A stretch of 64,000 bases of DNA, from NCBI GenBank assembly GCA_963788655.1, contig CAWBHS010000072.1:32001-96000 (forward strand), in the 5' to 3' direction. Source of the stretch: an uncultured Verrucomicrobiae bacterium (lineage in GTDB: Bacteria; Verrucomicrobiota; Verrucomicrobiia; Limisphaerales; JAFGQR01). Numbering within the stretch: position 1 is the first letter of the stretch; the number at the start of each line of letters is the position of its first letter. Made by a program: the position numbers and the translations under genes. The notes beneath the pieces were generated by a model that was not told where the DNA came from, ran no database searches, and was given only the letters and a program-made list of their open reading frames with translations. This document shows, one piece after another, positions 1 to 64,000 of this stretch.

Positions 1-118
1 TTAGTGAAATTACCGCATCGTTGCAGCCGCTTTGACGGCGCTTTGTCGGTCGTTATTAACGGGGGCGAAGCGGCTGGCCAATGGGTGAGACTTGCCGCAA
101 ATTACTCATTGGAATCAC

Positions 119-270
119 TTATGAAATTGAATAATTAACAGATACATACAGATGGAAGTGCAAATCAGCAAATAACATCATGTCGGCGTATATGCAAAAT
201 ATGTATAATACTGGCCAAGTCACGGTGAGCCTAATTATTCCAAACGATACAATTTGTTTTCGTGAACTTT
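119..270 (+). promoter_or_regulatory. AT-rich upstream control region of the hdr-mvh operon
   Basis: Markedly AT-rich island in a GC-rich window. Perfect TATAAT at 204-209, but no convincing -35. Confidence 0.3.
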
Positions 271-390
271 GGATGTTGCTGTCCGAGTTCGGAACACGGC
301 TAAAACTGTTGGGGCGCGTGGCTGCGTAGCGGTCGGAACGGAACGCTCCCATCGCCCGGGCACGTCGCCAGGCGGTAAATCGAAGATTCT

Positions 391-972
391 ATGATGGAAA
401 TAAAACGCACGATCAAATACGAGGCCGACCGGATTCCGGGCTTTGGCCGGGAAGTCATGAGCGTGCCGGGGTGCGAGGAATTGGAACACTGCATCCAATG
501 CGGCACCTGTTCCGGCGTCTGCCCGATGAGCATCTACATGGATTACACCCCGCGCCAGGTCATGGAGTTGACCCGCTCCGACTTCAAGGATGACGTGCTT
601 AGGAGTCACACCATCTGGCTGTGTGCCTCGTGTTACGCCTGCACGACGGAGTGTCCCAAGCAGATCCGCATCACGGACATCATGTATGAATTGAAGCAGC
701 GTGCCATCAAGGAAGGGGTGTACCCGAAGCGTTTCCCCATTCCGGTATTGGCGCAGGAGTTTTCCAAAATGGTCAAGAAGAACGGCCGCATCACCGAGAT
801 GCTCCTGGTGATGAAGCTCTTTATGAAGACCAATCCGCTGGCGGCCATGGGCAATTGGCGCATGGGCATCGACCTGATGAAGACCGGACGGTTTTCACTC
901 GCCACCGAACGGATGGAGCGGCGCGAGGATTTGGCCCGGATGATGGACGTGGTGGATGCGGAATCGAAATAA
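391..972 (+). CDS. hdrC: Heterodisulfide reductase subunit C (2x[4Fe-4S])
   Basis: Ferredoxin motifs CIQCGTCSGVCP and WLCASCYACTTECP; immediately upstream of hdrB. Confidence 0.92.
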   Translation: MMEIKRTIKYEADRIPGFGREVMSVPGCEELEHCIQCGTCSGVCPMSIYMDYTPRQVMELTRSDFKDDVLRSHTIWLCASCYACTTECPKQIRITDIMYELKQRAIKEGVYPKRFPIPVLAQEFSKMVKKNGRITEMLLVMKLFMKTNPLAAMGNWRMGIDLMKTGRFSLATERMERREDLARMMDVVDAESK

Positions 973-983
973 GGCTCTGACGT

Positions 984-1853
984 ATGAAATACTCCTATTT
1001 TCCCGGTTGTTCCCTCAAAGGTTTGGGTCGCGCGTACGAAGAATCGTTGTTGCCGGTCATGAAACACCTGGGGGTGGAACTGAACGAGCTCCCGGATTGG
1101 AACTGCTGCGGCGCCACGGCGTACATGTCGGTGGACGAAGGCAAGGCCTGCGTGCTGGCCGCGCGCAACCTGGCCATCGCCGAAAAGCATGGCGACCTCC
1201 AACTCATGGCGCCGTGCAGCGCGTGTTACTTGGTGCTCAACAAAACCAAGCACAACATTCAGGACTATCCGTCCATGAAAACCATCGTGGACAAAGCCCT
1301 GGCCGCGGTCCATTTGAATTACAGCGGCAACACCCCCGTGCGGCACCCGCTGGACGTGCTGTTCAACGACATTGGCTTGGAGGCGATCAAACAGAAAGTA
1401 ACCCAGCCGCTCAAAGGACTGAAGGTTGCCCCGTATTACGGTTGCCAGATTGTCCGGCCGTACGCGACCTTTGATGATCAAAATAATCCCACCACGATGG
1501 ACCGGTTGCTCGAAACGTTGGGCGCCACGGTGATCAAGTTCCCGCTCAAGACCAAGTGTTGTGGGGGCAGTCTGACCGGCACGGTGCCGGAAGCTGGACT
1601 CAAGCTGGCTTACATCATTCTGAACGAAGCCAAAAAGCGTGGCGCCGACGTGATTGCCACCGTCTGTCCGCTGTGCCAATTCAACCTGGACGGCTATCAC
1701 GATCTGATCGAATCGCAGTTCGATGCCGCGCGCGTTCCGACCGTGTATTTCAGTCAACTGATGGGCTTGGCATTTGGAATGCCGGCCCGGCAACTGGGCC
1801 TGCAGCGGTCGGCTGTCCCCATGAAACCTCTGGCCCAAGCGGTGCCGGCTTAG
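984..1853 (+). CDS. hdrB: Heterodisulfide reductase subunit B (CCG domains)
   Basis: YFPGC, WNCCG, PCSAC, YYGC, KCCG and CPLCQFNLD make up two CCG domains. Confidence 0.93.
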   Translation: MKYSYFPGCSLKGLGRAYEESLLPVMKHLGVELNELPDWNCCGATAYMSVDEGKACVLAARNLAIAEKHGDLQLMAPCSACYLVLNKTKHNIQDYPSMKTIVDKALAAVHLNYSGNTPVRHPLDVLFNDIGLEAIKQKVTQPLKGLKVAPYYGCQIVRPYATFDDQNNPTTMDRLLETLGATVIKFPLKTKCCGGSLTGTVPEAGLKLAYIILNEAKKRGADVIATVCPLCQFNLDGYHDLIESQFDAARVPTVYFSQLMGLAFGMPARQLGLQRSAVPMKPLAQAVPA

Positions 1854-1893
1854 GCGAAAAACGAACTTTGGATTCTCCGAACCCAGAAAGATA

Positions 1894-3930
1894 ATGACGA
1901 TGGACAAGCAGCAGAACGAGGACATCCGGATTGGTTTTTACGTCTGCCATTGCGGACACAACATTGCCGCTATGGTCGATTGTGTCGCGGTAGCTCGAGT
2001 ACGTCGGATAGTTTGCCGGGCGTGACCTTGTCGCGGGACTATAAATACATGTGCTCCGATCCGGGGCAGGAACTCATCCAGAAGGACATCAAGGAGTTCA
2101 AGCTCAACCGGGTGGTGGTGGCTTCCTGTTCGCCGCTGCTGCACGAACACACGTTCCGCGGCGCGGTCGAAGCTGGCGGCTTGAATCCGTTCTTCTTTCA
2201 CATGGTCAACATCCGCGAGCACGACTCGTGGGTCCACACCGATCGGGGGGAAGCGACCGAAAAGGCCAAAGCCCTGGCCCAAGCCGCCATTCAACGCGTG
2301 GCCAAACACAAATCGCTCGAGGTGAAAAGAGTCCCCATCCATCCCGACGTGTTGGTGGTGGGCGGCGGCATCGCGGGCATTCACGCGGCGATGACCATTG
2401 CCAATTCGGGCAAGAAGGTTTACTTGGTCGAACGCGAACCATCCATTGGCGGGCACATGGCGAAGTTTGACAAAACGTTTCCAACGCTCGATTGCGCCGC
2501 TTGTATTCTCACGCCGAAAATGTCCGCGGTGGGTTCGCACCCGAACATCACCCTGATGTCCTATTCCGAAGTTACGAAGATGGACGGTTACGTGGGCAAT
2601 TACACCGTCACGGTGAAGCGCAAGCCGCGCTACATCATCGAAGATCTTTGCACGGGTTGCCAGGAGTGCATTGCCAATTGCGTTTACAAGGAGCCCAAGT
2701 TTACCGACGAATTCAACGAGGGCCTGGGCAAACGCCGTCCGGTGTATATCCCGTTCCCGCAAGCCACGCCGCAGGTGGTGCTCATCGATCCCGAAGTCTG
2801 CCTGAATTTCAAACGCGGCACCAAACCCGGTGAGGCTCCGGTTGTCGGTGACAAATGCAAGAAAACCTGTGTCGAAGCCTGCGGTGAAAAGAACGCCATC
2901 GACTTCACGCAGAAGGAAACGTTCGAGGAAATCAAGGTTGGCGCGATCATCGTGTCCACCGGTTTCAAGACCTTCGAGGCCAAGCGCAAGCCCGAATACG
3001 GTTACGGCATTTACCCGAACGTCTATACGGCGTTGGAGATCGAACGGTTGGTCAACGCCTCCGGACCGACGGGCGGCGACGTGATCATGCGCGACGGCAA
3101 GGAACCGAAGTCCGTTGGCATCATCCATTGCGTCGGCAGCCGCGATAAACAGACCAATCGCTGGTGTTCGCGCGTGTGCTGTATGTATTCCATGAAGCTG
3201 GCTCACCTGCTCAAGGAGCACACCGGCGCGGAGATTTACAACTTCTACATCGACATCCGGACCCCGGGGAAGAGTTACGAAGAGTTCTACGACAAAATGC
3301 TGGAGGAAGGCGTGCATTTCATCCGTGGCCGCGTCGGCGAAGTCACCGACTGGGCGATGACCAAGGAAGAGGAAGGCAAACTGGTCATCCGCGTGGAAGA
3401 CACGCTGGCCGGACATCGTCCGCCGCATTCCGGTGGATATGGTGGTGCTTTCCACCGGCTTGGAACCGCAAAGCGATGCCCAGGACGTCCGCCGCCTGTT
3501 TAACATGAGCTGCGGCTCGGAAGGCTTTTTCCTGGAGCGCCATCCGAAGCTCGCTCCGGTGAACACCTTCAACGATGGTATCTACATTGCCGGAGCTTGT
3601 CAGGGACCGCGCGACATCCCGGACACCGTGGCGCAAGCCGGCGCGGCCGCCGCCGAGGCTATGGCAATGATCGACAAGGGCCACATCGAGCAGGAGCCGA
3701 ACACGGCGTTTGTGCTGGCCGAAGAATGCTCGGGCTGCAAATCCTGCATTCCGCTCTGTCCCTACACGGCGATCACTTTTGACGAAACCAGTGAAACCGC
3801 CACCATCAACGAGGCGCTCTGCAAGGGCTGTGGCACTTGCGTCGCCGCCTGCCCCTCGGGTTCGATTGCGCAGAACCTGTTCGATGACGAAGAAATCTTC
3901 AGCGAAATCGAGGGAGTCCTCGCACGGTAA
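1894..3930 (+). CDS. hdrA: Heterodisulfide reductase subunit A (FAD, Fe-S); interrupted by apparent single-base insertions near 1996, 2007 and 3413
   Basis: IGFYVCHCG N-terminus from ATG 1894, VLVVGGGIAG, DKTFPTLDCAACILTPKM, IIHCVGSRD...CSRVCC and C-terminal ferredoxin motifs. Pieces lie in three frames (ORFs 1950-3503 and 3433-3930). Confidence 0.92.
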
Positions 3931-3937
3931 GAAATTT

Positions 3938-4492
3938 ATGAATGCTGCCGCCCAATCTCCTCAAGCCAACGGTTCATGGAAACCACGTATCGTGGCGTTT
4001 TTCTGCAACTGGTGTACCTACACTGCCGCCGACCTGGCCGGGGTGTCGCGCCTCAAATACGCCGCCAACACGCGTGTCATCCGGTTGATGTGCTCCGGGC
4101 GCGTGGATCCGCAATTCGTCCTGGATGCGCTGGCGAAAGGTGCCGACGCCGTGCTGATCGGCGGCTGCCATCCGCTCGACTGTCATTATTCGGAGGGGAA
4201 TTACAAATGCCTGCGCCGCTATGAAATGATGAAGCGGATGCTTCAGGAGATGGGCATCGAACCAGAACGTCTCCGCCTCGAATGGATTAGCGCCGCCGAG
4301 GGCGAAAAGGTCAAACGCGTCATCAACGAAATGACGGAAACCATCCAGAAACTCGGCCCCCTTGGCATTCCGCAGAAAGTGGCCGAGTGGGACCAGGAAC
4401 TGGAACAACTGGCGCAGGCGGTCCAAGCCCAGGACACTGAACAAGGACCGTGCGCCGCTCACTCACAAGATACGGAGGCCGTTCATGCCTAA
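3938..4492 (+). CDS. mvhD: Hydrogenase iron-sulfur subunit delta (MvhD/FlpD)
   Basis: IVAFFCNWCTYTAADLAG, MCSGRVD, GGCHPLDCHY and RLRLEWISAAEG motifs. Confidence 0.92.
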   Translation: MNAAAQSPQANGSWKPRIVAFFCNWCTYTAADLAGVSRLKYAANTRVIRLMCSGRVDPQFVLDALAKGADAVLIGGCHPLDCHYSEGNYKCLRRYEMMKRMLQEMGIEPERLRLEWISAAEGEKVKRVINEMTETIQKLGPLGIPQKVAEWDQELEQLAQAVQAQDTEQGPCAAHSQDTEAVHA

Positions 4493-5471
4493 GCCCAAAG
4501 TTGCCTTTTATTGGTGCGCCTCGTGCGGAGGTTGCGAAGAAACCGTGGTGGACCTCGCCGAAGACATTCTCGGCGTGGTCGAGAAAGTTGACATTGTCCT
4601 TTGGCCGGTAGCAATGGATTTCAAATACAAAGATGTCCAGGCCATGCCCGACAAATCCATTACCGCTACCCTGCTCAATGGCGCCATTCGTTCCACCGAA
4701 CAGGAAGAAATGGCACGCTTGCTGCGACGTAAGAGCCAGTTTCTGTTGGCTTACGGCTCCTGCGCCCACACCGGCGGCATTCCCAGCCTGGCCAACCAGT
4801 TTTCGCGCGAACAAATGCTCAAATTCGTCTACGAGGAATCACCGTCCACAGTGAACGAACAAAAAGTGCGGCCGCAAGCCAGTTTCTCCGAGCACGATCG
4901 CACCGTGAAACTGCCCACGCTGCACAACGTCGTCCGTTCGCTCGATCAGGTGGTTGACGTGGATTACTACGTTCCCGGGTGCCCGCCCACTCCCAAGATC
5001 ACCAAGACCGCCATCACGGCGTTGCTCGAAGGCAAACTGCCACCCAAAGGTTCGGTCATCGCGCCGGACACCGCGCTTTGCGACGAATGCCCGCGCAAAG
5101 CCACCAAACCCAGTACTTGGGACTACACGCAATTCGTGCGGCCGCATCAGAAGTTGCTCGATCCGGAGAAATGTTTCCTCGCCCAGAACGTGATTTGCAT
5201 GGGCCCGGCCACGCGGAGCGGTTGTGAAGCCGCCTGTACCACCGGCGGCATGCCATGCACCGGCTGCTTTGGTCCCACCTCACGAGTGCGCGACCAAGGC
5301 GCCAAGATGCTGTCGAGCCTTTGCTCGAACATTGCGGCCAAGGAAGCGGAAGGCATCAACCAAACGCTGGACACCATCCCGGATCCCGTTGGCACCTTCT
5401 ATCGCTACGGATTGGCGAAGAGCATTCTGCGCCGCAAAATCAATCTCCCCACCAACGGAAACGGACACTAA
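4485..5471 (+). CDS. mvhG: Group 3c [NiFe] hydrogenase small subunit
   Basis: WCASCGGC, GSCAHTGGIP, VPGCPP, CFLAQ..CMGPATRSGC..C..GGMPCTGCFGP. Confidence 0.9.
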   Translation: MPKPKVAFYWCASCGGCEETVVDLAEDILGVVEKVDIVLWPVAMDFKYKDVQAMPDKSITATLLNGAIRSTEQEEMARLLRRKSQFLLAYGSCAHTGGIPSLANQFSREQMLKFVYEESPSTVNEQKVRPQASFSEHDRTVKLPTLHNVVRSLDQVVDVDYYVPGCPPTPKITKTAITALLEGKLPPKGSVIAPDTALCDECPRKATKPSTWDYTQFVRPHQKLLDPEKCFLAQNVICMGPATRSGCEAACTTGGMPCTGCFGPTSRVRDQGAKMLSSLCSNIAAKEAEGINQTLDTIPDPVGTFYRYGLAKSILRRKINLPTNGNGH

Positions 5472-5481
5472 ACGCCGACCT

Positions 5482-7011
5482 ATGCAAAACGAAGTCAAAC
5501 AAGCGTTCAACCAGGGCGCCGCCCGCGCCAACGCGGCCTATCAGGCCAAACGCCGCAACGTCACGATCGATCCCATTACCCGCCTCGAGGGCCATGGCAA
5601 GATCGACATCTTCCTCGATGACAAAGGCGATGTCGAACGCGCTTACATGCAAGTGCCCGAATTGCGCGGCTTCGAAGTGTTCAGCCTCGGCCGACCGGCG
5701 GAAGACATGCCGCAGATCACCAGCCGAATTTGCGGCGTATGTCCGACGGCGCATCACATGGCGGCGACCAAAGCGTTGGATGACCTGTACGAAATCGAGC
5801 CCACGTCAGCGGGCCGGAAGATTCGCGAGTTGGTGTATAACACCTTCATGCTCGAAGACCACGCCTTGCACGTCTTCGTGCTGGGCGGGCCTGATTTTAT
5901 CGTGGGACCGGAAGCCCCACCGGCGGAGCGGAACATTGTGGGCGTGATCCAGAAGGTCGGCCTCGAAGCCGGCAAGAAAGTCATTGGTACCCGTCGTCGC
6001 CTGCGCGAATTGATCAGTTACTTCGGCGGCAAGGTGGTGCATCCCGTAATGGGCCTGCCCGGCGGCGTGAGCAAGGCGCTCAAAGAAGAAGACCTGCCGA
6101 AATTCAAGGAACTGGCCAAGGATGGTGTCGAGTTCGCCGAATGGTCGCTCCAAGTGTTTAAGGACATCGTGTTGGCGAACAAGGACTACGTGAACATGAT
6201 CACGTCCGACGCCTTTACTCACCAGACTTGTTACATGGGCATGGTGGATGAGCAGAACAAGGTGAATTTCTACGACGGCAAACTGCGCGTCGTGGACTGC
6301 AACGGCAAGGAAGTCTGCAAGTTTACCGCGCAACAATATCGCGACTTCGTGGGCGAACACGTCGAACCGTGGAGTTACATGAAGTTCACGTTCCTCAAGC
6401 AACGCGGCTGGAAGGATTTCACCGAAGGTGCGGACACCAGTATCTACTCCGTCGCCCCGCTGGCCCGCCTCAACGTCGCCGACGGCATGGCCACGCCCAA
6501 GGCGCAGGCGGCTTACGAAGAATTCTTCAAGATCCTCGGTGGCAAACCGGTGCATCACACGCTGGCCAACCATTGGGCGCGCGTGATCGAAATGATTTAC
6601 GCCGCGGAACGAATCGAGCAATTGATCAATGATCCGGAAATCACCAGCCCGGAGATCCGGCAGGTTCCCACCGCGGTGCCGCGCGAAGGGATGGGCGTGG
6701 TCGAAGCGCCGCGCGGGACGCTGTTCCATCACTACCAGACGGACGAACGCGGCTTGATCACCATGGCCAATTTGATTGTGGCCACGGGCAACAACGCCGC
6801 CCGCATTGCCATGAGCGTCGAGCGGGCCGCCAAAGGCCTGATTAAAGGCGGCCATGTGACCGAAGGATTGCTCAACAAAGTGGAAATGGCTTTCCGCGCT
6901 TACGATCCGTGTCTCGGCTGCGCGACACATTCGTTGCCTGGCCAAACGCCGTTGTCGGTGAAAATCTACAATCACGACCACCAGCTCGTGCAAGAGTTGC
7001 GGCAGGGATGA
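5482..7011 (+). CDS. mvhA: Group 3c [NiFe] hydrogenase large subunit
   Basis: IDPITRLEGHG; L1 motif SRICGVCP; EAPRG; L2 motif FRAYDPCLGCATH followed by a cleavable C-terminal tail. Confidence 0.93.
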   Translation: MQNEVKQAFNQGAARANAAYQAKRRNVTIDPITRLEGHGKIDIFLDDKGDVERAYMQVPELRGFEVFSLGRPAEDMPQITSRICGVCPTAHHMAATKALDDLYEIEPTSAGRKIRELVYNTFMLEDHALHVFVLGGPDFIVGPEAPPAERNIVGVIQKVGLEAGKKVIGTRRRLRELISYFGGKVVHPVMGLPGGVSKALKEEDLPKFKELAKDGVEFAEWSLQVFKDIVLANKDYVNMITSDAFTHQTCYMGMVDEQNKVNFYDGKLRVVDCNGKEVCKFTAQQYRDFVGEHVEPWSYMKFTFLKQRGWKDFTEGADTSIYSVAPLARLNVADGMATPKAQAAYEEFFKILGGKPVHHTLANHWARVIEMIYAAERIEQLINDPEITSPEIRQVPTAVPREGMGVVEAPRGTLFHHYQTDERGLITMANLIVATGNNAARIAMSVERAAKGLIKGGHVTEGLLNKVEMAFRAYDPCLGCATHSLPGQTPLSVKIYNHDHQLVQELRQG

Positions 7012-7556
7012 GGACGCCGATAAATGAAATTCTCGTGCTCGGTTTGGGTAACGACATTCTGACCGATGATGCCATCGGTTTGAATGTCGTCCGCCAACTG
7101 CGCACGGACTTGGCGGATTGCGAGGGGGTCGAGGTCGAGGAAACGATGGAAATGGGCCTGGCGCTTTTGGATTTTATGGTGGGCTACCGGGAGGTGATCA
7201 TCGTGGATTCCATCCAGACCGGCAAGGTGGCACCCGGAACCATTCAGCAGGTGAACGTCAACGATCTCGCCTGCCAAACTCAACGCACCCCTCACTTCCT
7301 GGGCGTGGGCGAAACGCTGGCTCTGGGACGTCTGCTGGGGTTGCAGATGCCTGAACAGGTGACGATTTTCGGCGTAGAAGTCGAAGACCCTTTCACCCTG
7401 GGAACCGAGATGACCACCACGTTGCAGGGCGCATTGTCTAGCGTGGTTGCAGCAGTATCCGACGCGGTCCAGAGCAGACTCAAACGGCTCAGACCTGAGC
7501 ATTCAGAGGTGGGAGTGCGTTCGTCGCGGGAATTGGCAGCGACGGTCTGCCCTTGA
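7008..7556 (+). CDS. Hydrogenase maturation protease (HyaD/HycI family)
   Basis: LVLGLGNDILTDDAIG, IIVDS and TPH motifs; ATGA overlap with mvhA. Confidence 0.88.
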   Translation: MRTPINEILVLGLGNDILTDDAIGLNVVRQLRTDLADCEGVEVEETMEMGLALLDFMVGYREVIIVDSIQTGKVAPGTIQQVNVNDLACQTQRTPHFLGVGETLALGRLLGLQMPEQVTIFGVEVEDPFTLGTEMTTTLQGALSSVVAAVSDAVQSRLKRLRPEHSEVGVRSSRELAATVCP

Positions 7557-7690
7557 TCTACGATCGATCAGGAACCGTCTTCCTCTTGGTTGTCCCCGGA
7601 AATTTGGACAATTCACCTAGGGCAGCAGATTTGTCGTAGCTTTGCTTTCTAAGCGTTTGCTCAAGGAACTGGACGGATAGCCGCCAGGTT

Positions 7691-7767
7691 TTGGAGTGCG
7701 GCAGTCCTCTGCCGCTTTCGAACGCACGGCCCCTTATCGAAAGCGGCAGAGGACTGCCGCACTCCAA
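7691..7767. repeat. REP-like perfect inverted repeat, 31-bp arms with a 15-nt spacer
   Basis: TTGGAGTGCGGCAGTCCTCTGCCGCTTTCGA (7691-7721) and its exact reverse complement (7737-7767), between convergent operons. Confidence 0.85.
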
Positions 7768-7794
7768 GACGCTGGCGCGCCATCATTGCCCCCA

Positions 7795-7831
7795 AAAGCA
7801 ACCAGCGCCAGTTCCGTAGAACTGGCGCTGG
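7795..7831 (-). terminator. Probable intrinsic terminator of glnK-amtB
   Basis: Hairpin CCAGCGCCAGTTC-cgta-GAACTGGCGCTGG about 25 nt after the amtB stop, with a short T-rich tract on the minus strand. Confidence 0.55.
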
Positions 7832-7855
7832 CGTGCATGTAACGAAGGTCGGAAT

Positions 7856-9290
7856 CTATCGTTCCGCCAACGGCTGGAAGTTTGGATAAGCTTCGTTGCC
7901 GTGTTCGCCAATATCCAGACCTTCGACCTCTTCCTCCGGTTCGACGCGAATCCCCATGGCGGCCTTGATGATGAACCACACGACCAAGGAGGCCGCCAGC
8001 GTGAACAGCCCTACCAATACCACTCCTTTGAGTTGGATGAAAAACTGGGTCATCCGACCGGCGATCTCGAAACCCGCGACAGCTTTCGAAATGGCGGCGT
8101 TGCCAAACAATCCCAGCGCCAGCGTTCCCCAAATCCCATTGACCAAGTGAACCGAGAGCGCCCCCACCGGGTCGTCGATTTTGATCTTGTCAAAGAACAA
8201 GACGGAGAGCACCACCAGGACGCCGGCCACGGCGCCAATCGCGATGGAGCTGGGCACGGTCACAAACGCGCAAGGCGCTGTGATGGCCACCAAGCCCGCC
8301 AGGCAGCCATTGAGGATCATCGACAAGTCCGGTTTCCCCAGCATGATCCAGGCGGTGAACATCGAGGTGATGATGGCAGCCACAGCGGCGGAATTGGTCG
8401 TTACGAACACGTGGGAAATAGCCGAGCCGTCGCCGACACCCATGGTCGAGCCGGGATTGAACCCAAACCAGCCCAACCAAAGAATGAATACGCCCAAGGT
8501 CGCCAGCGGCAGGCTGTGCCCCGGAATCGGATGGACCTTACCCTGCCGGTCGAATTTTCCGCGGCGCGGTCCCAGGACCAGCACCCCCGCTAGTGCCGCC
8601 CAACCGCCCACCGAGTGAACGACCGTGGAACCGGCAAAATCATAAAACGGTTTCTCAGCGCCACCAAGAAAACCGCCGCCCCAAATCCAGTGACCGGTAA
8701 TCGGATACAGTACCGCCACCAAAATGAAACTGAAGATTACAAACGGTCCGAATTTGATGCGCTCGGCCACCGCTCCGGAAACAATCGTGGCGGCGGTGCC
8801 GGCAAACACGAGCTGGAAGAAGAACTTCGCCAGCAGCGGTACGCCCGTCCAGTTGATTGATTTATAGGCTCCTTGATACGCGTCGCCGGTGAGCGGGACT
8901 GTTATCGGCGCCCAGCAGGCCGAACAATCCCTCGGTTCCCATGAAGCCGGAGCTGCCGTTACCGAACATCAAACCCCAGCCAATCACGTAAAAGGACAGC
9001 GAGGCGCAGGCAAAGACCACGAAGTTCTTGGCGAGGATGTTCACCGCAGTTCTTGCTGCGGCACAGACCGGACTCCACACAGGCAAAACCGGTGTTCATG
9101 AAGAAGACCAGGGCGCCGGCCAGCAGCACCCAAAGGGTGTCCACGGCCACGCGCAGATTGCCCGTGGTGCTGGTCAGTTCGGCTACGGCATCTTTGGCGG
9201 GCGCCGCGGCTTCCGCCGCGGACTGCCCGTCAAGCTGAAGGAGCCCAGGGCCAGGGTTAACAAAACATAAAAGAGAACGTTTTTTTTCAT
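7856..9290 (-). CDS. amtB: Ammonium transporter; apparent indels near 9225, 9047 and 8890
   Basis: Signal peptide [72 protein letters not shown]. Adjacent to a PII gene. Confidence 0.9.
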
Positions 9291-9336
9291 AGACGTTTAG
9301 AGTTGGTGGTTCGTGTTGAGAATGGATTTGAGGCGC

Positions 9337-9675
<339 letters not shown>

Positions 9676-9911
9676 TTATGATAACATTAAGTTTTGCTGT
9701 TCATTTGATTGACGGAGACTTCTTGATTGACCAAGACCAGTGGAATTACTTCCGAGAACCGCACTCACGACCGCCGGACTGGCCGGCATATTCTGATAAC
9801 TGGTTCGGTGAGAGTTGCGACTGGTGTCCCACCTCAACGGCATCTCGCAATCCGCAACCCGCCATCAAAAGCACTGATCGGTTGAATTCGGTTTGTCACT
9901 GCAATCCTTTA

Positions 9912-9927
9912 AGCAGCAGGGATACCA
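9912..9927 (-). promoter_or_regulatory. sigma54 (-24/-12) promoter of glnK-amtB
   Basis: Minus strand reads TGGTATCCCTGCTGCT (GG-N10-GC). glnK-amtB is a classic sigma54 target. Confidence 0.6.
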
Positions 9928-10398
9928 ACGTGGTAAAACATTTCGCAAATGATTTGTATGCCCTTAACGATGAGTGGTTTGTGATGGCTTATATTTTATC
10001 GCAATATCCGCGATGCGCTGTTGCATTTTGATCACGCTTGTTGTTCTTAGCCAGAGTGGTTGGGTGAGCGACGATGAGTTTTGGAAGGTGGACGGCAGAC
10101 AATGAACCGCATGCCAAGGCGACGTTAACCGGGACGATGGTGCTCCCTATTCGTTGGTGATCAGCCCCAGCGCGCTCGTGCCGGTGGCATCTCAAAGAAA
10201 GTTGGGGGAGATCGATTTGCTGACCGTGCCCGCCTTCGCGAAGCGTTTGGACGGCGCTAACCGTGCTCCCGCTTTTATTGGATATGGCACGAACAAAGAA
10301 GGCAGTGGCCCCAAGGATTTGGCCGGCTTTCCCCAGCCATGAGTGCCGGCAAGCCGGTTGCGCTCGAACCGCTGGCAAGACTCATCCCCGGACGTTCC

Positions 10399-10518
10399 AA
10401 CGTGCTGCCGGCATCCTGCCGGCAGTTTTGGAATGGGGCGTTCGATGCTAGTACGCTGTGCGACGTTTCGAGCGGCCTTCCTGCATTCAGTCTGCCGGCA
10501 AGATGCCGGCAGCACGTT
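10399..10518. repeat. REP doublet (inverted pair of short hairpin elements)
   Basis: CGTGCTGCCGGCATCCTGCCGGCAG (10401-10425) and CTGCCGGCAAGATGCCGGCAGCACG (10492-10516), directly after the stop of the giant protein. Confidence 0.75.
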
Positions 10519-13500
10519 TTACGGGATTGCCTTCTTCAAGCGGTAGTATTTCTGCGGAGCGTCAATGGGGATGACCACTTGATACTCGGTACCGGAAACA
10601 TTCAAAGTGGCAGTTGCGGGCGCCCAAACGATGGGAGGGCTCAAGCTCGAGCTTTCTTCCAGCAGATATTCATTGCACGGGATGGCCCAACTCAGGACGA
10701 CATCGGTGTCTGTCCGACTCACGCTCAATACCGGCGCCGGTTCATCGACCACCACCGTGAAGTTGCAATGGCCCACGTTGCCGCTGACATCGGTGGCGGT
10801 GCAATCAACGACCGTGATGCCGATCGGGAACGCCGACCCGGAAGCGGGCAAACACACCACAGTGGGATCGGGATCACAATTGTCGAAGAAGACCGGTGGC
10901 GGGTAATTGACAATGGCGCTGCACTGGCCCGGATCCTTGTCCACTTCGATGGTCGTACTGCACTGGCAGGTTTCGATTTCCAAGGCGAGGTAATCGACAT
11001 CCGTATCATTTTGGATGAGCACGTCGAGGGCGCCTTCCTGGCGGATTACTGGCAACAGATCAGTGTAACTCCCGTCGGCGTTCGGCAAATGCGACAGGTC
11101 GAGTTCGAATTCCAGGGTGGTTCCGGTTGTCCACTCCGTGCCCTCGAGCAAGCCCGGGACGGAGTCGTAATCTCCAAAGCGCCGGGCCCATTGTTCCGGT
11201 ACGGAGCGTTCCATTCGGTTGGCTGAACACCAGGCTGATGGCATCGTCCACCGATGGAGCGCTCGACGCCCGAACCTTGAGCAACAATCGCGCACTGGAA
11301 AGCTTCGCCGGCAGGCCCGCGAAGGTGTGCGCCAGCCATTGATCGGCTGTGGCGTCATCAAATCCTTTTACGACGGCCGTACCGTCCAGGTAGGTCAACA
11401 GGCTTGCGCGCGGGGACGCTGGCTCGGGGCCGACAAAATCGTCGATGTCTCCCGCCAACTCGAAGCTGGGAGCATCCATGCACACCGACGGGCCTTCGGT
11501 GTCGCTCACGGTCACGTTGAAGGTACAATCCACCGCGTTGCCGCTGGAGTCCGTGGCGGTGCAGGTGACAGGCGTGGTGCCCTGGTCGAAACTGGACCCA
11601 CTGGGGGGCACGCAAACTACGATAACGCCCGGGCAATTGTCATTGGCCGTGACGTTGAAGGTCACGGTGGCCGAACATTCACCTGGATCGTTGCCCACGG
11701 TCAGATCGCCGGGACAACTGATGGCGGGTAGTTCCCCGTCATTGACCGTCACGTCGAACGTGCAACTCGACACATTGTTCGCTTCATCGGTGGCGGTGCA
11801 AGTCACACTGGTGACACCCTGAGGCAGGGTGGAGCCTTCCGGCGGGACGCACTCAATCGTCACTGTGCCGCAAGCGTCCACGGCGGTCACGCCGTAGGCC
11901 ACGTTGCTCTTATCGCACTGACCCGGATCAGTGGTGAACACCAGATTGGCGGGACAGGTCATCTCGGGTTTAGTCGTATCCACTACCGTCAATGTGGCCG
12001 TCTCACTGGTAACACTGCCGGCCTCGTTCGTGATGACCACCGCGTACCCGCCGCCATCGGCTGGATGAACGTCCGTCAAGGTCAACGTTTCCCCATCGGC
12101 TCCTGGGATCGGGGTGGCGCCGAAGAACCATTGATACGCCAGGCCTTCACCCGCCGCGGTCACGGTAAGCGTTGCCTCGCTGCCGCATTCGACGGTGGTG
12201 TCCTGCGGTTGGCCGGTGATTTCCGGTGGCACGCCGACTTCACCGCACATGCGGAGACTCCAACTCTGCAGGATGCCGGTGTCGCCGGCCTGGAGATCGG
12301 CCACAACAAGGGTCCAATCCCCATTGGGATCGAGGCCCTGGAAAGCAGCCAACAGCGCAGTGCGCGGATCCGTGTTTTGTGCGGCACTGGGATCAACGTC
12401 GCGGCCATCGGGAGCCCAGATGCCCGTCAATGGCCCTGTCAACGGTGTGTCGTTGTCGTCAAAGAGCGTCAAGCGATAGATGTGGACATCGCCCTGGGAC
12501 GCATCGTCGGCCAGGGTCACGTCAAATCCATTATCGCCGTAGCCCAGCAGATCGAACGAATCGTCCATACCCCGGCCCACGCGGTTCAACAACACCGCGT
12601 AACCCGATTCGTGAACCAGGAAGGCATAGAGATCACCGTTCCAACTGTGCGAAATGCGCAACGTCACTGCAAGGTCGGTCAGGGCGTTAATGTCCGTGGT
12701 GATGGTCATCGTATTGGTCAAACCATCGGGATTGTTGTCCGGGATGGGCAGGTTGACGGTTTGCGCGAAGCTGATTGGTTCGACGGTGACCTCAAACATG
12801 CAGGAACTGCTGTTGCCGCAATCGTCCGTCGCGGTGCAAGTCACGCTCGTTGTCCCGATTGGGAAGGCCGATCCGCTGGGCGGCACGCACTCCACGGTTA
12901 CGGTGCCGCAAGCGTCCGCAGCGGTGGGGGTGAATTCCACTGCCTGTTCGCAGGCTCCGTTGGCGCTGGTAACCGTGAGGCTGGCCGGACAGGTGATGGT
13001 CGGTGGCGTTGAATCCGTCACCGTGATCGTTTGGTCGCAGGTTCCCGTATTGCCGCAGTCGTCCGTCGCGGTCCAGGTGCGCGTGATGATCTGGGCGGAA
13101 GGACAAACGCCGGGAGTAGTAACATCCGTGAAGCTCACCGTGACGCTGGGATCACACCCATCCACCGCGCTCCCGTCACCGGTGGCGGAAGGATCAGTCG
13201 GCTCACCGCATTCCACGGTGACGTTCGCCGGACAAGTCACCACTGGCGCGGCCGTGTCGGCGACGGTAATGATTTGATCGCAACTGCTGGCATTGCCGCA
13301 CGCATCGGTGGCGGTCCAAGTGCGGGTAATCACCTGGCCTTGCGGGCAACTCCCTGCCGCGATGGCGTCGCTGAAACTGACGCCGGGATTGGCATCGCAA
13401 TTATCCGTCGCCGTTCCGGTCCCGGTAGCGCTCGGATCGGTCGGCGAATTGCACTCCACGGTGACATCCGCCGGGCAACTAACCACTGGCGGAGTCATAT

Positions 13501-16500
13501 CCGTCAATGTGATCACTTGATCGCAACTGCTGCTGTTGCCGCACGCGTCGGTGGCGGTCCAGGTGCGCGTGATAACCTGCGCCTGGGCGCACGAACCTGG
13601 CGCGGCCGCGTCGGTAAACGTGAGGGTGGGATTGGGATCACAAACATCGGTGGAGTTGGCCGTTCCGGTGGCGTCCGGATTGGTCAACTCGTCGCATTCC
13701 ACGGTGACGTCGTCCGGACAACTCACCACCGGCGGAGTCGTGTCGGCGACGGTAATCAATTGGGCGCAACTGCTGGTGTTGCCGCAGGCGTCAGTGGCCG
13801 ACCACGTGCGGGTAATGATTTGTTCTTGGGCGCACGTTCCCGGCGCGACTGCGTCAGTGAACGCAATAGTTGGATTCTCATCGCACGGATCGGTCGCGTC
13901 GGCCATCCCGGTGGCACTGGGATCGGTGGCCTCATCGCATTCGACCACAACATCCAAGGGACAAACCAAAGCCGGCCCAGTGGTGTCGGTCACGGTAACG
14001 ATCTGGCTGCACTGCGATGCGTTGCCGCAAGGATCGACGGCTTCCCAAGTGCGCGTGGCGGTGAAGGTCTGGCCGCAGGCGCCCACGGCGTTCGTTTCGG
14101 TGTTTATCACCGTCACCAACACATTGGTGCGCGCTGCGTCGATGCGCGCCGCGAAATCGACTGACACCAGGGGATTCGTTTTCAATTCCCAATCAGTGCC
14201 CGTCAACTGCCAGAAGTCCGGATAGTTTTGCCCGACGACCGCCGGCGAATACAAATCCAACCCGGCCGAATCGTTGGCCGCCAAGCCATCGAATTGCACG
14301 GTCCACGTAAAGGATTCCGGCAGGTCGCCCACCAGGGGCATCACGGCGTCAATTTGGAAATCCTCAATCGTGACGGTCGAGCGATCCGTCGCCGGCACGG
14401 CAAACGGGCCACTGTCATAAATCATGGTCCCCGGGGTGGGATACCCGTTGAAGTCCGCGCCGTCATTGCGATAGAAGCGTACCCGGGCGGTCACCTCACC
14501 TGCAAACGTGGCCTGCTCGCTGTTCAAGCCCCAGTATTCGAAGACGAAACGGGTGACCTGGCGGGACGTGCCTTCCAGAATGATTTCATCGCCCACCTCA
14601 GTGGTCCCGATGTCGAAACGATAGCGCAGGTCATTTTGCGAATTGTCGTACACCAACGAGTCAAACACGCATTCATCGCTGTAAACCGGCGCGTCAAATT
14701 TCCAGGCCATGCCGCATTCGACCGTCTTTTCGCCGGCACACTCGATCATCGGCGCTGTGGTGTCTTGCACGGTGACTTCCTGAGTGCATTCGACGGTGTT
14801 CCCGCAGCCATCGGAAATTTCCCACAAGCGGGTGGCCATGAACGTGTCGCCGCAGGCTCCGTTGACGTTGGTTGTGGTACTGAGCGCGGTAATGATGACG
14901 GTACCGCAGGTATCCGTGGCGACCGGCAAATCAAAGTCCCAGGATTCGCCACATTCGACGGTCTTGGCTGGCGCGCAGGTTACCTCCGGTGGCGTGGTGT
15001 CGATCAAGGTGATGATCTGCTCGCAACTGCTGGCATTGCCGCAGGCATCCGTCGCGGTCCAGGTGCGGGTAATGATGGGGGTCTGCGGGCACGATCCCGA
15101 GGCGGCGGCGTCGATGAAGGTGATGACCGGGGCGATGTCACAGGTGTCGGTCGCCGTGGCCATCCCGATGTCGCCGGGCTCGCGAGGTTGATCGCACTCC
15201 AGCGTTACGTCCGCCGGGCAGGTAACGGACGGGGCGACGGTATCCTGCACGGTTACCGTTTGGCTGCACTGGGAAATGTTGCCGCAGTCATCGATTGCTT
15301 CCCAAGTGCGGACGGCTTCATAGGTGGAACCGCAAGTCATATTGGTTACTGTGCCGACCAGACTGATCGTGGCCGGTCCGCAATGGTCCATGGCCGTGGG
15401 TTCCTCGAAGTCCCAGGCAGCCGTACATTCCACTGATTTGTCCGCCGGGCAGGTGAGCGCGGGCGGGGTGGTATCGGCCTTCACGAGCTTCTGGGAACAG
15501 GAGATCGCGTTGCCGCCCAGATCCGCAGCGGTCCAGGTGCGGATGGTGACCGTGGGGCACGTGCTGTTGTCCGTGGTATCGAAGTTGAAGGCGGTAGAGA
15601 TTCCGTTGGTCCCGATTACAAGGTAATCAGCATTGCCATCAAATCCGTTCCAGACCCCCGCGCCGCCGCCGGCGACCAATCGCACACCGCCGCCACTCAA
15701 ACCGTTGACGATCTGAGCGTCCGGGAAGGAACTGATGTACGTGGCCAGCGCTTTCACCCCGGCGCCGGGATACATGATTTCGGGATGGTTCAAGGACCAC
15801 CAACCGCCGGCGCGCGCATCCCAGCGTTGCCAGGCGCCCGTGAGGGTGGCTCCCTGGAGCGGCAGTCCAGGATTGCTGCCGTTCTGGTAACGAGGCTCGA
15901 AATAAAGCACGTCGTCACCGGAGCCGTTACCATCGGTGTCGATATTCAAAATGATATAAATCTCCCGGTTCAAACCCGCGCCGTCCGTGGTGCGATAGGT
16001 TGAATAGGACAGTTCAGTCAATGCCGACAATGCCACTTGGTCATACAAATAGTTGCGCATTTCAGCCAGGTTTTCCCCGTTCGCGCCAACCGAAGCATGG
16101 AAGCTGCCGGTGCCAAGGGGCGGTGTGCCCGGCCCCGCGGACATTTCCGCTGAGGCAGTGACGGGAAAACCTTGGACCACAAAAATCCAACCATCCAAGT
16201 CGGTGGGCGTTACGGCCAATGGTGCTGCGTCCGTGTAAGTCAGGACCGGCGCTGGATCGCAGGTATCGGTGGCCGTGGCCGAACCACCGGTGTTGACCGG
16301 AGTTAGCGGAGTGTCGCACTCGACCGTGATGTCCGCTGGGCAGAAGGTGATTTGCGGCGGCTCGCGATCGAAGACTGTCACCGTGAAACTGCAACTGCCG
16401 GATAAAGCCCCCGCGTCAGTCGCCGAGCAGTTGACGGTGATGGCCCCGTTGGCGAACACCGAACCACTGGGCGGATTGCACACGACTGCAGAGACACCGG

Positions 16501-19500
16501 GACAATTGTCCGTGGCGGAGACCGTGAAGTTGACCACGCGGTCGCATTGACCTTCCGGAGCGCGAACTACCATGTCCGCCGGGCAATTGACTACGGGCGG
16601 CTCAGTATCTTCGACCGTTACCGTGAAGCTGCAACTCGCCGTCAGTCCCCCGGCGTCGGTGGCCACACAGTTCACTGCAGTTACCCCTTTCTCAAAAGCG
16701 AAGCCGCTGGGTGGCGTGCAAATAACGCCAACGCCCGGGCAATTGTCGGTGGCCGGCGCATCGAAGTTCACCACGGCCGAACATTGGCCGGCATCGGTGC
16801 TGACTGTGAGGTCAGTCGGACACGTAATGACCGGGGCTTCGGCGTCATCCACCGTAATGGTAAAGCTGCAAGAACCGGTATTGCCGGCGGCATCAGTGGC
16901 GGTGCAGGTGACGGGGTTTTCTCCCTTGGAAAACGCCGAGCCACTGGGCGGTACACACCCGACCGTTACGTCCGGACAATTATCCGTTGCGGTGGCAGCA
17001 AAGGTCACTACCGCCGAGCACTCGCCAGGATCGGTGTTCACCGCGATGTCCGCCGGACAGGTGACCACGGGCGCCTCAGTATCATTCACGGTGACGTTGA
17101 AACTGCAAGACGTGGTGTTGTTGGCGGCATCCGTGGCGGTGCAATTGAGCGTCGTGGTTCCTTTCGCAAAGACGGATCCGCTGGCGGGCGTGCATGCGAC
17201 GGTGGGGCTACCGCAATTGTCGGTGGCGGTTGCAATGAAGCTGACGACTGCGGAGCACACCCCGGGATCGGTATTGACCGTCATGTCGCCGGGGCAGGTG
17301 AACGTCGGCGCCGTGGTGTCTTCGGCGGTTACCGTGGCGGTGCAGGTGGCCGTGTTGCCGGCGGCATCGGTCGCGGTCAACGTCACAACTGTGGCCCCCA
17401 AGCCGACCATCGTTCCGGCGGCTGGGCTTTGCATTACAGCTACGCTTCCCGGGCAGTTGTCGGCCGTCAGCACGTCGCCGGTCAGGTCCGGCAAAGCAAC
17501 GTCACAACTTGATCCTACCGAAAGCGTGCGGTCCGGGGCGCAAGTCGTGATCGAGGGTGGGGTCGTGTCTTCCGCCGTGACGTTGACGGTACACGTGGAG
17601 ACGTTGCCGGCCACATCGGTTGCGGACATGGTCACAACCGTGGTGCCCAATCCCACGGACGTGGCCGGGGCTGGGCTTTGGCTCACGGTGACTGCGCCGC
17701 CGCAGTTGTCCGTGGCCACTACTTCGCCCACCAAGTCGAGTAAAGAGACATCGCAATTCGCGCCAACGCTGATCGTGCGGTCGGTTGGGCAGGTGCCAAT
17801 GATCGGTGGCGTAGTGTCGTCCAGGGTGATGGCTTGTTCGCAGTCCACCGAGTTCGCGCAGTCATCCACCAGCGTGTAGGTCCGCGTCACAACGCCGTTG
17901 CCAGAGGGCAGGGGACTATCCAGGTGAGATACCGTTGCCGGCGTCGAAGAAGCGGCGCCCCCCGCCAGCGCAAACGACTCGAGGCTGGTTGCGGCAAGAG
18001 GAATTTCGGAGGCACATTGCACGGTGGTGGGCGCCGGACAAGTGATGGCAAGGGTGGGTTGCGAGGCATGCACCGCGGACAATCCGGCGTCATCGGTGTC
18101 GTCCAACAACACGTCCTCAATGTGGGCTCCCGGGCCTCCGGCGCCAAAGGTGTTGTTCTGCGCCAGGACAATGGCGCCGGCGGCGGGATTGCTATTCTCG
18201 ATGGCCCAGGGCGCCATGTTGTCAAAGCCGTAACCGCTCAAATTATTTCCGCCGTTACTGGCTCCCAGTCCGGTCACGTCGCTGGCGCTACAATCGCCGG
18301 CGTCCACCGTCGCGCCACCGGTAACGGCGAGTCCCGCCTGCGTATTGCCGGTCAGATCGTTGTCCTGCAATCGCACTTGACTGACGTCCGTCGCGCCCAA
18401 ACCAGCTTGCACGCCGATGGTATTCCCGGTGAAGACATTGTTCTGCGAGATGTCGGCAGTCGAGGCAGGAGCGGAAGCGGAACTGACGAGAACACCCGCG
18501 GAAATGGTTCCATCGACTGAAGAAACGCCTTGATTGCCGGTAATTTGGTTACCCAATTGTACGACGACGGACGCACCGGTTTCCACTTCTACGGCAAAGT
18601 CCAGCCAGTCACCCGCGCCTTTACCGGTGTAAGTGTTGTTTTCGAAAATTGCCGCCGTGTCAGCGCCGGAAAGTTGCAATCCGGCTCGGCCGATGTTGTC
18701 GAACGCGCAATTGCTGACCTCGACTTCGCCGCAGCCACCCAGCGCGTGAATCGCCACGCCGGAATAATCCGGGGCGGCGATCTGGGTGAAATAGACTCCG
18801 GCGATTTGCCCGGTGCCGTGGTGGCGAATGGCTTCGTAAATCTGGTGGCCATTGCCGTCCAAAGTGACATCGAACAATTCGAAATTATGGCACGATTCCA
18901 CCACCCACCACCCACGAGCATCGCCCGGAGCGGTGGTGTCGCCACCCGCTTGCAGGATGGTGTTGTTGACGCCCTGGCCGGACACAGTCACATCTTTGTT
19001 CACCACGATCTGGGGGCCTTCCACCAGCGTGATCGCATCCACGTTTACGGTGCCACCGGCGGTGATTGCGTCGATGCCGCGTTGGATACTGCCGCTGTTC
19101 TGGGTGACATAAACGTTGTCCGCCACGTAAAAGACAGGACCGCTTCCCCCGACATCAAGCGCGTGGAAAATGCCATCTTCAATTTGGTAGTTGTCGGTAA
19201 CGTCCGTGGCGTCCTGTTGCCAGGTGTTGCCGAGCGCCATAACGGTATCAGGGCTGGTGTTGTTGATAAAACTGCCGTCGCCACTCACCCGGATGGTGTT
19301 GCCCCCGGGACTGCTGGCCGTGCCCAGGTCCACGGTGCCGCTCGTGATCTGGATGGCGGTTTGATCGAAGTTGGCGGACTCGATGATCGTGCAGTCGCGA
19401 AGTCGCAGGAAACCGCCCGTCACCAGAATACTCGGATCGTCGGTCCCCGTGACGAAGGTAAACCCAGTAAACGTATTCGATCCCGAAGTGTAAACCAACG

Positions 19501-19873
19501 CCGGGGAATGTCCCTGAACGATTACCCCCGCGTCGTTGGCGACCAAATCGAGGTTCTTGCCAATGCGCACGCCGCGATAGAAGCCGGGGGCCACTTCAAT
19601 CCGGTCGCCTGGCCGGGCCGCATCAATGGCTTCCTGCAGGGTGGCAAAGGCATTCTGTCCCAGCACCACCCCGGGCTGTACTTCGGCGCCGCGGGCGATG
19701 GGCAGCCAAGCTTGGTTCACGGTTCGCTTGATGTGTCCCGGGAGAACGGTTTCGCGTGCGGTTTGCCCCTGCAAAATGCCTGCCGACCAAACCACCAAGA
19801 GAAAACCGACCACTGGAATGAATAGTCTAAAAACGGGAGCAGGACTTGTTGATGAGAGCAGCAACTTCTTCAT
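10519..19873 (-). CDS. Giant (~3,100 aa) secreted protein: N-terminal beta-helix, about 20 Cys-rich HYR-like repeats, P-proprotein domain, Ig domain, C-terminal 'YYRL' domain; one apparent frameshift near 11205
   Basis: ORF 11060-19930 plus the continuation ORF ending at 10519. Signal-like N-terminus and repeated DTTPP..TCPADVTVEC...ATDxC...TWTATDxCGN.S.C.Q.ITV units. IPDNN...HSWNGDL...GDWTL...DTG.L.SWSL marks the P domain. Confidence 0.85.
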
Positions 19874-20420
19874 AAAAATACGACTAAAATTTGACCAAAC
19901 ATCACCCAGCCGCATCCGTGCAATCCCCACGACTCTAGGGGAGAAGAGGGCATCCTTGGAATCTCTTCACGAAAGGGACATAACCATCCCTGCTGGAGGA
20001 ATGGTATCGCTATCATTGAATCGCGTTACCTCTAACAGGCAACCGCCCGTTTAGCAAGCAAAAAGTTCTTCGGACTGAGACAGATGAGGGAGTTCCAAAG
20101 TCGATTTGGACGGGCCGTGAAATGGACGACTCGACTAAGGCGGAGGGGTATCCTGGCCAGGAACTTGGGACCGGGTCGGTGTCGGGTGTGCAGTGCCTTG
20201 AAGACGCGGACCACCTGCTCGTTTCCTTCTGTCGTGTTTCTCATCTTCCAGTGGGTGGCCTGGCAGGTGGTGCTGTGGAATCCCGCCGAATCCACAGAAC
20301 GCTCGGCCAGCACGCTCGGATGCCCATGGCGGCCCCCACACTGTTATCCACCATTCATTTCTATAATTCCTGAGTTGCTTTCGGATGGCCCCTTACCGTA
20401 GCGTCGTCGGAGTTTTGGCC

Positions 20421-21311
20421 ATGAAAGTCTATATTGACGGCAAGTATTTTGACGAAAAGAACGCAAAGATTTCCGTGTTCGATCACGGGCTTCTGTATGG
20501 TGACGGCGTGTTTGAAGGCATCCGGGCTTACTACGGGAGCGTCTTCAAACTCGCCGAGCACATTGACCGGTTGTATTGCTCGGCCAAGGCCATTCTGCTG
20601 ACCATTCCCCTTTCGCCCACTGAACTCACCAAGGCCGTGGTGGCGACGTGCCGCCGTAACCAGATTCGCAACGGGTATATTCGTCTGGTCGTCACCCGTG
20701 GGGTTGGTAATTTGGGATTGGATCCCAACAAGTGCAAACGGGCTTCGGTAATCATCATTGCCGACAAAATTCAATTATACCCACCCAAGTTTTATGAGCG
20801 CGGGATGGAAATCATCACCGTTCCTACCGCCCGAAATTTGCACAGCGCCCTGAATCCGGCCATCAAATCCCTGAATTACCTCAACAACATCCTGGCTAAA
20901 ATCGAAGCCGGTATTGGCGGTTACGAAGAAGCCATCATGCTGAACGCGGAAGGCTTCGTGGCCGAGTGTACGGGGGACAATGTGTTCATCTTGAAGGGCA
21001 ACCGGCTCATGACCCCGCCCTTGTCCGCCGGGGCGCTCTACGGCATCACACGCGGCGTGGTCATGGAACTGGCCCGCGAATACGGCTTGGAAGTGAGCGA
21101 GCCTAATCTGACCCGCTACGACCTGTTCAATGCCGAGGAGTGCTTTCTGACCGGAACAGGTGCGGAACTGGTCCCCATCGTAAAAATCGACGGTCGCACC
21201 ATCGGCGCGGGAGTGCCGGGGCGCACGACCAAGGCATTGGTGCGGAAATATCATGCGCTGACGCAGGTTTCCGGAGAACCGATCTATCCCGGCAAAGGCC
21301 CCAAGAAATAG
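20421..21311 (+). CDS. ilvE: Branched-chain amino acid aminotransferase
   Basis: SVFDHGLLYGDGVFEGIRAY, KSLNYLNN, AECTGDN, GITR, FLTGTGAE (class IV PLP enzyme). Confidence 0.93.
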   Translation: MKVYIDGKYFDEKNAKISVFDHGLLYGDGVFEGIRAYYGSVFKLAEHIDRLYCSAKAILLTIPLSPTELTKAVVATCRRNQIRNGYIRLVVTRGVGNLGLDPNKCKRASVIIIADKIQLYPPKFYERGMEIITVPTARNLHSALNPAIKSLNYLNNILAKIEAGIGGYEEAIMLNAEGFVAECTGDNVFILKGNRLMTPPLSAGALYGITRGVVMELAREYGLEVSEPNLTRYDLFNAEECFLTGTGAELVPIVKIDGRTIGAGVPGRTTKALVRKYHALTQVSGEPIYPGKGPKK

Positions 21312-21418
21312 GGGAACGGTGGCGTCGCTTTAGAGGGGCAGGACAAGAATGCCCTGAGTGAATCACTCACATTGATTCCTGGCGGAGGAGATACCGCGGA
21401 CTGCTTGCTTTGGCTTGA

Positions 21419-21448
21419 TTGACACCGTAGCTTCATTCGACGTAAGTT
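21419..21448 (+). promoter_or_regulatory. Candidate sigma70-type promoter of mcsA-mcsB-clpC
   Basis: TTGACA-N18-TAAGTT, 26 nt upstream of the mcsA ATG. Confidence 0.35.
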
Positions 21449-21474
21449 TGGTCCGACAAACTACTAAGGCAATT

Positions 21475-21984
21475 ATGCTGTGTTGCGTGTGCAAAGCCAA
21501 AGAAGCGAAAGTGCATCTGACCCAAATCATTGGGGAAAAGATGCAGAAGGTGGACCTTTGCGAAGAGTGCGCGAAAGAGAAAGGGGTGAATGATCCCGCG
21601 GGATTTTCCCTGGCCGACCTGTTGTTGGGCTTGGGCGCTTCGCAGGAAATGGAGCAGGCGATTGGCAGCCAGACATTGAAATGTCCGCATTGCGGCTTTT
21701 CCCAGGCGGATTTCAAAAAATCCGGTCGGCTGGGTTGCGCCGAATGTTATGACACGTTCGCTGAGGGACTGGAAGGTCTGTTGAAAACCATGCACAACGG
21801 CACCAAGCATATTGGCAAAGCGCCCGCCGGAATGCGGCAAACCCGGAATCTGACCGAACGCATCAAGCTCCTGCAGAAGAAACTCGACAAAGCGGTGGCC
21901 GAAGAGAATTTCGAAAAAGCCGCCGATTACCGCGACGAAATTAAATTGACCAAGGCGCGGTTGACCCAGATTACCAAGCCATAG
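21475..21984 (+). CDS. mcsA: Protein-arginine kinase activator (CxxC motifs plus UVR domain)
   Basis: CCVC, CEEC, CPHC, GRLGCAECY; C-terminal ENFEKAADYRDEI. Confidence 0.9.
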   Translation: MLCCVCKAKEAKVHLTQIIGEKMQKVDLCEECAKEKGVNDPAGFSLADLLLGLGASQEMEQAIGSQTLKCPHCGFSQADFKKSGRLGCAECYDTFAEGLEGLLKTMHNGTKHIGKAPAGMRQTRNLTERIKLLQKKLDKAVAEENFEKAADYRDEIKLTKARLTQITKP

Positions 21985-21988
21985 AGTC

Positions 21989-23094
21989 ATGAAGCTTAGC
22001 GAATTTATCGCGCCAACTTCGGAAGCCGCCCGCCGGGAGGGTCCGCACAACCGGATTGTCCTTTCCAGTCGGGTCCGTCTGGCCCGCAATCTAAAAGCAA
22101 GCCGTTTCCGGGATGGGCCAAGAAAGCGGAGCGCGTCAAGTCGTGGGACCTGATTCGGCCGGCGGTCGAATCACTGCCGCAAATGACCGGCGCTTTCGCG
22201 GAGTCCATGGACAAGTTGACGCCGCTGGACAAGCAAATCCTGGTGGAGCGCCATTTGATCAGCCGCGAGCACGCCGCCAAGAGCGCGGGCAGCGGGCTGG
22301 TGCTGAACCGGGAGGAAACGCTTTGCGTGATGATCAACGAGGAAGACCACCTGCGCATGCAGGCGTTGCGTCCGGGCCTGCAACTCAGCAGGCGTGGAAG
22401 GTCATTGACGAGGTGGATTCCAACTGGAGAAGAAGCTGGAGTATGCGTTCAGTCCCGAGTTCGGCTACCTGACCGCCTGCCCGACCAACTTGGGCACCGG
22501 CATCCGCGTCAGCGCCATGCTGCATCTGCCGGGCTTGGTGCTGGCCGAGCAGATCAACCCGATCATCCAGTCCGTCAACAAGCTTGGCCTGGCGGTGCGC
22601 GGGCTTTACGGCGAAGGCACCGAGGCGCTGGGTAATGTCTTTCAGGTGTCCAACCAGATGACACTGGGCGAATCGGAGTCGGACATCGTGGAGCGGCTCG
22701 ACAAGGTGCTGCCGCAAATCATCGAGCACGAGGAAAATGCCCGGGCCACGCTGCTGGAGAAGAAGCCCAAGATGGTCTACAACCATATCGGACGCGCCTA
22801 CGGCATTCTGGCCAACGCGCACAGCATTTCCTCGAAGGAAACCATGAACCTGCTGTCGTTGATGCGGCTGGGGGTGGACTTGGAGTTGTTCGGCATTGGA
22901 GCGGTGGGCGGTGGACGAGTTATTCATTTTGACGCAACCCGCCCACCTCCAACGAACTTTAGCGGAGAAACTTGGGCCGAGGAACGCGACTTGCTGCGTG
23001 CCGACATGCTGCGCGAGCGGCTGCGCGACATGACCGCCCGTCATCCAAGCCTACCGGTCGGAGTACGACCTCCGAAAAGAAGGCTTCCAGTTAA
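21989..23094 (+). CDS. mcsB: Protein arginine kinase; several apparent indels, 3' end approximate
   Basis: IVLSSRVRLARNL, LVERHLIS, MINEEDHLRMQ, GYLTACPTNLGTG.R.S.MLHLPGL, FQVSNQ.TLG, ERDLLRAD, spread over different frames. Confidence 0.88.
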
Positions 23095-23400
23095 CGGGCC
23101 AGGGCATAAACCCGAACTCCCAACGGGATTGCGCGCTGGCTGCGAGTGGAAGTTGGAACAGTTTTATGGGAGTCGGCATTGGGTTTTCTTTCGGATTTCG
23201 GGCTTTCTGACTTCGGATGTTGAAATTCTGGCATCAAAGATGTTTGCCGATCTAGGGGATTTCTGGTAATTACTGTTATGTCGCATTCCAGCAACGCCGA
23301 GAGCGAGCTAGCGGTGGGATGGGAATGCGCCGGGCAAGTCGGAAGCTCTGGCTGGGAACCGCTGGACAAAACAGGCAACAATGGCATTTATTAAATAGGT

Positions 23401-25910
<2,510 letters not shown>

Positions 25911-25956
25911 GAGCACGAGTCCGCCGAGCGGTTCGATTCGTCTTTCACTTACTTTG

Positions 25957-25990
25957 AGGGCTTGTTCACGGAACAAGCCCTTCTTCTTTT
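25957..25990 (+). terminator. Intrinsic terminator after clpC
   Basis: AGGGCTTGTTC-acg-GAACAAGCCCT followed by a T-rich tract. Confidence 0.65.
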
Positions 25991-26177
25991 CCACTGGCCA
26001 TCCTCGCCACCTTGTCCCAAGACAAGACAAACCCTTTTGTTTCAAGACACGGCACGGTTTCAGTCGGCTTCGGGCCGATTTTTATCGGGTTTCCGGAAGG
26101 GGCTAAAACCCTGTAAATGGCCATTCCAATGGGAAATGGTGGAACAGAATGAAATTGTTTAGGGCGACCCACCACTC

Positions 26178-26193
26178 TGGCAAACCCGCTGCT
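26178..26193 (+). promoter_or_regulatory. sigma54 promoter of the minor-pilin cassette
   Basis: TGGCAAACCCGCTGCT (GG-N10-GC), 34 nt before ATG 26228. Confidence 0.6.
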
Positions 26194-26227
26194 AGATCGA
26201 GATCCGCACATGTAAACCAGGATCGTT

Positions 26228-26695
26228 ATGAAAATGAAGTTATCACTCTCAGCCAGTTCGCAGCGCCGCCGGCAGGCGGGCTTCTCCCTGGTCGAAGTCA
26301 CAGTGGGCATGGGCCTGTTGGCCACCGTAATGGGCGCCTTGTTTTCCAGCTTTACCTCCGGCTTTTTCACCGTGCAGTTGGCGCGCGAAAACCTCCGGGC
26401 CACCCAAATCCTGCTCGAGAAAGTCGAAACCATCCGCCTGTATAGCTGGGACCAGATCAATACGCCCGGCTTTATTCCCGCCACCTTCACGGCGCCCTAC
26501 GATCCCAATTCGACCAATGGCGGGCTCACCTACACGGGGACGATGACAATCAGTGACGCACCAATTTCCTCGTCCTATTCCAACGAGATGAAACAATTCA
26601 CCGTCCAGTTGAACTGGAAAACCGGCAAACTGGATCGCGCTCGCGAATTCACCACGTATGTCGCCCGCAATGGCCTGCAAACTTACATCTACTAG
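26228..26695 (+). CDS. Prepilin-type (class III signal) minor pilin, PilV/GspI-like
   Basis: RRRQAG|FSLVEV followed by a hydrophobic helix. Confidence 0.8.
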   Translation: MKMKLSLSASSQRRRQAGFSLVEVTVGMGLLATVMGALFSSFTSGFFTVQLARENLRATQILLEKVETIRLYSWDQINTPGFIPATFTAPYDPNSTNGGLTYTGTMTISDAPISSSYSNEMKQFTVQLNWKTGKLDRAREFTTYVARNGLQTYIY

Positions 26696-27245
26696 GCGAC
26701 TGGCCCGCCCAACTCGCCGGACAGCGCCACCTTTCGGATTTGCGCTGGTCGAAATGATTTTTGCCATGGGCATCACCACCTTGCTGGTGTTGGTGGTGTG
26801 TTCCTTTGCCATTTACAGCAGCCGCAACTTCGCCGTGCTCGCCAATTACGTGGAATTGGACGACGCCAACCGGTTGGCCATCGACCACATGACTCAGGAT
26901 TTGCGCCAGGCCCGGCGACTGGTCAGTGCCTCCGCCACCACCCTGACGCTGGAGGACAGCGACGGATTCACGATCCAATACGCGTTCAATCCGAACACCC
27001 ACATCCTGAGCCGGACCAAGGGAGGCATCACTCAGGTGATGCTCACCGAATGTGATACCTTGAATTTCGCGTTAGGACAACGCAACCCGGTCGGCGGTTC
27101 CTATGATATTTATCCGGCGGCCACTCCCGAGACGGCCAAAGTGGTGAACGTGTCTTGGGTTTGCTCGCGCAAGATTTTGGGCGTCCGATCCAATACCGAA
27201 AGTGTCCAAACCGCTCGCATTGTCATTCGCAAACAAGGTACATGA
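26670..27245 (+). CDS. Prepilin-type minor pilin, PilW/GspJ-like
   Basis: G|FALVEMIFAMGI; overlaps the preceding gene; start uncertain (26658 or 26670). Confidence 0.75.
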   Translation: MACKLTSTRRLARPTRRTAPPFGFALVEMIFAMGITTLLVLVVCSFAIYSSRNFAVLANYVELDDANRLAIDHMTQDLRQARRLVSASATTLTLEDSDGFTIQYAFNPNTHILSRTKGGITQVMLTECDTLNFALGQRNPVGGSYDIYPAATPETAKVVNVSWVCSRKILGVRSNTESVQTARIVIRKQGT

Positions 27246-27258
27246 AGCTGATGGTCGT

Positions 27259-28683
27259 ATGAAACTCCAACTCCCTTCTTCCCGTCGTTGTGCGGGTAAC
27301 ACTTTGCTGCTGACCCTGGTCATTGCCGCCGTGGTCGGCTTCATTCTCGTCGCCTACCTCAATTTGGTGCGGGCCCAACACATGGCTACCATGCGCTCGC
27401 AAGCCTGGAACGTGGCGGTGCCGGTGATCGAAGCGGGCATCGAGGATGCCCTGGCCCACCTGAATGCGCATGCAGGCAGCAGTCTGGCCTGCGATGGATG
27501 GCACAGTGCCGGTAGCTATTACTGGTTGTATCGCCACGTGGGCGATCATTTCTATATTGTCACCATTTCGAACTATTTCGTTGGGATTACGACGAATGCT
27601 CCGGTGATCGAATCCCGGGGTTACGTGAGCATGCCCACGCTGGTTGCCTCCGCGTCGTCAGGTCCCCTGCTGGCCTCGACGACCATGGCCATGACTTACA
27701 AAAACTATCTGGGACGCGGAGTGCGGGTGCGGACGCGGCAGGATGCGCTGTTTGCCAAGGGGTTGGTGGCCCGTGACACGATTGACATGAACGGCAATAA
27801 CATCGAAGCGGATAGTTTTGATTCCACGGACGCTAATTACAGCACCAGCGGCCAGTATGACTCCACCAAGCACAAAGATAAGGGTGACGTGGCCACCAAT
27901 TCCAGCCTGACCAACTCGTTGAACGTTGGCAACGCGGACATCTTTGGACACGTGGCGACGGGCCCCAACGGCAGCGTGGCGATTGGGCCGCAGGGTTCTG
28001 TGGGCGACATGTCCTGGCACGCGGCCAACCGTCGCGGGATCAAACCCGGCTTTTACAACGATGACATGAATGTGAATTTTCCCGATGTTGAAACTCCGTT
28101 CAACGGCGGCTTTTCCCTCAACGGCGGCTACGTCACGAATGCCGATGGTTCCACGACCTATTACGATCAAATTCTGGAGGACGGCAACTATCAGACAGTG
28201 AACCTTTCCGGCACCACTTACGTGCGTGGGCAGGCGAAGCTGCTGGTGACGGGAGGCATTTCCATGTCGGGACACGACGAAATCGTCATACCCGAAGGCA
28301 AAACTTTGAAACTGTATATGGCGGGAACCTCCGCCAGTCTCGGCGGCAATGGGGTGATGAATTCCGATGGCTACGCGACAAACTTTTTTTATTACGGTTT
28401 GCCCGAGAACACTTCTTTGAGCCTCAGCGGCAACGGTGCATTTGTGGGCACGGTGTACGCTCCCAATGCCGCCTTGACACTCAACGGCGGCGGCCACAAT
28501 AAGACGGATTTCGTCGGCGCGGCCATTACCAAAACCGCGCGGCTCAACGGCCATTTTAGCTTCCATTACGATGAAGCCCTGAAGACGTACGGCCCAGTGC
28601 GCAGTTATGTGATTACCGATTGGGATGAAATGACCCCGGATGAAGTCGGCGCTACGGTCATCTCCATCCCGGTTTTTAATTGA
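27259..28683 (+). CDS. PilX/GspK-like minor pilin with a large C-terminal beta-rich (adhesin-like) domain
   Basis: RRCAG|NTLLLTL without E5, A..IEAGIEDAL; C-terminal GTVYAPNA.LTLNG...FVGA...FHYDEAL; third gene of the cassette. Confidence 0.72.
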   Translation: MKLQLPSSRRCAGNTLLLTLVIAAVVGFILVAYLNLVRAQHMATMRSQAWNVAVPVIEAGIEDALAHLNAHAGSSLACDGWHSAGSYYWLYRHVGDHFYIVTISNYFVGITTNAPVIESRGYVSMPTLVASASSGPLLASTTMAMTYKNYLGRGVRVRTRQDALFAKGLVARDTIDMNGNNIEADSFDSTDANYSTSGQYDSTKHKDKGDVATNSSLTNSLNVGNADIFGHVATGPNGSVAIGPQGSVGDMSWHAANRRGIKPGFYNDDMNVNFPDVETPFNGGFSLNGGYVTNADGSTTYYDQILEDGNYQTVNLSGTTYVRGQAKLLVTGGISMSGHDEIVIPEGKTLKLYMAGTSASLGGNGVMNSDGYATNFFYYGLPENTSLSLSGNGAFVGTVYAPNAALTLNGGGHNKTDFVGAAITKTARLNGHFSFHYDEALKTYGPVRSYVITDWDEMTPDEVGATVISIPVFN

Positions 28684-28722
28684 TGGATCGGCTGGACGTC
28701 TGCAGGGCTGGATGGCCAGCCA

Positions 28723-30038
28723 CTATTTGTCAGCCGGAGCTTCTTTCTCCAAATCCAGACACAACAAGCTCCGGGCGTCGCGCACAAACAGTTTGCCGTT
28801 GACGTAGGCCGGATGACTCCACGTGCTGCCGCAAACTTGCAGGCGACCGAGCTCGGCATACTGCTCAGGATCCGCGGCCAGCAGCAACAGCGTGCCGCTT
28901 TCGTTCAATACGAGCAACTTGTCTCCCACCGCAATCGTCGAGGAATAGTCCTTCTGCCCCCGGCCAAATCCCGGCTGGGACCAGCGTAATTCGCCAGTCT
29001 TGGCGGATACGCACACATAATCTTTGTTCGGACCCTGGCTGTAGAGGTAATCGCCGAGCAATACCGGGGTGGCGATATTGATTTTAAGCTGCTTGTTGAC
29101 CCAGGTTGTTTGGGCGTCCAGCCGGTTGCCGTTTGCGGAAATGCGCACCCCCACCAAACCGAGCGTATGTGAATTGACGATCACGGTGTCACCCCAAATT
29201 ACGGGCGTTGCCGCGTGCCGCTTGGCGGCCGTCTTCAAGGGGACGCGCCAAAGAATCCGTCCATCATCGAGCCGCGCCCCCAGCAGAGCGTCCGCGGTGA
29301 ACGCCACCACCTGCCGCACGCCGGCCAATGCGGCGACGATGAACGAGGAATAGGCCGCTTCGTCGTTTCCGGATTTCCACAACACGCGGCCAGTGCGTTT
29401 GTCGAAGCCCACCAAGCTGGCGTTGTCCGGGCTGCCCACCGGCAAGATCAGACGCTCGCCGTCAATCACTCCACAGCCGTTGTTGCCGCGTCGCGCCGCC
29501 GTGCCGCGCGGGGCCTTGCTGCCGTAAAACTCGACGCCGAAATCCATTTCGAAACTGGTCCGCCAAAGCACCGAACCATCATTGAGGCGCAGACAAACAA
29601 AGTCCCCGCGGCACGATTGCGCGTACACCCGGTCGTCGTCCACGAAGGGAGTGGACCGGGGGCCGTTGCCCCACTCGTCGCCGAACGCTTCGGCAAAGGG
29701 AACGCGCCACCGTTCCTCGCCGCTGGCCGCATCGATGGCGTGTACCACTTCGCGGTGATTTTGTTCGTCCAGGTAAATCAAATCATCGCCAACCACGACG
29801 GGCGAAGAATGGCCTGAACCGATGGCGAGTTTCCAGACCGGTTTCAGGTCGCGGGTAGGGTAGCCAGACGCAGCGCTTTGGCGGCGGCGTGTCCATCCCG
29901 ATTGGGTCCGCGCCACTGCGGCCAATCCGCCCCGCCGGCCGCCCGGAGCCATTCCGGGCTTGAACCGAGTATTATCATCAGGATCACCGTCCCGCACCAC
30001 GCCCGGACCCACGCCTGAAGTTTCATTTTGGTTACCAT
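28723..30038 (-). CDS. Secreted PQQ-like beta-propeller repeat protein; apparent indel near 29860
   Basis: ADWPQWRGPNRDG, GHSSPVV, GPRSTP, YSS, WSHPA..NGKLFVR. Confidence 0.82.
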
Positions 30039-30042
30039 GGTT

Positions 30043-30681
30043 TTACCATTCGCCATCAACCAGCAGTGATACGGCACGGCGGGCCAAATCATTCGCGACC
30101 AACGGAATGGCTTGCCGTTCTGTAGCGGGAAGATCAGCCAGCAGCCGGGCCGTCGAGCGCCCCATCACATCTCTGGCCAAAACCACCCGGCCGGAACTGC
30201 GTTCCTGAACGGTGATGTGCGCGATCATCGTGAGCTGGAAATCACGGGGCGTGATGATGTCTTCCGGGTCAAACGTCACGCCCATCCGCTCGTATTTTAC
30301 GATGTTGCCCGACACGATGAGGTCGGCTTCGTTATGGGTGTCCAAGCGATACGTTCCGTCCTGTTGCAAGCGTTCGCGAAGGGCGCGCGTCACGGCGTCG
30401 CTCAAGCGCGGTTCAATCGTCTCGTTGGCGAAAGGATTCACCTGGATCGACGCAGCGCCTGCCTGCCGGCCCATCGTGGGGCCTAGTTGGTACCCAGCAC
30501 AACCCGACGAGAGCACGGCGAGGAACGCGCATGCCAGGAGGCGGATTGCCCGGCGGCCAGCCCATGTGTCGGCGGGGCAGGGATGCAAAGGTGGGGGGCG
30601 CCCCAGGGCGACCTTCTTGTGGCGGTCATCCACAGGCCGCCGCGACGCGTTCGCCAATTCGGAGGTGGGAAAAGCCAGCAT
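30043..30681 (-). CDS. lptE: LptE-family lipoprotein (true start may be downstream)
   Basis: Lipobox LSSG|CAGYQLG, I.V.PFANET.EP, C-terminal LARRAVSLLVDGEW; downstream of bamD. Confidence 0.7.
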   Translation of the reverse strand: MLAFPTSELANASRRPVDDRHKKVALGRPPPLHPCPADTWAGRRAIRLLACAFLAVLSSGCAGYQLGPTMGRQAGAASIQVNPFANETIEPRLSDAVTRALRERLQQDGTYRLDTHNEADLIVSGNIVKYERMGVTFDPEDIITPRDFQLTMIAHITVQERSSGRVVLARDVMGRSTARLLADLPATERQAIPLVANDLARRAVSLLVDGEW

Positions 30682-30687
30682 GACCGG

Positions 30688-31681
30688 TCACTCTAAGGTG
30701 TGTTTTTGAATCGCATCGATGTGGAATTTAGCTTCATCCGCATACGTGGAAGTGGGGTCTTTCAGCAAGACTTCGTTGTAGTAAATGAGCGCCGCCTTCC
30801 AGGCGCGCCCCTTTTCGTAAAACCGGGCGATTTGCAGGCTGCCCCGCGCCTGCTCAGTTTTCAGCGCGTCAATGGTGTTTTGCGCTTCTGCCACTCGGGG
30901 ATCTTTCGGGTGCAGGATGGTAAAGTCTCTGAAGGTGGCGATCGCCGTGCCCGCAACACTTTGATCGTATTCGGCGGTCTTGGCCTGCCGGGCATAAGCT
31001 TCAGCCGCCTTGAACAAGGCATCCGCGCCAATCGGCTTGTCACTGTAACGGTCGGCGGCCACCTCGTAGGCTTTGGCCGCATTGGCGTAGTCCGGGACAT
31101 GCATCCACAGGAACTTTTTGCTTTCGTAGGCCGTCCCGATGTTCATTTGCGCCTGAGGCGCGACTACGCTGTAGCGTCCGTTTTTGACAATTTGCTCGTA
31201 CATCTCGATGGTTTTGGCCATGGACCGAAACCAAGGCACAATTCCCCACAGCTTGAACGGCTTGCCCGCCAGGTGCCGGTTGGCCAGAGCAAACTCGCGC
31301 TCGATGATTTCGTCGAATTTCTGGCAGCTTGGGATACCGCTCCAGCAATCGTTGATAAGCTTTGAAGGCTCGTTGGTCCTGGTTCTTGGCTTCGTAGCAG
31401 CGCGCGACGAGATACTGCGCCTCGGAGGCATAATCGGCATAGGGCCAGTTATTCACCACCCGGCGGGCGGCTTTCAAGGCGAGGCCATATTGCTGCGCGG
31501 CAAACGCGGTTTGCGCGACTTCCATTTGGTCTTTGGCGTCCCGCCGCCGCCATTTGGGTTCCCCGACTTTTTCGTAATGCCAACCTTCGCCCGGGGTGTA
31601 GATCAAGGGCGCCGGACAACGGATCGGAACCAACAACAAAAAAAATATGATGGCAAAAAACTGAACGAACCAACGCGTCAT
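30688..31681 (-). CDS. bamD: Outer membrane protein assembly factor BamD (TPR); apparent indel near 31325
   Basis: TPR repeats, YDQS...AI..FRDF...HP.DP, IARFYEK...AA.IYY. Confidence 0.78.
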
Positions 31682-31793
31682 GCGCCGAAGCTAAGCCAGG
31701 GCGGCCCGGCAAGTCAAGGCGGTGAAAAGTCCGCGTCAGGCGGTGCTGGATGAAGCATCCTCAGTGAACCAACCGCCAGCAAACAATGCCCTA

Positions 31794-31987
31794 GCCGTAT
31801 CAATTCAGTGGCTGGTGTGGCGATGAGGCAGTTCGGCGTGGTAGGACAGGCGTCTCGCCTGTCTTGGATAACCCAAGGCATCCTCACCGTTTGGTGACAA
31901 AGGAAGACTCACCGCGCTGTGATACAAGTTGTTGGTTTGCACCCGTTCGGGACAGGCGGGACGCCTGTCCTACTGAATAGTCACGGC
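31794..31987 (+). mobile_element. 194-bp MITE/REPIN-like element, copy 1
   Basis: Imperfect terminal IRs GCCGTATCAATTCAGT / ACTGAATAGTCACGGC. Internal inverted GTAG-REP pair at 31841-31863 and 31951-31973. Close copies at 62929 and 41575. Confidence 0.85.
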
Positions 31988-32170
31988 TTATGCCCAGAGT
32001 TGGGGCTTGGGAATTCGCCGATCCTTGATCCTTGGCAATTGACCATTTCCTTCCAAAGTGTCGCCAGCAACTGCCACTACGTTGCAATCAAACATCCCAG
32101 AGAATTCCCGGTTGACCGTTCGAGTAATCCGGCTGTCTGCGTTTCCGCCGGTGGAACATCGGCCGCACGT

Positions 32171-32641
32171 TCAGCCGCGATAGACGATAAAAGCGCCGTA
32201 GTCGGTAATCCAGGCGCGGGTGGCCAGATCCATGTGGGTGTAGTTGAACGTATTGATGCTCACCACATTGGATTCGCCGATTTTGGCCAGGAAGTCGGTG
32301 ACCACCTCGTCGAACCGATCCTTGCCCACTTCCACGCAATCGGATCGCCGAATGCTTTTCACCCGCAGCATGATGCCTTCCTTGGCGGCTGCTTCCATGG
32401 GCTTCAACGGCTTGGCAATCAGGTCGTCGCCCTTGCTCTCATGCTGGGGCACTTTGAAGTGTTTCTCTTCTTTGGCGGCGGCCGAAGACGCAATGGCATC
32501 GACCACATGGGGCGTAACCTGTTCACCTTCCGGAATGACAATCGTTTCGCTGCAGGAGGGACACTCGATTTCGGAACCAACCCCGGAAGCCTCGACTGAG
32601 AGTTCCTGTTCGCAGTGGGGACATTTGAAAATCACATCCAT
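32171..32641 (-). CDS. Hypothetical protein with an N-terminal zinc ribbon
   Basis: MDVIFKCPHC...IECPSC; typical codon usage; function unknown. Confidence 0.72.
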   Translation of the reverse strand: MDVIFKCPHCEQELSVEASGVGSEIECPSCSETIVIPEGEQVTPHVVDAIASSAAAKEEKHFKVPQHESKGDDLIAKPLKPMEAAAKEGIMLRVKSIRRSDCVEVGKDRFDEVVTDFLAKIGESNVVSINTFNYTHMDLATRAWITDYGAFIVYRG

Positions 32642-32982
32642 AACCAATCGCGTTTTGTTCGGGACTGAGGCCAAGCTATGACGGCGCTCCGCCGATTGCC
32701 AGAAAAAAATGTACGGTCCTGCGACAGTGTCAAGCCGAGCTAAAGTTGGAAGAAACGGAAGGGGCAGAATTCGAAGGCCGAAATGAGCCCAAAATCCGAA
32801 GCCAGAAGTCTGAGAATTTCCGGTTTGGAGGCGTTTTGCCCGGCCATGGTTCGAAATCGGAGCGGCGTTCGGGAATCGGACTTCAGATTTCCAAAGTAAC
32901 CGTCGTCTTAAATTTTTTGCGGATTCAACCTGGCAACGCTTCAACGCTGCTACGGCTCTGGTTGCGGCGGCACCCATAGCGT

Positions 32983-35520
32983 TTACTTCTCAATTTCTTC
33001 GCGCCGTTCGCTCTTTCCGGCAAACAAGATGTCGCGCCCTGTCAGATAAAGGACAAGGGTCAGGATTGCGAACGGAATCAGCGAGAACAAGTCAGCGTAA
33101 GGGCCGCTGTAAAACGGATTGTGCGTATCGGCCCAGGTCGTGATTTCCTGGGTGACGTTGGTGAGTAAGCCGGCCATGAACGCGATGATGATGCCCGCAA
33201 TGGCTCCGCCGGCAATGTAACCCGACGCCAGCAGCACCCCCGGGCTTTTGTCGCCTTCCGCGTTGAGTTGTTCACGCGTCAAATTTGCCCCGCGATGTTT
33301 ACGTTCCAAATAGCGGTCCACCAGCCAGCGCACCATGCCGCCAATGAAAATGGGCGAGGACGATGACAGCGGCAGATACACGCCCACCGCAAAGGCCAGT
33401 GAAGGAATGCTGGCCATTTCCAGCACGACGGCGATCATCACCCCCAGCAGCACCAGCCCCCAAGGCAATTCGCGGCTGAGGATGCCTTTGATGATGTACG
33501 ACATCAGGGTGGCCTTCGGCGCGTCGAACTTGGTTACGGTAGTGCCGTCGGGCCGCGTCTTGTGGGTGCCGTTGATGCCCGGATCCACCAAATACACCGG
33601 CGCGCCTTGGTCGTTGACCAAGTATCTTCCCGGTGGCCCGCCCGACGTATCGGTCTTTTGCCAGACCCAATAGGCATTGGTGTCGCTGCCGGCTTGCGGA
33701 CCGGACAAGGGCTCGCGCTTGGTGAGTTGCGGTAAAGGCGCCCGAAGTTGATCGGAAAAGTTGTGCTGCAACTTCCACGAAACGGCGCCGGCGGAGTTGA
33801 TGAGATACTCGCCAGACTCCAGGCGGGTGTCCTTGGGAAGGGAAGTCTGCGTACCGACTTGCAGGATACGATATGGTCCGCCCTCGGGTGCCTGTAATTT
33901 GGCGGAATAGACCGGCAAGGTGTTCGCGAAGGTTGCTGGAAGGCTGGCCGGGGATTTCTTCAACGGCTCGAAAGTCGTTTGCGGCACATAAACCGTCGCC
34001 GCCTGGTTTAATTGGAGCAGAATCGGTCCGAGGATCAATGCCGATGCCAACGCTCCGATCATGATGGCAATCTGTTGCAGCTTGGGCGTGGCTCCCACCA
34101 GAAAACCTGTTTTCAAATCCTGTGACGTGGCCCCCGCATTGGACGCGGCGATGCAAACAATGCCGCCCACCGACAACGCGGTGATGTAGAAGTGCGGCGT
34201 GGTCCAACCGAGCGCCAGAAAAATCAAGCTGGTCAACAGCAAGGTAGCCACCGTCATGCCCGAAATCGGATTGGACGATGAACCGATCTCGCCGGTCAAT
34301 CGCGAGGAAACCGTGGCGAATAAAAAGCCAAAGAGGACAATCAGCACCGCCCCCGCCACGTTCATGTGCAGCGGCGGCGAGAGCGTAATGGCAATCACCA
34401 ACAACAGGATGCCACCAAAGACCACTTTCAACGGCAAGTCATGTTCGGTCCGCAGGGCTGATTGGCCTCCGTTACCGGCTGAGCCGACCATTCCCAGTCC
34501 TTCCTTGATGCCGTGCCAGATGATCGGCAGCGAGCGGATCAGACTGATGATTCCGCCCGCCGCCACTGCGCCGGCGCCAATGTAAAGCACGTAGGCGCCG
34601 CGAATGTCATTCGGGCTCATGTCTCGAATGGGGATCGTGCCCGGTGCCAAGGGGCCGGTCAGGCCTTCGCCGAAGAACTTAATGGCGGGGATCAACACCA
34701 GATATGCCAGCACACCGCCGCCGCACATGATCGAGGCCAAATACGGCCCGATGATGTATCCGACGCCCAACAATTCCGGTGAAATCTCCGCCGCGATGGA
34801 ACCGGCTTTGAACGGTGCGCCAAAGACTTTTTCCGGCACATCCTTCCAGACCTTGCCGGCCACCATGAGCGCTTTGTAAACCAGACCGATGCCGAAGCCC
34901 GTGAAAATCGTGTGCGCGCCACGGTAATTCCCGGTGGCCTGTCCTTGCGGAGGGGCGGCTTTTTCGGCGTCGGCGGCTGCGCCGGCTTTGAGCACTTCCG
35001 CGCAGGCCGTGCCCTCGGGATATTTCAAGTGGGTGTGTTCCTTGACGATCAAGGCGCGCCGCAGCGGAATCATCATCAGGATCCCGAGCAAACTGCCGAG
35101 CACGGCTACGATGGTGATGCGGGGAATTTCGAGGTCGAAGCCCAAAATGAGAATGGCTGGCATGGTCACGCCCACGCCGAAGGCGATGGATTCGCCCGCC
35201 GATCCGGCCGTCTGCACAATGTTGTTTTCCAGGATGGTGGCGGAACGCATCCCGAATTTGGACAGCACGCGGAAGAGCGTGATGGAAATGACCGCCACGG
35301 GAATGGAGGCGCTCACCGTCAGACCCACTTTTAACACCAGGTACAACGACGATGCACCAAACACCATGCCGAGGATGGTGCCAAATATGATCGGCAGCAC
35401 CGTGAACTCGTGCAGCCGCGCTTCCGGTGAGACAAACGGTTGGAAGCCATCCGCCGGCTCCGTTTCCGGGAGCGAGGCAGCGTTACCGGGCGTTGGGGTG
35501 TCGGGGCGGTGATTCGACAT
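32983..35520 (-). CDS. OPT-family oligopeptide transporter
   Basis: YLVLKVGLTVSASIP, ENNIVQT, YPEG.ACAEVL, GSSSNPISGM, QDLKTGFLVGATP..QQ, APKATLM. Confidence 0.92.
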   Translation of the reverse strand: MSNHRPDTPTPGNAASLPETEPADGFQPFVSPEARLHEFTVLPIIFGTILGMVFGASSLYLVLKVGLTVSASIPVAVISITLFRVLSKFGMRSATILENNIVQTAGSAGESIAFGVGVTMPAILILGFDLEIPRITIVAVLGSLLGILMMIPLRRALIVKEHTHLKYPEGTACAEVLKAGAAADAEKAAPPQGQATGNYRGAHTIFTGFGIGLVYKALMVAGKVWKDVPEKVFGAPFKAGSIAAEISPELLGVGYIIGPYLASIMCGGGVLAYLVLIPAIKFFGEGLTGPLAPGTIPIRDMSPNDIRGAYVLYIGAGAVAAGGIISLIRSLPIIWHGIKEGLGMVGSAGNGGQSALRTEHDLPLKVVFGGILLLVIAITLSPPLHMNVAGAVLIVLFGFLFATVSSRLTGEIGSSSNPISGMTVATLLLTSLIFLALGWTTPHFYITALSVGGIVCIAASNAGATSQDLKTGFLVGATPKLQQIAIMIGALASALILGPILLQLNQAATVYVPQTTFEPLKKSPASLPATFANTLPVYSAKLQAPEGGPYRILQVGTQTSLPKDTRLESGEYLINSAGAVSWKLQHNFSDQLRAPLPQLTKREPLSGPQAGSDTNAYWVWQKTDTSGGPPGRYLVNDQGAPVYLVDPGINGTHKTRPDGTTVTKFDAPKATLMSYIIKGILSRELPWGLVLLGVMIAVVLEMASIPSLAFAVGVYLPLSSSSPIFIGGMVRWLVDRYLERKHRGANLTREQLNAEGDKSPGVLLASGYIAGGAIAGIIIAFMAGLLTNVTQEITTWADTHNPFYSGPYADLFSLIPFAILTLVLYLTGRDILFAGKSERREEIEK

Positions 35521-35643
35521 TATGCGGACAAAGCACTAACGACGCGCGCGAAGATTACCGGTTTGGCAGTGGGGAGCAAGACTGCCGAACGAATTGATTC
35601 AGCGCTGGGGTAAGGCGTTCAAAACAGAATGGTCAGCCAAGGC

Positions 35644-36171
35644 TTATTGGCCAGTTGGTACGTACGTCAATTTGAGCTTCTTGAAATACTCCTGATCGGG
35701 AAAAGTCCGGGACTGGGATTGAGTGCCTTTGATAACCGGGAAAGCCGCGATTGGACCTTGACGGTGCGCGTCCGTAAATTCCACAAACAGCCAATAGGTT
35801 CCGTCCGGCAGCGGCTGGTTCTTGGCGTCCCGCCCATCCCACGTCACCTTGGTTGCCTCGTGGCTTTTCAACGTGGCTCCCGTGATTCCGTCCACTTCGT
35901 GATCGTCACCGCGTGCCTTGAGCCACGTGGTCAGGTATTTCTGGCGCTTGCCGGCCTGACGACCGATAGTCTTGACGAAGTTGGTATGGGCATCGGTTAC
36001 CCAGGCGGCGAGCACATGTTTAGGACTGTATTTGCCGCCGGTGGCCACCGTGGAAAACTCAAGTTGCACCTTGCCGTCAGTCGCGGCGGCGGAAAGGGCT
36101 ACGGTGATTGCCAATCCCGCCACCCGCCACCAAGACTGGCCCAATCCTCTTGGAATTCTAAACGCAAGCAT
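35644..36171 (-). CDS. DUF2271-like exported protein
   Basis: Signal peptide; A.WVTD....FVKT, VDGITGAT, WDG.D...LPDG.Y..FVE. Confidence 0.7.
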   Translation of the reverse strand: MLAFRIPRGLGQSWWRVAGLAITVALSAAATDGKVQLEFSTVATGGKYSPKHVLAAWVTDAHTNFVKTIGRQAGKRQKYLTTWLKARGDDHEVDGITGATLKSHEATKVTWDGRDAKNQPLPDGTYWLFVEFTDAHRQGPIAAFPVIKGTQSQSRTFPDQEYFKKLKLTYVPTGQ

Positions 36172-36393
36172 TGCCTTTCCCCTCAACGCAATGGCGGTAC
36201 GTACGATCGATCGATTGTGCAAAACCAGGTTTTTCATGCGATTGTTGGCGCGGACGGTGCCCCAGGAAACAAGACTTGGTCAAGTGCCAAGCAATAGCTG
36301 GGGCAACGCTGGTGCTTCAGATAGCTGAAAGTTCGCAAGCTTCGTTCCTCTCAATGCCAATCATAGGGATCTGCGTCGAGTCGCCACGATTCT

Positions 36394-37314
36394 TCAGTGC
36401 CGCTGCTCCAGCACGCCGAGGCTGCGCAGCCAATCTTCAGCGCGCTGCGGCCAAGTGGTAACGGTTTTGCCCGCGGGCCGGAGTCCATAACCGTGACCGC
36501 CGGAGGGATAGAGATGCATTTCCACCGGCACTTTGGCGTTCTTTAGGGCCAGATAATAGAACAAGCTGCACTCGACGCGAATCCCATCGTCCTCCGTCTG
36601 CACCAGAAACGTGGGCGGGGTTTTGGCGGTGATCTTCAATTCCGGCGCGATCTTGTCGCCTTCCTTCTGCACGGTGAGATAGGCGGGGTAAATCAACATG
36701 ACGAAATCCGGGCGGCAACCGACTTGATCCGCAGCATCCACTGCCGGATACGTGCGCTGCCCGTAGTTGCAACTCAGGACCGCCGAAAGATGCGCGCCCG
36801 CCGAGAAGCCCATGACCCCAATGCGCTGCGGATCGATACCCCAATCCTTCGCGTGATACCGCGTTAGACCCAAGGCCCGCTGTGCGTCCTGGAGCGGCGC
36901 ATCATAACGTTCGCGATCTTTGCGCACCGGAACGCGATATTTCAACAACACTGCCGTCACCCCAATCGAGTTGAGCCACTCGGCGACTTCGGTGCCTTCG
37001 AGGTCCATCGCCAGAATGTGATACCCGCCACCCGGGCAGACGACCACCGCCGCGCCGGTGTTCTTGTCGGCCGGCGGCCGATAGACGGTAATGGTTGGCG
37101 TGGACACGTTGCCAAGCCGAATAACCGACTTGCCCGCAACCAAACCGTCGGTTGGCTTGGTCAAATCCTTTTCCTTGCCGATGTCGCCTTCTTCTCCGGG
37201 CGCACCATTGGGCCATAGTGCCATGGGCGGCGGTGAGTCGGCAGCGCCAAGGAGCGCTGGGCCAAAAGCGAGTTGGAATAAAGCCAGGCTGAAAATGGTC
37301 AACGTTCTATTCAT
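36394..37314 (-). CDS. Secreted alpha/beta hydrolase (carbohydrate esterase-like)
   Basis: CPGGGY, GFSAG nucleophile elbow, DD..V acid, GGHGYG His. Confidence 0.88.
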   Translation of the reverse strand: MNRTLTIFSLALFQLAFGPALLGAADSPPPMALWPNGAPGEEGDIGKEKDLTKPTDGLVAGKSVIRLGNVSTPTITVYRPPADKNTGAAVVVCPGGGYHILAMDLEGTEVAEWLNSIGVTAVLLKYRVPVRKDRERYDAPLQDAQRALGLTRYHAKDWGIDPQRIGVMGFSAGAHLSAVLSCNYGQRTYPAVDAADQVGCRPDFVMLIYPAYLTVQKEGDKIAPELKITAKTPPTFLVQTEDDGIRVECSLFYYLALKNAKVPVEMHLYPSGGHGYGLRPAGKTVTTWPQRAEDWLRSLGVLEQRH

Positions 37315-37425
37315 GCCTCTATGAAAGGACCAAAACCGTTCGAGGGCAAGCAAAGCCGTGGAGGGCAGGTCGTTCTTGGGAAAGACTGTCGGCCTGCGGT
37401 CGGCCAGGAGAAAGCCGGCAATCGG

Positions 37426-40261
37426 TCACTGTCGCTTCTCGCGTGCTTGGACGGATGGTTCGGGCGCGCGGTTCAAGAACTTGCGAACCTTTGGATAATG
37501 GACCAACAAAGACCTTTGGAAGTCATCGAATTGATCGAGTTGATCCACGATATCCGCCGACTCGTTCACGCGACGAAAAGAGGTCTTGGAACCGTGGTGG
37601 CTGATTTCATAAACCTCAGTTGAATCAGTACGAGGCGCGGAAGCACTTGGGTCCCGTTTTTCGAGCAGGTAGCGGGAGCCGCGAATGATGGCCCGGTCGG
37701 CATGCGAGTTCAAATAGACGGTCTTGTTTCGATTGGCTGCTTGGTCATACAGAGAAACGCCTTCGTAAAACTGTCCGGCGGGCAACGGCAGATTGAGCAA
37801 GTCAAGGACGGTCGGCAGCACATCGACTTGCGACCCCAAAACCTCGTTGAGCCGGTGGCCCGGGCGTCGAGGATCCAGGATGATCAACGGCACATTCGAC
37901 AGGACCGGCGACAAGTTCCAGCCATGGCCCAGCGTGCCGCCGTCCTCACCCACCATCTCGCCATGGTCATCGGTAATGACCACCAGGGTATGGTCGAGCA
38001 ACTTCAACTGCTGCAGCGTGTCCAGCATGCTGGTGATGATCCAATCCATGTACAAGAGCTGGTTCTTGTAGCGGCCGGTGTAATTGCCGTCGATTTCCCC
38101 CAGCCCGTTGTCGAACTTCTCGAACTCCTTGGACGGTGAGTCGTACGGCATGTGTGGCGCTGCCGGCAAATAGGTCAGGAAAAAACGTTCGTGTTTGGCG
38201 GCATGCCGGGTTAGTTGGCTTTGGATCGCCGCGAGCGTGGCGGTTTCGGATACGCCCCAGGAGACTGAACGATATTTTTCCTTGCCGGGCATGTTTTTGG
38301 CCTCGTAAATCGCGTCAAGGTGCCGGGGCCGAAGGTAATCGTCAAAGCGCTGATACCCCGTATGGCTGGAATAGAAGAGCGACACCTTACAACCGGCCTG
38401 GTGCAACACGTCGAACAAGGAGGGCGCTTCGAGCCAGGGACAAACGTACGTGGCATAATCAGCCGGCGCATAAAAGCCACTAAACACGGTAAAGCGGGCG
38501 TTGATCGAGCACGGCCAATTCGCGTAAAAGTTGGGGAACAATTCCATGCGATCCCGATACTTTCTTAAGCAGCGGTTGCGTTTCATCCGCGGCCCCAAAC
38601 AAGGACAAATACCGGTTGTAGGAAGACTCCATCAGGATGAGCAGCACATTAAGTTCGGCGGGCGCCCCGGTCGGCGGCTGGTGAACGCGGCGATCCGGAT
38701 TCCGCAAGCCCAGGCGAGCGGACACCTGGTCAAATTCTTGAGCGGTGTAGTTCCTGATTCGGGTGTTCTCCAGCCATGGACTCGACGCCAGAATATGGGC
38801 CACTCCCAATCCTTCGCCCTTATCAGTCTTGCTCAAGAGCGGGGTGGCCAGGGCCAGCAAGCCCAGCGCCAGAGCCCCATAAAGAGCCCCGCCCGGCGCC
38901 GGCATCGAATCGGAAACCGCCTTCCGCCGGGGCCAGTACTGCAACGCCCTCAGAAGTCCCGTGTAAAGCCCGATGATCAGAACCATGGCCGCGATTAATG
39001 GCCCCACCAAGGGCGCGATCGTTCGCCATAACAGCACGGGATCCGTATTCATTGCCAGGACATGCCAGTCGAGCCGGATACCCATCTTCCGGGTGACGTT
39101 CAAATCCACCAACGCGATCGCAAGCGCGCCGAGCGCCATCGCATTGAATCCCCACCGCGCGAGCCGGGGATGGCGGCGGTAAACGCGGGCGAATCCCAGC
39201 CACAGCCAGAGGACCATTACGGTTTCCTGCCAGAAGTAATGCGGCAGGGCCAGACTGTATGCCATCACATAAGTGTAGTTGCCGCCGCGCGGATAATTCC
39301 GGTTGGCCAACAGGAGGAAGACCATCATGTAAAACGGCAAGAAATGGCTCAAGCCCACGGAGGCGGGGCTCCGGCGGCCCAGGACATAAGCCAGCGCAGC
39401 CAGAGCGCCGATCAAGGCCAGGAAATTCACCAGATAGGGCTCGAGGTTCTGCAAGGCGACACCATTCCGGGCCAACAATCCCCAACCCAGGAGGATCATT
39501 GCTACGGGCAACAAACTCCACCCCCAGCCGAGCGGCCGGCGTCTCACAGACCAACTCAACAAGCCAGCCAGCCCGAGGCAATTGACCACCCGCAGAGCCA
39601 GGTTCAGCTCCATCAGATCCCGCAAATTGACCAGGAGGTAAAGGACACTTAAAACGCCGAGTCCATAGAGCGACCAATGTTCGCGTCCCCTGCGGGCACC
39701 GATCCAATACCACAAGCCGTAAGCGAAGAGATAGACGAACAAATAGGGACTTTCGAAAAAGAGATCCTGGGTCAGGTAATGCCCTACGTCAGCCCAGTCC
39801 AAGAATCCATCCATGACTGGATAAAGGTAGTTGGAATTGACCCGTTTGAAATTCAGCACCGCAAACAAAAGCGCGGCGAAGCCCAGTCCCAGGTTGGCCC
39901 CGCGAATCGTCCACGGGCGAGCGCCTGCCATTTGGCGTCCCAGAATGGTTACGGTCGCCAGCACCAAACCGGCGAAACACCCCAGGTTGAGCAAGTCGAT
40001 TGGCTCCGTTAGGTGGGGTAACAGGCGCCAATGCGTTTCATACAAATGGGAGGAAAGGTCCACCAATAACCAACCCTTGAGCGCCAACAACAGACTGAAC
40101 AAGACGATGGCCCGGACGGTAATCGGGCAGCTCTGGATCCGCAACCACAGGCGGGCAAGGAAGTCGGTGCCGGTCCCGAGTTGGCGTGTTCCTTTGGCCA
40201 AGTGGGCCAGCATACTCTTTAATTGGGTCATTCGTTCGACCGCCAGTGATGGTCTGGTCAC
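37426..40261 (-). CDS. LTA-synthase/sulfatase-superfamily membrane enzyme; apparent indel near 38565
   Basis: Multi-TM N-terminal half; LNVLLILMES, PHMPY, VITDDHGE, GHG, NVPLII, SQVDVLPT. Confidence 0.78.
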
Positions 40262-40541
40262 AACGGGCGTTTTAGCAGAACCTATGCCCCCCCTGCGGCA
40301 GATTGTTTTTGCCGGTCACCGTCATTCGCGAGGGTTGGCTGAGGCAAAACGTGCAATCGCCAAAGCGGGTCGCGGACATTCCTTTGTCTCATAATTGGAC
40401 AGCGTGTGTCTGCGAGTGAGCCCCTGGCTGCCGAACCGGAAGCGCCGGGTAAGGCGAGCCGACGTCGAACCGAGCTTGGAAGCGGCCTGTGGCCGGACTT
40501 TTTATCGTGTGAGTGCTGCAAAATGGTTTGCCAACTCACCT

Positions 40542-40557
40542 TGGCACCAACGCTGCT
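40542..40557 (+). promoter_or_regulatory. sigma54 promoter of the major pilin gene
   Basis: TGGCACCAACGCTGCT (GG-N10-GC), 110 nt upstream of the pilin ATG. Confidence 0.7.
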
Positions 40558-40667
40558 AAAAGCCCGATATGCGGCCGGTAAAAGGCAATGAGTGAACGAC
40601 CCGCAGCACAAATAAATAACCGCCTTTTACCTTCGTTCACACCGCAAGAGAGAAAGGTAAACGCAGT

Positions 40668-41019
40668 ATGAGAATAAACACCTCCCGCAAGGCCGGCTTC
40701 ACGCTGGTAGAAATCATGATCGTCGTGGCCATCATCGGCTTGTTGGCCGCCATCGCCATCCCCAACTTCGTCAAGGCGCGCACCGCCAGTCAGAAAAGCG
40801 CGTGCATCGCCAATTTGAAACAAATCGAAGGGGCCAAGGCGACCTGGGCATTGGAAGAAAAGAAGAGCAATACGGACACCCCGGGCGACAGCGCTCTGTT
40901 TGGTTCGACTTTGTATATTCGCACCAAACCCTCGTGCCCCGGCGGCGGCAGCTACACGATCGGCCAAGTGGACGCCAAGCCCACTCTGTTCGCTTTCGGA
41001 TCACGTTTTGCCCAACTAG
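40668..41019 (+). CDS. Type IV major pilin-like protein; a one-base insertion near 40986 masks the C-terminal Cys
   Basis: RKAG|FTLVEIMIVVAIIGLLAAIAIPNF. Removing one base gives ...CPGGGSY...PTCSLSDHVLPN* and restores a disulfide pair. Confidence 0.85.
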
Positions 41020-41050
41020 CCGAAGCTAAATCATAATCCTTTTGGATTCC

Positions 41051-41090
41051 AAGCAGGCTTGAGGAGTTCCTCAAGCCTGTTTTGCTTTGG
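41051..41090 (+). terminator. Intrinsic terminator of the pilin gene
   Basis: AGCAGGCTTGAGG-agtt-CCTCAAGCCTGTT followed by a T-rich tract. Confidence 0.75.
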
Positions 41091-41302
41091 TTGTTTGGTT
41101 TGGTTTGAATTGATTCCTTTTACGCCAGCGGTTCGGGAACCGTCGAACTCCTGGTGGCCACCCGGAGGTTCATTGGCAGGTTGGCTGACCACCGCCGGTG
41201 GATGACTTGGATCGGTCCCGTAGTCGGATTCTCTGCTCCGGAGCAGCATCGGCCACGTAATTGTGGCCGCAACGCAAGCCGCTCTTTTCAGCCGTCTTCT
41301 AA

Positions 41303-41574
41303 GAGCCTGTTTTAAGATTCGGCGTGGTCCTGTTTTCGCGGAAAAGGCCGGCTGGCGAGGCGCGACGAACGAGCATACCCGCAGCGGTCTGTAAGCGAGG
41401 AGCAACGAAGCCAGCCGGCCTTTTCCGCGAAAACCCGCAGGGCGGCGGGTCTTTTGAACGTGGGCTTCGTTGGCTCGATCCTTACAGCCCACTGCGGGGA
41501 TGCGCGGACCTCGTCGCCTCGCCCGCGTCCAAAATCCCTCGCCGCAGGACCTCGCCCAATTTTAAAACAGGCTC
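41303..41574. mobile_element. 272-bp non-autonomous MITE (IS5-like ends) with a TAA target duplication
   Basis: 30-bp terminal IRs matching at 27/30 (GAGCCTGTTTTAA...). TAA on both flanks (41300-41302 and 41575-41577). Internal perfect 25-bp IR at 41332-41356 and 41410-41434. Confidence 0.85.
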
Positions 41575-41768
41575 TAAGTAACGATTGTGTAGGGCAGGCG
41601 TCCCGCCGGTCCCGAACAAGTGCAAGCCAACAACTTGTATCACGGCACCGTGAGTCTTCCTAGGTCACCCAAGGGTGAGGATTCCTTGGGTTATCCGTGA
41701 CAGGCGAGACGCCTGTCCTACCATGCCGAACTGCCTCCTCGCCGCACCAGCCACTGAATGGATACGGC
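41575..41768 (-). mobile_element. 194-bp MITE/REPIN-like element, copy 3 (inverted, one end degenerate)
   Basis: Reverse complement of the 31794 element; abuts the 272-bp MITE. Confidence 0.8.
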
Positions 41769-41849
41769 TTAAGCCGGTCATCACCCCGGAAAATTGAGGG
41801 AATCTTAAAAAAATCTTGCTTCTGTTCGCCTTCCGCCTGCTAAATCGGA

Positions 41850-43277
41850 ATGACGATGCCGATAGAAAAAATCATTGTTCTCGAGGACGATCTGGTAGTT
41901 CGAAAGAATCTGGAGCAACAATTGCGTTATCGCCGCTATGACGTGGCGGCGGTGAACACGATTGCGGCGGCGCAGGAGCTTTTGACTAAGGACAATTTTG
42001 ACCTGATGATCGTGGACATTCGTCTGCCGGATGGTGACGGACGCGCGTTGCTCAAGCAATTGCAGTCCCGGCCGAGCAAACCCCTGGTCGTCATGATCTC
42101 CGGTTTTGGCACGGTGGACGTAGCCGTGGAGTGCATGAGCAACGGGGCCTTCACTTTCCTGACCAAGCCGTTTTCCCCCGAGCAACTCGCCGTCACCCTT
42201 AAGAAGGCGGAGGAACACACCCAACTGGTCAAGGTCAGCCATTTCCTGAGCCACGCGGAAGATGAGGAATCGGGCTATGAATTGCTGGGCAACAGCCAAC
42301 AGATCGAGACTTTGCGGCAATTAATCCGCAAAGTCGCCCGGACGCATGCCACCGTGTTGATCCAGGGCGAGAGCGGTACCGGCAAGGAATTGGTTGCCCG
42401 CGCCCTCTTTCGCGAAAGCCCCCGCGCCAATGCCCCGTTTATCAAGGTCAACTGTGCGGCGATTCCGGAAAACCTCATCGAAAGTGAATTCTTCGGTCAC
42501 GAAAAAGGGGCCTTTACCGGCGCGCTGACCAAACGCGAAGGCCGTTTTGAACTGGCGCACGGGGGGACCATTTTGCTGGACGAGATCAGTGAGATTTCCC
42601 CCACGGTGCAGGCCAAACTGTTGCGGGTGCTTCAGGAGCGGGAATTCGAGCGGGTCGGAGGCAATCGCACGATCAAAGTCAATGTGCGGGTCATTGCAAC
42701 GACCAACCGGCACTTGGCCGAGAGCGTCGAACGCAAGGAATTCCGGCAGGATCTGTTCTTCCGGTTGAATGTGGTGCCCATCTACATTTCCCCGTTGCGG
42801 GACCACAAACAGGACGTGGCGTTGCTGGCCGAACAATTTCGCGTCCGCTTCGCCCGCAAGCATGGCATCGAAGTCAAAGCGATTTCTGACGTTTGCATGA
42901 ATGCGCTGATGAACCATTCCTGGCCGGGCAACGTGCGGGAACTCCAGAACGTCATTGAACGGGGAGTGATCCTCTGTGGCGAGCGCGGTATCCTGGAACC
43001 AGTGCATCTGGGATTGGCGCAACGTCCCGATGCGGCGCAGGCCATGATCAGTCCGTCCGCGGCCGCAACAGTTCCGCCCTCGGCGAGCGCGGCCGGGGAT
43101 TTCTACACATTGAGCGAAGTGGAGAAGCAGCACATCCTGGCCGCCCTGGAACGCAGCAAAGGCAATCGGACCCACGCGGCCAAAATGCTCTCGATCAGCA
43201 TTCGGACCTTGCGAAACAAGCTCAACGAATACAACTTCAAACATTCGGAAGGCGCTTCCTCGCGCGACGCGGCTTAA
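41850..43277 (+). CDS. sigma54-dependent response regulator (REC-AAA+-Fis HTH; NtrC/AtoC/FlgR type)
   Basis: Receiver DIRLPDGDG, GESGTGKE, GAFTGA, LLDEI, WPGNVRELQN, GNRTHAA.ML.IS.RTL. Confidence 0.93.
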   Translation: MTMPIEKIIVLEDDLVVRKNLEQQLRYRRYDVAAVNTIAAAQELLTKDNFDLMIVDIRLPDGDGRALLKQLQSRPSKPLVVMISGFGTVDVAVECMSNGAFTFLTKPFSPEQLAVTLKKAEEHTQLVKVSHFLSHAEDEESGYELLGNSQQIETLRQLIRKVARTHATVLIQGESGTGKELVARALFRESPRANAPFIKVNCAAIPENLIESEFFGHEKGAFTGALTKREGRFELAHGGTILLDEISEISPTVQAKLLRVLQEREFERVGGNRTIKVNVRVIATTNRHLAESVERKEFRQDLFFRLNVVPIYISPLRDHKQDVALLAEQFRVRFARKHGIEVKAISDVCMNALMNHSWPGNVRELQNVIERGVILCGERGILEPVHLGLAQRPDAAQAMISPSAAATVPPSASAAGDFYTLSEVEKQHILAALERSKGNRTHAAKMLSISIRTLRNKLNEYNFKHSEGASSRDAA

Positions 43278-43504
43278 TCCGGGAAATCTATAAACGTTCC
43301 TGTGGGTCGAGGGCTACGCCGTGGTCAACGACTACTCGCTCGGGGAATGTGCTCCTGAGCCAGGTTGAGGATACTGGAGCACCCCTCCGCAGACGCCACG
43401 TCAGAGTAACCGCGTCGCTGCCGTTTTCACCTGCTGGTGCTTGAGCACACACCGGCTGTTTCCGGCCCTCTCACTCCGATCTTCGGCCGGCACGTATGAC
43501 GGCC

Positions 43505-43545
43505 CATCCGGCATCCGGCATCTGGTATCCGGCATCCGGCATCCC
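43505..43545. repeat. Heptamer tandem repeat (CATCCGG) x ~6
   Basis: catccgg catccgg catctgg tatccgg catccgg catccc; a degenerate copy lies at 60053-60085. Confidence 0.75.
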
Positions 43546-43804
43546 GCTCCCCCACTGTCCCGATCGGACACTCAAATCCATCGTTGTCCAAGCGTGCCAC
43601 ACGATGGAACCAGCACTGTCCTGCAAATGGATGTGCGAATCACGGTTTGTCTTGATTTAAGACATCAACACCTGGGCTTCTGTCGATGGTGATCTCGTTT
43701 AAGACAATATTAATAATTGAGTGTCGGGGCTGGGACACCGTTTTCGTTCAATACTCATGGGTTTTCGCCTCTGATTCCGTCCTATCCAAGCCAGGTCCGG
43801 TTGA

Positions 43805-43820
43805 TGGCAGACCAACTGCT
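43805..43820 (+). promoter_or_regulatory. sigma54 promoter of fliA
   Basis: TGGCAGACCAACTGCT (GG-N10-GC), about 220 nt upstream of the fliA ATG. Confidence 0.6.
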
Positions 43821-44037
43821 AAAAGAAGGCTGCGGTCGGAACATTCAAATCAAATGAAACGGAACCACCAGCATATTGCGCCCCAGGCCGAAAGGACTTC
43901 GAAACGGAACAGAATGGATGCCTGTTCCCGCTTCGTTCGCCAGGTGCGTGTTTGGTTCAATCCTGAGTTGGCAGAAATTGCTCCGCGCCGTTTAACCTCC
44001 CAGCCCTCGTTTAATTCCACTTACCCCCTGCATCCAC

Positions 44038-44859
44038 ATGATCTCTGATTCCCGCGTTAGTGTGCGTCGTCCCTCCACCCGGCCCAAAGCCGTCCGGAAA
44101 AACAATTCGTCCTGGCCGCGTCAGCGGCGCATCCGGCCCGGCAGTGCGATCGAAACCGAGTTGGTCGAAAAATACATCCCGCTCGTAAAGAGTGTCGTGG
44201 CCCGGCTGGCGATGGGCCTGCCGCCCCACGTGGACGGGGAGGATTTGTTCAGCGCCGGCCTTCACGGCTTGTTGAATGCCATCCGCAATTACAATCCCAC
44301 CGCCGGGACTTCGTTCGAAACGTACGCGCGCTTGCGCATTCGTGGCGCGGTCTTTGATGAACTGCGCCGCATGGATTGGGTACCGCGTTCGGTCCATTCC
44401 AAAGCCCGTAAGTTGCAGCAAGTCATGGCCGAACTCGAACAGCGCAAAGGCCGCGCGCCTACGGATGCGGAGATGGCCAAGGCACTGAACATTTCCGTTA
44501 AGGAATACGGCGACTGGCTCGAAGAAACGCGCCCGGCCACGTTTGTCTGCCTGGACGCCGCCTTCAACAGCGAGTACGATGACACGGTCAGTCAGCACGA
44601 AAGCCTGGCTGACCCCCGCCAGGAAAATCCGTTGGACGGCGCCTTTCGCCACGAGGTTTCCGAGTTAATCGCCGAACGCTTGAAGCAACTCCCCGAAATG
44701 CAACGCAAAGTTCTCGCGCTGTATTATTTTGAAGATCTGCGCCTGCGCGAAATTGCCGAAGCGTTCGGCCTGACCGAATCTCGGATTTGTCAGATCCATG
44801 CCCAGGCCATTCTTGCCATCAAAACGTACCTGCGCAAATTCGATCCCTGTTTCGCCTGA
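44038..44859 (+). CDS. fliA: RNA polymerase sigma factor, FliA/WhiG (sigma28) family
   Basis: LVEKYIPLV, EDL.SAG..GL, FETYA..RIRGA..DELR..DWVPRSV, L.ESRICQIH.QA. Confidence 0.92.
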   Translation: MISDSRVSVRRPSTRPKAVRKNNSSWPRQRRIRPGSAIETELVEKYIPLVKSVVARLAMGLPPHVDGEDLFSAGLHGLLNAIRNYNPTAGTSFETYARLRIRGAVFDELRRMDWVPRSVHSKARKLQQVMAELEQRKGRAPTDAEMAKALNISVKEYGDWLEETRPATFVCLDAAFNSEYDDTVSQHESLADPRQENPLDGAFRHEVSELIAERLKQLPEMQRKVLALYYFEDLRLREIAEAFGLTESRICQIHAQAILAIKTYLRKFDPCFA

Positions 44860-45252
44860 CGCCGCAGGTCTCATTGAGCGTTGCAACCCACTCTTAGGAT
44901 TTCTTTGGCACAGGAAGGAACCATGATTACCCGGCCCCCGAAACGATCGCTTCCGCTTGCGGCGTTACCGCGCGGACGTTCACGTCGGGAAGGCTTCGTG
45001 CTACCTCCCATCAATGCATGCTGGCCAAACCAAGCGCAGCGAACAATGCGATGGCGGGCATCCCATTCAGTTACCTCGCGCCGTTCGTGCCGCGGATGCT
45101 CCCCCTTGCTGCCACATCAACCCGGTCACGCTGCAACGGGTCAACCGGTTTGGTCGCGCGGCGGCCATGCGGAGTTCCATGGGCAAGGTCAAAATTGCTG
45201 GTCACCTGTCGTCATCGCAGCAAATCCCTGCGAAATTGGAACTTATCGTTGC

Positions 45253-45268
45253 TGGCACATCCATTGCT
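45253..45268 (+). promoter_or_regulatory. sigma54 promoter of flgN-csrA
   Basis: TGGCACATCCATTGCT, a perfect TGGCAC-N5-TTGC consensus, 59 nt before ATG 45328. Confidence 0.75.
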
Positions 45269-45327
45269 TAACCCAAGTGGCGGCGAGGCAATGGTTGCAG
45301 CCGCCGCCATCGAAGACCGAATTGGTT

Positions 45328-45825
45328 ATGATCGCCATCCTGCAGAAATTCATTGATGCGCTCCGGAACGAGTTACAGCAATACGGAGAGATGCTGGCCC
45401 TGTTGGACCAGCAACATGAAATGGTGATGCACCGCGGCGGCGAAGAGATCCAACAATCGGTCGCCGCCGTCAACGCCCATCGTTCCCTCATTCAAACCGC
45501 GCGCGAACAGCGCCACCAACTCCAGCGCCAATTGGCCGCCCGCCTGGACCAACCGGACACGGCGACCTTTGCGCAAATCATTCCCTTGTTGCCCCAGCAG
45601 TACCGTCCCTTGGTCAAAGCCTTGGTCCAGGAAAACAATGAACTGCTGCATCGGGTCGAACAACGCGCGCAGCAGAACCAGATGTTGTTGCAACATTCGC
45701 TGGAACTGATGCGCGAATTCGTGGCCAGTTTGGCCAACACCGATTCCGGCCGCTCGTCCCGGCCCATCGGCAATTCCTCGCTCTCTGATCAACCCGGTTC
45801 CCTCGTCCCTGATGCTCTCGCTTAA
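45328..45825 (+). CDS. flgN: FlgN-like export chaperone
   Basis: 165-aa helical protein L..ELQQY.EML.LL.QQ...L...V.Q....NQ.LL..SL, located between fliA and csrA. Confidence 0.65.
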   Translation: MIAILQKFIDALRNELQQYGEMLALLDQQHEMVMHRGGEEIQQSVAAVNAHRSLIQTAREQRHQLQRQLAARLDQPDTATFAQIIPLLPQQYRPLVKALVQENNELLHRVEQRAQQNQMLLQHSLELMREFVASLANTDSGRSSRPIGNSSLSDQPGSLVPDALA

Positions 45826-45844
45826 CCACGGAACCGAGATCAAC

Positions 45845-46120
45845 ATGCTAATCCTCTCACGTAAAATTAACGAAAGCATCGTCATCGATGGCAAGATCAT
45901 CATCAAGATCCTGCGCATTGAAAAAGACACCGTCAAACTGGGCATCCAGGCCCCGCCTGAAGTCAGCGTCCACCGTCAGGAAATTCAGGACCTGATCGAG
46001 CGCGGCCACCAAAATGGTGCCAAAGCCAATCACGCCCCCGCGTCCCGCGCGAACGCCGGCCCCAAAACGACAGAGTACGGAGTGCCCTCCTCGCGGGTCA
46101 CCCCCTCCGGTTCAGAATAG
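45845..46120 (+). CDS. csrA: Carbon storage regulator (RNA-binding translational regulator)
   Basis: MLILSRKINESIVID..I.IKIL......VKLGIQAP.EV.VHRQEI. Confidence 0.93.
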   Translation: MLILSRKINESIVIDGKIIIKILRIEKDTVKLGIQAPPEVSVHRQEIQDLIERGHQNGAKANHAPASRANAGPKTTEYGVPSSRVTPSGSE

Positions 46121-46488
46121 GCGGTGGAGGTTCGCCATTGGGTTTGGCAAGCGTCAGCGCTTTGATTGGCGAGCCTCCTTCCCGTCCACGCCCGATTTCA
46201 GGATTTGCCCGTTCAGCCTTTGGACGTTGGTGGCACGCGTCGCTTCCGTTCCATAAATGGTAACCACCTGACAATTGACTTGGCCAACGAGGGGAGGACA
46301 GTGAACGTGTCCTCCGGTTTTCCAAGCCGACCCAGTTCTCTGCTCCTTCAACTTCGCCACGCTTCAACGCTTCACTCCCTGCCGTCGTGGTTTGGCCACG
46401 GGGGGTATCCTGCCCCGCGACCACCGGCCCCGTAATTCCAGTTGACTCCATGCTGGACGGCCTCAGTAGTTTAAACTAGTTTCGGCGC

Positions 46489-46767
46489 GTGGCACATACC
46501 GCAAGAACCGGCGGGGCCTCCGGCACGGCCAAAGACCTGCCCTTTGAAGAGGCACTGCAGAAGCTCGAGTCCATTGTCGAAGCGATGGAAGCGGGCGATT
46601 TGCCGCTGGAGCAATTACTGTCCCGATTTGAGGACGGAACCCGGTTGATCCGGCTCTGCCAAACCAAACTGGAAGAAGCGGAATTGAAAATTCAAAAACT
46701 TGAGAAAAACGCGGCGGGCGGGATGGAAATCAAACCGTTGGTTGCCAATCCGGAGGAAGAAGTATGA
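46489..46767 (+). CDS. xseB: Exodeoxyribonuclease VII small subunit
   Basis: FEEAL.KLE.IV..ME.GDLPLE.....FE.G..L...C...L..AE.KI; upstream of dxs. Confidence 0.9.
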   Translation: MAHTARTGGASGTAKDLPFEEALQKLESIVEAMEAGDLPLEQLLSRFEDGTRLIRLCQTKLEEAELKIQKLEKNAAGGMEIKPLVANPEEEV

Positions 46768-48752
46768 ACCGGTACCTGGACATGGTTGAATGGCCCGTTC
46801 ACGTCAAGAAACTGACCCCCGAGCAACTGGGGGAACTGGCCGAGGAAATCCGGCAGGAACTGATCACCACCCTGGCCGTCAACGGCGGGCATCTCGGCCC
46901 GAACTTGGGGGTGGTGGAACTTACCCTCGCCCTGCACTACATCTTCGATACTCCCCACGACAAATTCGTCTGGGATGTCAGCCATCAGAGCTACGTGCAT
47001 AAGATGCTCACCGGGCGCAAAAATCGGTTTGCCACCATCCGCACCACTGATGGACTCAACGGATTTGCTTTGCGCACCGAGAGCGAGCACGATTGTTACG
47101 GCGCCGGTCACGCCGGCACGGCGCTTTCCGCGGCCCTGGGCATGGCGGCGGCCCGGGACAAACGGGGTACGGACGAAAACGTGGTTTGCATTTTTGGGGA
47201 CGCGGCGCTGACCAACGGCATTTCCTTTGAAGCCCTGAATAACCTCGCCCACACCACCAAGCGGTTCATCGGCATTCTCAACGACAATGAATGGAGTATC
47301 GCCAAGAACGTGGGCGCCATTGCGACATACCTGAACAAAGTCATCACGCATCCCCGTTACAGCCGCTTGCAAAAGGACATCGAGCGCCTGTTGCGCCGCA
47401 TGCCCAAGGGCGAGATTGCCCTCATGTTGGCGCACAAGGCTGAGGAAGGTTTCAAGAGCGCCATGACAGGCGTGGCGCTCGAGCAGAGCCCCAGTGTCAT
47501 GGACTCCGACGGGCGCGGCGGCTATGGTAGCAGCGTGATCTTCGAGGAAATGGGTTTGCGTTACCTGGGCCCCATCGACGGTCATGACCTGCCCCTGTTG
47601 ATCAAGTTCCTCGATTTCGCCAAGACGTACGACCAGCCGATTGTTCTGCACTTGCTGACCAAGAAGGGCAAAGGCTACGAGGCCGCCCAGAAGTATCCCG
47701 AGAAATTTCACGGCCTGGGGCCGTACGACGTCACCACCGGCTCGCCGATTCCTTCCAAACCGGGCAGCCCGCCCAGTTACCAGGAGGTCTTTGGCGACAC
47801 CCTGGTCAAGCTGTGTCAAAACGACAATTCGCTCGTGGGCATCACCGCCGCGATGCCCAGCGGTACGGGGCTTAAAGCGCTCGAGAAAGCGATGCCCGAC
47901 CGCTATTACGACGTGGGCATTGCCGAAGAACACGCGGTGATCTTTGCGGCTGGCATGGCCACCATGGGCTTCCGGCCTGTCTGCGCCATATATTCGACGT
48001 TCCTCCAGCGCGCTTACGACTGCATCATTCACGATGTCTCCCTCCAAAAACTGCCGGTGATTTTCTGCATGGACCGGGCGGGCCTTTCCGCCAACGACGG
48101 GCCAACGCATCATGGGCTGTTCGACATCGCGTACCTGCGTTGCGTGCCGAACATCATTGGCATGGCGCCGAAGGATGAAGATGAATTCGCCGACATGCTG
48201 TTTACGGCCTCCCGCCAAACCCTGCCGACCTGCATTCGTTACCCGCGTGGCACCGCCGAGGGTGTGCCCCTCAAAGACCAACCCCAGGAACTCGAAATCG
48301 GCAAGGCGGAAGTGCTGCAGGATTTCTCGCAGAAAGGCGGACGCAAGGTGGCTTTCTTCTCGCTGGGTAATCTCCAAAAGATCGCCCGCGAAGCCGCCGA
48401 CCAACTGACGGCTGAAGGCTATGATTGCGCCCTCATCAACGCGCGTTTCTTCAAACCGATCGACACTGAAACTACCGAACGGTTCGCTCGGATGGCCGAC
48501 GTGCTGGTCACCCTGGAAGACCACGTGCTCTCCGGCGGCTACGGCAGCGCCGTGCTGGAACTGCTGTCCAGTTGCCGGGTCTCCACCTCGGTCGTGCGCA
48601 TCGCCTGGCCCGACCAGTTCATCGAACACGCCAGTTCCGTCGGAACGTTGCGCCAAAAACACGGCCTTACTGCCGCCGCCACCGTGGCCCGGATCAAGGC
48701 GGAATTCGCGGCCAGCCCCATCGAACTGCGCCGGGAATTCGCAACCGCCTAG
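46764..48752 (+). CDS. dxs: 1-deoxy-D-xylulose-5-phosphate synthase
   Basis: GGHLGPNLGVVELT, WDVSHQ.Y.HK, GHAGT, GDAAL, YLGPIDGH, DVGIAEEHA, DGPTHHG. Confidence 0.96.
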   Translation: MNRYLDMVEWPVHVKKLTPEQLGELAEEIRQELITTLAVNGGHLGPNLGVVELTLALHYIFDTPHDKFVWDVSHQSYVHKMLTGRKNRFATIRTTDGLNGFALRTESEHDCYGAGHAGTALSAALGMAAARDKRGTDENVVCIFGDAALTNGISFEALNNLAHTTKRFIGILNDNEWSIAKNVGAIATYLNKVITHPRYSRLQKDIERLLRRMPKGEIALMLAHKAEEGFKSAMTGVALEQSPSVMDSDGRGGYGSSVIFEEMGLRYLGPIDGHDLPLLIKFLDFAKTYDQPIVLHLLTKKGKGYEAAQKYPEKFHGLGPYDVTTGSPIPSKPGSPPSYQEVFGDTLVKLCQNDNSLVGITAAMPSGTGLKALEKAMPDRYYDVGIAEEHAVIFAAGMATMGFRPVCAIYSTFLQRAYDCIIHDVSLQKLPVIFCMDRAGLSANDGPTHHGLFDIAYLRCVPNIIGMAPKDEDEFADMLFTASRQTLPTCIRYPRGTAEGVPLKDQPQELEIGKAEVLQDFSQKGGRKVAFFSLGNLQKIAREAADQLTAEGYDCALINARFFKPIDTETTERFARMADVLVTLEDHVLSGGYGSAVLELLSSCRVSTSVVRIAWPDQFIEHASSVGTLRQKHGLTAAATVARIKAEFAASPIELRREFATA

Positions 48753-48797
48753 CGACCGCTTCCCCTTCCCATTGTATTATTGTCTTAAACATCCAAC

Positions 48798-50069
48798 ATG
48801 TCATACCAACACGTAACCCCTCCTGCCGGCGAAAAGATCTCCCTCGACCACGGTCAATTAAAAGTCCCCGATCACCCCGTGGTTCCCTTCATTCGCGGTG
48901 ACGGCACCGGCCCGGATATCTGGGCGGCCAGCCAACGCGTCTTTGATGCCGCGGTGCAGAAGGCCTACGCCGGCCAGCGTCAGATCGCTTGGTTCGAAGT
49001 GTTCGCCGGCGCCACCGCCAAGGAGAAATTCGACAATTGGCTGCCGGACGATACGGTGGCGGCGTTCCGGGAATATTTGGTGGGTATCAAAGGGCCGTTG
49101 ACCACTCCCGTCGGCGGCGGCATTCGCTCGCTCAACGTCGCGTTGCGCCAGATGCTCGACCTCTACGTTTGCCTCCGGCCCGTGCAGCATTTCGCCGGTG
49201 TGCCGTCGCCGATCAAACACCCGGAGAAGGTCAACATGGTCATCTTCCGCGAAAACACCGAGGACATTTACGCGGGCATTGATTTCCAAGCCGGCTCGGA
49301 AATGGCCCTCAAAGTTATTGAATTCCTCAGAACCAGTTACCCGGCGGAGTTCAAGAAAATCCGTTTTGGGGCCGACGCTCCCGAACAAATTGGCATTGGC
49401 ATCAAACCCGTCTCGCAACCGGGCACCGAGCGCCTGGTGCGGGCGGCCATCGAATACGCCATTGCGCAAAAACGCAAGAGCGTCACCTTCGTCCACAAGG
49501 GCAACATCATGAAATACACCGAAGGCGCTTTCCGCGACTGGGGCTACGCGTTGGCCCAGCGGGAATACGGCGCCGTCGAACTGGATGGGGGGCCCTGGTG
49601 CAAGATTCCGTCCGGCAAACGCGGCGAAGGGCTGCTCGTCCGGGACGCCATTGCGGACATTACCCTCCAACAAGTCCTCACCCGGCCGGAGGAATTCGAT
49701 GTCATCGCCACGCTCAATCTTAACGGGGACTACATTTCCGATGCGCTCGCGGCGCAAGTCGGCGGCATTGGCATCGCCCCGGGCGGCAACATCAATTACG
49801 TCACCGGCCACGCCATTTTCGAAGCCACCCATGGCACCGCTCCCAAGTACGCCAACTTGGACAAGGTGAATCCCGGTAGTGTGGTCCTCAGTGGTGAAAT
49901 GATGTTCCGTTACCTGGGTTGGAATGAAGCCGCCGACCTGATCCTCAAGGGCCTCAACGGAGCGATTGCCAGCAAAAAGGTCACCTATGATTTCGCCCGC
50001 CAGATGCAAGGCGCCACCGAAATCAAGTGTTCCCAGTTCGGCGATAACCTGATCGAACACATGGCCTAA
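48798..50069 (+). CDS. icd: NADP-dependent isocitrate dehydrogenase
   Basis: [64 protein letters not shown]. Confidence 0.96.
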
Positions 50070-50356
50070 TTGAGCGCTGGAATTTGCCGTCACGTCATGG
50101 CGCGCTGAATTCCTCACGGTTCAGTGGCTCCTCAGTTGCCAAGCCAACTGGCGAGTGCGTCGACTCGCAGCGCCCGAGGGGAGTGCGGTTTCCATGGTTA
50201 GCCACGGAAAGTGCCTTGCTGCCCTTGCGGAGATGGCGCTGCTGTGGCCGGGCCGGCCGCGCATCAGCATCATCAATTCAGGGATGTGTGGCTATTGCGC
50301 TGCGCCGCCATCGCAGACTTGACACGGTGAAGGGAACCGGCAGTCTTGCGCCCACC

Positions 50357-52443
50357 ATGAAGCCGCAAAATAAATCGATTGCTGGATTGGCGTTGCCACG
50401 CCACTTGGAAACTTCTCTCCACACTGTCTGCAAGCGCCCTTGGCTCCGATGGCCAAGCTTCCGCAGCGTGGCCGGGCTTTCGGCCGGTTGCTTGCTGTTC
50501 ATTGCCCTCGGGGCGCCCGCCGCGCAGCCGGATACAATTTCCACGGCGACGCTGCTCAACGATATGACGGACCTGGCCGGTATGGCCGAGTTCCCCACGC
50601 CCGCTTACACTTGCAAGCAGTTTTCGTCTTATGACCGCAAGGCGAAGTCACCGACGCAGGATTGGTTTGCCAACGGCGATTGCGGCCAATATCTGCGCGT
50701 CGAAGAACGCGCCGGACGCAAGGAGTTCGTGATGATGGATACCGACGGTCCGGGAGCCATTGTGCGGATCTGGTCCGCCAATCCGCAGGGCACGCTGCGC
50801 GTTTACCTTGACGGCGCGGCGCAACCCGTGCTCGAAGCACCGATGTCGGAATTGTTGGGGGGCAAATATCCGGGTTTGCCGCAGCCCATCGCCGGCGAAT
50901 ACAGCAAGGGCTGGAACCTCTATTTTCCAATTCCTTACGCGCGGCACTGCAAGGTGACCAGCGACAAGGGCAATTTCTATTATCACGTGAACTACCGGAC
51001 CTACCCGGCCGGCACTCCAGGTCGCGACCTTTCGTGCCGAACAAATCACCGAATTGGCCAATCGGATCAAACAGGTCGGAGCCATATTGGCCGAGCCACG
51101 CAGCTTGGCGCGGACGCTGGGTGGTGAAGTGGAACCGTTCGAGGTGCAATTGCCGCCTGGTGAAACTGTACGCCAGGAATTTTGGGGACCGAAAGCGTTC
51201 ACCCGATCGATGGTGCGTTTGTCCGCCAATGACCCCGTGGCCGCGCTGCGCGGGATCATTGTGAAGATCACCTTTGACGGCGAGCGTTGCCTCGAGGCGC
51301 CGTTGGGTGATGTCTTTGGCAGTGCGCCTGGAATCAATCCGTATGCAACGTTGCCGCTGGGAATGACCAAGGACGGCGAGATGTATTGTCACTGGTTCAT
51401 GCCCTTCAAAGACTCGGCGGTCATCGAACTGGTGAACCACAGCCGCGAAAGCGCCTGGCTCACCGGCGAACTGGCGATCAAAGATTATCGCTGGACGGAG
51501 TCCTCGATGCATTTCCACGCCAAGTGGCGGGCGCAGTTTGATGTGCCTACGCGGCCGATGATCGATTGGAATTACCTCACGGCGAAGGGCCAGGGGGTAT
51601 TCGCGGGCGTAGCCTTCGCGATTGATAATCCCGTGAAGGCTTGGTGGGGTGAGGGCGACGAAAAAATCTACGTGGACGGCGAAACGTTTCCCAGCCACTT
51701 CGGTACGGGCACGGAAGATTATTACGGTTATGCCTGGTGCTGGCCGGTGCCGTTTATGCACGCCTACCATGCGCAACCGCGTTGCGACGGACCGGGAAAT
51801 TACGGCCGCACCAGTGTGAACCGGTTCCACATTCTTGACCGCATTCCGTTCACCAAGGATTTCAAGTTCGACATGGAACTGTGGCATTGGGATGCCAAGT
51901 GCAAGGTGAATATGGCTGTGACGGCGTACTGGTATGCCCGTCCCGGCGGGACCGATGCCTTCAAGCCGATTCGCGCGGAAGACGCCGTGGTGCGGCCAAT
52001 GCCCGAATGGGTGGTGCCGCACGTGGCGGGTGCGCTGGAGGGCGAAAAACTGCGGATCGTCCGCGTGACGCGGCACCGCCGAACCGCAGGATTGGGACGG
52101 CGTCAGCGCCGGACGGCATTTGTGGTGGCATGCCGGCATGAAGCCCGGCGACACGCTGGCGGTAGCCTTTACCGCGCCGAAAGCCGGTCGTTACCGGGTG
52201 TTAGGTCGATTCTTGCAGGCGCGCGATTACGGCATTCATCAACTCGCGATCAATGGCAAGAACACCGGTGCGCCGATGGATTTCTACAATCCCGAGGTGC
52301 GGCCGACGAAGGAAATTGACTTGGGCGTTTACGATTTGAAAGCCGGCGAAAACGAATTCTCCGCTACGGTCGTTGGCGCGAACGAGCAGGCGATCAAGAG
52401 CTACATGCTGGGCTTGGATTACCTGCTGCTGAAGCCGGAATAA
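50357..52443 (+). CDS. DUF2961/GH172-like secreted glycoside hydrolase with a C-terminal CBM-like domain; apparent indels near 51018 and 52070
   Basis: QFSSYDR, GPGAIVRIWSA, WWGEGDEKIYVDGE.FPS.FGTGTEDYYG.AW, RFHILD.IPF. Confidence 0.8.
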
Positions 52444-52485
52444 GGGACGGTTGCAAAATGGTTAAGGGCGGCTCGCCGAGTCCAG

Positions 52486-52615
52486 GTAGGACAGGCGTCC
52501 CGCTTGTCCCGAAAGCACGAACCGGTTAAATTTTATCACAACTCGTCGGGTGAAAAGTGGAGCGTCTGAGGTGGTCCGGCTGGGCGAGGCTCGACAGCCG
52601 AGACGGCTGTCCTAC
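52486..52615. repeat. GTAG-REP doublet of the same family as the REPs inside the 194-bp element
   Basis: GTAGGACAGGCGTCCCGCTTGTC (52486-52508) and GACAGCCGAGACGGCTGTCCTAC (52593-52615). Confidence 0.75.
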
Positions 52616-53889
52616 GTAAGCGTATTCCGCCACTTCGCCATGGGTAATCCGGTTTCCGCTTCGATGGCCAGCAGGCGGTTGTATTTGCTCAAGCGTTCGG
52701 ATTGGGTGATGGAACCGATCTTGATTTGATCGCCCGCCCAACCGACCGCCAAGTCGGCCAGCCAATTGTCTTCCGTTTCGCCGCTACGCGCACTGATGGT
52801 CACCTGCCAACCGGCCGAACGCGCGCGTTGACTGGCTTCGAGCGCTTCGGTGAGCGTGCCGATTTGGTTCACCTTGAGCAACAGGGCCGAGGCGGCGTGG
52901 GTGTCGATGGCGCGACGTATACGGCGAGGATTGGTGCAAAGAAAATCGTCACCCAACACGAGCACCTCTTTTGGCAGTTGTCGGCTCAACTCGGGCCAGT
53001 GGTCCCAATCGTCCTCTGCCAATCCGTCTTCAACACTTACCATGGGATACTCCGCACACCAGCGTTTCAATTGGCGGATCATGCCCTGACTATCCAGCGG
53101 CGTTTCACCGAGATGGTAAAGTCCATCGCGGAAGAAATGACTCGAGGCCAGGTCCACGGCCAGCGCGACGTCCCGGCCGGGCTTGAACCCGGCGGCTGTG
53201 ATGGCGGCCACGGCATCTTCAAGCATGGCTTCCGCATTCGGAAACGGCGGTGCCTGACCGCCTTCATCAGCGCGCAGCAGGCGCATCCCATATTTCTTGC
53301 GGCAGAGATCTGCAGCCGAGTAGTAAACGGCAAAAGTCGTGGCCAGCGCTTCGTCCATGGTGCGGGCGGCAACCGGCACCACGAGCAAATCCTGGATTGG
53401 CACTTGCACGCCGGCGTGTTTGCCCCCGCTGAATAAGTTGATGGTAGGGCAGGGGAGTGATCGGAGTGGTTGTCCAGCTTCATTCGCAAAATGCAGATAT
53501 AATGGTATTCCACACTGGGCCGCCGCCGCCCGTGCAAACGCCAGTGAAACGGACAACAAGGCATTGGCGCCTAATCGGGACTTGTTCGGCGTGCCGTCCA
53601 GTTCGAGCATTGCCTGATCGAGCTGGGCTTGGTTTGTGAATGTCCGATCAGCCAGACTTTGGTTGAGCGTTTCGTTCACATTGGCCACCGCGCGGCGGCA
53701 GCCCAACCCGCGATAACGTTGTGGGTCACCATCGCGCAGTTCCAAAGCCTCGGCGCTACCGGTCGAAGCTCCCGAGGGCACCGAGGCAGTGCCGACGGCA
53801 CCGCTGCGCAAACGGCAGGTGGCCTGGACAGTGGGGCGGCCCCGGCTGTCCAGGATTTCGAGCGCGCTGAGTTTATCGATGGTCAACAT
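52612..53889 (-). CDS. eno: Enolase-family protein (divergent paralog)
   Basis: EILDSRGRPTV, VPSGASTG..EA.ELRD, DEGG, EDG..EDDW, GDD, LKVNQIGTLTE; but SARSGETED and IQDL differ from the canonical motifs. Confidence 0.85.
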   Translation of the reverse strand: MLTIDKLSALEILDSRGRPTVQATCRLRSGAVGTASVPSGASTGSAEALELRDGDPQRYRGLGCRRAVANVNETLNQSLADRTFTNQAQLDQAMLELDGTPNKSRLGANALLSVSLAFARAAAAQCGIPLYLHFANEAGQPLRSLPCPTINLFSGGKHAGVQVPIQDLLVVPVAARTMDEALATTFAVYYSAADLCRKKYGMRLLRADEGGQAPPFPNAEAMLEDAVAAITAAGFKPGRDVALAVDLASSHFFRDGLYHLGETPLDSQGMIRQLKRWCAEYPMVSVEDGLAEDDWDHWPELSRQLPKEVLVLGDDFLCTNPRRIRRAIDTHAASALLLKVNQIGTLTEALEASQRARSAGWQVTISARSGETEDNWLADLAVGWAGDQIKIGSITQSERLSKYNRLLAIEAETGLPMAKWRNTLT

Positions 53890-53987
53890 GAGCAGAGACT
53901 ATCCGTTAGAGCGGAGTTTGAAAATCTGGAACCTTGCAGCCACTGACGGGAAGGTGGACCATTCGGCCACTTGGCGCCGGCCAATCC

Positions 53988-54140
53988 GCCTCCTCACATC
54001 GGCTGCTGCCTTTTTAAAATTACTCTCAACCTCCGTCTTAAAACTCCAGTCACCTCGTAGCAGCCGACGTAAGGAGGCTCTAATTCTCGAAACACCAACC
54101 TATTCACGATTAGCATGAGCCTCCTCACGTTGGCTGCTAC
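53988..54140. repeat. REP cluster of a second GTAG family
   Basis: GTAGCAGCCGACGTAAGGAGGCT (from 54057) inverted against AGCCTCCTCACGTTGGCTGCTAC (to 54140); a third copy at 53988-54009. Confidence 0.75.
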
Positions 54141-54158
54141 CAATTTCCCAATAGGCTG

Positions 54159-55220
54159 TTAGTCCAGCCAACGAAGGAACATATCCCCCAGCCGTGGCGG
54201 CGGTTCGTTCAGCAAGGCACGCACCCGGCGTCGCTGTTGGTTGCGTTCGGCGGCGGTGAAATATTCCAGGGGCGACCGGCCATCCACGCGCGCCAGCAGG
54301 CAGGCCAGCGTATGCCGGACGGCACGCGCTTCCATCTCGGGTTGGCGTCCGATGGCACCCGCGGCTTTTTGATAGGCCTCCCAATAGCAACGGGCGGCCT
54401 CCATGAGCGGTTGGCGATGCGCCGGTAAATGAAACGCTTTGCTCAGCAAATGGGTGAGCGAAAAACCCAGGTCAAACGCCGGATCGCCCCAATGGATGAC
54501 CTCGTGATCGAGCAGGACCAGCCGGCCCTGAAACACCAGGATGTTTTTGGGACTGTAATCGCCATGCACGAGCGCGAGCCGCGTAGCCAGCGTTTCCTCG
54601 ATCAACCGGCCAAAGAAATCGGCGGTGTCCGGATTGCGCGCGGCGGTGAAACGGTAGTACGGCTCCAACCGTAACATCTCGAAAAACGTGCGGTCGCCGA
54701 ACACCGCGCTGAGTTCCTGAGCTCGATTCATGGACTGCCGGTGAATGGTACCCAGCAACCGACCGAATTGTTCCACCTGCCCGCGTTCGACGGTGCCCGC
54801 CAGCAGTTGGGTTTTCCAATTGGCATGCGGTTGGGGCACGGCCTGCATGGCCAGCAGGTATTGGGGACGATCTTCGAACAGCAACGGGGTAATGGTTCCC
54901 GGCGGCGCCAATCGGTTCAACCAATCGAGCCCCAGGGCCTCCCGATGAATGCGCGACGGATCGCAATACCAATCCTCTTTCACGCGCAGTTTGGACAGCG
55001 CCTGCTTCAGCACTATCCCGACCCCGTGACCGCGCTCGACCAGCACCGTGCGATTGGAGACGCCGCCTTTCAGGATGGTCATGCGCGGCGTTTCCGTCCC
55101 TCCGACGCGCCCCGTGTTCCGCAAGTACATCAGCAAGGCTTCCGGTTGTTCGATGTCCAAGTCCACGGGGCGAGTGAAGAGCAGATTTCGTGCAAAGGCG
55201 AGACTTTCGCGGCTCTGCAT
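54159..55220 (-). CDS. APH/choline kinase-fold phosphotransferase (methylthioribose-kinase-like)
   Basis: GGVSN, VLKQA..KLRV..DW, Brenner motif HGDYSPKN, LLDHE..HWGDPAFD. Confidence 0.82.
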   Translation of the reverse strand: MQSRESLAFARNLLFTRPVDLDIEQPEALLMYLRNTGRVGGTETPRMTILKGGVSNRTVLVERGHGVGIVLKQALSKLRVKEDWYCDPSRIHREALGLDWLNRLAPPGTITPLLFEDRPQYLLAMQAVPQPHANWKTQLLAGTVERGQVEQFGRLLGTIHRQSMNRAQELSAVFGDRTFFEMLRLEPYYRFTAARNPDTADFFGRLIEETLATRLALVHGDYSPKNILVFQGRLVLLDHEVIHWGDPAFDLGFSLTHLLSKAFHLPAHRQPLMEAARCYWEAYQKAAGAIGRQPEMEARAVRHTLACLLARVDGRSPLEYFTAAERNQQRRRVRALLNEPPPRLGDMFLRWLD

Positions 55221-55320
55221 GGAGGGCGCCGCGCATTAGGGCCGCGAGCGTGAGGGAATGGTGGATATGCGCGGGAGCGAATTATCCCGCAAGCGTCGTC
55301 AGTGGGTTTGCTTTCCCAGT

Positions 55321-57958
55321 TCACCGCTGTTCCGCGACCGAATGTTGAAGCCGCTGGAGGCACTCCGCAATTTGCCGGCGTGCCGTAAGCAGCGTTTGCG
55401 GTTCGGCGGTGTAGGCCAGGTCTTCACGACAAACGTCATCATTGATTGCCAGCAATCGCTCGGCCGCGGCCACATCTTCCCCCTTGGCCTTCGCTTGCGT
55501 CGCGGCGTCGCGCAGCCGGGCGAGCATTTCGTAATCCTCGATGCCATCGCGCAGATTCTCCAGCCGGATCGAGGACCACACGGTGCCCTGCGGGCCGGGA
55601 TAGACGAGGTAACCATCGCCGTTGTAATTGCCAAAGGTGTTGGCCTGCCAGCCGGTTTCGATTTTGGTCAGGAAGGGTTGCTCCCCAAGTTGTTTCAAGT
55701 TCTTGCCCCAAGAGTTGGCCGACCAATATTCGAATCCGCTCACGCCCAGTTTCCAGCTCAGCCAGCCGATGATGCGCGCGTCCATGGCCGGATAATCCAC
55801 GAACAAATTCGGATGCGACGATGGATAGCAGCAGACCGCCCAAATCACGTCGTCGCCCGCCCGCTGGCGTTGGAGGACACCGCTGCGGTGGAATTGTCCA
55901 ATGTACACGTCCCAAAGGTCCGCGAAACCCGCCAGCGCCGCCACACCTTTGGGTTCATTGAGACATTGCATCACCGCCACGTCCGGCACCGCGGACTTTA
56001 CCATTAGATAATTGGTCTGGCACGCCGGCCATTGACTGGCCGGGGCTTCATCAATGTTGTACACGTGTCCGAGCTTCAGCCAATCACGATCACGCAGGTG
56101 GGCGGTGTATGCAGTCAGGAATTTCGAAAATCGCGCGGCGTAATCGGCGGGGTACAGACTTGGGGAATCCGAACTTCCCCAGCTTCGGAAAGCGGGCGAT
56201 GGTAAAAATGTTCATGCCGCGCGCCAGACAATACTCCGCTACTTGGTCGGCGGCGGCGAAATCCCACTGGCCGTTTTGAAAGAGAACCGGCTTTTGCGGC
56301 GCGTCCCAACTCCAGCCCAACATGACGTAAGCCGGACTGAGCCGGTTGGCTAATAAGCGGTCGATAAACGCGTTCGACCGCCCACCATCAACCACCATCG
56401 CGCGGAACTTGCCGGGTGTGGGCAACGTGAAATCCCAAACCGTCACCGCGATGTCCACGGTAGTCGCCGGAGTACCGTCTGCCTTCAAAGTGAGTGTGCC
56501 CCGGTATTCGCCCGGCGGCGCGTTGGTCGGCGCATGCACCGTTACCCAGAGCGGTTGCACCCGGCCCGCTGGAACGTCCACTTGCGGCAGTTGCAAGAGT
56601 GGATCGGGCCAAAGCCCAACGTAGGCCGCGCTGTATTTGTCCGGGCTGACGGTATTGACGTAGCCAACCTGGCGCACGGTGACATTGGTGTTGGCGATGA
56701 CATCGCCAGCGGAGCGTAGATCGGAAACTTTCGCCGTCAGACCGCGCAAATCACGGTTCACGTTGGCGATGACGAGTTGGGCGCCTTCGTATTCGTTGCG
56801 GGCCAGTTCCAATCGCAGCGATTGCCCGAATGCGCCGGCATACGGAACATCCCGACGGATTTTTTCCAGAGTGGTCGCAATTCCGATTTGATACGCCACG
56901 TCGTCACGCGTCAGACGGAATTCCCCGTCCGCTTCCATCCAGTCACTCGTGGCGCCCTGCCCATCGCGCGCTCGCAAGCGCAGTCGATAGCCTCCGCCAA
57001 CTGACAAGCTGGTCGTGTTCCAGCGATATTCGGTTCCGGTCACGCCTCGAGCCACCGGCGTCCAGGCACCGGTGGCGGATTTCACTTCGAGATCGAACAC
57101 CACGGCATCGCCGTTCGGATCGGCGGGATTCAGCGTCCGCCAACGCAAAACATGTTCCCGTCCGATGGTCGTATCGCGAAAGCGCCCTCCCATACCGGCG
57201 CGTAGGGCGGCAAATTCCCAGCGAAACAGTAAGTGATTTCCAATCGCGGACGATCGCCGACGTTGCCGAAGTCTGCACGCGCGGAACTTGATTCCGTAGT
57301 TACCCTTGTCGCCGCGCGACGAATCGCGCTCCGCCACGCGCAGGACCAGACCCTGGTTCGTGGCGGGATTTTGCAGCCAGGACTGCACGGTTTCCGGACG
57401 CAGTTTCCAGGTGATCCATGACGGGCGCGGCGTCTTCTCGCCTTCCTTAAACCGGTCGCCGTAAATGACCGCCGTGGATTCAGATTCGGGAGCGATGTGA
57501 TCGAGCGTGCCATCCAACGACCGGTTCAGGGCAACGTGATAAACATTCACTGACCACCACTCGTCGTAATAGCGCAAGGAGAGGGTTGCGGAAGTGATCT
57601 TCACGCCGTTGCCCGGAATGACCTGTTCCAGGTCGGCAAACCGAATGAAATGGCGATAGTCCGGACTGGGATATTTCGGATTGGTGGATTTCCGATCATC
57701 CATCAACTTGAGACGGCCTTCCGTGCCATCATCCAATGCGCCGGAATAACCGTTCAGTCCGTTCTGAAAAATGACCGTGGCCTGCCCGGCTTTGGCGGGT
57801 GGCAACAGGACCGCGAGCATTGCTACCGCCATCACGCCGAGGACAAACGATATCCGGGCAGCGCGCCTCGTGGCGGGCAGCCAGCAGAAATGCCGGTGAG
57901 CAAAACTGGTTCTACGTCGTTCCCTCGAAGCTTGAAGTAAAGATTGTTCGTTTTGCAT
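55321..57958 (-). CDS. Secreted DUF4091/GH123-like glycoside hydrolase with N-terminal DNRLRE-like and FN3-like modules; apparent indels near 57275 and 56150
   Basis: LARNEYEG.Q, WPDPL, QPLW.TV..P..A.PG.Y.G, VWDF.LP, DE, GFEYW, NGDG.L.YPG, SSIRLENLRDGIEDYE. Confidence 0.75.
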
Positions 57959-58183
57959 GGAGGTGTGTTAATCCTATTCACTGAATCTGTCCAACCGAGA
58001 GTCTGCTTCACCGGTGGCTTTGGCACCTTTGTCCAATTGCTCGGGGGTGCCCCATTTCCAGTAGATCACCAACGTGGCAATCTTACCCTGACGGACGTGG
58101 CCCCCCACGCGCAGGGTCGGCTCGGCCGGCGGTTGCCCAGTTCACGAAAAGTTAGCACCTAGCCCCCTTGCGAGGCCGCAGGC

Positions 58184-58450
58184 TTAGCGAATACCTAAAC
58201 ACCGTGAGGCTGGTCGGCCAAACAGAACATACCGGATGTCGGTCAGTGTGCCGCTGCCCGGAATGGAATTCAGTCCATAACCAAACGCAGTGAACAGATT
58301 GCCGGGATTCGTTTGGATAACCGGCGTCTGCCGGAGCGTCACGTAGTCGCCATAACAGGTGGTTCCAACGTTACTGGCGATTGTTAAATACCCTACAAAA
58401 TCCCCCCAGAAACCAACCACGTGATTTCCATAATTGCCGTTGGGCGTTTT
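58184..58450 (-). pseudogene. Orphan C-terminal fragment of a secreted protein
   Basis: Protein-like stretch (NHVVGFWGDF...YGDYVTLR...FTAFGYG...RYVLFGR) with no start or N-terminal part, next to an AT-rich degenerate tract. Confidence 0.45.
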
Positions 58451-58977
58451 AAGAATACGCCGAATTGGACGAAAGTTCCCGTGATGATTGATCGGCGTGT
58501 CGATGATGGCGGCTGTTCCCCTGGCTCAGCTTTGGCCGCCAGCGAAAGTATTGCCCGTACGCGCAGATTCTGACATGACGAACTCGGGCCATCGCTGGGC
58601 GGGTCCATTTTTTTGGTCATTCCAGCGGTAGTGGTTTTCTTTATCATGTTCCATTAAATGGACCGCTGATCGGCAACCAGTCTTTATCAAACAGCGCAAT
58701 TTCTCACTCGCACTCATCCTATGATCTGTGAGGGTCGTCCACTCGCAAATTGTTCATGGTTAACCAGTTTTGCCATTGGGCGAAGTCGGAGGTGACGCCG
58801 GGTGATCATTGAATCCGCGAATCCCAAATCCATCCTCATTGAATAACGCAGAAGCAAATGGAATCCAATGGTTCACGAACTGAACCAACAAAGTCCTTGC
58901 TCCGGGCCTGCGCCTGCGGGTAATAGTATGGAACATGCTCCCCTTCGTGTGAAGTGGCTGGGCAGCTAGTTGTAACG

Positions 58978-59850
58978 ATGTTGAAGTATTGGAATTATCA
59001 AACTGGCGGGCTCCTGCTGGCGGCGGCAACGCTGCTCGTGGGCAGTTCGTCGTTCGGCAAGGATCTCGAACCGGAAGATCTGTATGCGCAACTGCTCCCG
59101 TCGGTGGTTACCTTGAAGGTCCGGAACGGCCAGGGAGAACATTTCACCGGCGCGGGCTTTTTGGCGTTGGCCCAGGACACCGCCGTTACCGCCTGGCACG
59201 TCGTGAGCGACGCGGTCTGCGTGACCGCCCAGTTTGCCAATGGCGATGAACGCGAAGTCCTCGGCGTGGTGGACAAAAGCACACTGCACGACCTGGCGTT
59301 GCTCAAATTGAGCAGCCGCGACCACCCGCTCACTCGCCTGGCCCAAACCGCCCCGCGCATTGGGGCCCGGGTGTACGTCATTGGCGCTCCGAAAGGCTTC
59401 AGTTTCAGTATTGCCGACGGCCTGGTCAGCCAAATCCAAACCGTGGACGGCTTCCCTCAATACCAGGTGTCGTGCCCCTTCTCCACCGGCAATAGCGGCG
59501 GTCCCCTCGTCAACGAGCAAGGCGAGGTCATTGGCGTTGCTTCCTGGAGCAAACTTGGCGCGCAAAATCTCAATTTTGCCGTCCCGGTTGAACTCATCGC
59601 GAAGTTGAATCCCCTTCATGAGGTGGTTCCCTGGGCCCAAGTGACCCTCCGGGAATCCCCGCCGAACGAACCGCAATTGCCTCCCGCCCTGGACGGCCTG
59701 GCCATCACCAGCGCCGCCGACAACTTGGCCGCCCAACCGGAGTTGAAGGCGTTACAGAAAGTGCTCAAAGCCGCCGGGGGTAAACCCATCACCCTTGTGG
59801 TGCGGCAGGATCAAATGGAGCAAACGTTCCACTTCATCATGCCGCGATAG
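58978..59850 (+). CDS. Secreted trypsin-like (S1C) serine protease without a clear PDZ domain
   Basis: Catalytic triad motifs TAWHV, DLALL and GNSGGP; NLNFAVP. Confidence 0.85.
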   Translation: MLKYWNYQTGGLLLAAATLLVGSSSFGKDLEPEDLYAQLLPSVVTLKVRNGQGEHFTGAGFLALAQDTAVTAWHVVSDAVCVTAQFANGDEREVLGVVDKSTLHDLALLKLSSRDHPLTRLAQTAPRIGARVYVIGAPKGFSFSIADGLVSQIQTVDGFPQYQVSCPFSTGNSGGPLVNEQGEVIGVASWSKLGAQNLNFAVPVELIAKLNPLHEVVPWAQVTLRESPPNEPQLPPALDGLAITSAADNLAAQPELKALQKVLKAAGGKPITLVVRQDQMEQTFHFIMPR

Positions 59851-60255
59851 TCACCCGTCGCCGCGGTCGTCGTCCCAGGAATCGCTGCCGTTCACCGTGG
59901 CTGGTGTTGGCTTGGGCTGGTCATTGCAACCGGGCCGTTGGGTTCAACTACGAACCGACACAGCCGTGAAAACCCTCCATTCTCCCACCCGCAGGCCAAA
60001 ATTGTCCAGTGACAGTCATCAGTATCAGTAAATCCATCCCCTGCCTCCAGCCCTCCGGCATCTGGCATTAAGAATCCGGCATCCCGTTTCCCCTCATTCT
60101 CAGCCATCCTTGCCAACCAGTTTCGGCAGGTCTGCAAATTGCAACTCTCGTGAAAGCGCCTTCTGCATTCTGCAAGTGGCGTTCGGTCGAGCCGCGCCGC
60201 GACAATTCGCCGGAAGCTGCTATTTTTCAATTGCTTATCAAGCGTTTCATATCGT

Positions 60256-60271
60256 TGGCATTTGGGAAGCT
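60256..60271 (+). promoter_or_regulatory. Candidate sigma54 promoter of the PRC-barrel gene
   Basis: TGGCATTTGGGAAGCT (GG-N10-GC), about 100 nt upstream; weaker -12 element. Confidence 0.4.
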
Positions 60272-60368
60272 CATTGTGGGTTTAGAATGAATGACGGTCT
60301 TCGGTCGCATTCGACGAAGCGAAGGCCAGTGAAAATGAATGACAACTGACACGACAGAAAGGATTCAC

Positions 60369-61505
60369 ATGACGAAGCAAAACAGAACACTGGTGACCGC
60401 GCTAAGCGCCCTGACGTTGTGCGCGGGCACATGGGTTTACGGGGCGACGAGTGACACCTCGCAATCCCCGATGAAGAATCAGGAACAACAAAGCCAAGGG
60501 CAAGAAAACCAAAATCGCCTGGCGGGCTCAATCAGCAGCCAACCGGTGCAATGCACGCGGGCCAGTGAATTGATTGGCCAGAATGTCTATGGCAGTGCCG
60601 GCAAGAAACTGGGGGACGTGGAAGATCTGGCCATTGACACGCAACACCATCGCGTGGCTGCCGTAATCGTCGGCCGCGGGGGGATTTTAGGAATCGGCGA
60701 AAAACTGTGCGCCGTACCCCCGGAATCGCTCAACCATGTGACGCGTCCGGAGACAATCCCGGCCGCGCCGCGCAATTCCAATGAAACCCCACCGACGGAA
60801 ATGCAATCGCGACTCACGTTGAACATGACTCAGACCCAGCTCCAACAGGCACCGGCTTTTGCCTGGAACAATGGCGATTACGGCAAGGAACTGGCGGCTG
60901 ATTACCGTCTTTTCAACCAGACTGCTTACTGGCAGCAAACCGACACGTCACGCCAATACGTGCGAAATCCCGAAACGGAGAACACCCCGACTCCCGCCCA
61001 ACCAAAGCAGGAATACGGCGAAAGGGGCAGTGGACACCAAGCTGGCGCAATGATGTCGCATGAGCTTCGGTTGAGCAAAGCCAGCGGCTTGATGGGCAAA
61101 GCCGTCCACGACAGCCAAGGGGAGAAAGTGGGCGACCTTAAAGACTTCGCAGTCGATCTGCGTTCGGGACGAATTGTCCTGGCCGTAATCGGCAGTGGCG
61201 GAGTGGTTGGGATAGGTGAAACGTTGCACGCCGTCCCGCCAAGCCAGATCCAATGGATTGCCAAGGACCAACCGCTGCAATTGAACGTTTCGAAGGCGAA
61301 GTTCGATGGTTCACCGCAATTCAAGACGGACGATTGGGCGCAATTGAACAATCGCCAGTGGACGCAGCAAGTGTACAGCTACTACAACCAGACTCCCTTC
61401 TGGAACTCGTCCGCACGCCAACCGGTGCGGCATCACGACTTGAATGACCAAAACCTCAATCAGCAGCAGAATTTGATTCCGGACAATAACAATCAACAAA
61501 AGTGA
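60369..61505 (+). CDS. Exported protein with two PRC-barrel domains
   Basis: RASELIG.NV....G.KLGDVEDL.ID...GG.LGIGEK..AVP occurs twice; signal peptide; Gln/Asn-rich tail. Confidence 0.88.
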   Translation: MTKQNRTLVTALSALTLCAGTWVYGATSDTSQSPMKNQEQQSQGQENQNRLAGSISSQPVQCTRASELIGQNVYGSAGKKLGDVEDLAIDTQHHRVAAVIVGRGGILGIGEKLCAVPPESLNHVTRPETIPAAPRNSNETPPTEMQSRLTLNMTQTQLQQAPAFAWNNGDYGKELAADYRLFNQTAYWQQTDTSRQYVRNPETENTPTPAQPKQEYGERGSGHQAGAMMSHELRLSKASGLMGKAVHDSQGEKVGDLKDFAVDLRSGRIVLAVIGSGGVVGIGETLHAVPPSQIQWIAKDQPLQLNVSKAKFDGSPQFKTDDWAQLNNRQWTQQVYSYYNQTPFWNSSARQPVRHHDLNDQNLNQQQNLIPDNNNQQK

Positions 61506-61613
61506 GGTCACGGCAAGGCAACGAGTCCTTTCGTCTTGCGAACGGACTTGAACCTTGCCCCCGCGCCGACCCAGGGTACCCTTTACCCTCCGTTGGCTTT
61601 GGGGAAACTGGGC

Positions 61614-61649
61614 AGGCTGGCGTCCCCTTTGGGACGCCGGCCTCTTTTT
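61614..61649 (+). terminator. Intrinsic terminator
   Basis: AGGCTGGCGTCCC-cttt-GGGACGCCGGCCT followed by CTTTTT. Confidence 0.7.
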
Positions 61650-61746
61650 GGCACCGTCGTCACTGGTCCGGTCCTGGAAGGCTCCCGTTCAAAAATGATT
61701 CGAGCCGAATTCAGGCGCCCGGACCGAGCCTTGAAAGTTGTCCGCC

Positions 61747-62718
61747 TCACCCCATCATAGCGTCCACGTTTTCCAGTGGCGTGCGCGCCGGGATGTCACA
61801 GCCGGAGGAGAGGACGAAGTTCCGGTACGCCGCGGTGTCGGTTCGTAGCTTTTCCGCGGTGGTGCGTATTTCCGCTGGCGTGGATTGGAGCAACACCCGC
61901 GTCGGATCAAGGTTGCCACAGACGATGACGTCCGGTCCTGCTTTGGCCAGTGCGGCGACGACGTCCATCGGCGGACCGAAGTGCATTACTTTCGCGCCGG
62001 TTTCGAGGATGCACGGCAGATGCACCAGCTTGGCTGCACAATTGTGATAGACGAGATTGAACTGCGCATCGTCCACGGCGGTGACGATCTGCCGAATGTA
62101 GGTGGAAGAATAGGCGGCCAGGGAACGGGGCGAGAGCAGACCCGCGGTCGGTTCGGCCATGATGACGCCATCAGCACCCGCCGCTTTGAAGGCTTGCGCG
62201 TAGGCCGTCAGGAATCGCGTGGTTTTGTCGAGCAGGAGATGCATCAGATCCGGATCTTCCATGGTCAGTTCCAGCGATTCACTGACGCCATACAAACGTC
62301 CCGCCAACGAAAAGGGGCCAATCATGCCGGCGAGCACGAAGGGCTGCTCCGGCAGCGTTTTCAAACGGCGCACGGTTTCCAGATACACTGTCCCGCGTCC
62401 GGCGGCGGGATCGGGAATCGGCAACTTTTGCGTGGCTTCGAGAGTCGTTACCAATCGCCCCACCACGGTCGGCGGATCGTCATCATTCATCATCAACTCG
62501 CAGCCAAACGTTTCCGCTTCGACGCTGAGATCCATGCAGGTCTGGACGACTGGCAACCGGTAGCGTTGGTGCAGCGCGGCCTGGGCTTCGTATTGCGCTG
62601 TGGCATCAGTCACCAAGTCCCGCACCCGCACACCAGTAAGCATTGCGCCGGGATAAGTGAGCACAGGCAAGGTCAGCCGTTCCGACCGTTGGATGATGTA
62701 ATCGGTGAATTGACTCAT
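61747..62718 (-). CDS. Uroporphyrinogen decarboxylase-fold protein of the MtaA/CmuA (MT2) methyltransferase type
   Basis: DLSVEAE.FG, GPFSLA, AEPTA, Zn motif HNC, GNLDP, SSGCDIP. Confidence 0.8.
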   Translation of the reverse strand: MSQFTDYIIQRSERLTLPVLTYPGAMLTGVRVRDLVTDATAQYEAQAALHQRYRLPVVQTCMDLSVEAETFGCELMMNDDDPPTVVGRLVTTLEATQKLPIPDPAAGRGTVYLETVRRLKTLPEQPFVLAGMIGPFSLAGRLYGVSESLELTMEDPDLMHLLLDKTTRFLTAYAQAFKAAGADGVIMAEPTAGLLSPRSLAAYSSTYIRQIVTAVDDAQFNLVYHNCAAKLVHLPCILETGAKVMHFGPPMDVVAALAKAGPDVIVCGNLDPTRVLLQSTPAEIRTTAEKLRTDTAAYRNFVLSSGCDIPARTPLENVDAMMG

Positions 62719-62928
62719 GCAAGATCGGACAAGCTCATAAGGCCAGTGGCGCGCGAGGGCAAGCCTGGAAATTTCAGTTGCTGCCCGCCACGTCGGCTTG
62801 CTGGCTTGCCGCAGCAGATTCCCAAGCGCACGGCCACTCCAGCCAACCGCCAGCCTATCGATTGAAAGTACGCGAGGTGAAGATGGCTTGGCAATTCCAA
62901 TCGACCAATAAAGGTTCGTAGCGGCTTA

Positions 62929-63122
62929 GCCGTATCAATTCAGTAGCTGGTGCTGCGATGAGGCAGTTCGGCGTGGTAGGACAGGCGTCTCGCCTGTCTC
63001 GAATAGCCCAAGGCATCCTCACCGTTTGATGACATAGAAATACTCGCGGCGCCGTGATACAAGTTGTTGGTTTGCACTCGTTCGGGACAGGCGGGACGCC
63101 TGTCCTACTGAATAGTCACGGC
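62929..63122 (+). mobile_element. 194-bp MITE/REPIN-like element, copy 2, flanked by TTA on both sides
   Basis: Same length and ends as the 31794 copy; TTA at 62926-62928 and 63123-63125. Confidence 0.85.
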
Positions 63123-63524
63123 TTAGGGTGTCAGGATTTCCAAATCTGGCGCGGCGTGGGCGAAGTGTGAGGGATTGCGCGTGACGACCCAACGAGCGCC
63201 TTTGCGGCGCGCAAACGTCGCATGGAGTGAGTCGTAAATACCGCCTCCCATTACTCCGCGGCGCGGTGTTTCACTAATCGCCTGTTCGTAATCCGCCAGC
63301 GGCAAAGGTTCGACCAGCAGACTGGCCTGGAGGCTCAGCGTCAATTCGACAGCGGTCGCCACTGGCACTATGTAGAAGCCGGTGAGCGTGGCGAAGATTT
63401 CCGCCAATGCGTGGGCGTTCGTGAAAGGTGCTTCGGACTCTTCCAGCGTTTCGCGGCAAGCGGCGTGCTCGGGATGCTTCGCCAGCAATGCTCCCACCAG
63501 AACGCCCGTGTCGAGAAATGTCAT
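63123..63524 (-). CDS. PIN-domain (VapC-like) toxin
   Basis: FLDTGVLV, LAE.FATLT, IYDSLH, TRNPSHF; overlaps the antitoxin stop. Confidence 0.87.
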   Translation of the reverse strand: MTFLDTGVLVGALLAKHPEHAACRETLEESEAPFTNAHALAEIFATLTGFYIVPVATAVELTLSLQASLLVEPLPLADYEQAISETPRRGVMGGGIYDSLHATFARRKGARWVVTRNPSHFAHAAPDLEILTP

Positions 63525-63769
63525 CGTTCGTAGTGTCGCGCTGCTTCGGTTGCGTCTGCCAACGGTGTGCTGGGCACGTCCCCCGTCCACACTTTCAATT
63601 TGCCGCGTTTGACAACCTTACCCTGCGTCGCGGGTTCCATCTCCAGCACGATCCGGCCCGGCGTCGCCGAGGCTTTGAGTTTTTGACCGCGCAGAACGCC
63701 GGCAGCCCGTCGCAATTCGCGGGGAAGAACGATCCGATTCGAGGCGTCAAGTTGTACAATCGTTGTCAC
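63521..63769 (-). CDS. AbrB/MazE/SpoVT-family antitoxin
   Basis: GTG start; VQLDASNRIVLPRELR..AG...G..L; directly upstream of the PIN gene. Confidence 0.82.
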   Translation of the reverse strand: MTTIVQLDASNRIVLPRELRRAAGVLRGQKLKASATPGRIVLEMEPATQGKVVKRGKLKVWTGDVPSTPLADATEAARHYER

Positions 63770-63875
63770 GCCAAGAATTTGGCGTGGTTGTGGCACGGTT
63801 TCAAACCTGAATCGATCCAAAACTCAGCGCATCTCACAGTTGCCAAGCCGAGATTTTCAGGTAAAAACTCCGGCC

Positions 63876-64000
63876 ATGTTAGCTCGCAAATCATTCATCA
63901 ATTCTGGGAAGCATCTCCTGGCCTTGGCCGCCCTGGCCCTAATGGGTTCGCTCGCTGCCAACTCATTAACCGCCGCGTGGCATCCGGCCCAAGGACCGCT
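63876..64000 (+). CDS. 5' end of an exported protein (possibly a glycoside hydrolase), cut by the window edge
   Basis: MLARKSFINSGKHLLALAALALMGSLAANSLTAAWHPAQGP: a signal peptide in an open frame. Confidence 0.45.
   Translation, partial: MLARKSFINSGKHLLALAALALMGSLAANSLTAAWHPAQGP

Follow-up and report, generated by a model that had tools for sequence, protein, structure and literature searches.

The genome of an uncultured Verrucomicrobiae bacterium (G000) carries, beside a type IV pilin-like gene and a sigma-54 activator gene (NtrC2), a set of flagellar regulators, fliA2, flgN2 and csrA2, which sequence comparison shows to be paralogous second copies and whose canonical counterparts lie in flagellar loci elsewhere (flhA-flhF-fliA1-motAB, flgJ-flgN1-flgK-flgL and fliW-csrA1-flagellin). 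Taken as a whole, the evidence is best explained, in our judgement probably, by a PilR-like activator that co-regulates pilus genes together with a second sigma-28/FlgN/CsrA layer outliving the flagellum.

Results

Gene content of the locus

The window, that is, the whole stretch of 64,000 nucleotides analysed here (part of contig C72), contains the pilin-like gene, the activator gene, fliA2, flgN2 and csrA2 in the same orientation at 40668–46120 (Table 1). Family matches bear out the gene calls of the sequence-only reading, which had described a clustered, co-oriented set of pilin, GAFTGA activator, fliA, flgN and csrA between unrelated neighbours. The neighbours are indeed unrelated, with a membrane protein gene and a sulfatase-like gene on the minus strand upstream, and xseB-dxs downstream. 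The 34 other window ORFs scanned yielded neither a flagellar structural gene nor fliW or flgM.

Table 1 Coordinates of genes, promoter motifs and other elements in the window
Feature	Position	Strand	Remarks
Upstream palindrome TGTCCCAAGACAAGACA (TGTC-N9-GACA)	26013..26029	+	165 bp before sigma-54 motif of minor-pilin cassette
Sigma-54-type motif TGGCAAACCCGCTGCT	26178..26193	+	minor-pilin cassette
Minor-pilin-like cassette	26228..28683	+	prepilin-motif protein 26228-26692; 195-aa ORF; DUF7305 protein 27202-28683
Upstream palindrome TGTCTCATAATTGGACA	40385..40401	+	157 bp before pilin sigma-54 motif
Sigma-54-type motif TGGCACCAACGCTGCT	40542..40557	+	110 nt before pilin start
Pilin-like gene, 122 aa	40668..41036	+	prepilin N-methylation motif
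Terminator-like hairpin	41051..41082	+	14 pairs, T-rich tail, 3' of pilin-like gene
Two dispersed repeat elements	41299..41775	.	
NtrC2, NtrC-type sigma-54 activator	41850..43277	+	REC + Sigma54_activat + Fis-type HTH (HTH_8)
Upstream palindrome TGTCTTGATTTAAGACA	43648..43664	+	157 bp before fliA2 sigma-54 motif
Sigma-54-type motif TGGCAGACCAACTGCT	43805..43820	+	before fliA2
fliA2, second sigma-28 gene	44038..44859	+	TIGR02479; 61% identical to fliA1 on C55
Sigma-54-type motif TGGCACATCCATTGCT	45253..45268	+	before flgN2-csrA2
flgN2, second FlgN-family gene	45337..45825	+	PF05130; 48-51% identical to flgN1 on C107
csrA2, second CsrA gene	45845..46120	+	TIGR00202; core 62% identical to csrA1 on C60; C-terminal tail variable

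NtrC2 has the architecture that defines the NtrC class of enhancer-binding proteins, namely a receiver (Response_reg, 87.7 bits), an AAA+ sigma-54 interaction domain with GAFTGA (Sigma54_activat, 243 bits) and a Fis-type HTH (HTH_8, 59.5 bits), and it retains a Walker A sequence, GESGTGKE, and the aligned receiver Asp. All three motifs are retained across seven NtrC2 orthologs, with one GAFTNA variant. Its best NCBIfam matches are AtoC, NtrC and FlbD, all under their cut-offs, and PilR is not among the best 25 of 124 families. The adjacent PilS by which a PilR is recognised is missing as well, as no histidine kinase adjoins NtrC2 in the window, which counts against regulation by a PilR-like protein; three relatives (L052, L053 and L056) have hybrid kinases encoded a few genes farther downstream.

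FliA2 belongs to the FliA/WhiG family (250.1 bits, cut-off 189.6), and the Pfam sigma-70 regions 2, 3 and 4 are all matched. FlgN2 scores 51.1 bits against its Pfam family (gathering score 30.5), which is also matched by the orthologs of L052, L056, L057, L058, L061 and L140; the ortholog of the same-genus genome G001 was not caught by the family search, yet it is 54% identical by tblastn. The setting that marks the FlgN role, encoding with FlgK/FlgL and type III export, is absent, as flgN2 is followed by csrA2 and not by flgK. CsrA2 is recognised as a CsrA (78.6 bits, cut-off 70.1), and residues L2, L4, R6, V42, H43, R44 and E46 are invariant among ten cassette orthologs. A FliW-CsrA partner switch is not indicated at csrA2, since the window lacks fliW and the single FliW gene of the genome adjoins csrA1 on C60.

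The pilin-like protein carries a prepilin cleavage/methylation motif (N_methyl, 33.4 bits; TIGR02532, 31.6 bits). Its family match is limited to the prepilin N-terminus, and all pilin equivalog models fell far below their cut-offs in the NCBIfam profile search; of the earlier label 'major pilin', the prepilin part stands, and 'major' is not supported by these matches. Paralogs are present on C93 (66%) and C88 (56%). A higher contig depth in one RNA library is at most a hint toward a major-pilin role. Of the two repeats between the pilin-like gene and NtrC2, one is palindromic (~280 bp, ~27–31 genomic copies) and the other measures ~195 bp (~85–90 genomic copies); together they occupy most of a 725-bp stretch that is missing from a close relative.

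Sigma-54 promoter motifs and a shared upstream palindrome

The sigma-54 pattern TGGCA.-N5-[TC]TGC[AT] has 63 matches in the 8.96 Mb genome. The four in the window (26178, 40542, 43805 and 45253) are exactly the promoter positions proposed earlier, all on the plus strand and each upstream of co-oriented genes; the genome density predicts ~0.45 matches per window and ~0.03 for the 4.7 kb in which three of them lie. The motif also precedes glnB, cheW, flgF and fliW, so the scan recovers expected targets. An equivalent of the fliA2 motif occurs in all 12 orthologous loci with upstream sequence, and fliA2 is thus always accompanied by a sigma-54-type promoter. For the flgN2-csrA2 motif, the strict pattern was found in 5 of 12 orthologous loci.

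The palindrome TGTC-N9-GACA occurs at 85 sites genome-wide. Seven of these lie within 300 bp upstream of 87 sigma-54-like motifs, where ~0.25 would be expected, at offsets of -157, -157, -165, -163, -157, -123 and -80. The loci concerned are those of the pilin, the minor-pilin cassette, the pilM-to-secretin operon, a second secretin, the flgB operon, fliA2 and one without a called ORF. When five flagellum-less genomes were searched for palindrome plus motif, six matches were obtained versus none for a reversed control; among them are the G001 pilin ortholog (-157 again), G001 fliA2, G305 fliA2 and a G307 pilin-like gene. Within the genus, the palindrome upstream of the fliA2 promoter is common to pilin, pilus-assembly genes and the flgB operon at the same distance, and type IV pilin genes and the cassette are linked at the level of shared cis-elements. 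The link to pilin genes drawn earlier holds at this level; as gene adjacency it is restricted to G000 and one close relative and was seen in no other genus examined. Counting against common control by one activator, only 6 of 12 loci have the exact palindrome in front of fliA2, the other six having one-mismatch palindromes not clearly over background, and no exact palindrome accompanies the flgN2 promoter.

Conservation of the cassette and loss of the flagellum

Conservation of the cassette, (activator)-fliA2-flgN2-csrA2, extends over 13 Limisphaerales genomes. The fliA2-flgN2-csrA2 block is complete in 12, the contig of the thirteenth ending within fliA2, and of the 11 loci whose upstream sequence is long enough to tell, 8 have the activator adjoining it. 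The cassette is an old, conserved unit. Cassette FliA separates from six canonical FliA with support of 97/97, and in a 110-row FliA tree the 12 cassette rows form one clade with nine rows of other contexts (SH-aLRT 93).

Searches for FlhA, Flagellin_N and Flg_bbr_C all hit the same 7 of the 13 cassette genomes and missed the other six; in six genomes that carry flgN2 or its cassette, neither FlhA nor a rod/hook/FlgK-type C-terminal domain was found. Completeness figures, which apply to two of the six flagellum-less genomes only, are 93% and 83%. The FliA of these six is of the cassette type, alone or together with a FliA-FlgN-FliW-CsrA cassette. On the FliA2 tree, flagellum loss requires four changes (3–4 across bootstraps, at least two forced by starred branches). 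The flagellum appears to have been lost independently about 3–4 times among cassette-bearing genomes, and canonical fliA seems to have disappeared along with it, while fliA2 apparently stayed under purifying selection. In the flagellum-less pair G302–G303, dN/dS is 0.027 for fliA2 (dS 0.29), 0.21 for flgN2 and 0.14 for csrA2, in agreement with the proposal that the regulators are intact rather than decaying; dS was saturated (>1.1) in most other pairs compared. The idea of a regulatory skeleton kept and rewired thus survives in part: it does not apply to G000, which has a flagellar set, but six of the 13 cassette genomes, those where searches for FlhA, flagellin and rod/hook proteins came back empty, still have the cassette intact.

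An alternative is that the cassette is purely a flagellar accessory, a second sigma-28/chaperone/CsrA tier for, say, some of the five flagellins of G000, and that its copies in flagellum-less genomes are a slowly decaying leftover. The promoter-reading regions 2.4 and 4.2 of FliA2 have a consensus identical to that of 79 canonical FliA, and the motif [CG]TGA[AG][CT]-N14-[AG]CCGAT, a candidate target of either FliA, lies upstream of four flagellin genes. Because the promoter type is that of canonical FliA, FliA2 in G000 may simply serve the flagellar regulon, a point against the preferred explanation. In line with this, a motif search found no sigma-28-type promoters at non-flagellar genes in the flagellum-less genomes, nor inside the cassette loci, and the flgB operon has the palindrome and sigma-54 motif as well. 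NtrC2 orthologs (60–87% identity) occur in 19 of 24 FliA-positive relatives vs 2 of 16 FliA-negative ones, and PilM is found in 40 of 41 genomes, so NtrC2 looks bound to flagellar lineages and not to pili generally, which again counts against the preferred explanation. Flagellum-less G001 retains fliW-csrA1 although the neighbouring flagellin gene is missing, and regulators may for this reason simply decay late. Against a decaying leftover stand the low fliA2 dN/dS between two flagellum-less genomes, the four cassette genes that are intact in the flagellum-less holders save for a split activator ORF in G302, FliA2 branches that are not systematically longer in flagellum-less rows, and the retention of fliA2 at each loss of canonical fliA. 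On balance, we consider a purely flagellar accessory rather unlikely.

Flagellar genes elsewhere in the genome

A genome-wide search of G000 located a flagellar gene set on five contigs: C38 (fliF, fliG, fliH, fliI, fliJ, flgD, flgE, fliL, fliM and fliP), C55 (fliR, flhB, flhA, flhF, fliA1, motA and motB), C107 (flgF, flgG, flgA, flgH, flgI, flgJ, flgN1, flgK and flgL), C76 (flagellins, fliD and fliS) and C60 (fliW-csrA1-flagellin). Two copies each of FliA/WhiG (C72 and C55), FlgN (C72 and C107) and CsrA (C72 and C60) score above cut-off. The organism is therefore not flagellum-free, the very finding that the sequence-only reading had named as its refutation, and the window regulators are second copies. 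The sequence-only reading had inferred an organism without a flagellum that kept and rewired the regulatory skeleton, which would fit the 64 kb window without structural flagellar genes and a whole-genome search with PF04316 that found no flgM; with fliA1, flgN1 and fliW-csrA1 all in place, a flagellum-free G000 is ruled out, and that reading as a whole has become scarcely tenable. Its observation that structural genes, flgM and fliW are missing is correct for the window and, for flgM as far as PF04316 detects it, genome-wide, but the genome does have structural genes and fliW. That the 'second copies' are illusory, the cassette and flagellar contigs coming from two merged organisms, is most improbable: the G000 bin comprises 115 contigs (86% complete, 5.6% contamination), exceeds the 5.3 Mb of G001 in size and has no single contig with both cassette and flagellar genes, but the tetranucleotide profiles of C72, C55, C60, C75 and C76 correlate at 0.997–0.998 with the genome mean, C60 and G001 share synteny around fliW-csrA1 with the flagellin gene as the difference, six other genomes carry cassette and flagellar genes together, and duplicated markers would far exceed 5.6% if two genomes had been merged.

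Discussion

Under co-regulation by a PilR-like activator, NtrC2 would be phosphorylated by some kinase, bind TGTC-N9-GACA ~150 bp upstream and open sigma-54 promoters at pilin genes, the pilM-to-secretin operon, flgB and fliA2. Only adjacency points to NtrC2, among ~19 sigma-54 activators, as the likely palindrome binder. FliA2 would then bring pilus-linked input to sigma-28-type promoters, since its DNA-reading regions equal those of canonical sigma-28. CsrA2 may act as a translational repressor of target mRNAs, its own possibly among them, and FlgN2 may either partner it or serve as a chaperone. As the flagellum has gone from lineages that still have the cassette, some of the cassette's regulon would lie outside flagellar functions, most likely in those of the surface or the pilus.

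FliW, CsrA and flagellin form a partner switch in Bacillus and Campylobacter. The locus resembles it in placing a flagellar-type CsrA beside flagellar chaperone-class genes, and G000 also has the canonical fliW-csrA1-flagellin arrangement; unlike in that switch, csrA2 follows flgN2 without an adjacent fliW, and the cassette persists where no flagellin exists. In Chlamydia, a sigma-28-family factor acts, with CtcC, in a non-flagellar role. Streptomyces WhiG is a further sigma-28-family factor with a non-flagellar role (PMC12871210). Both systems share with the present one a FliA/WhiG-family factor that operates in cells without flagella, but neither is known to have more than one such factor or a FlgN/CsrA cassette, and WhiG is controlled by RsiG and c-di-GMP.

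Non-flagellated Legionella also keep regulators, FliA and FlgM in L. oakridgensis and FliA, FleN and FleR/FleS in L. longbeachae, and in the sections of that review used here, as in our genomes, sigma-28 and a sigma-54-dependent two-component activator outlast all structural genes after a loss that is not recent (PMC5655016). Legionella, by the same sections, retains single canonical regulators, whereas here the survivor is a duplicate, present together with the canonical set in relatives that have a flagellum; FlgN and CsrA are further members of the cassette, FlgM was not found, and the phylum is another. Control of pilA by PilS-PilR and sigma-54 offers a second comparison: according to the parts of the source used here, PilR sites read TGT-N11-AGA with nearby GTCT elements, a Geobacter PilR regulon has been predicted, and PilSR controls fleSR in P. 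aeruginosa (PMC6058289). As there, an NtrC-type activator adjoins a pilin gene with a sigma-54 promoter and an upstream site of the TGT-N11-A.A type, and NtrC2 may likewise reach both pilus and flagellar regulatory genes. Unlike PilSR as described in those parts, NtrC2 has no adjacent PilS-type kinase, its flagellar-type target would be a second sigma-28 gene and not fleSR, and its orthologs track flagellated lineages, whereas nearly all genomes have PilM. On these partial accounts, the cassette belongs with known kinds, Legionella-type regulator retention and PilSR-flagella cross-talk. Our literature search found no description of such a cassette, nor of flagellar regulation in the Limisphaerales.

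A more speculative and, in our estimate, quite doubtful extension is that FlgN2-CsrA2, together with the FliA-FlgN-FliW-CsrA cassette of some relatives, forms a flagellum-independent partner-switch circuit, in which a chaperone of flagellar ancestry would read the state of assembly or export of a surface structure other than the flagellum and then free or sequester CsrA2 and sigma-28, resetting expression. The type IV pilus would be the most plausible structure because its genes share the control elements of the cassette. If this were true, flagellar checkpoint logic would have moved onto pili.

Co-regulation of pilus genes and the second regulatory layer would mean that a whole tier, comprising a sigma-54 activator, sigma-28, FlgN and CsrA, was duplicated, put under the control elements of pilus genes and kept under purifying selection in lineages that dropped the flagellum several times. 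Such lineages would offer a natural experiment on the re-use of checkpoint regulators, and they raise the questions of what a FlgN-family chaperone does without a type III export apparatus and what CsrA and FliW do without flagellin. Flagellar regulators are usually taken as markers of motility; in Verrucomicrobiota, annotated fliA, flgN and csrA do not imply a flagellum.

The duplicated regulators and their genomic setting

A pilin-like gene, an NtrC-type sigma-54 activator (NtrC2) and second copies of fliA, flgN and csrA (fliA2, flgN2 and csrA2) form a co-oriented block of five genes with unrelated neighbours, namely a membrane protein gene and a sulfatase-like gene on the 5' side and xseB, dxs and icd on the 3' side. 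Downstream of the pilin gene lies a hairpin of 14 pairs with a T-rich tail, and a 725-bp stretch between this gene and the activator consists mostly of two dispersed repeat families. Scanning the window against Rfam at gathering thresholds returned no RNA families and no CsrB-like RNA. The csrA2 start is preceded, at a distance of ~12 nt, by a CACGGA element that also occurs close to four flagellin start codons (leaders on contigs C76, C75 and C88); these elements are possible CsrA sites, or may be merely a local ribosome-binding pattern.

Features of the window, of other contigs of the same genome (G000) and of related loci
Feature	Position	Strand	Description
Five-gene locus	40668-46120	+	
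Pilin-like protein		+	122 aa; sole family match is the prepilin N-methylation motif
NtrC2	41850-43277	+	Receiver, AAA+ domain with GAFTGA, Fis-type HTH
FliA2 (FliA/WhiG sigma-28)		+	TIGR02479, 250 bits (cut-off 190)
FlgN2 (FlgN family)		+	PF05130, 51 bits (cut-off 30.5)
CsrA2		+	TIGR00202, 78.6 bits (cut-off 70.1)
Sigma-54 motifs	26178; 40542; 43805; 45253	+	Before minor-pilin cassette; pilin; fliA2; flgN2-csrA2
Repeat 1	41299-41578		Palindromic, ~280 bp, 34-nt terminal inverted repeats, ~27-31 copies, up to 97.5% alike
Repeat 2	41578-41775		~195-bp element, ~85-90 copies
Heptamer run	43497-43545		~five CCGGCAT-like heptamers (by eye), ~100-150 bp upstream of fliA2 palindrome
CACGGA element	45821-45845		Before csrA2
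clpC, mcsB, amtB	~7856-8809, 22113-25900		Seemingly split housekeeping genes
Giant surface protein	11060-19930	-	2956 aa; nine HYR domains, beta-helix, Ig domains
Flagellar genes	C38		fliF, fliG, fliH, fliI, fliJ, flgD, flgE, fliL, fliM, fliP
Flagellar genes	C55		fliR, flhB, flhA, flhF, fliA1, motA, motB
Flagellar genes	C107		flgF, flgG, flgA, flgH, flgI, flgJ, flgN1, flgK, flgL
Flagellar genes	C76		Two flagellins, fliD, fliS, che genes
Flagellar genes	C60		fliW-csrA1-flagellin
Flagellar genes	C75, C88		Additional flagellins
flhA; fliI	C55:20018-22056; C38:70937-72066		Split over two frames
ORF between fliD and fliS	C76:137160-137525 (L144:19256-19525)		90 aa
NtrC2 paralog (NtrC1)	C76:142132-143592 (L145:4133-5596)		52% identical; among flagellin, fliD, fliS and che genes
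fliW-csrA1	C60:290300-292870; G001:C184 (L143)		64% and 87% identical between the two genomes
Hybrid histidine kinase	L052:4387-5775, L053:8418-9767, L056:4059-5417		Receiver, HisKA, HATPase; shortly 3' of cassette
fliA-flgN-fliW-csrA cassette	G302:C82 (L146), G303:C377 (L147), G304:C215 (L148)		Compact
Parts of the same cassette	G015:C12 (L152), G308:C24 (L153)		

The sequence-only reading had taken this block for a flagellum-free module, which is contradicted by the flagellar genes that G000 encodes on other contigs. G000 is a bin of 115 contigs (86% complete, 5.6% contamination; the window belongs to contig C72) whose relatives are, by record names, Verrucomicrobiota of the Limisphaerales. 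Its contigs are not separated by tetranucleotide profiles, and C60 is syntenic with a genome of the same genus (G001), which together argue against a binning artefact. FliA, FlgN and CsrA are each present in two copies, the window copies sharing 61%, ~50% and ~62% (core) identity with their canonical counterparts, and FlgM (PF04316) was found nowhere in G000. Because housekeeping genes in the window likewise seem split, the two-frame splits of flhA and fliI probably reflect assembly indels rather than decay. The ORF between fliD and fliS carries the same sigma-28-like motif upstream as four flagellin genes and has no Pfam match; it could encode a FlaG- or FlgM-like protein.

Conservation and phylogeny of the cassette

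A FliA match was present in 24 of 40 relatives. The order activator-fliA2-flgN2-csrA2, or as much of it as is visible, was found at 8 of 80 loci from a species-genome collection, most of the remaining loci having the canonical flhF-fliA-motA context with flgN1-flgK ~7 kb further along. The synteny comparison thus bore out the block as a conserved unit, with 13 carrier genomes in all, but not its attachment to the pilin gene, an adjacency seen in no other genus. The complete fliA2-flgN2-csrA2 trio is present in 12 carriers, and the activator adjoins it in 8 of the 11 loci with upstream sequence. A convergent MFS transporter gene often follows csrA2, and the hybrid histidine kinase encoded shortly downstream at three loci may act as the activator's sensor. 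A Pfam FlgN census of the order (301 genomes, matches in 151) was not used for cassette counts because the model misses flgN2 of G001 and 41 matches fell outside the listing.

Cassette FliA proteins separated from six canonical FliA with 97/97 support. In a 110-row FliA tree, 12 cassette rows and nine rows from other contexts formed one clade (SH-aLRT 93) adjoining the canonical FliA of related families; none of these nine has FlgN/CsrA neighbours, eight being the loci L032, L060, L063, L065, L066, L074, L075 and L110 and the ninth (L031) a contig end. In both the activator and CsrA2, functional residues do not vary among orthologs. Orthologs of NtrC2, at 60-87% identity, were found in 19 of 24 FliA-positive and 2 of 16 FliA-negative relatives, and PilM is encoded in 40 of 41 genomes, indicating that the activator belongs to flagellar lineages and not to pili generally. 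In the closest NtrC2 paralog of G000, NtrC1, Glu replaces the receiver Asp and GAGTPG replaces GAFTGA, so that this protein may not contact sigma-54. NtrC1 had no ortholog above 57% identity in 12 other genomes; as NtrC1 lacks clear orthologs elsewhere, NtrC2 cannot be described as paralogous to a conserved activator of flagellar genes.

Retention of the cassette in flagellum-less relatives

FlhA, Flagellin_N and the C-terminal domain of rod/hook proteins each occur in seven of the 13 carriers, always the same ones, and none of the three was found in G001 (93% complete), G033 (83%) or G302, G303, G305 and G307 (given without a completeness figure). The only FliA in these six genomes is of the cassette type, save in G302 and G303, which have an additional FliA-FlgN-FliW-CsrA cassette that is shared with the flagellated G304. 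In these two genomes, where the searches detected no flagellar structural genes, the additional cassette contains a FliW-CsrA pair without any flagellin. G001 likewise retains fliW-csrA1; the flanks are conserved too, but the flagellin gene located after csrA1 in G000 is absent from between them. To account for the flagellum-less state, the FliA2 tree requires four changes (3-4 over bootstraps; at least two forced by strongly supported branches). For the flagellum-less pair G302-G303, which are closely related, the dN/dS values are 0.027 for fliA2 (dS 0.29), 0.21 for flgN2 and 0.14 for csrA2; dS is saturated in most other pairs. The CheA dimerisation domain was found in 5 of the 13 carriers, with no pattern relative to flagella.

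Regions 2.4 and 4.2 of FliA2 share their consensus with 79 canonical FliA, and only three positions, all outside these regions, are cassette-specific; in G000, FliA2 is therefore presumably also able to drive flagellin promoters. A sigma-28-type motif derived from four flagellin promoters was searched in the six flagellum-less genomes and G000. This genome-wide scan gave an excess of matches (30 in the six genomes versus 5 for the reversed control) but no readable regulon: in all but about three of the 30 loci listed, which include four from G000, the match lies within a long ORF. A relaxed motif revealed no conserved site within the 13 cassette loci, and across these loci, G000 and the six flagellum-less genomes no gene outside the flagellar set could be given a sigma-28-type promoter.

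Putative control elements in common with pilus genes

The predicted sigma-54 promoters were confirmed as motifs at exactly the four window positions, each before co-oriented genes, where ~0.45 would be expected at genome density. The pattern TGGCA.-N5-[TC]TGC[AT] has 63 occurrences in the 8.96-Mb genome, below the number in an order-3 Markov simulation; glnB, two cheW genes, flgB, flgF, fliW, pilM and other pilin-like genes also have it upstream, showing that credible sigma-54 targets are picked up. Among 12 orthologous loci with upstream sequence, TGGCA[AG]-N5-[CG]TGCT precedes fliA2 in all 12, and the second motif, before flgN2, is present in five.

The palindrome TGTC-N9-GACA, which fits the TGT-N11-ACA type, has 85 sites in G000 and is not commoner than control palindromes. 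Within 300 bp upstream of 87 sigma-54-like motifs, however, it occurs 7 times versus ~0.25 expected, at offsets of -157, -157, -165, -163, -157, -123 and -80. Six of these sites precede the pilin gene, fliA2, the minor-pilin cassette (26.2 kb), an operon running from pilM to a secretin gene, another secretin gene and a flgB-to-fliF operon; no ORF is called behind the seventh. Upstream of fliA2, 6 of 12 loci have an exact copy of the palindrome, the background rate being 0.019 per 300 bp. A combined search for palindrome and motif in five flagellum-less genomes gave six matches versus none for the reversed control: fliA2 (G001 and G305), the ortholog of the window pilin (G001), a pilin-like gene (G307), a PQQ-propeller protein (G001) and a site within an ORF (G033). 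The G001 pilin ortholog lies on another contig and again has the palindrome at -157. By its adjacency, NtrC2 is the candidate palindrome-binding protein.

Pieces 90-99% alike from one sediment metatranscriptome run cover the pilin gene, the activator gene, fliA2, flgN2 and csrA2 of a relative; its contigs over the first four genes and over the junction of flgN2 with csrA2 are about 95-99% alike. One of these contigs joins 41088 to 41814 without the 725 bp of G000, so in that relative, too, the pilin gene adjoins the activator gene. Such contigs are silent on transcription starts, strand and levels, may derive from DNA carry-over, and their uncovered parts are meaningless; they hint at expression without proving transcription.

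Relation to known systems

Sigma-28-family factors with non-flagellar roles include WhiG and the factor of Chlamydia. In Legionella, sigma-28 and regulators that depend on sigma-54 are documented to have been kept when the flagellum was lost (PMC5655016). In P. aeruginosa, PilR sites are described as being of the form TGT-N11-AGA with GTCT elements and PilSR is shown to control fleSR (PMC6058289); cross-talk from PilR to flagellar regulators is thus known. No description of such a cassette was found in the literature searched. Judged from gene content and motifs, what appears to be new is that a duplicated cassette exists alongside the canonical regulators and it is the cassette that survives, that FlgN and CsrA (with FliW in some genomes) occur where the type III export apparatus or flagellin is absent, and that putative control elements are common to the cassette and pilus genes.
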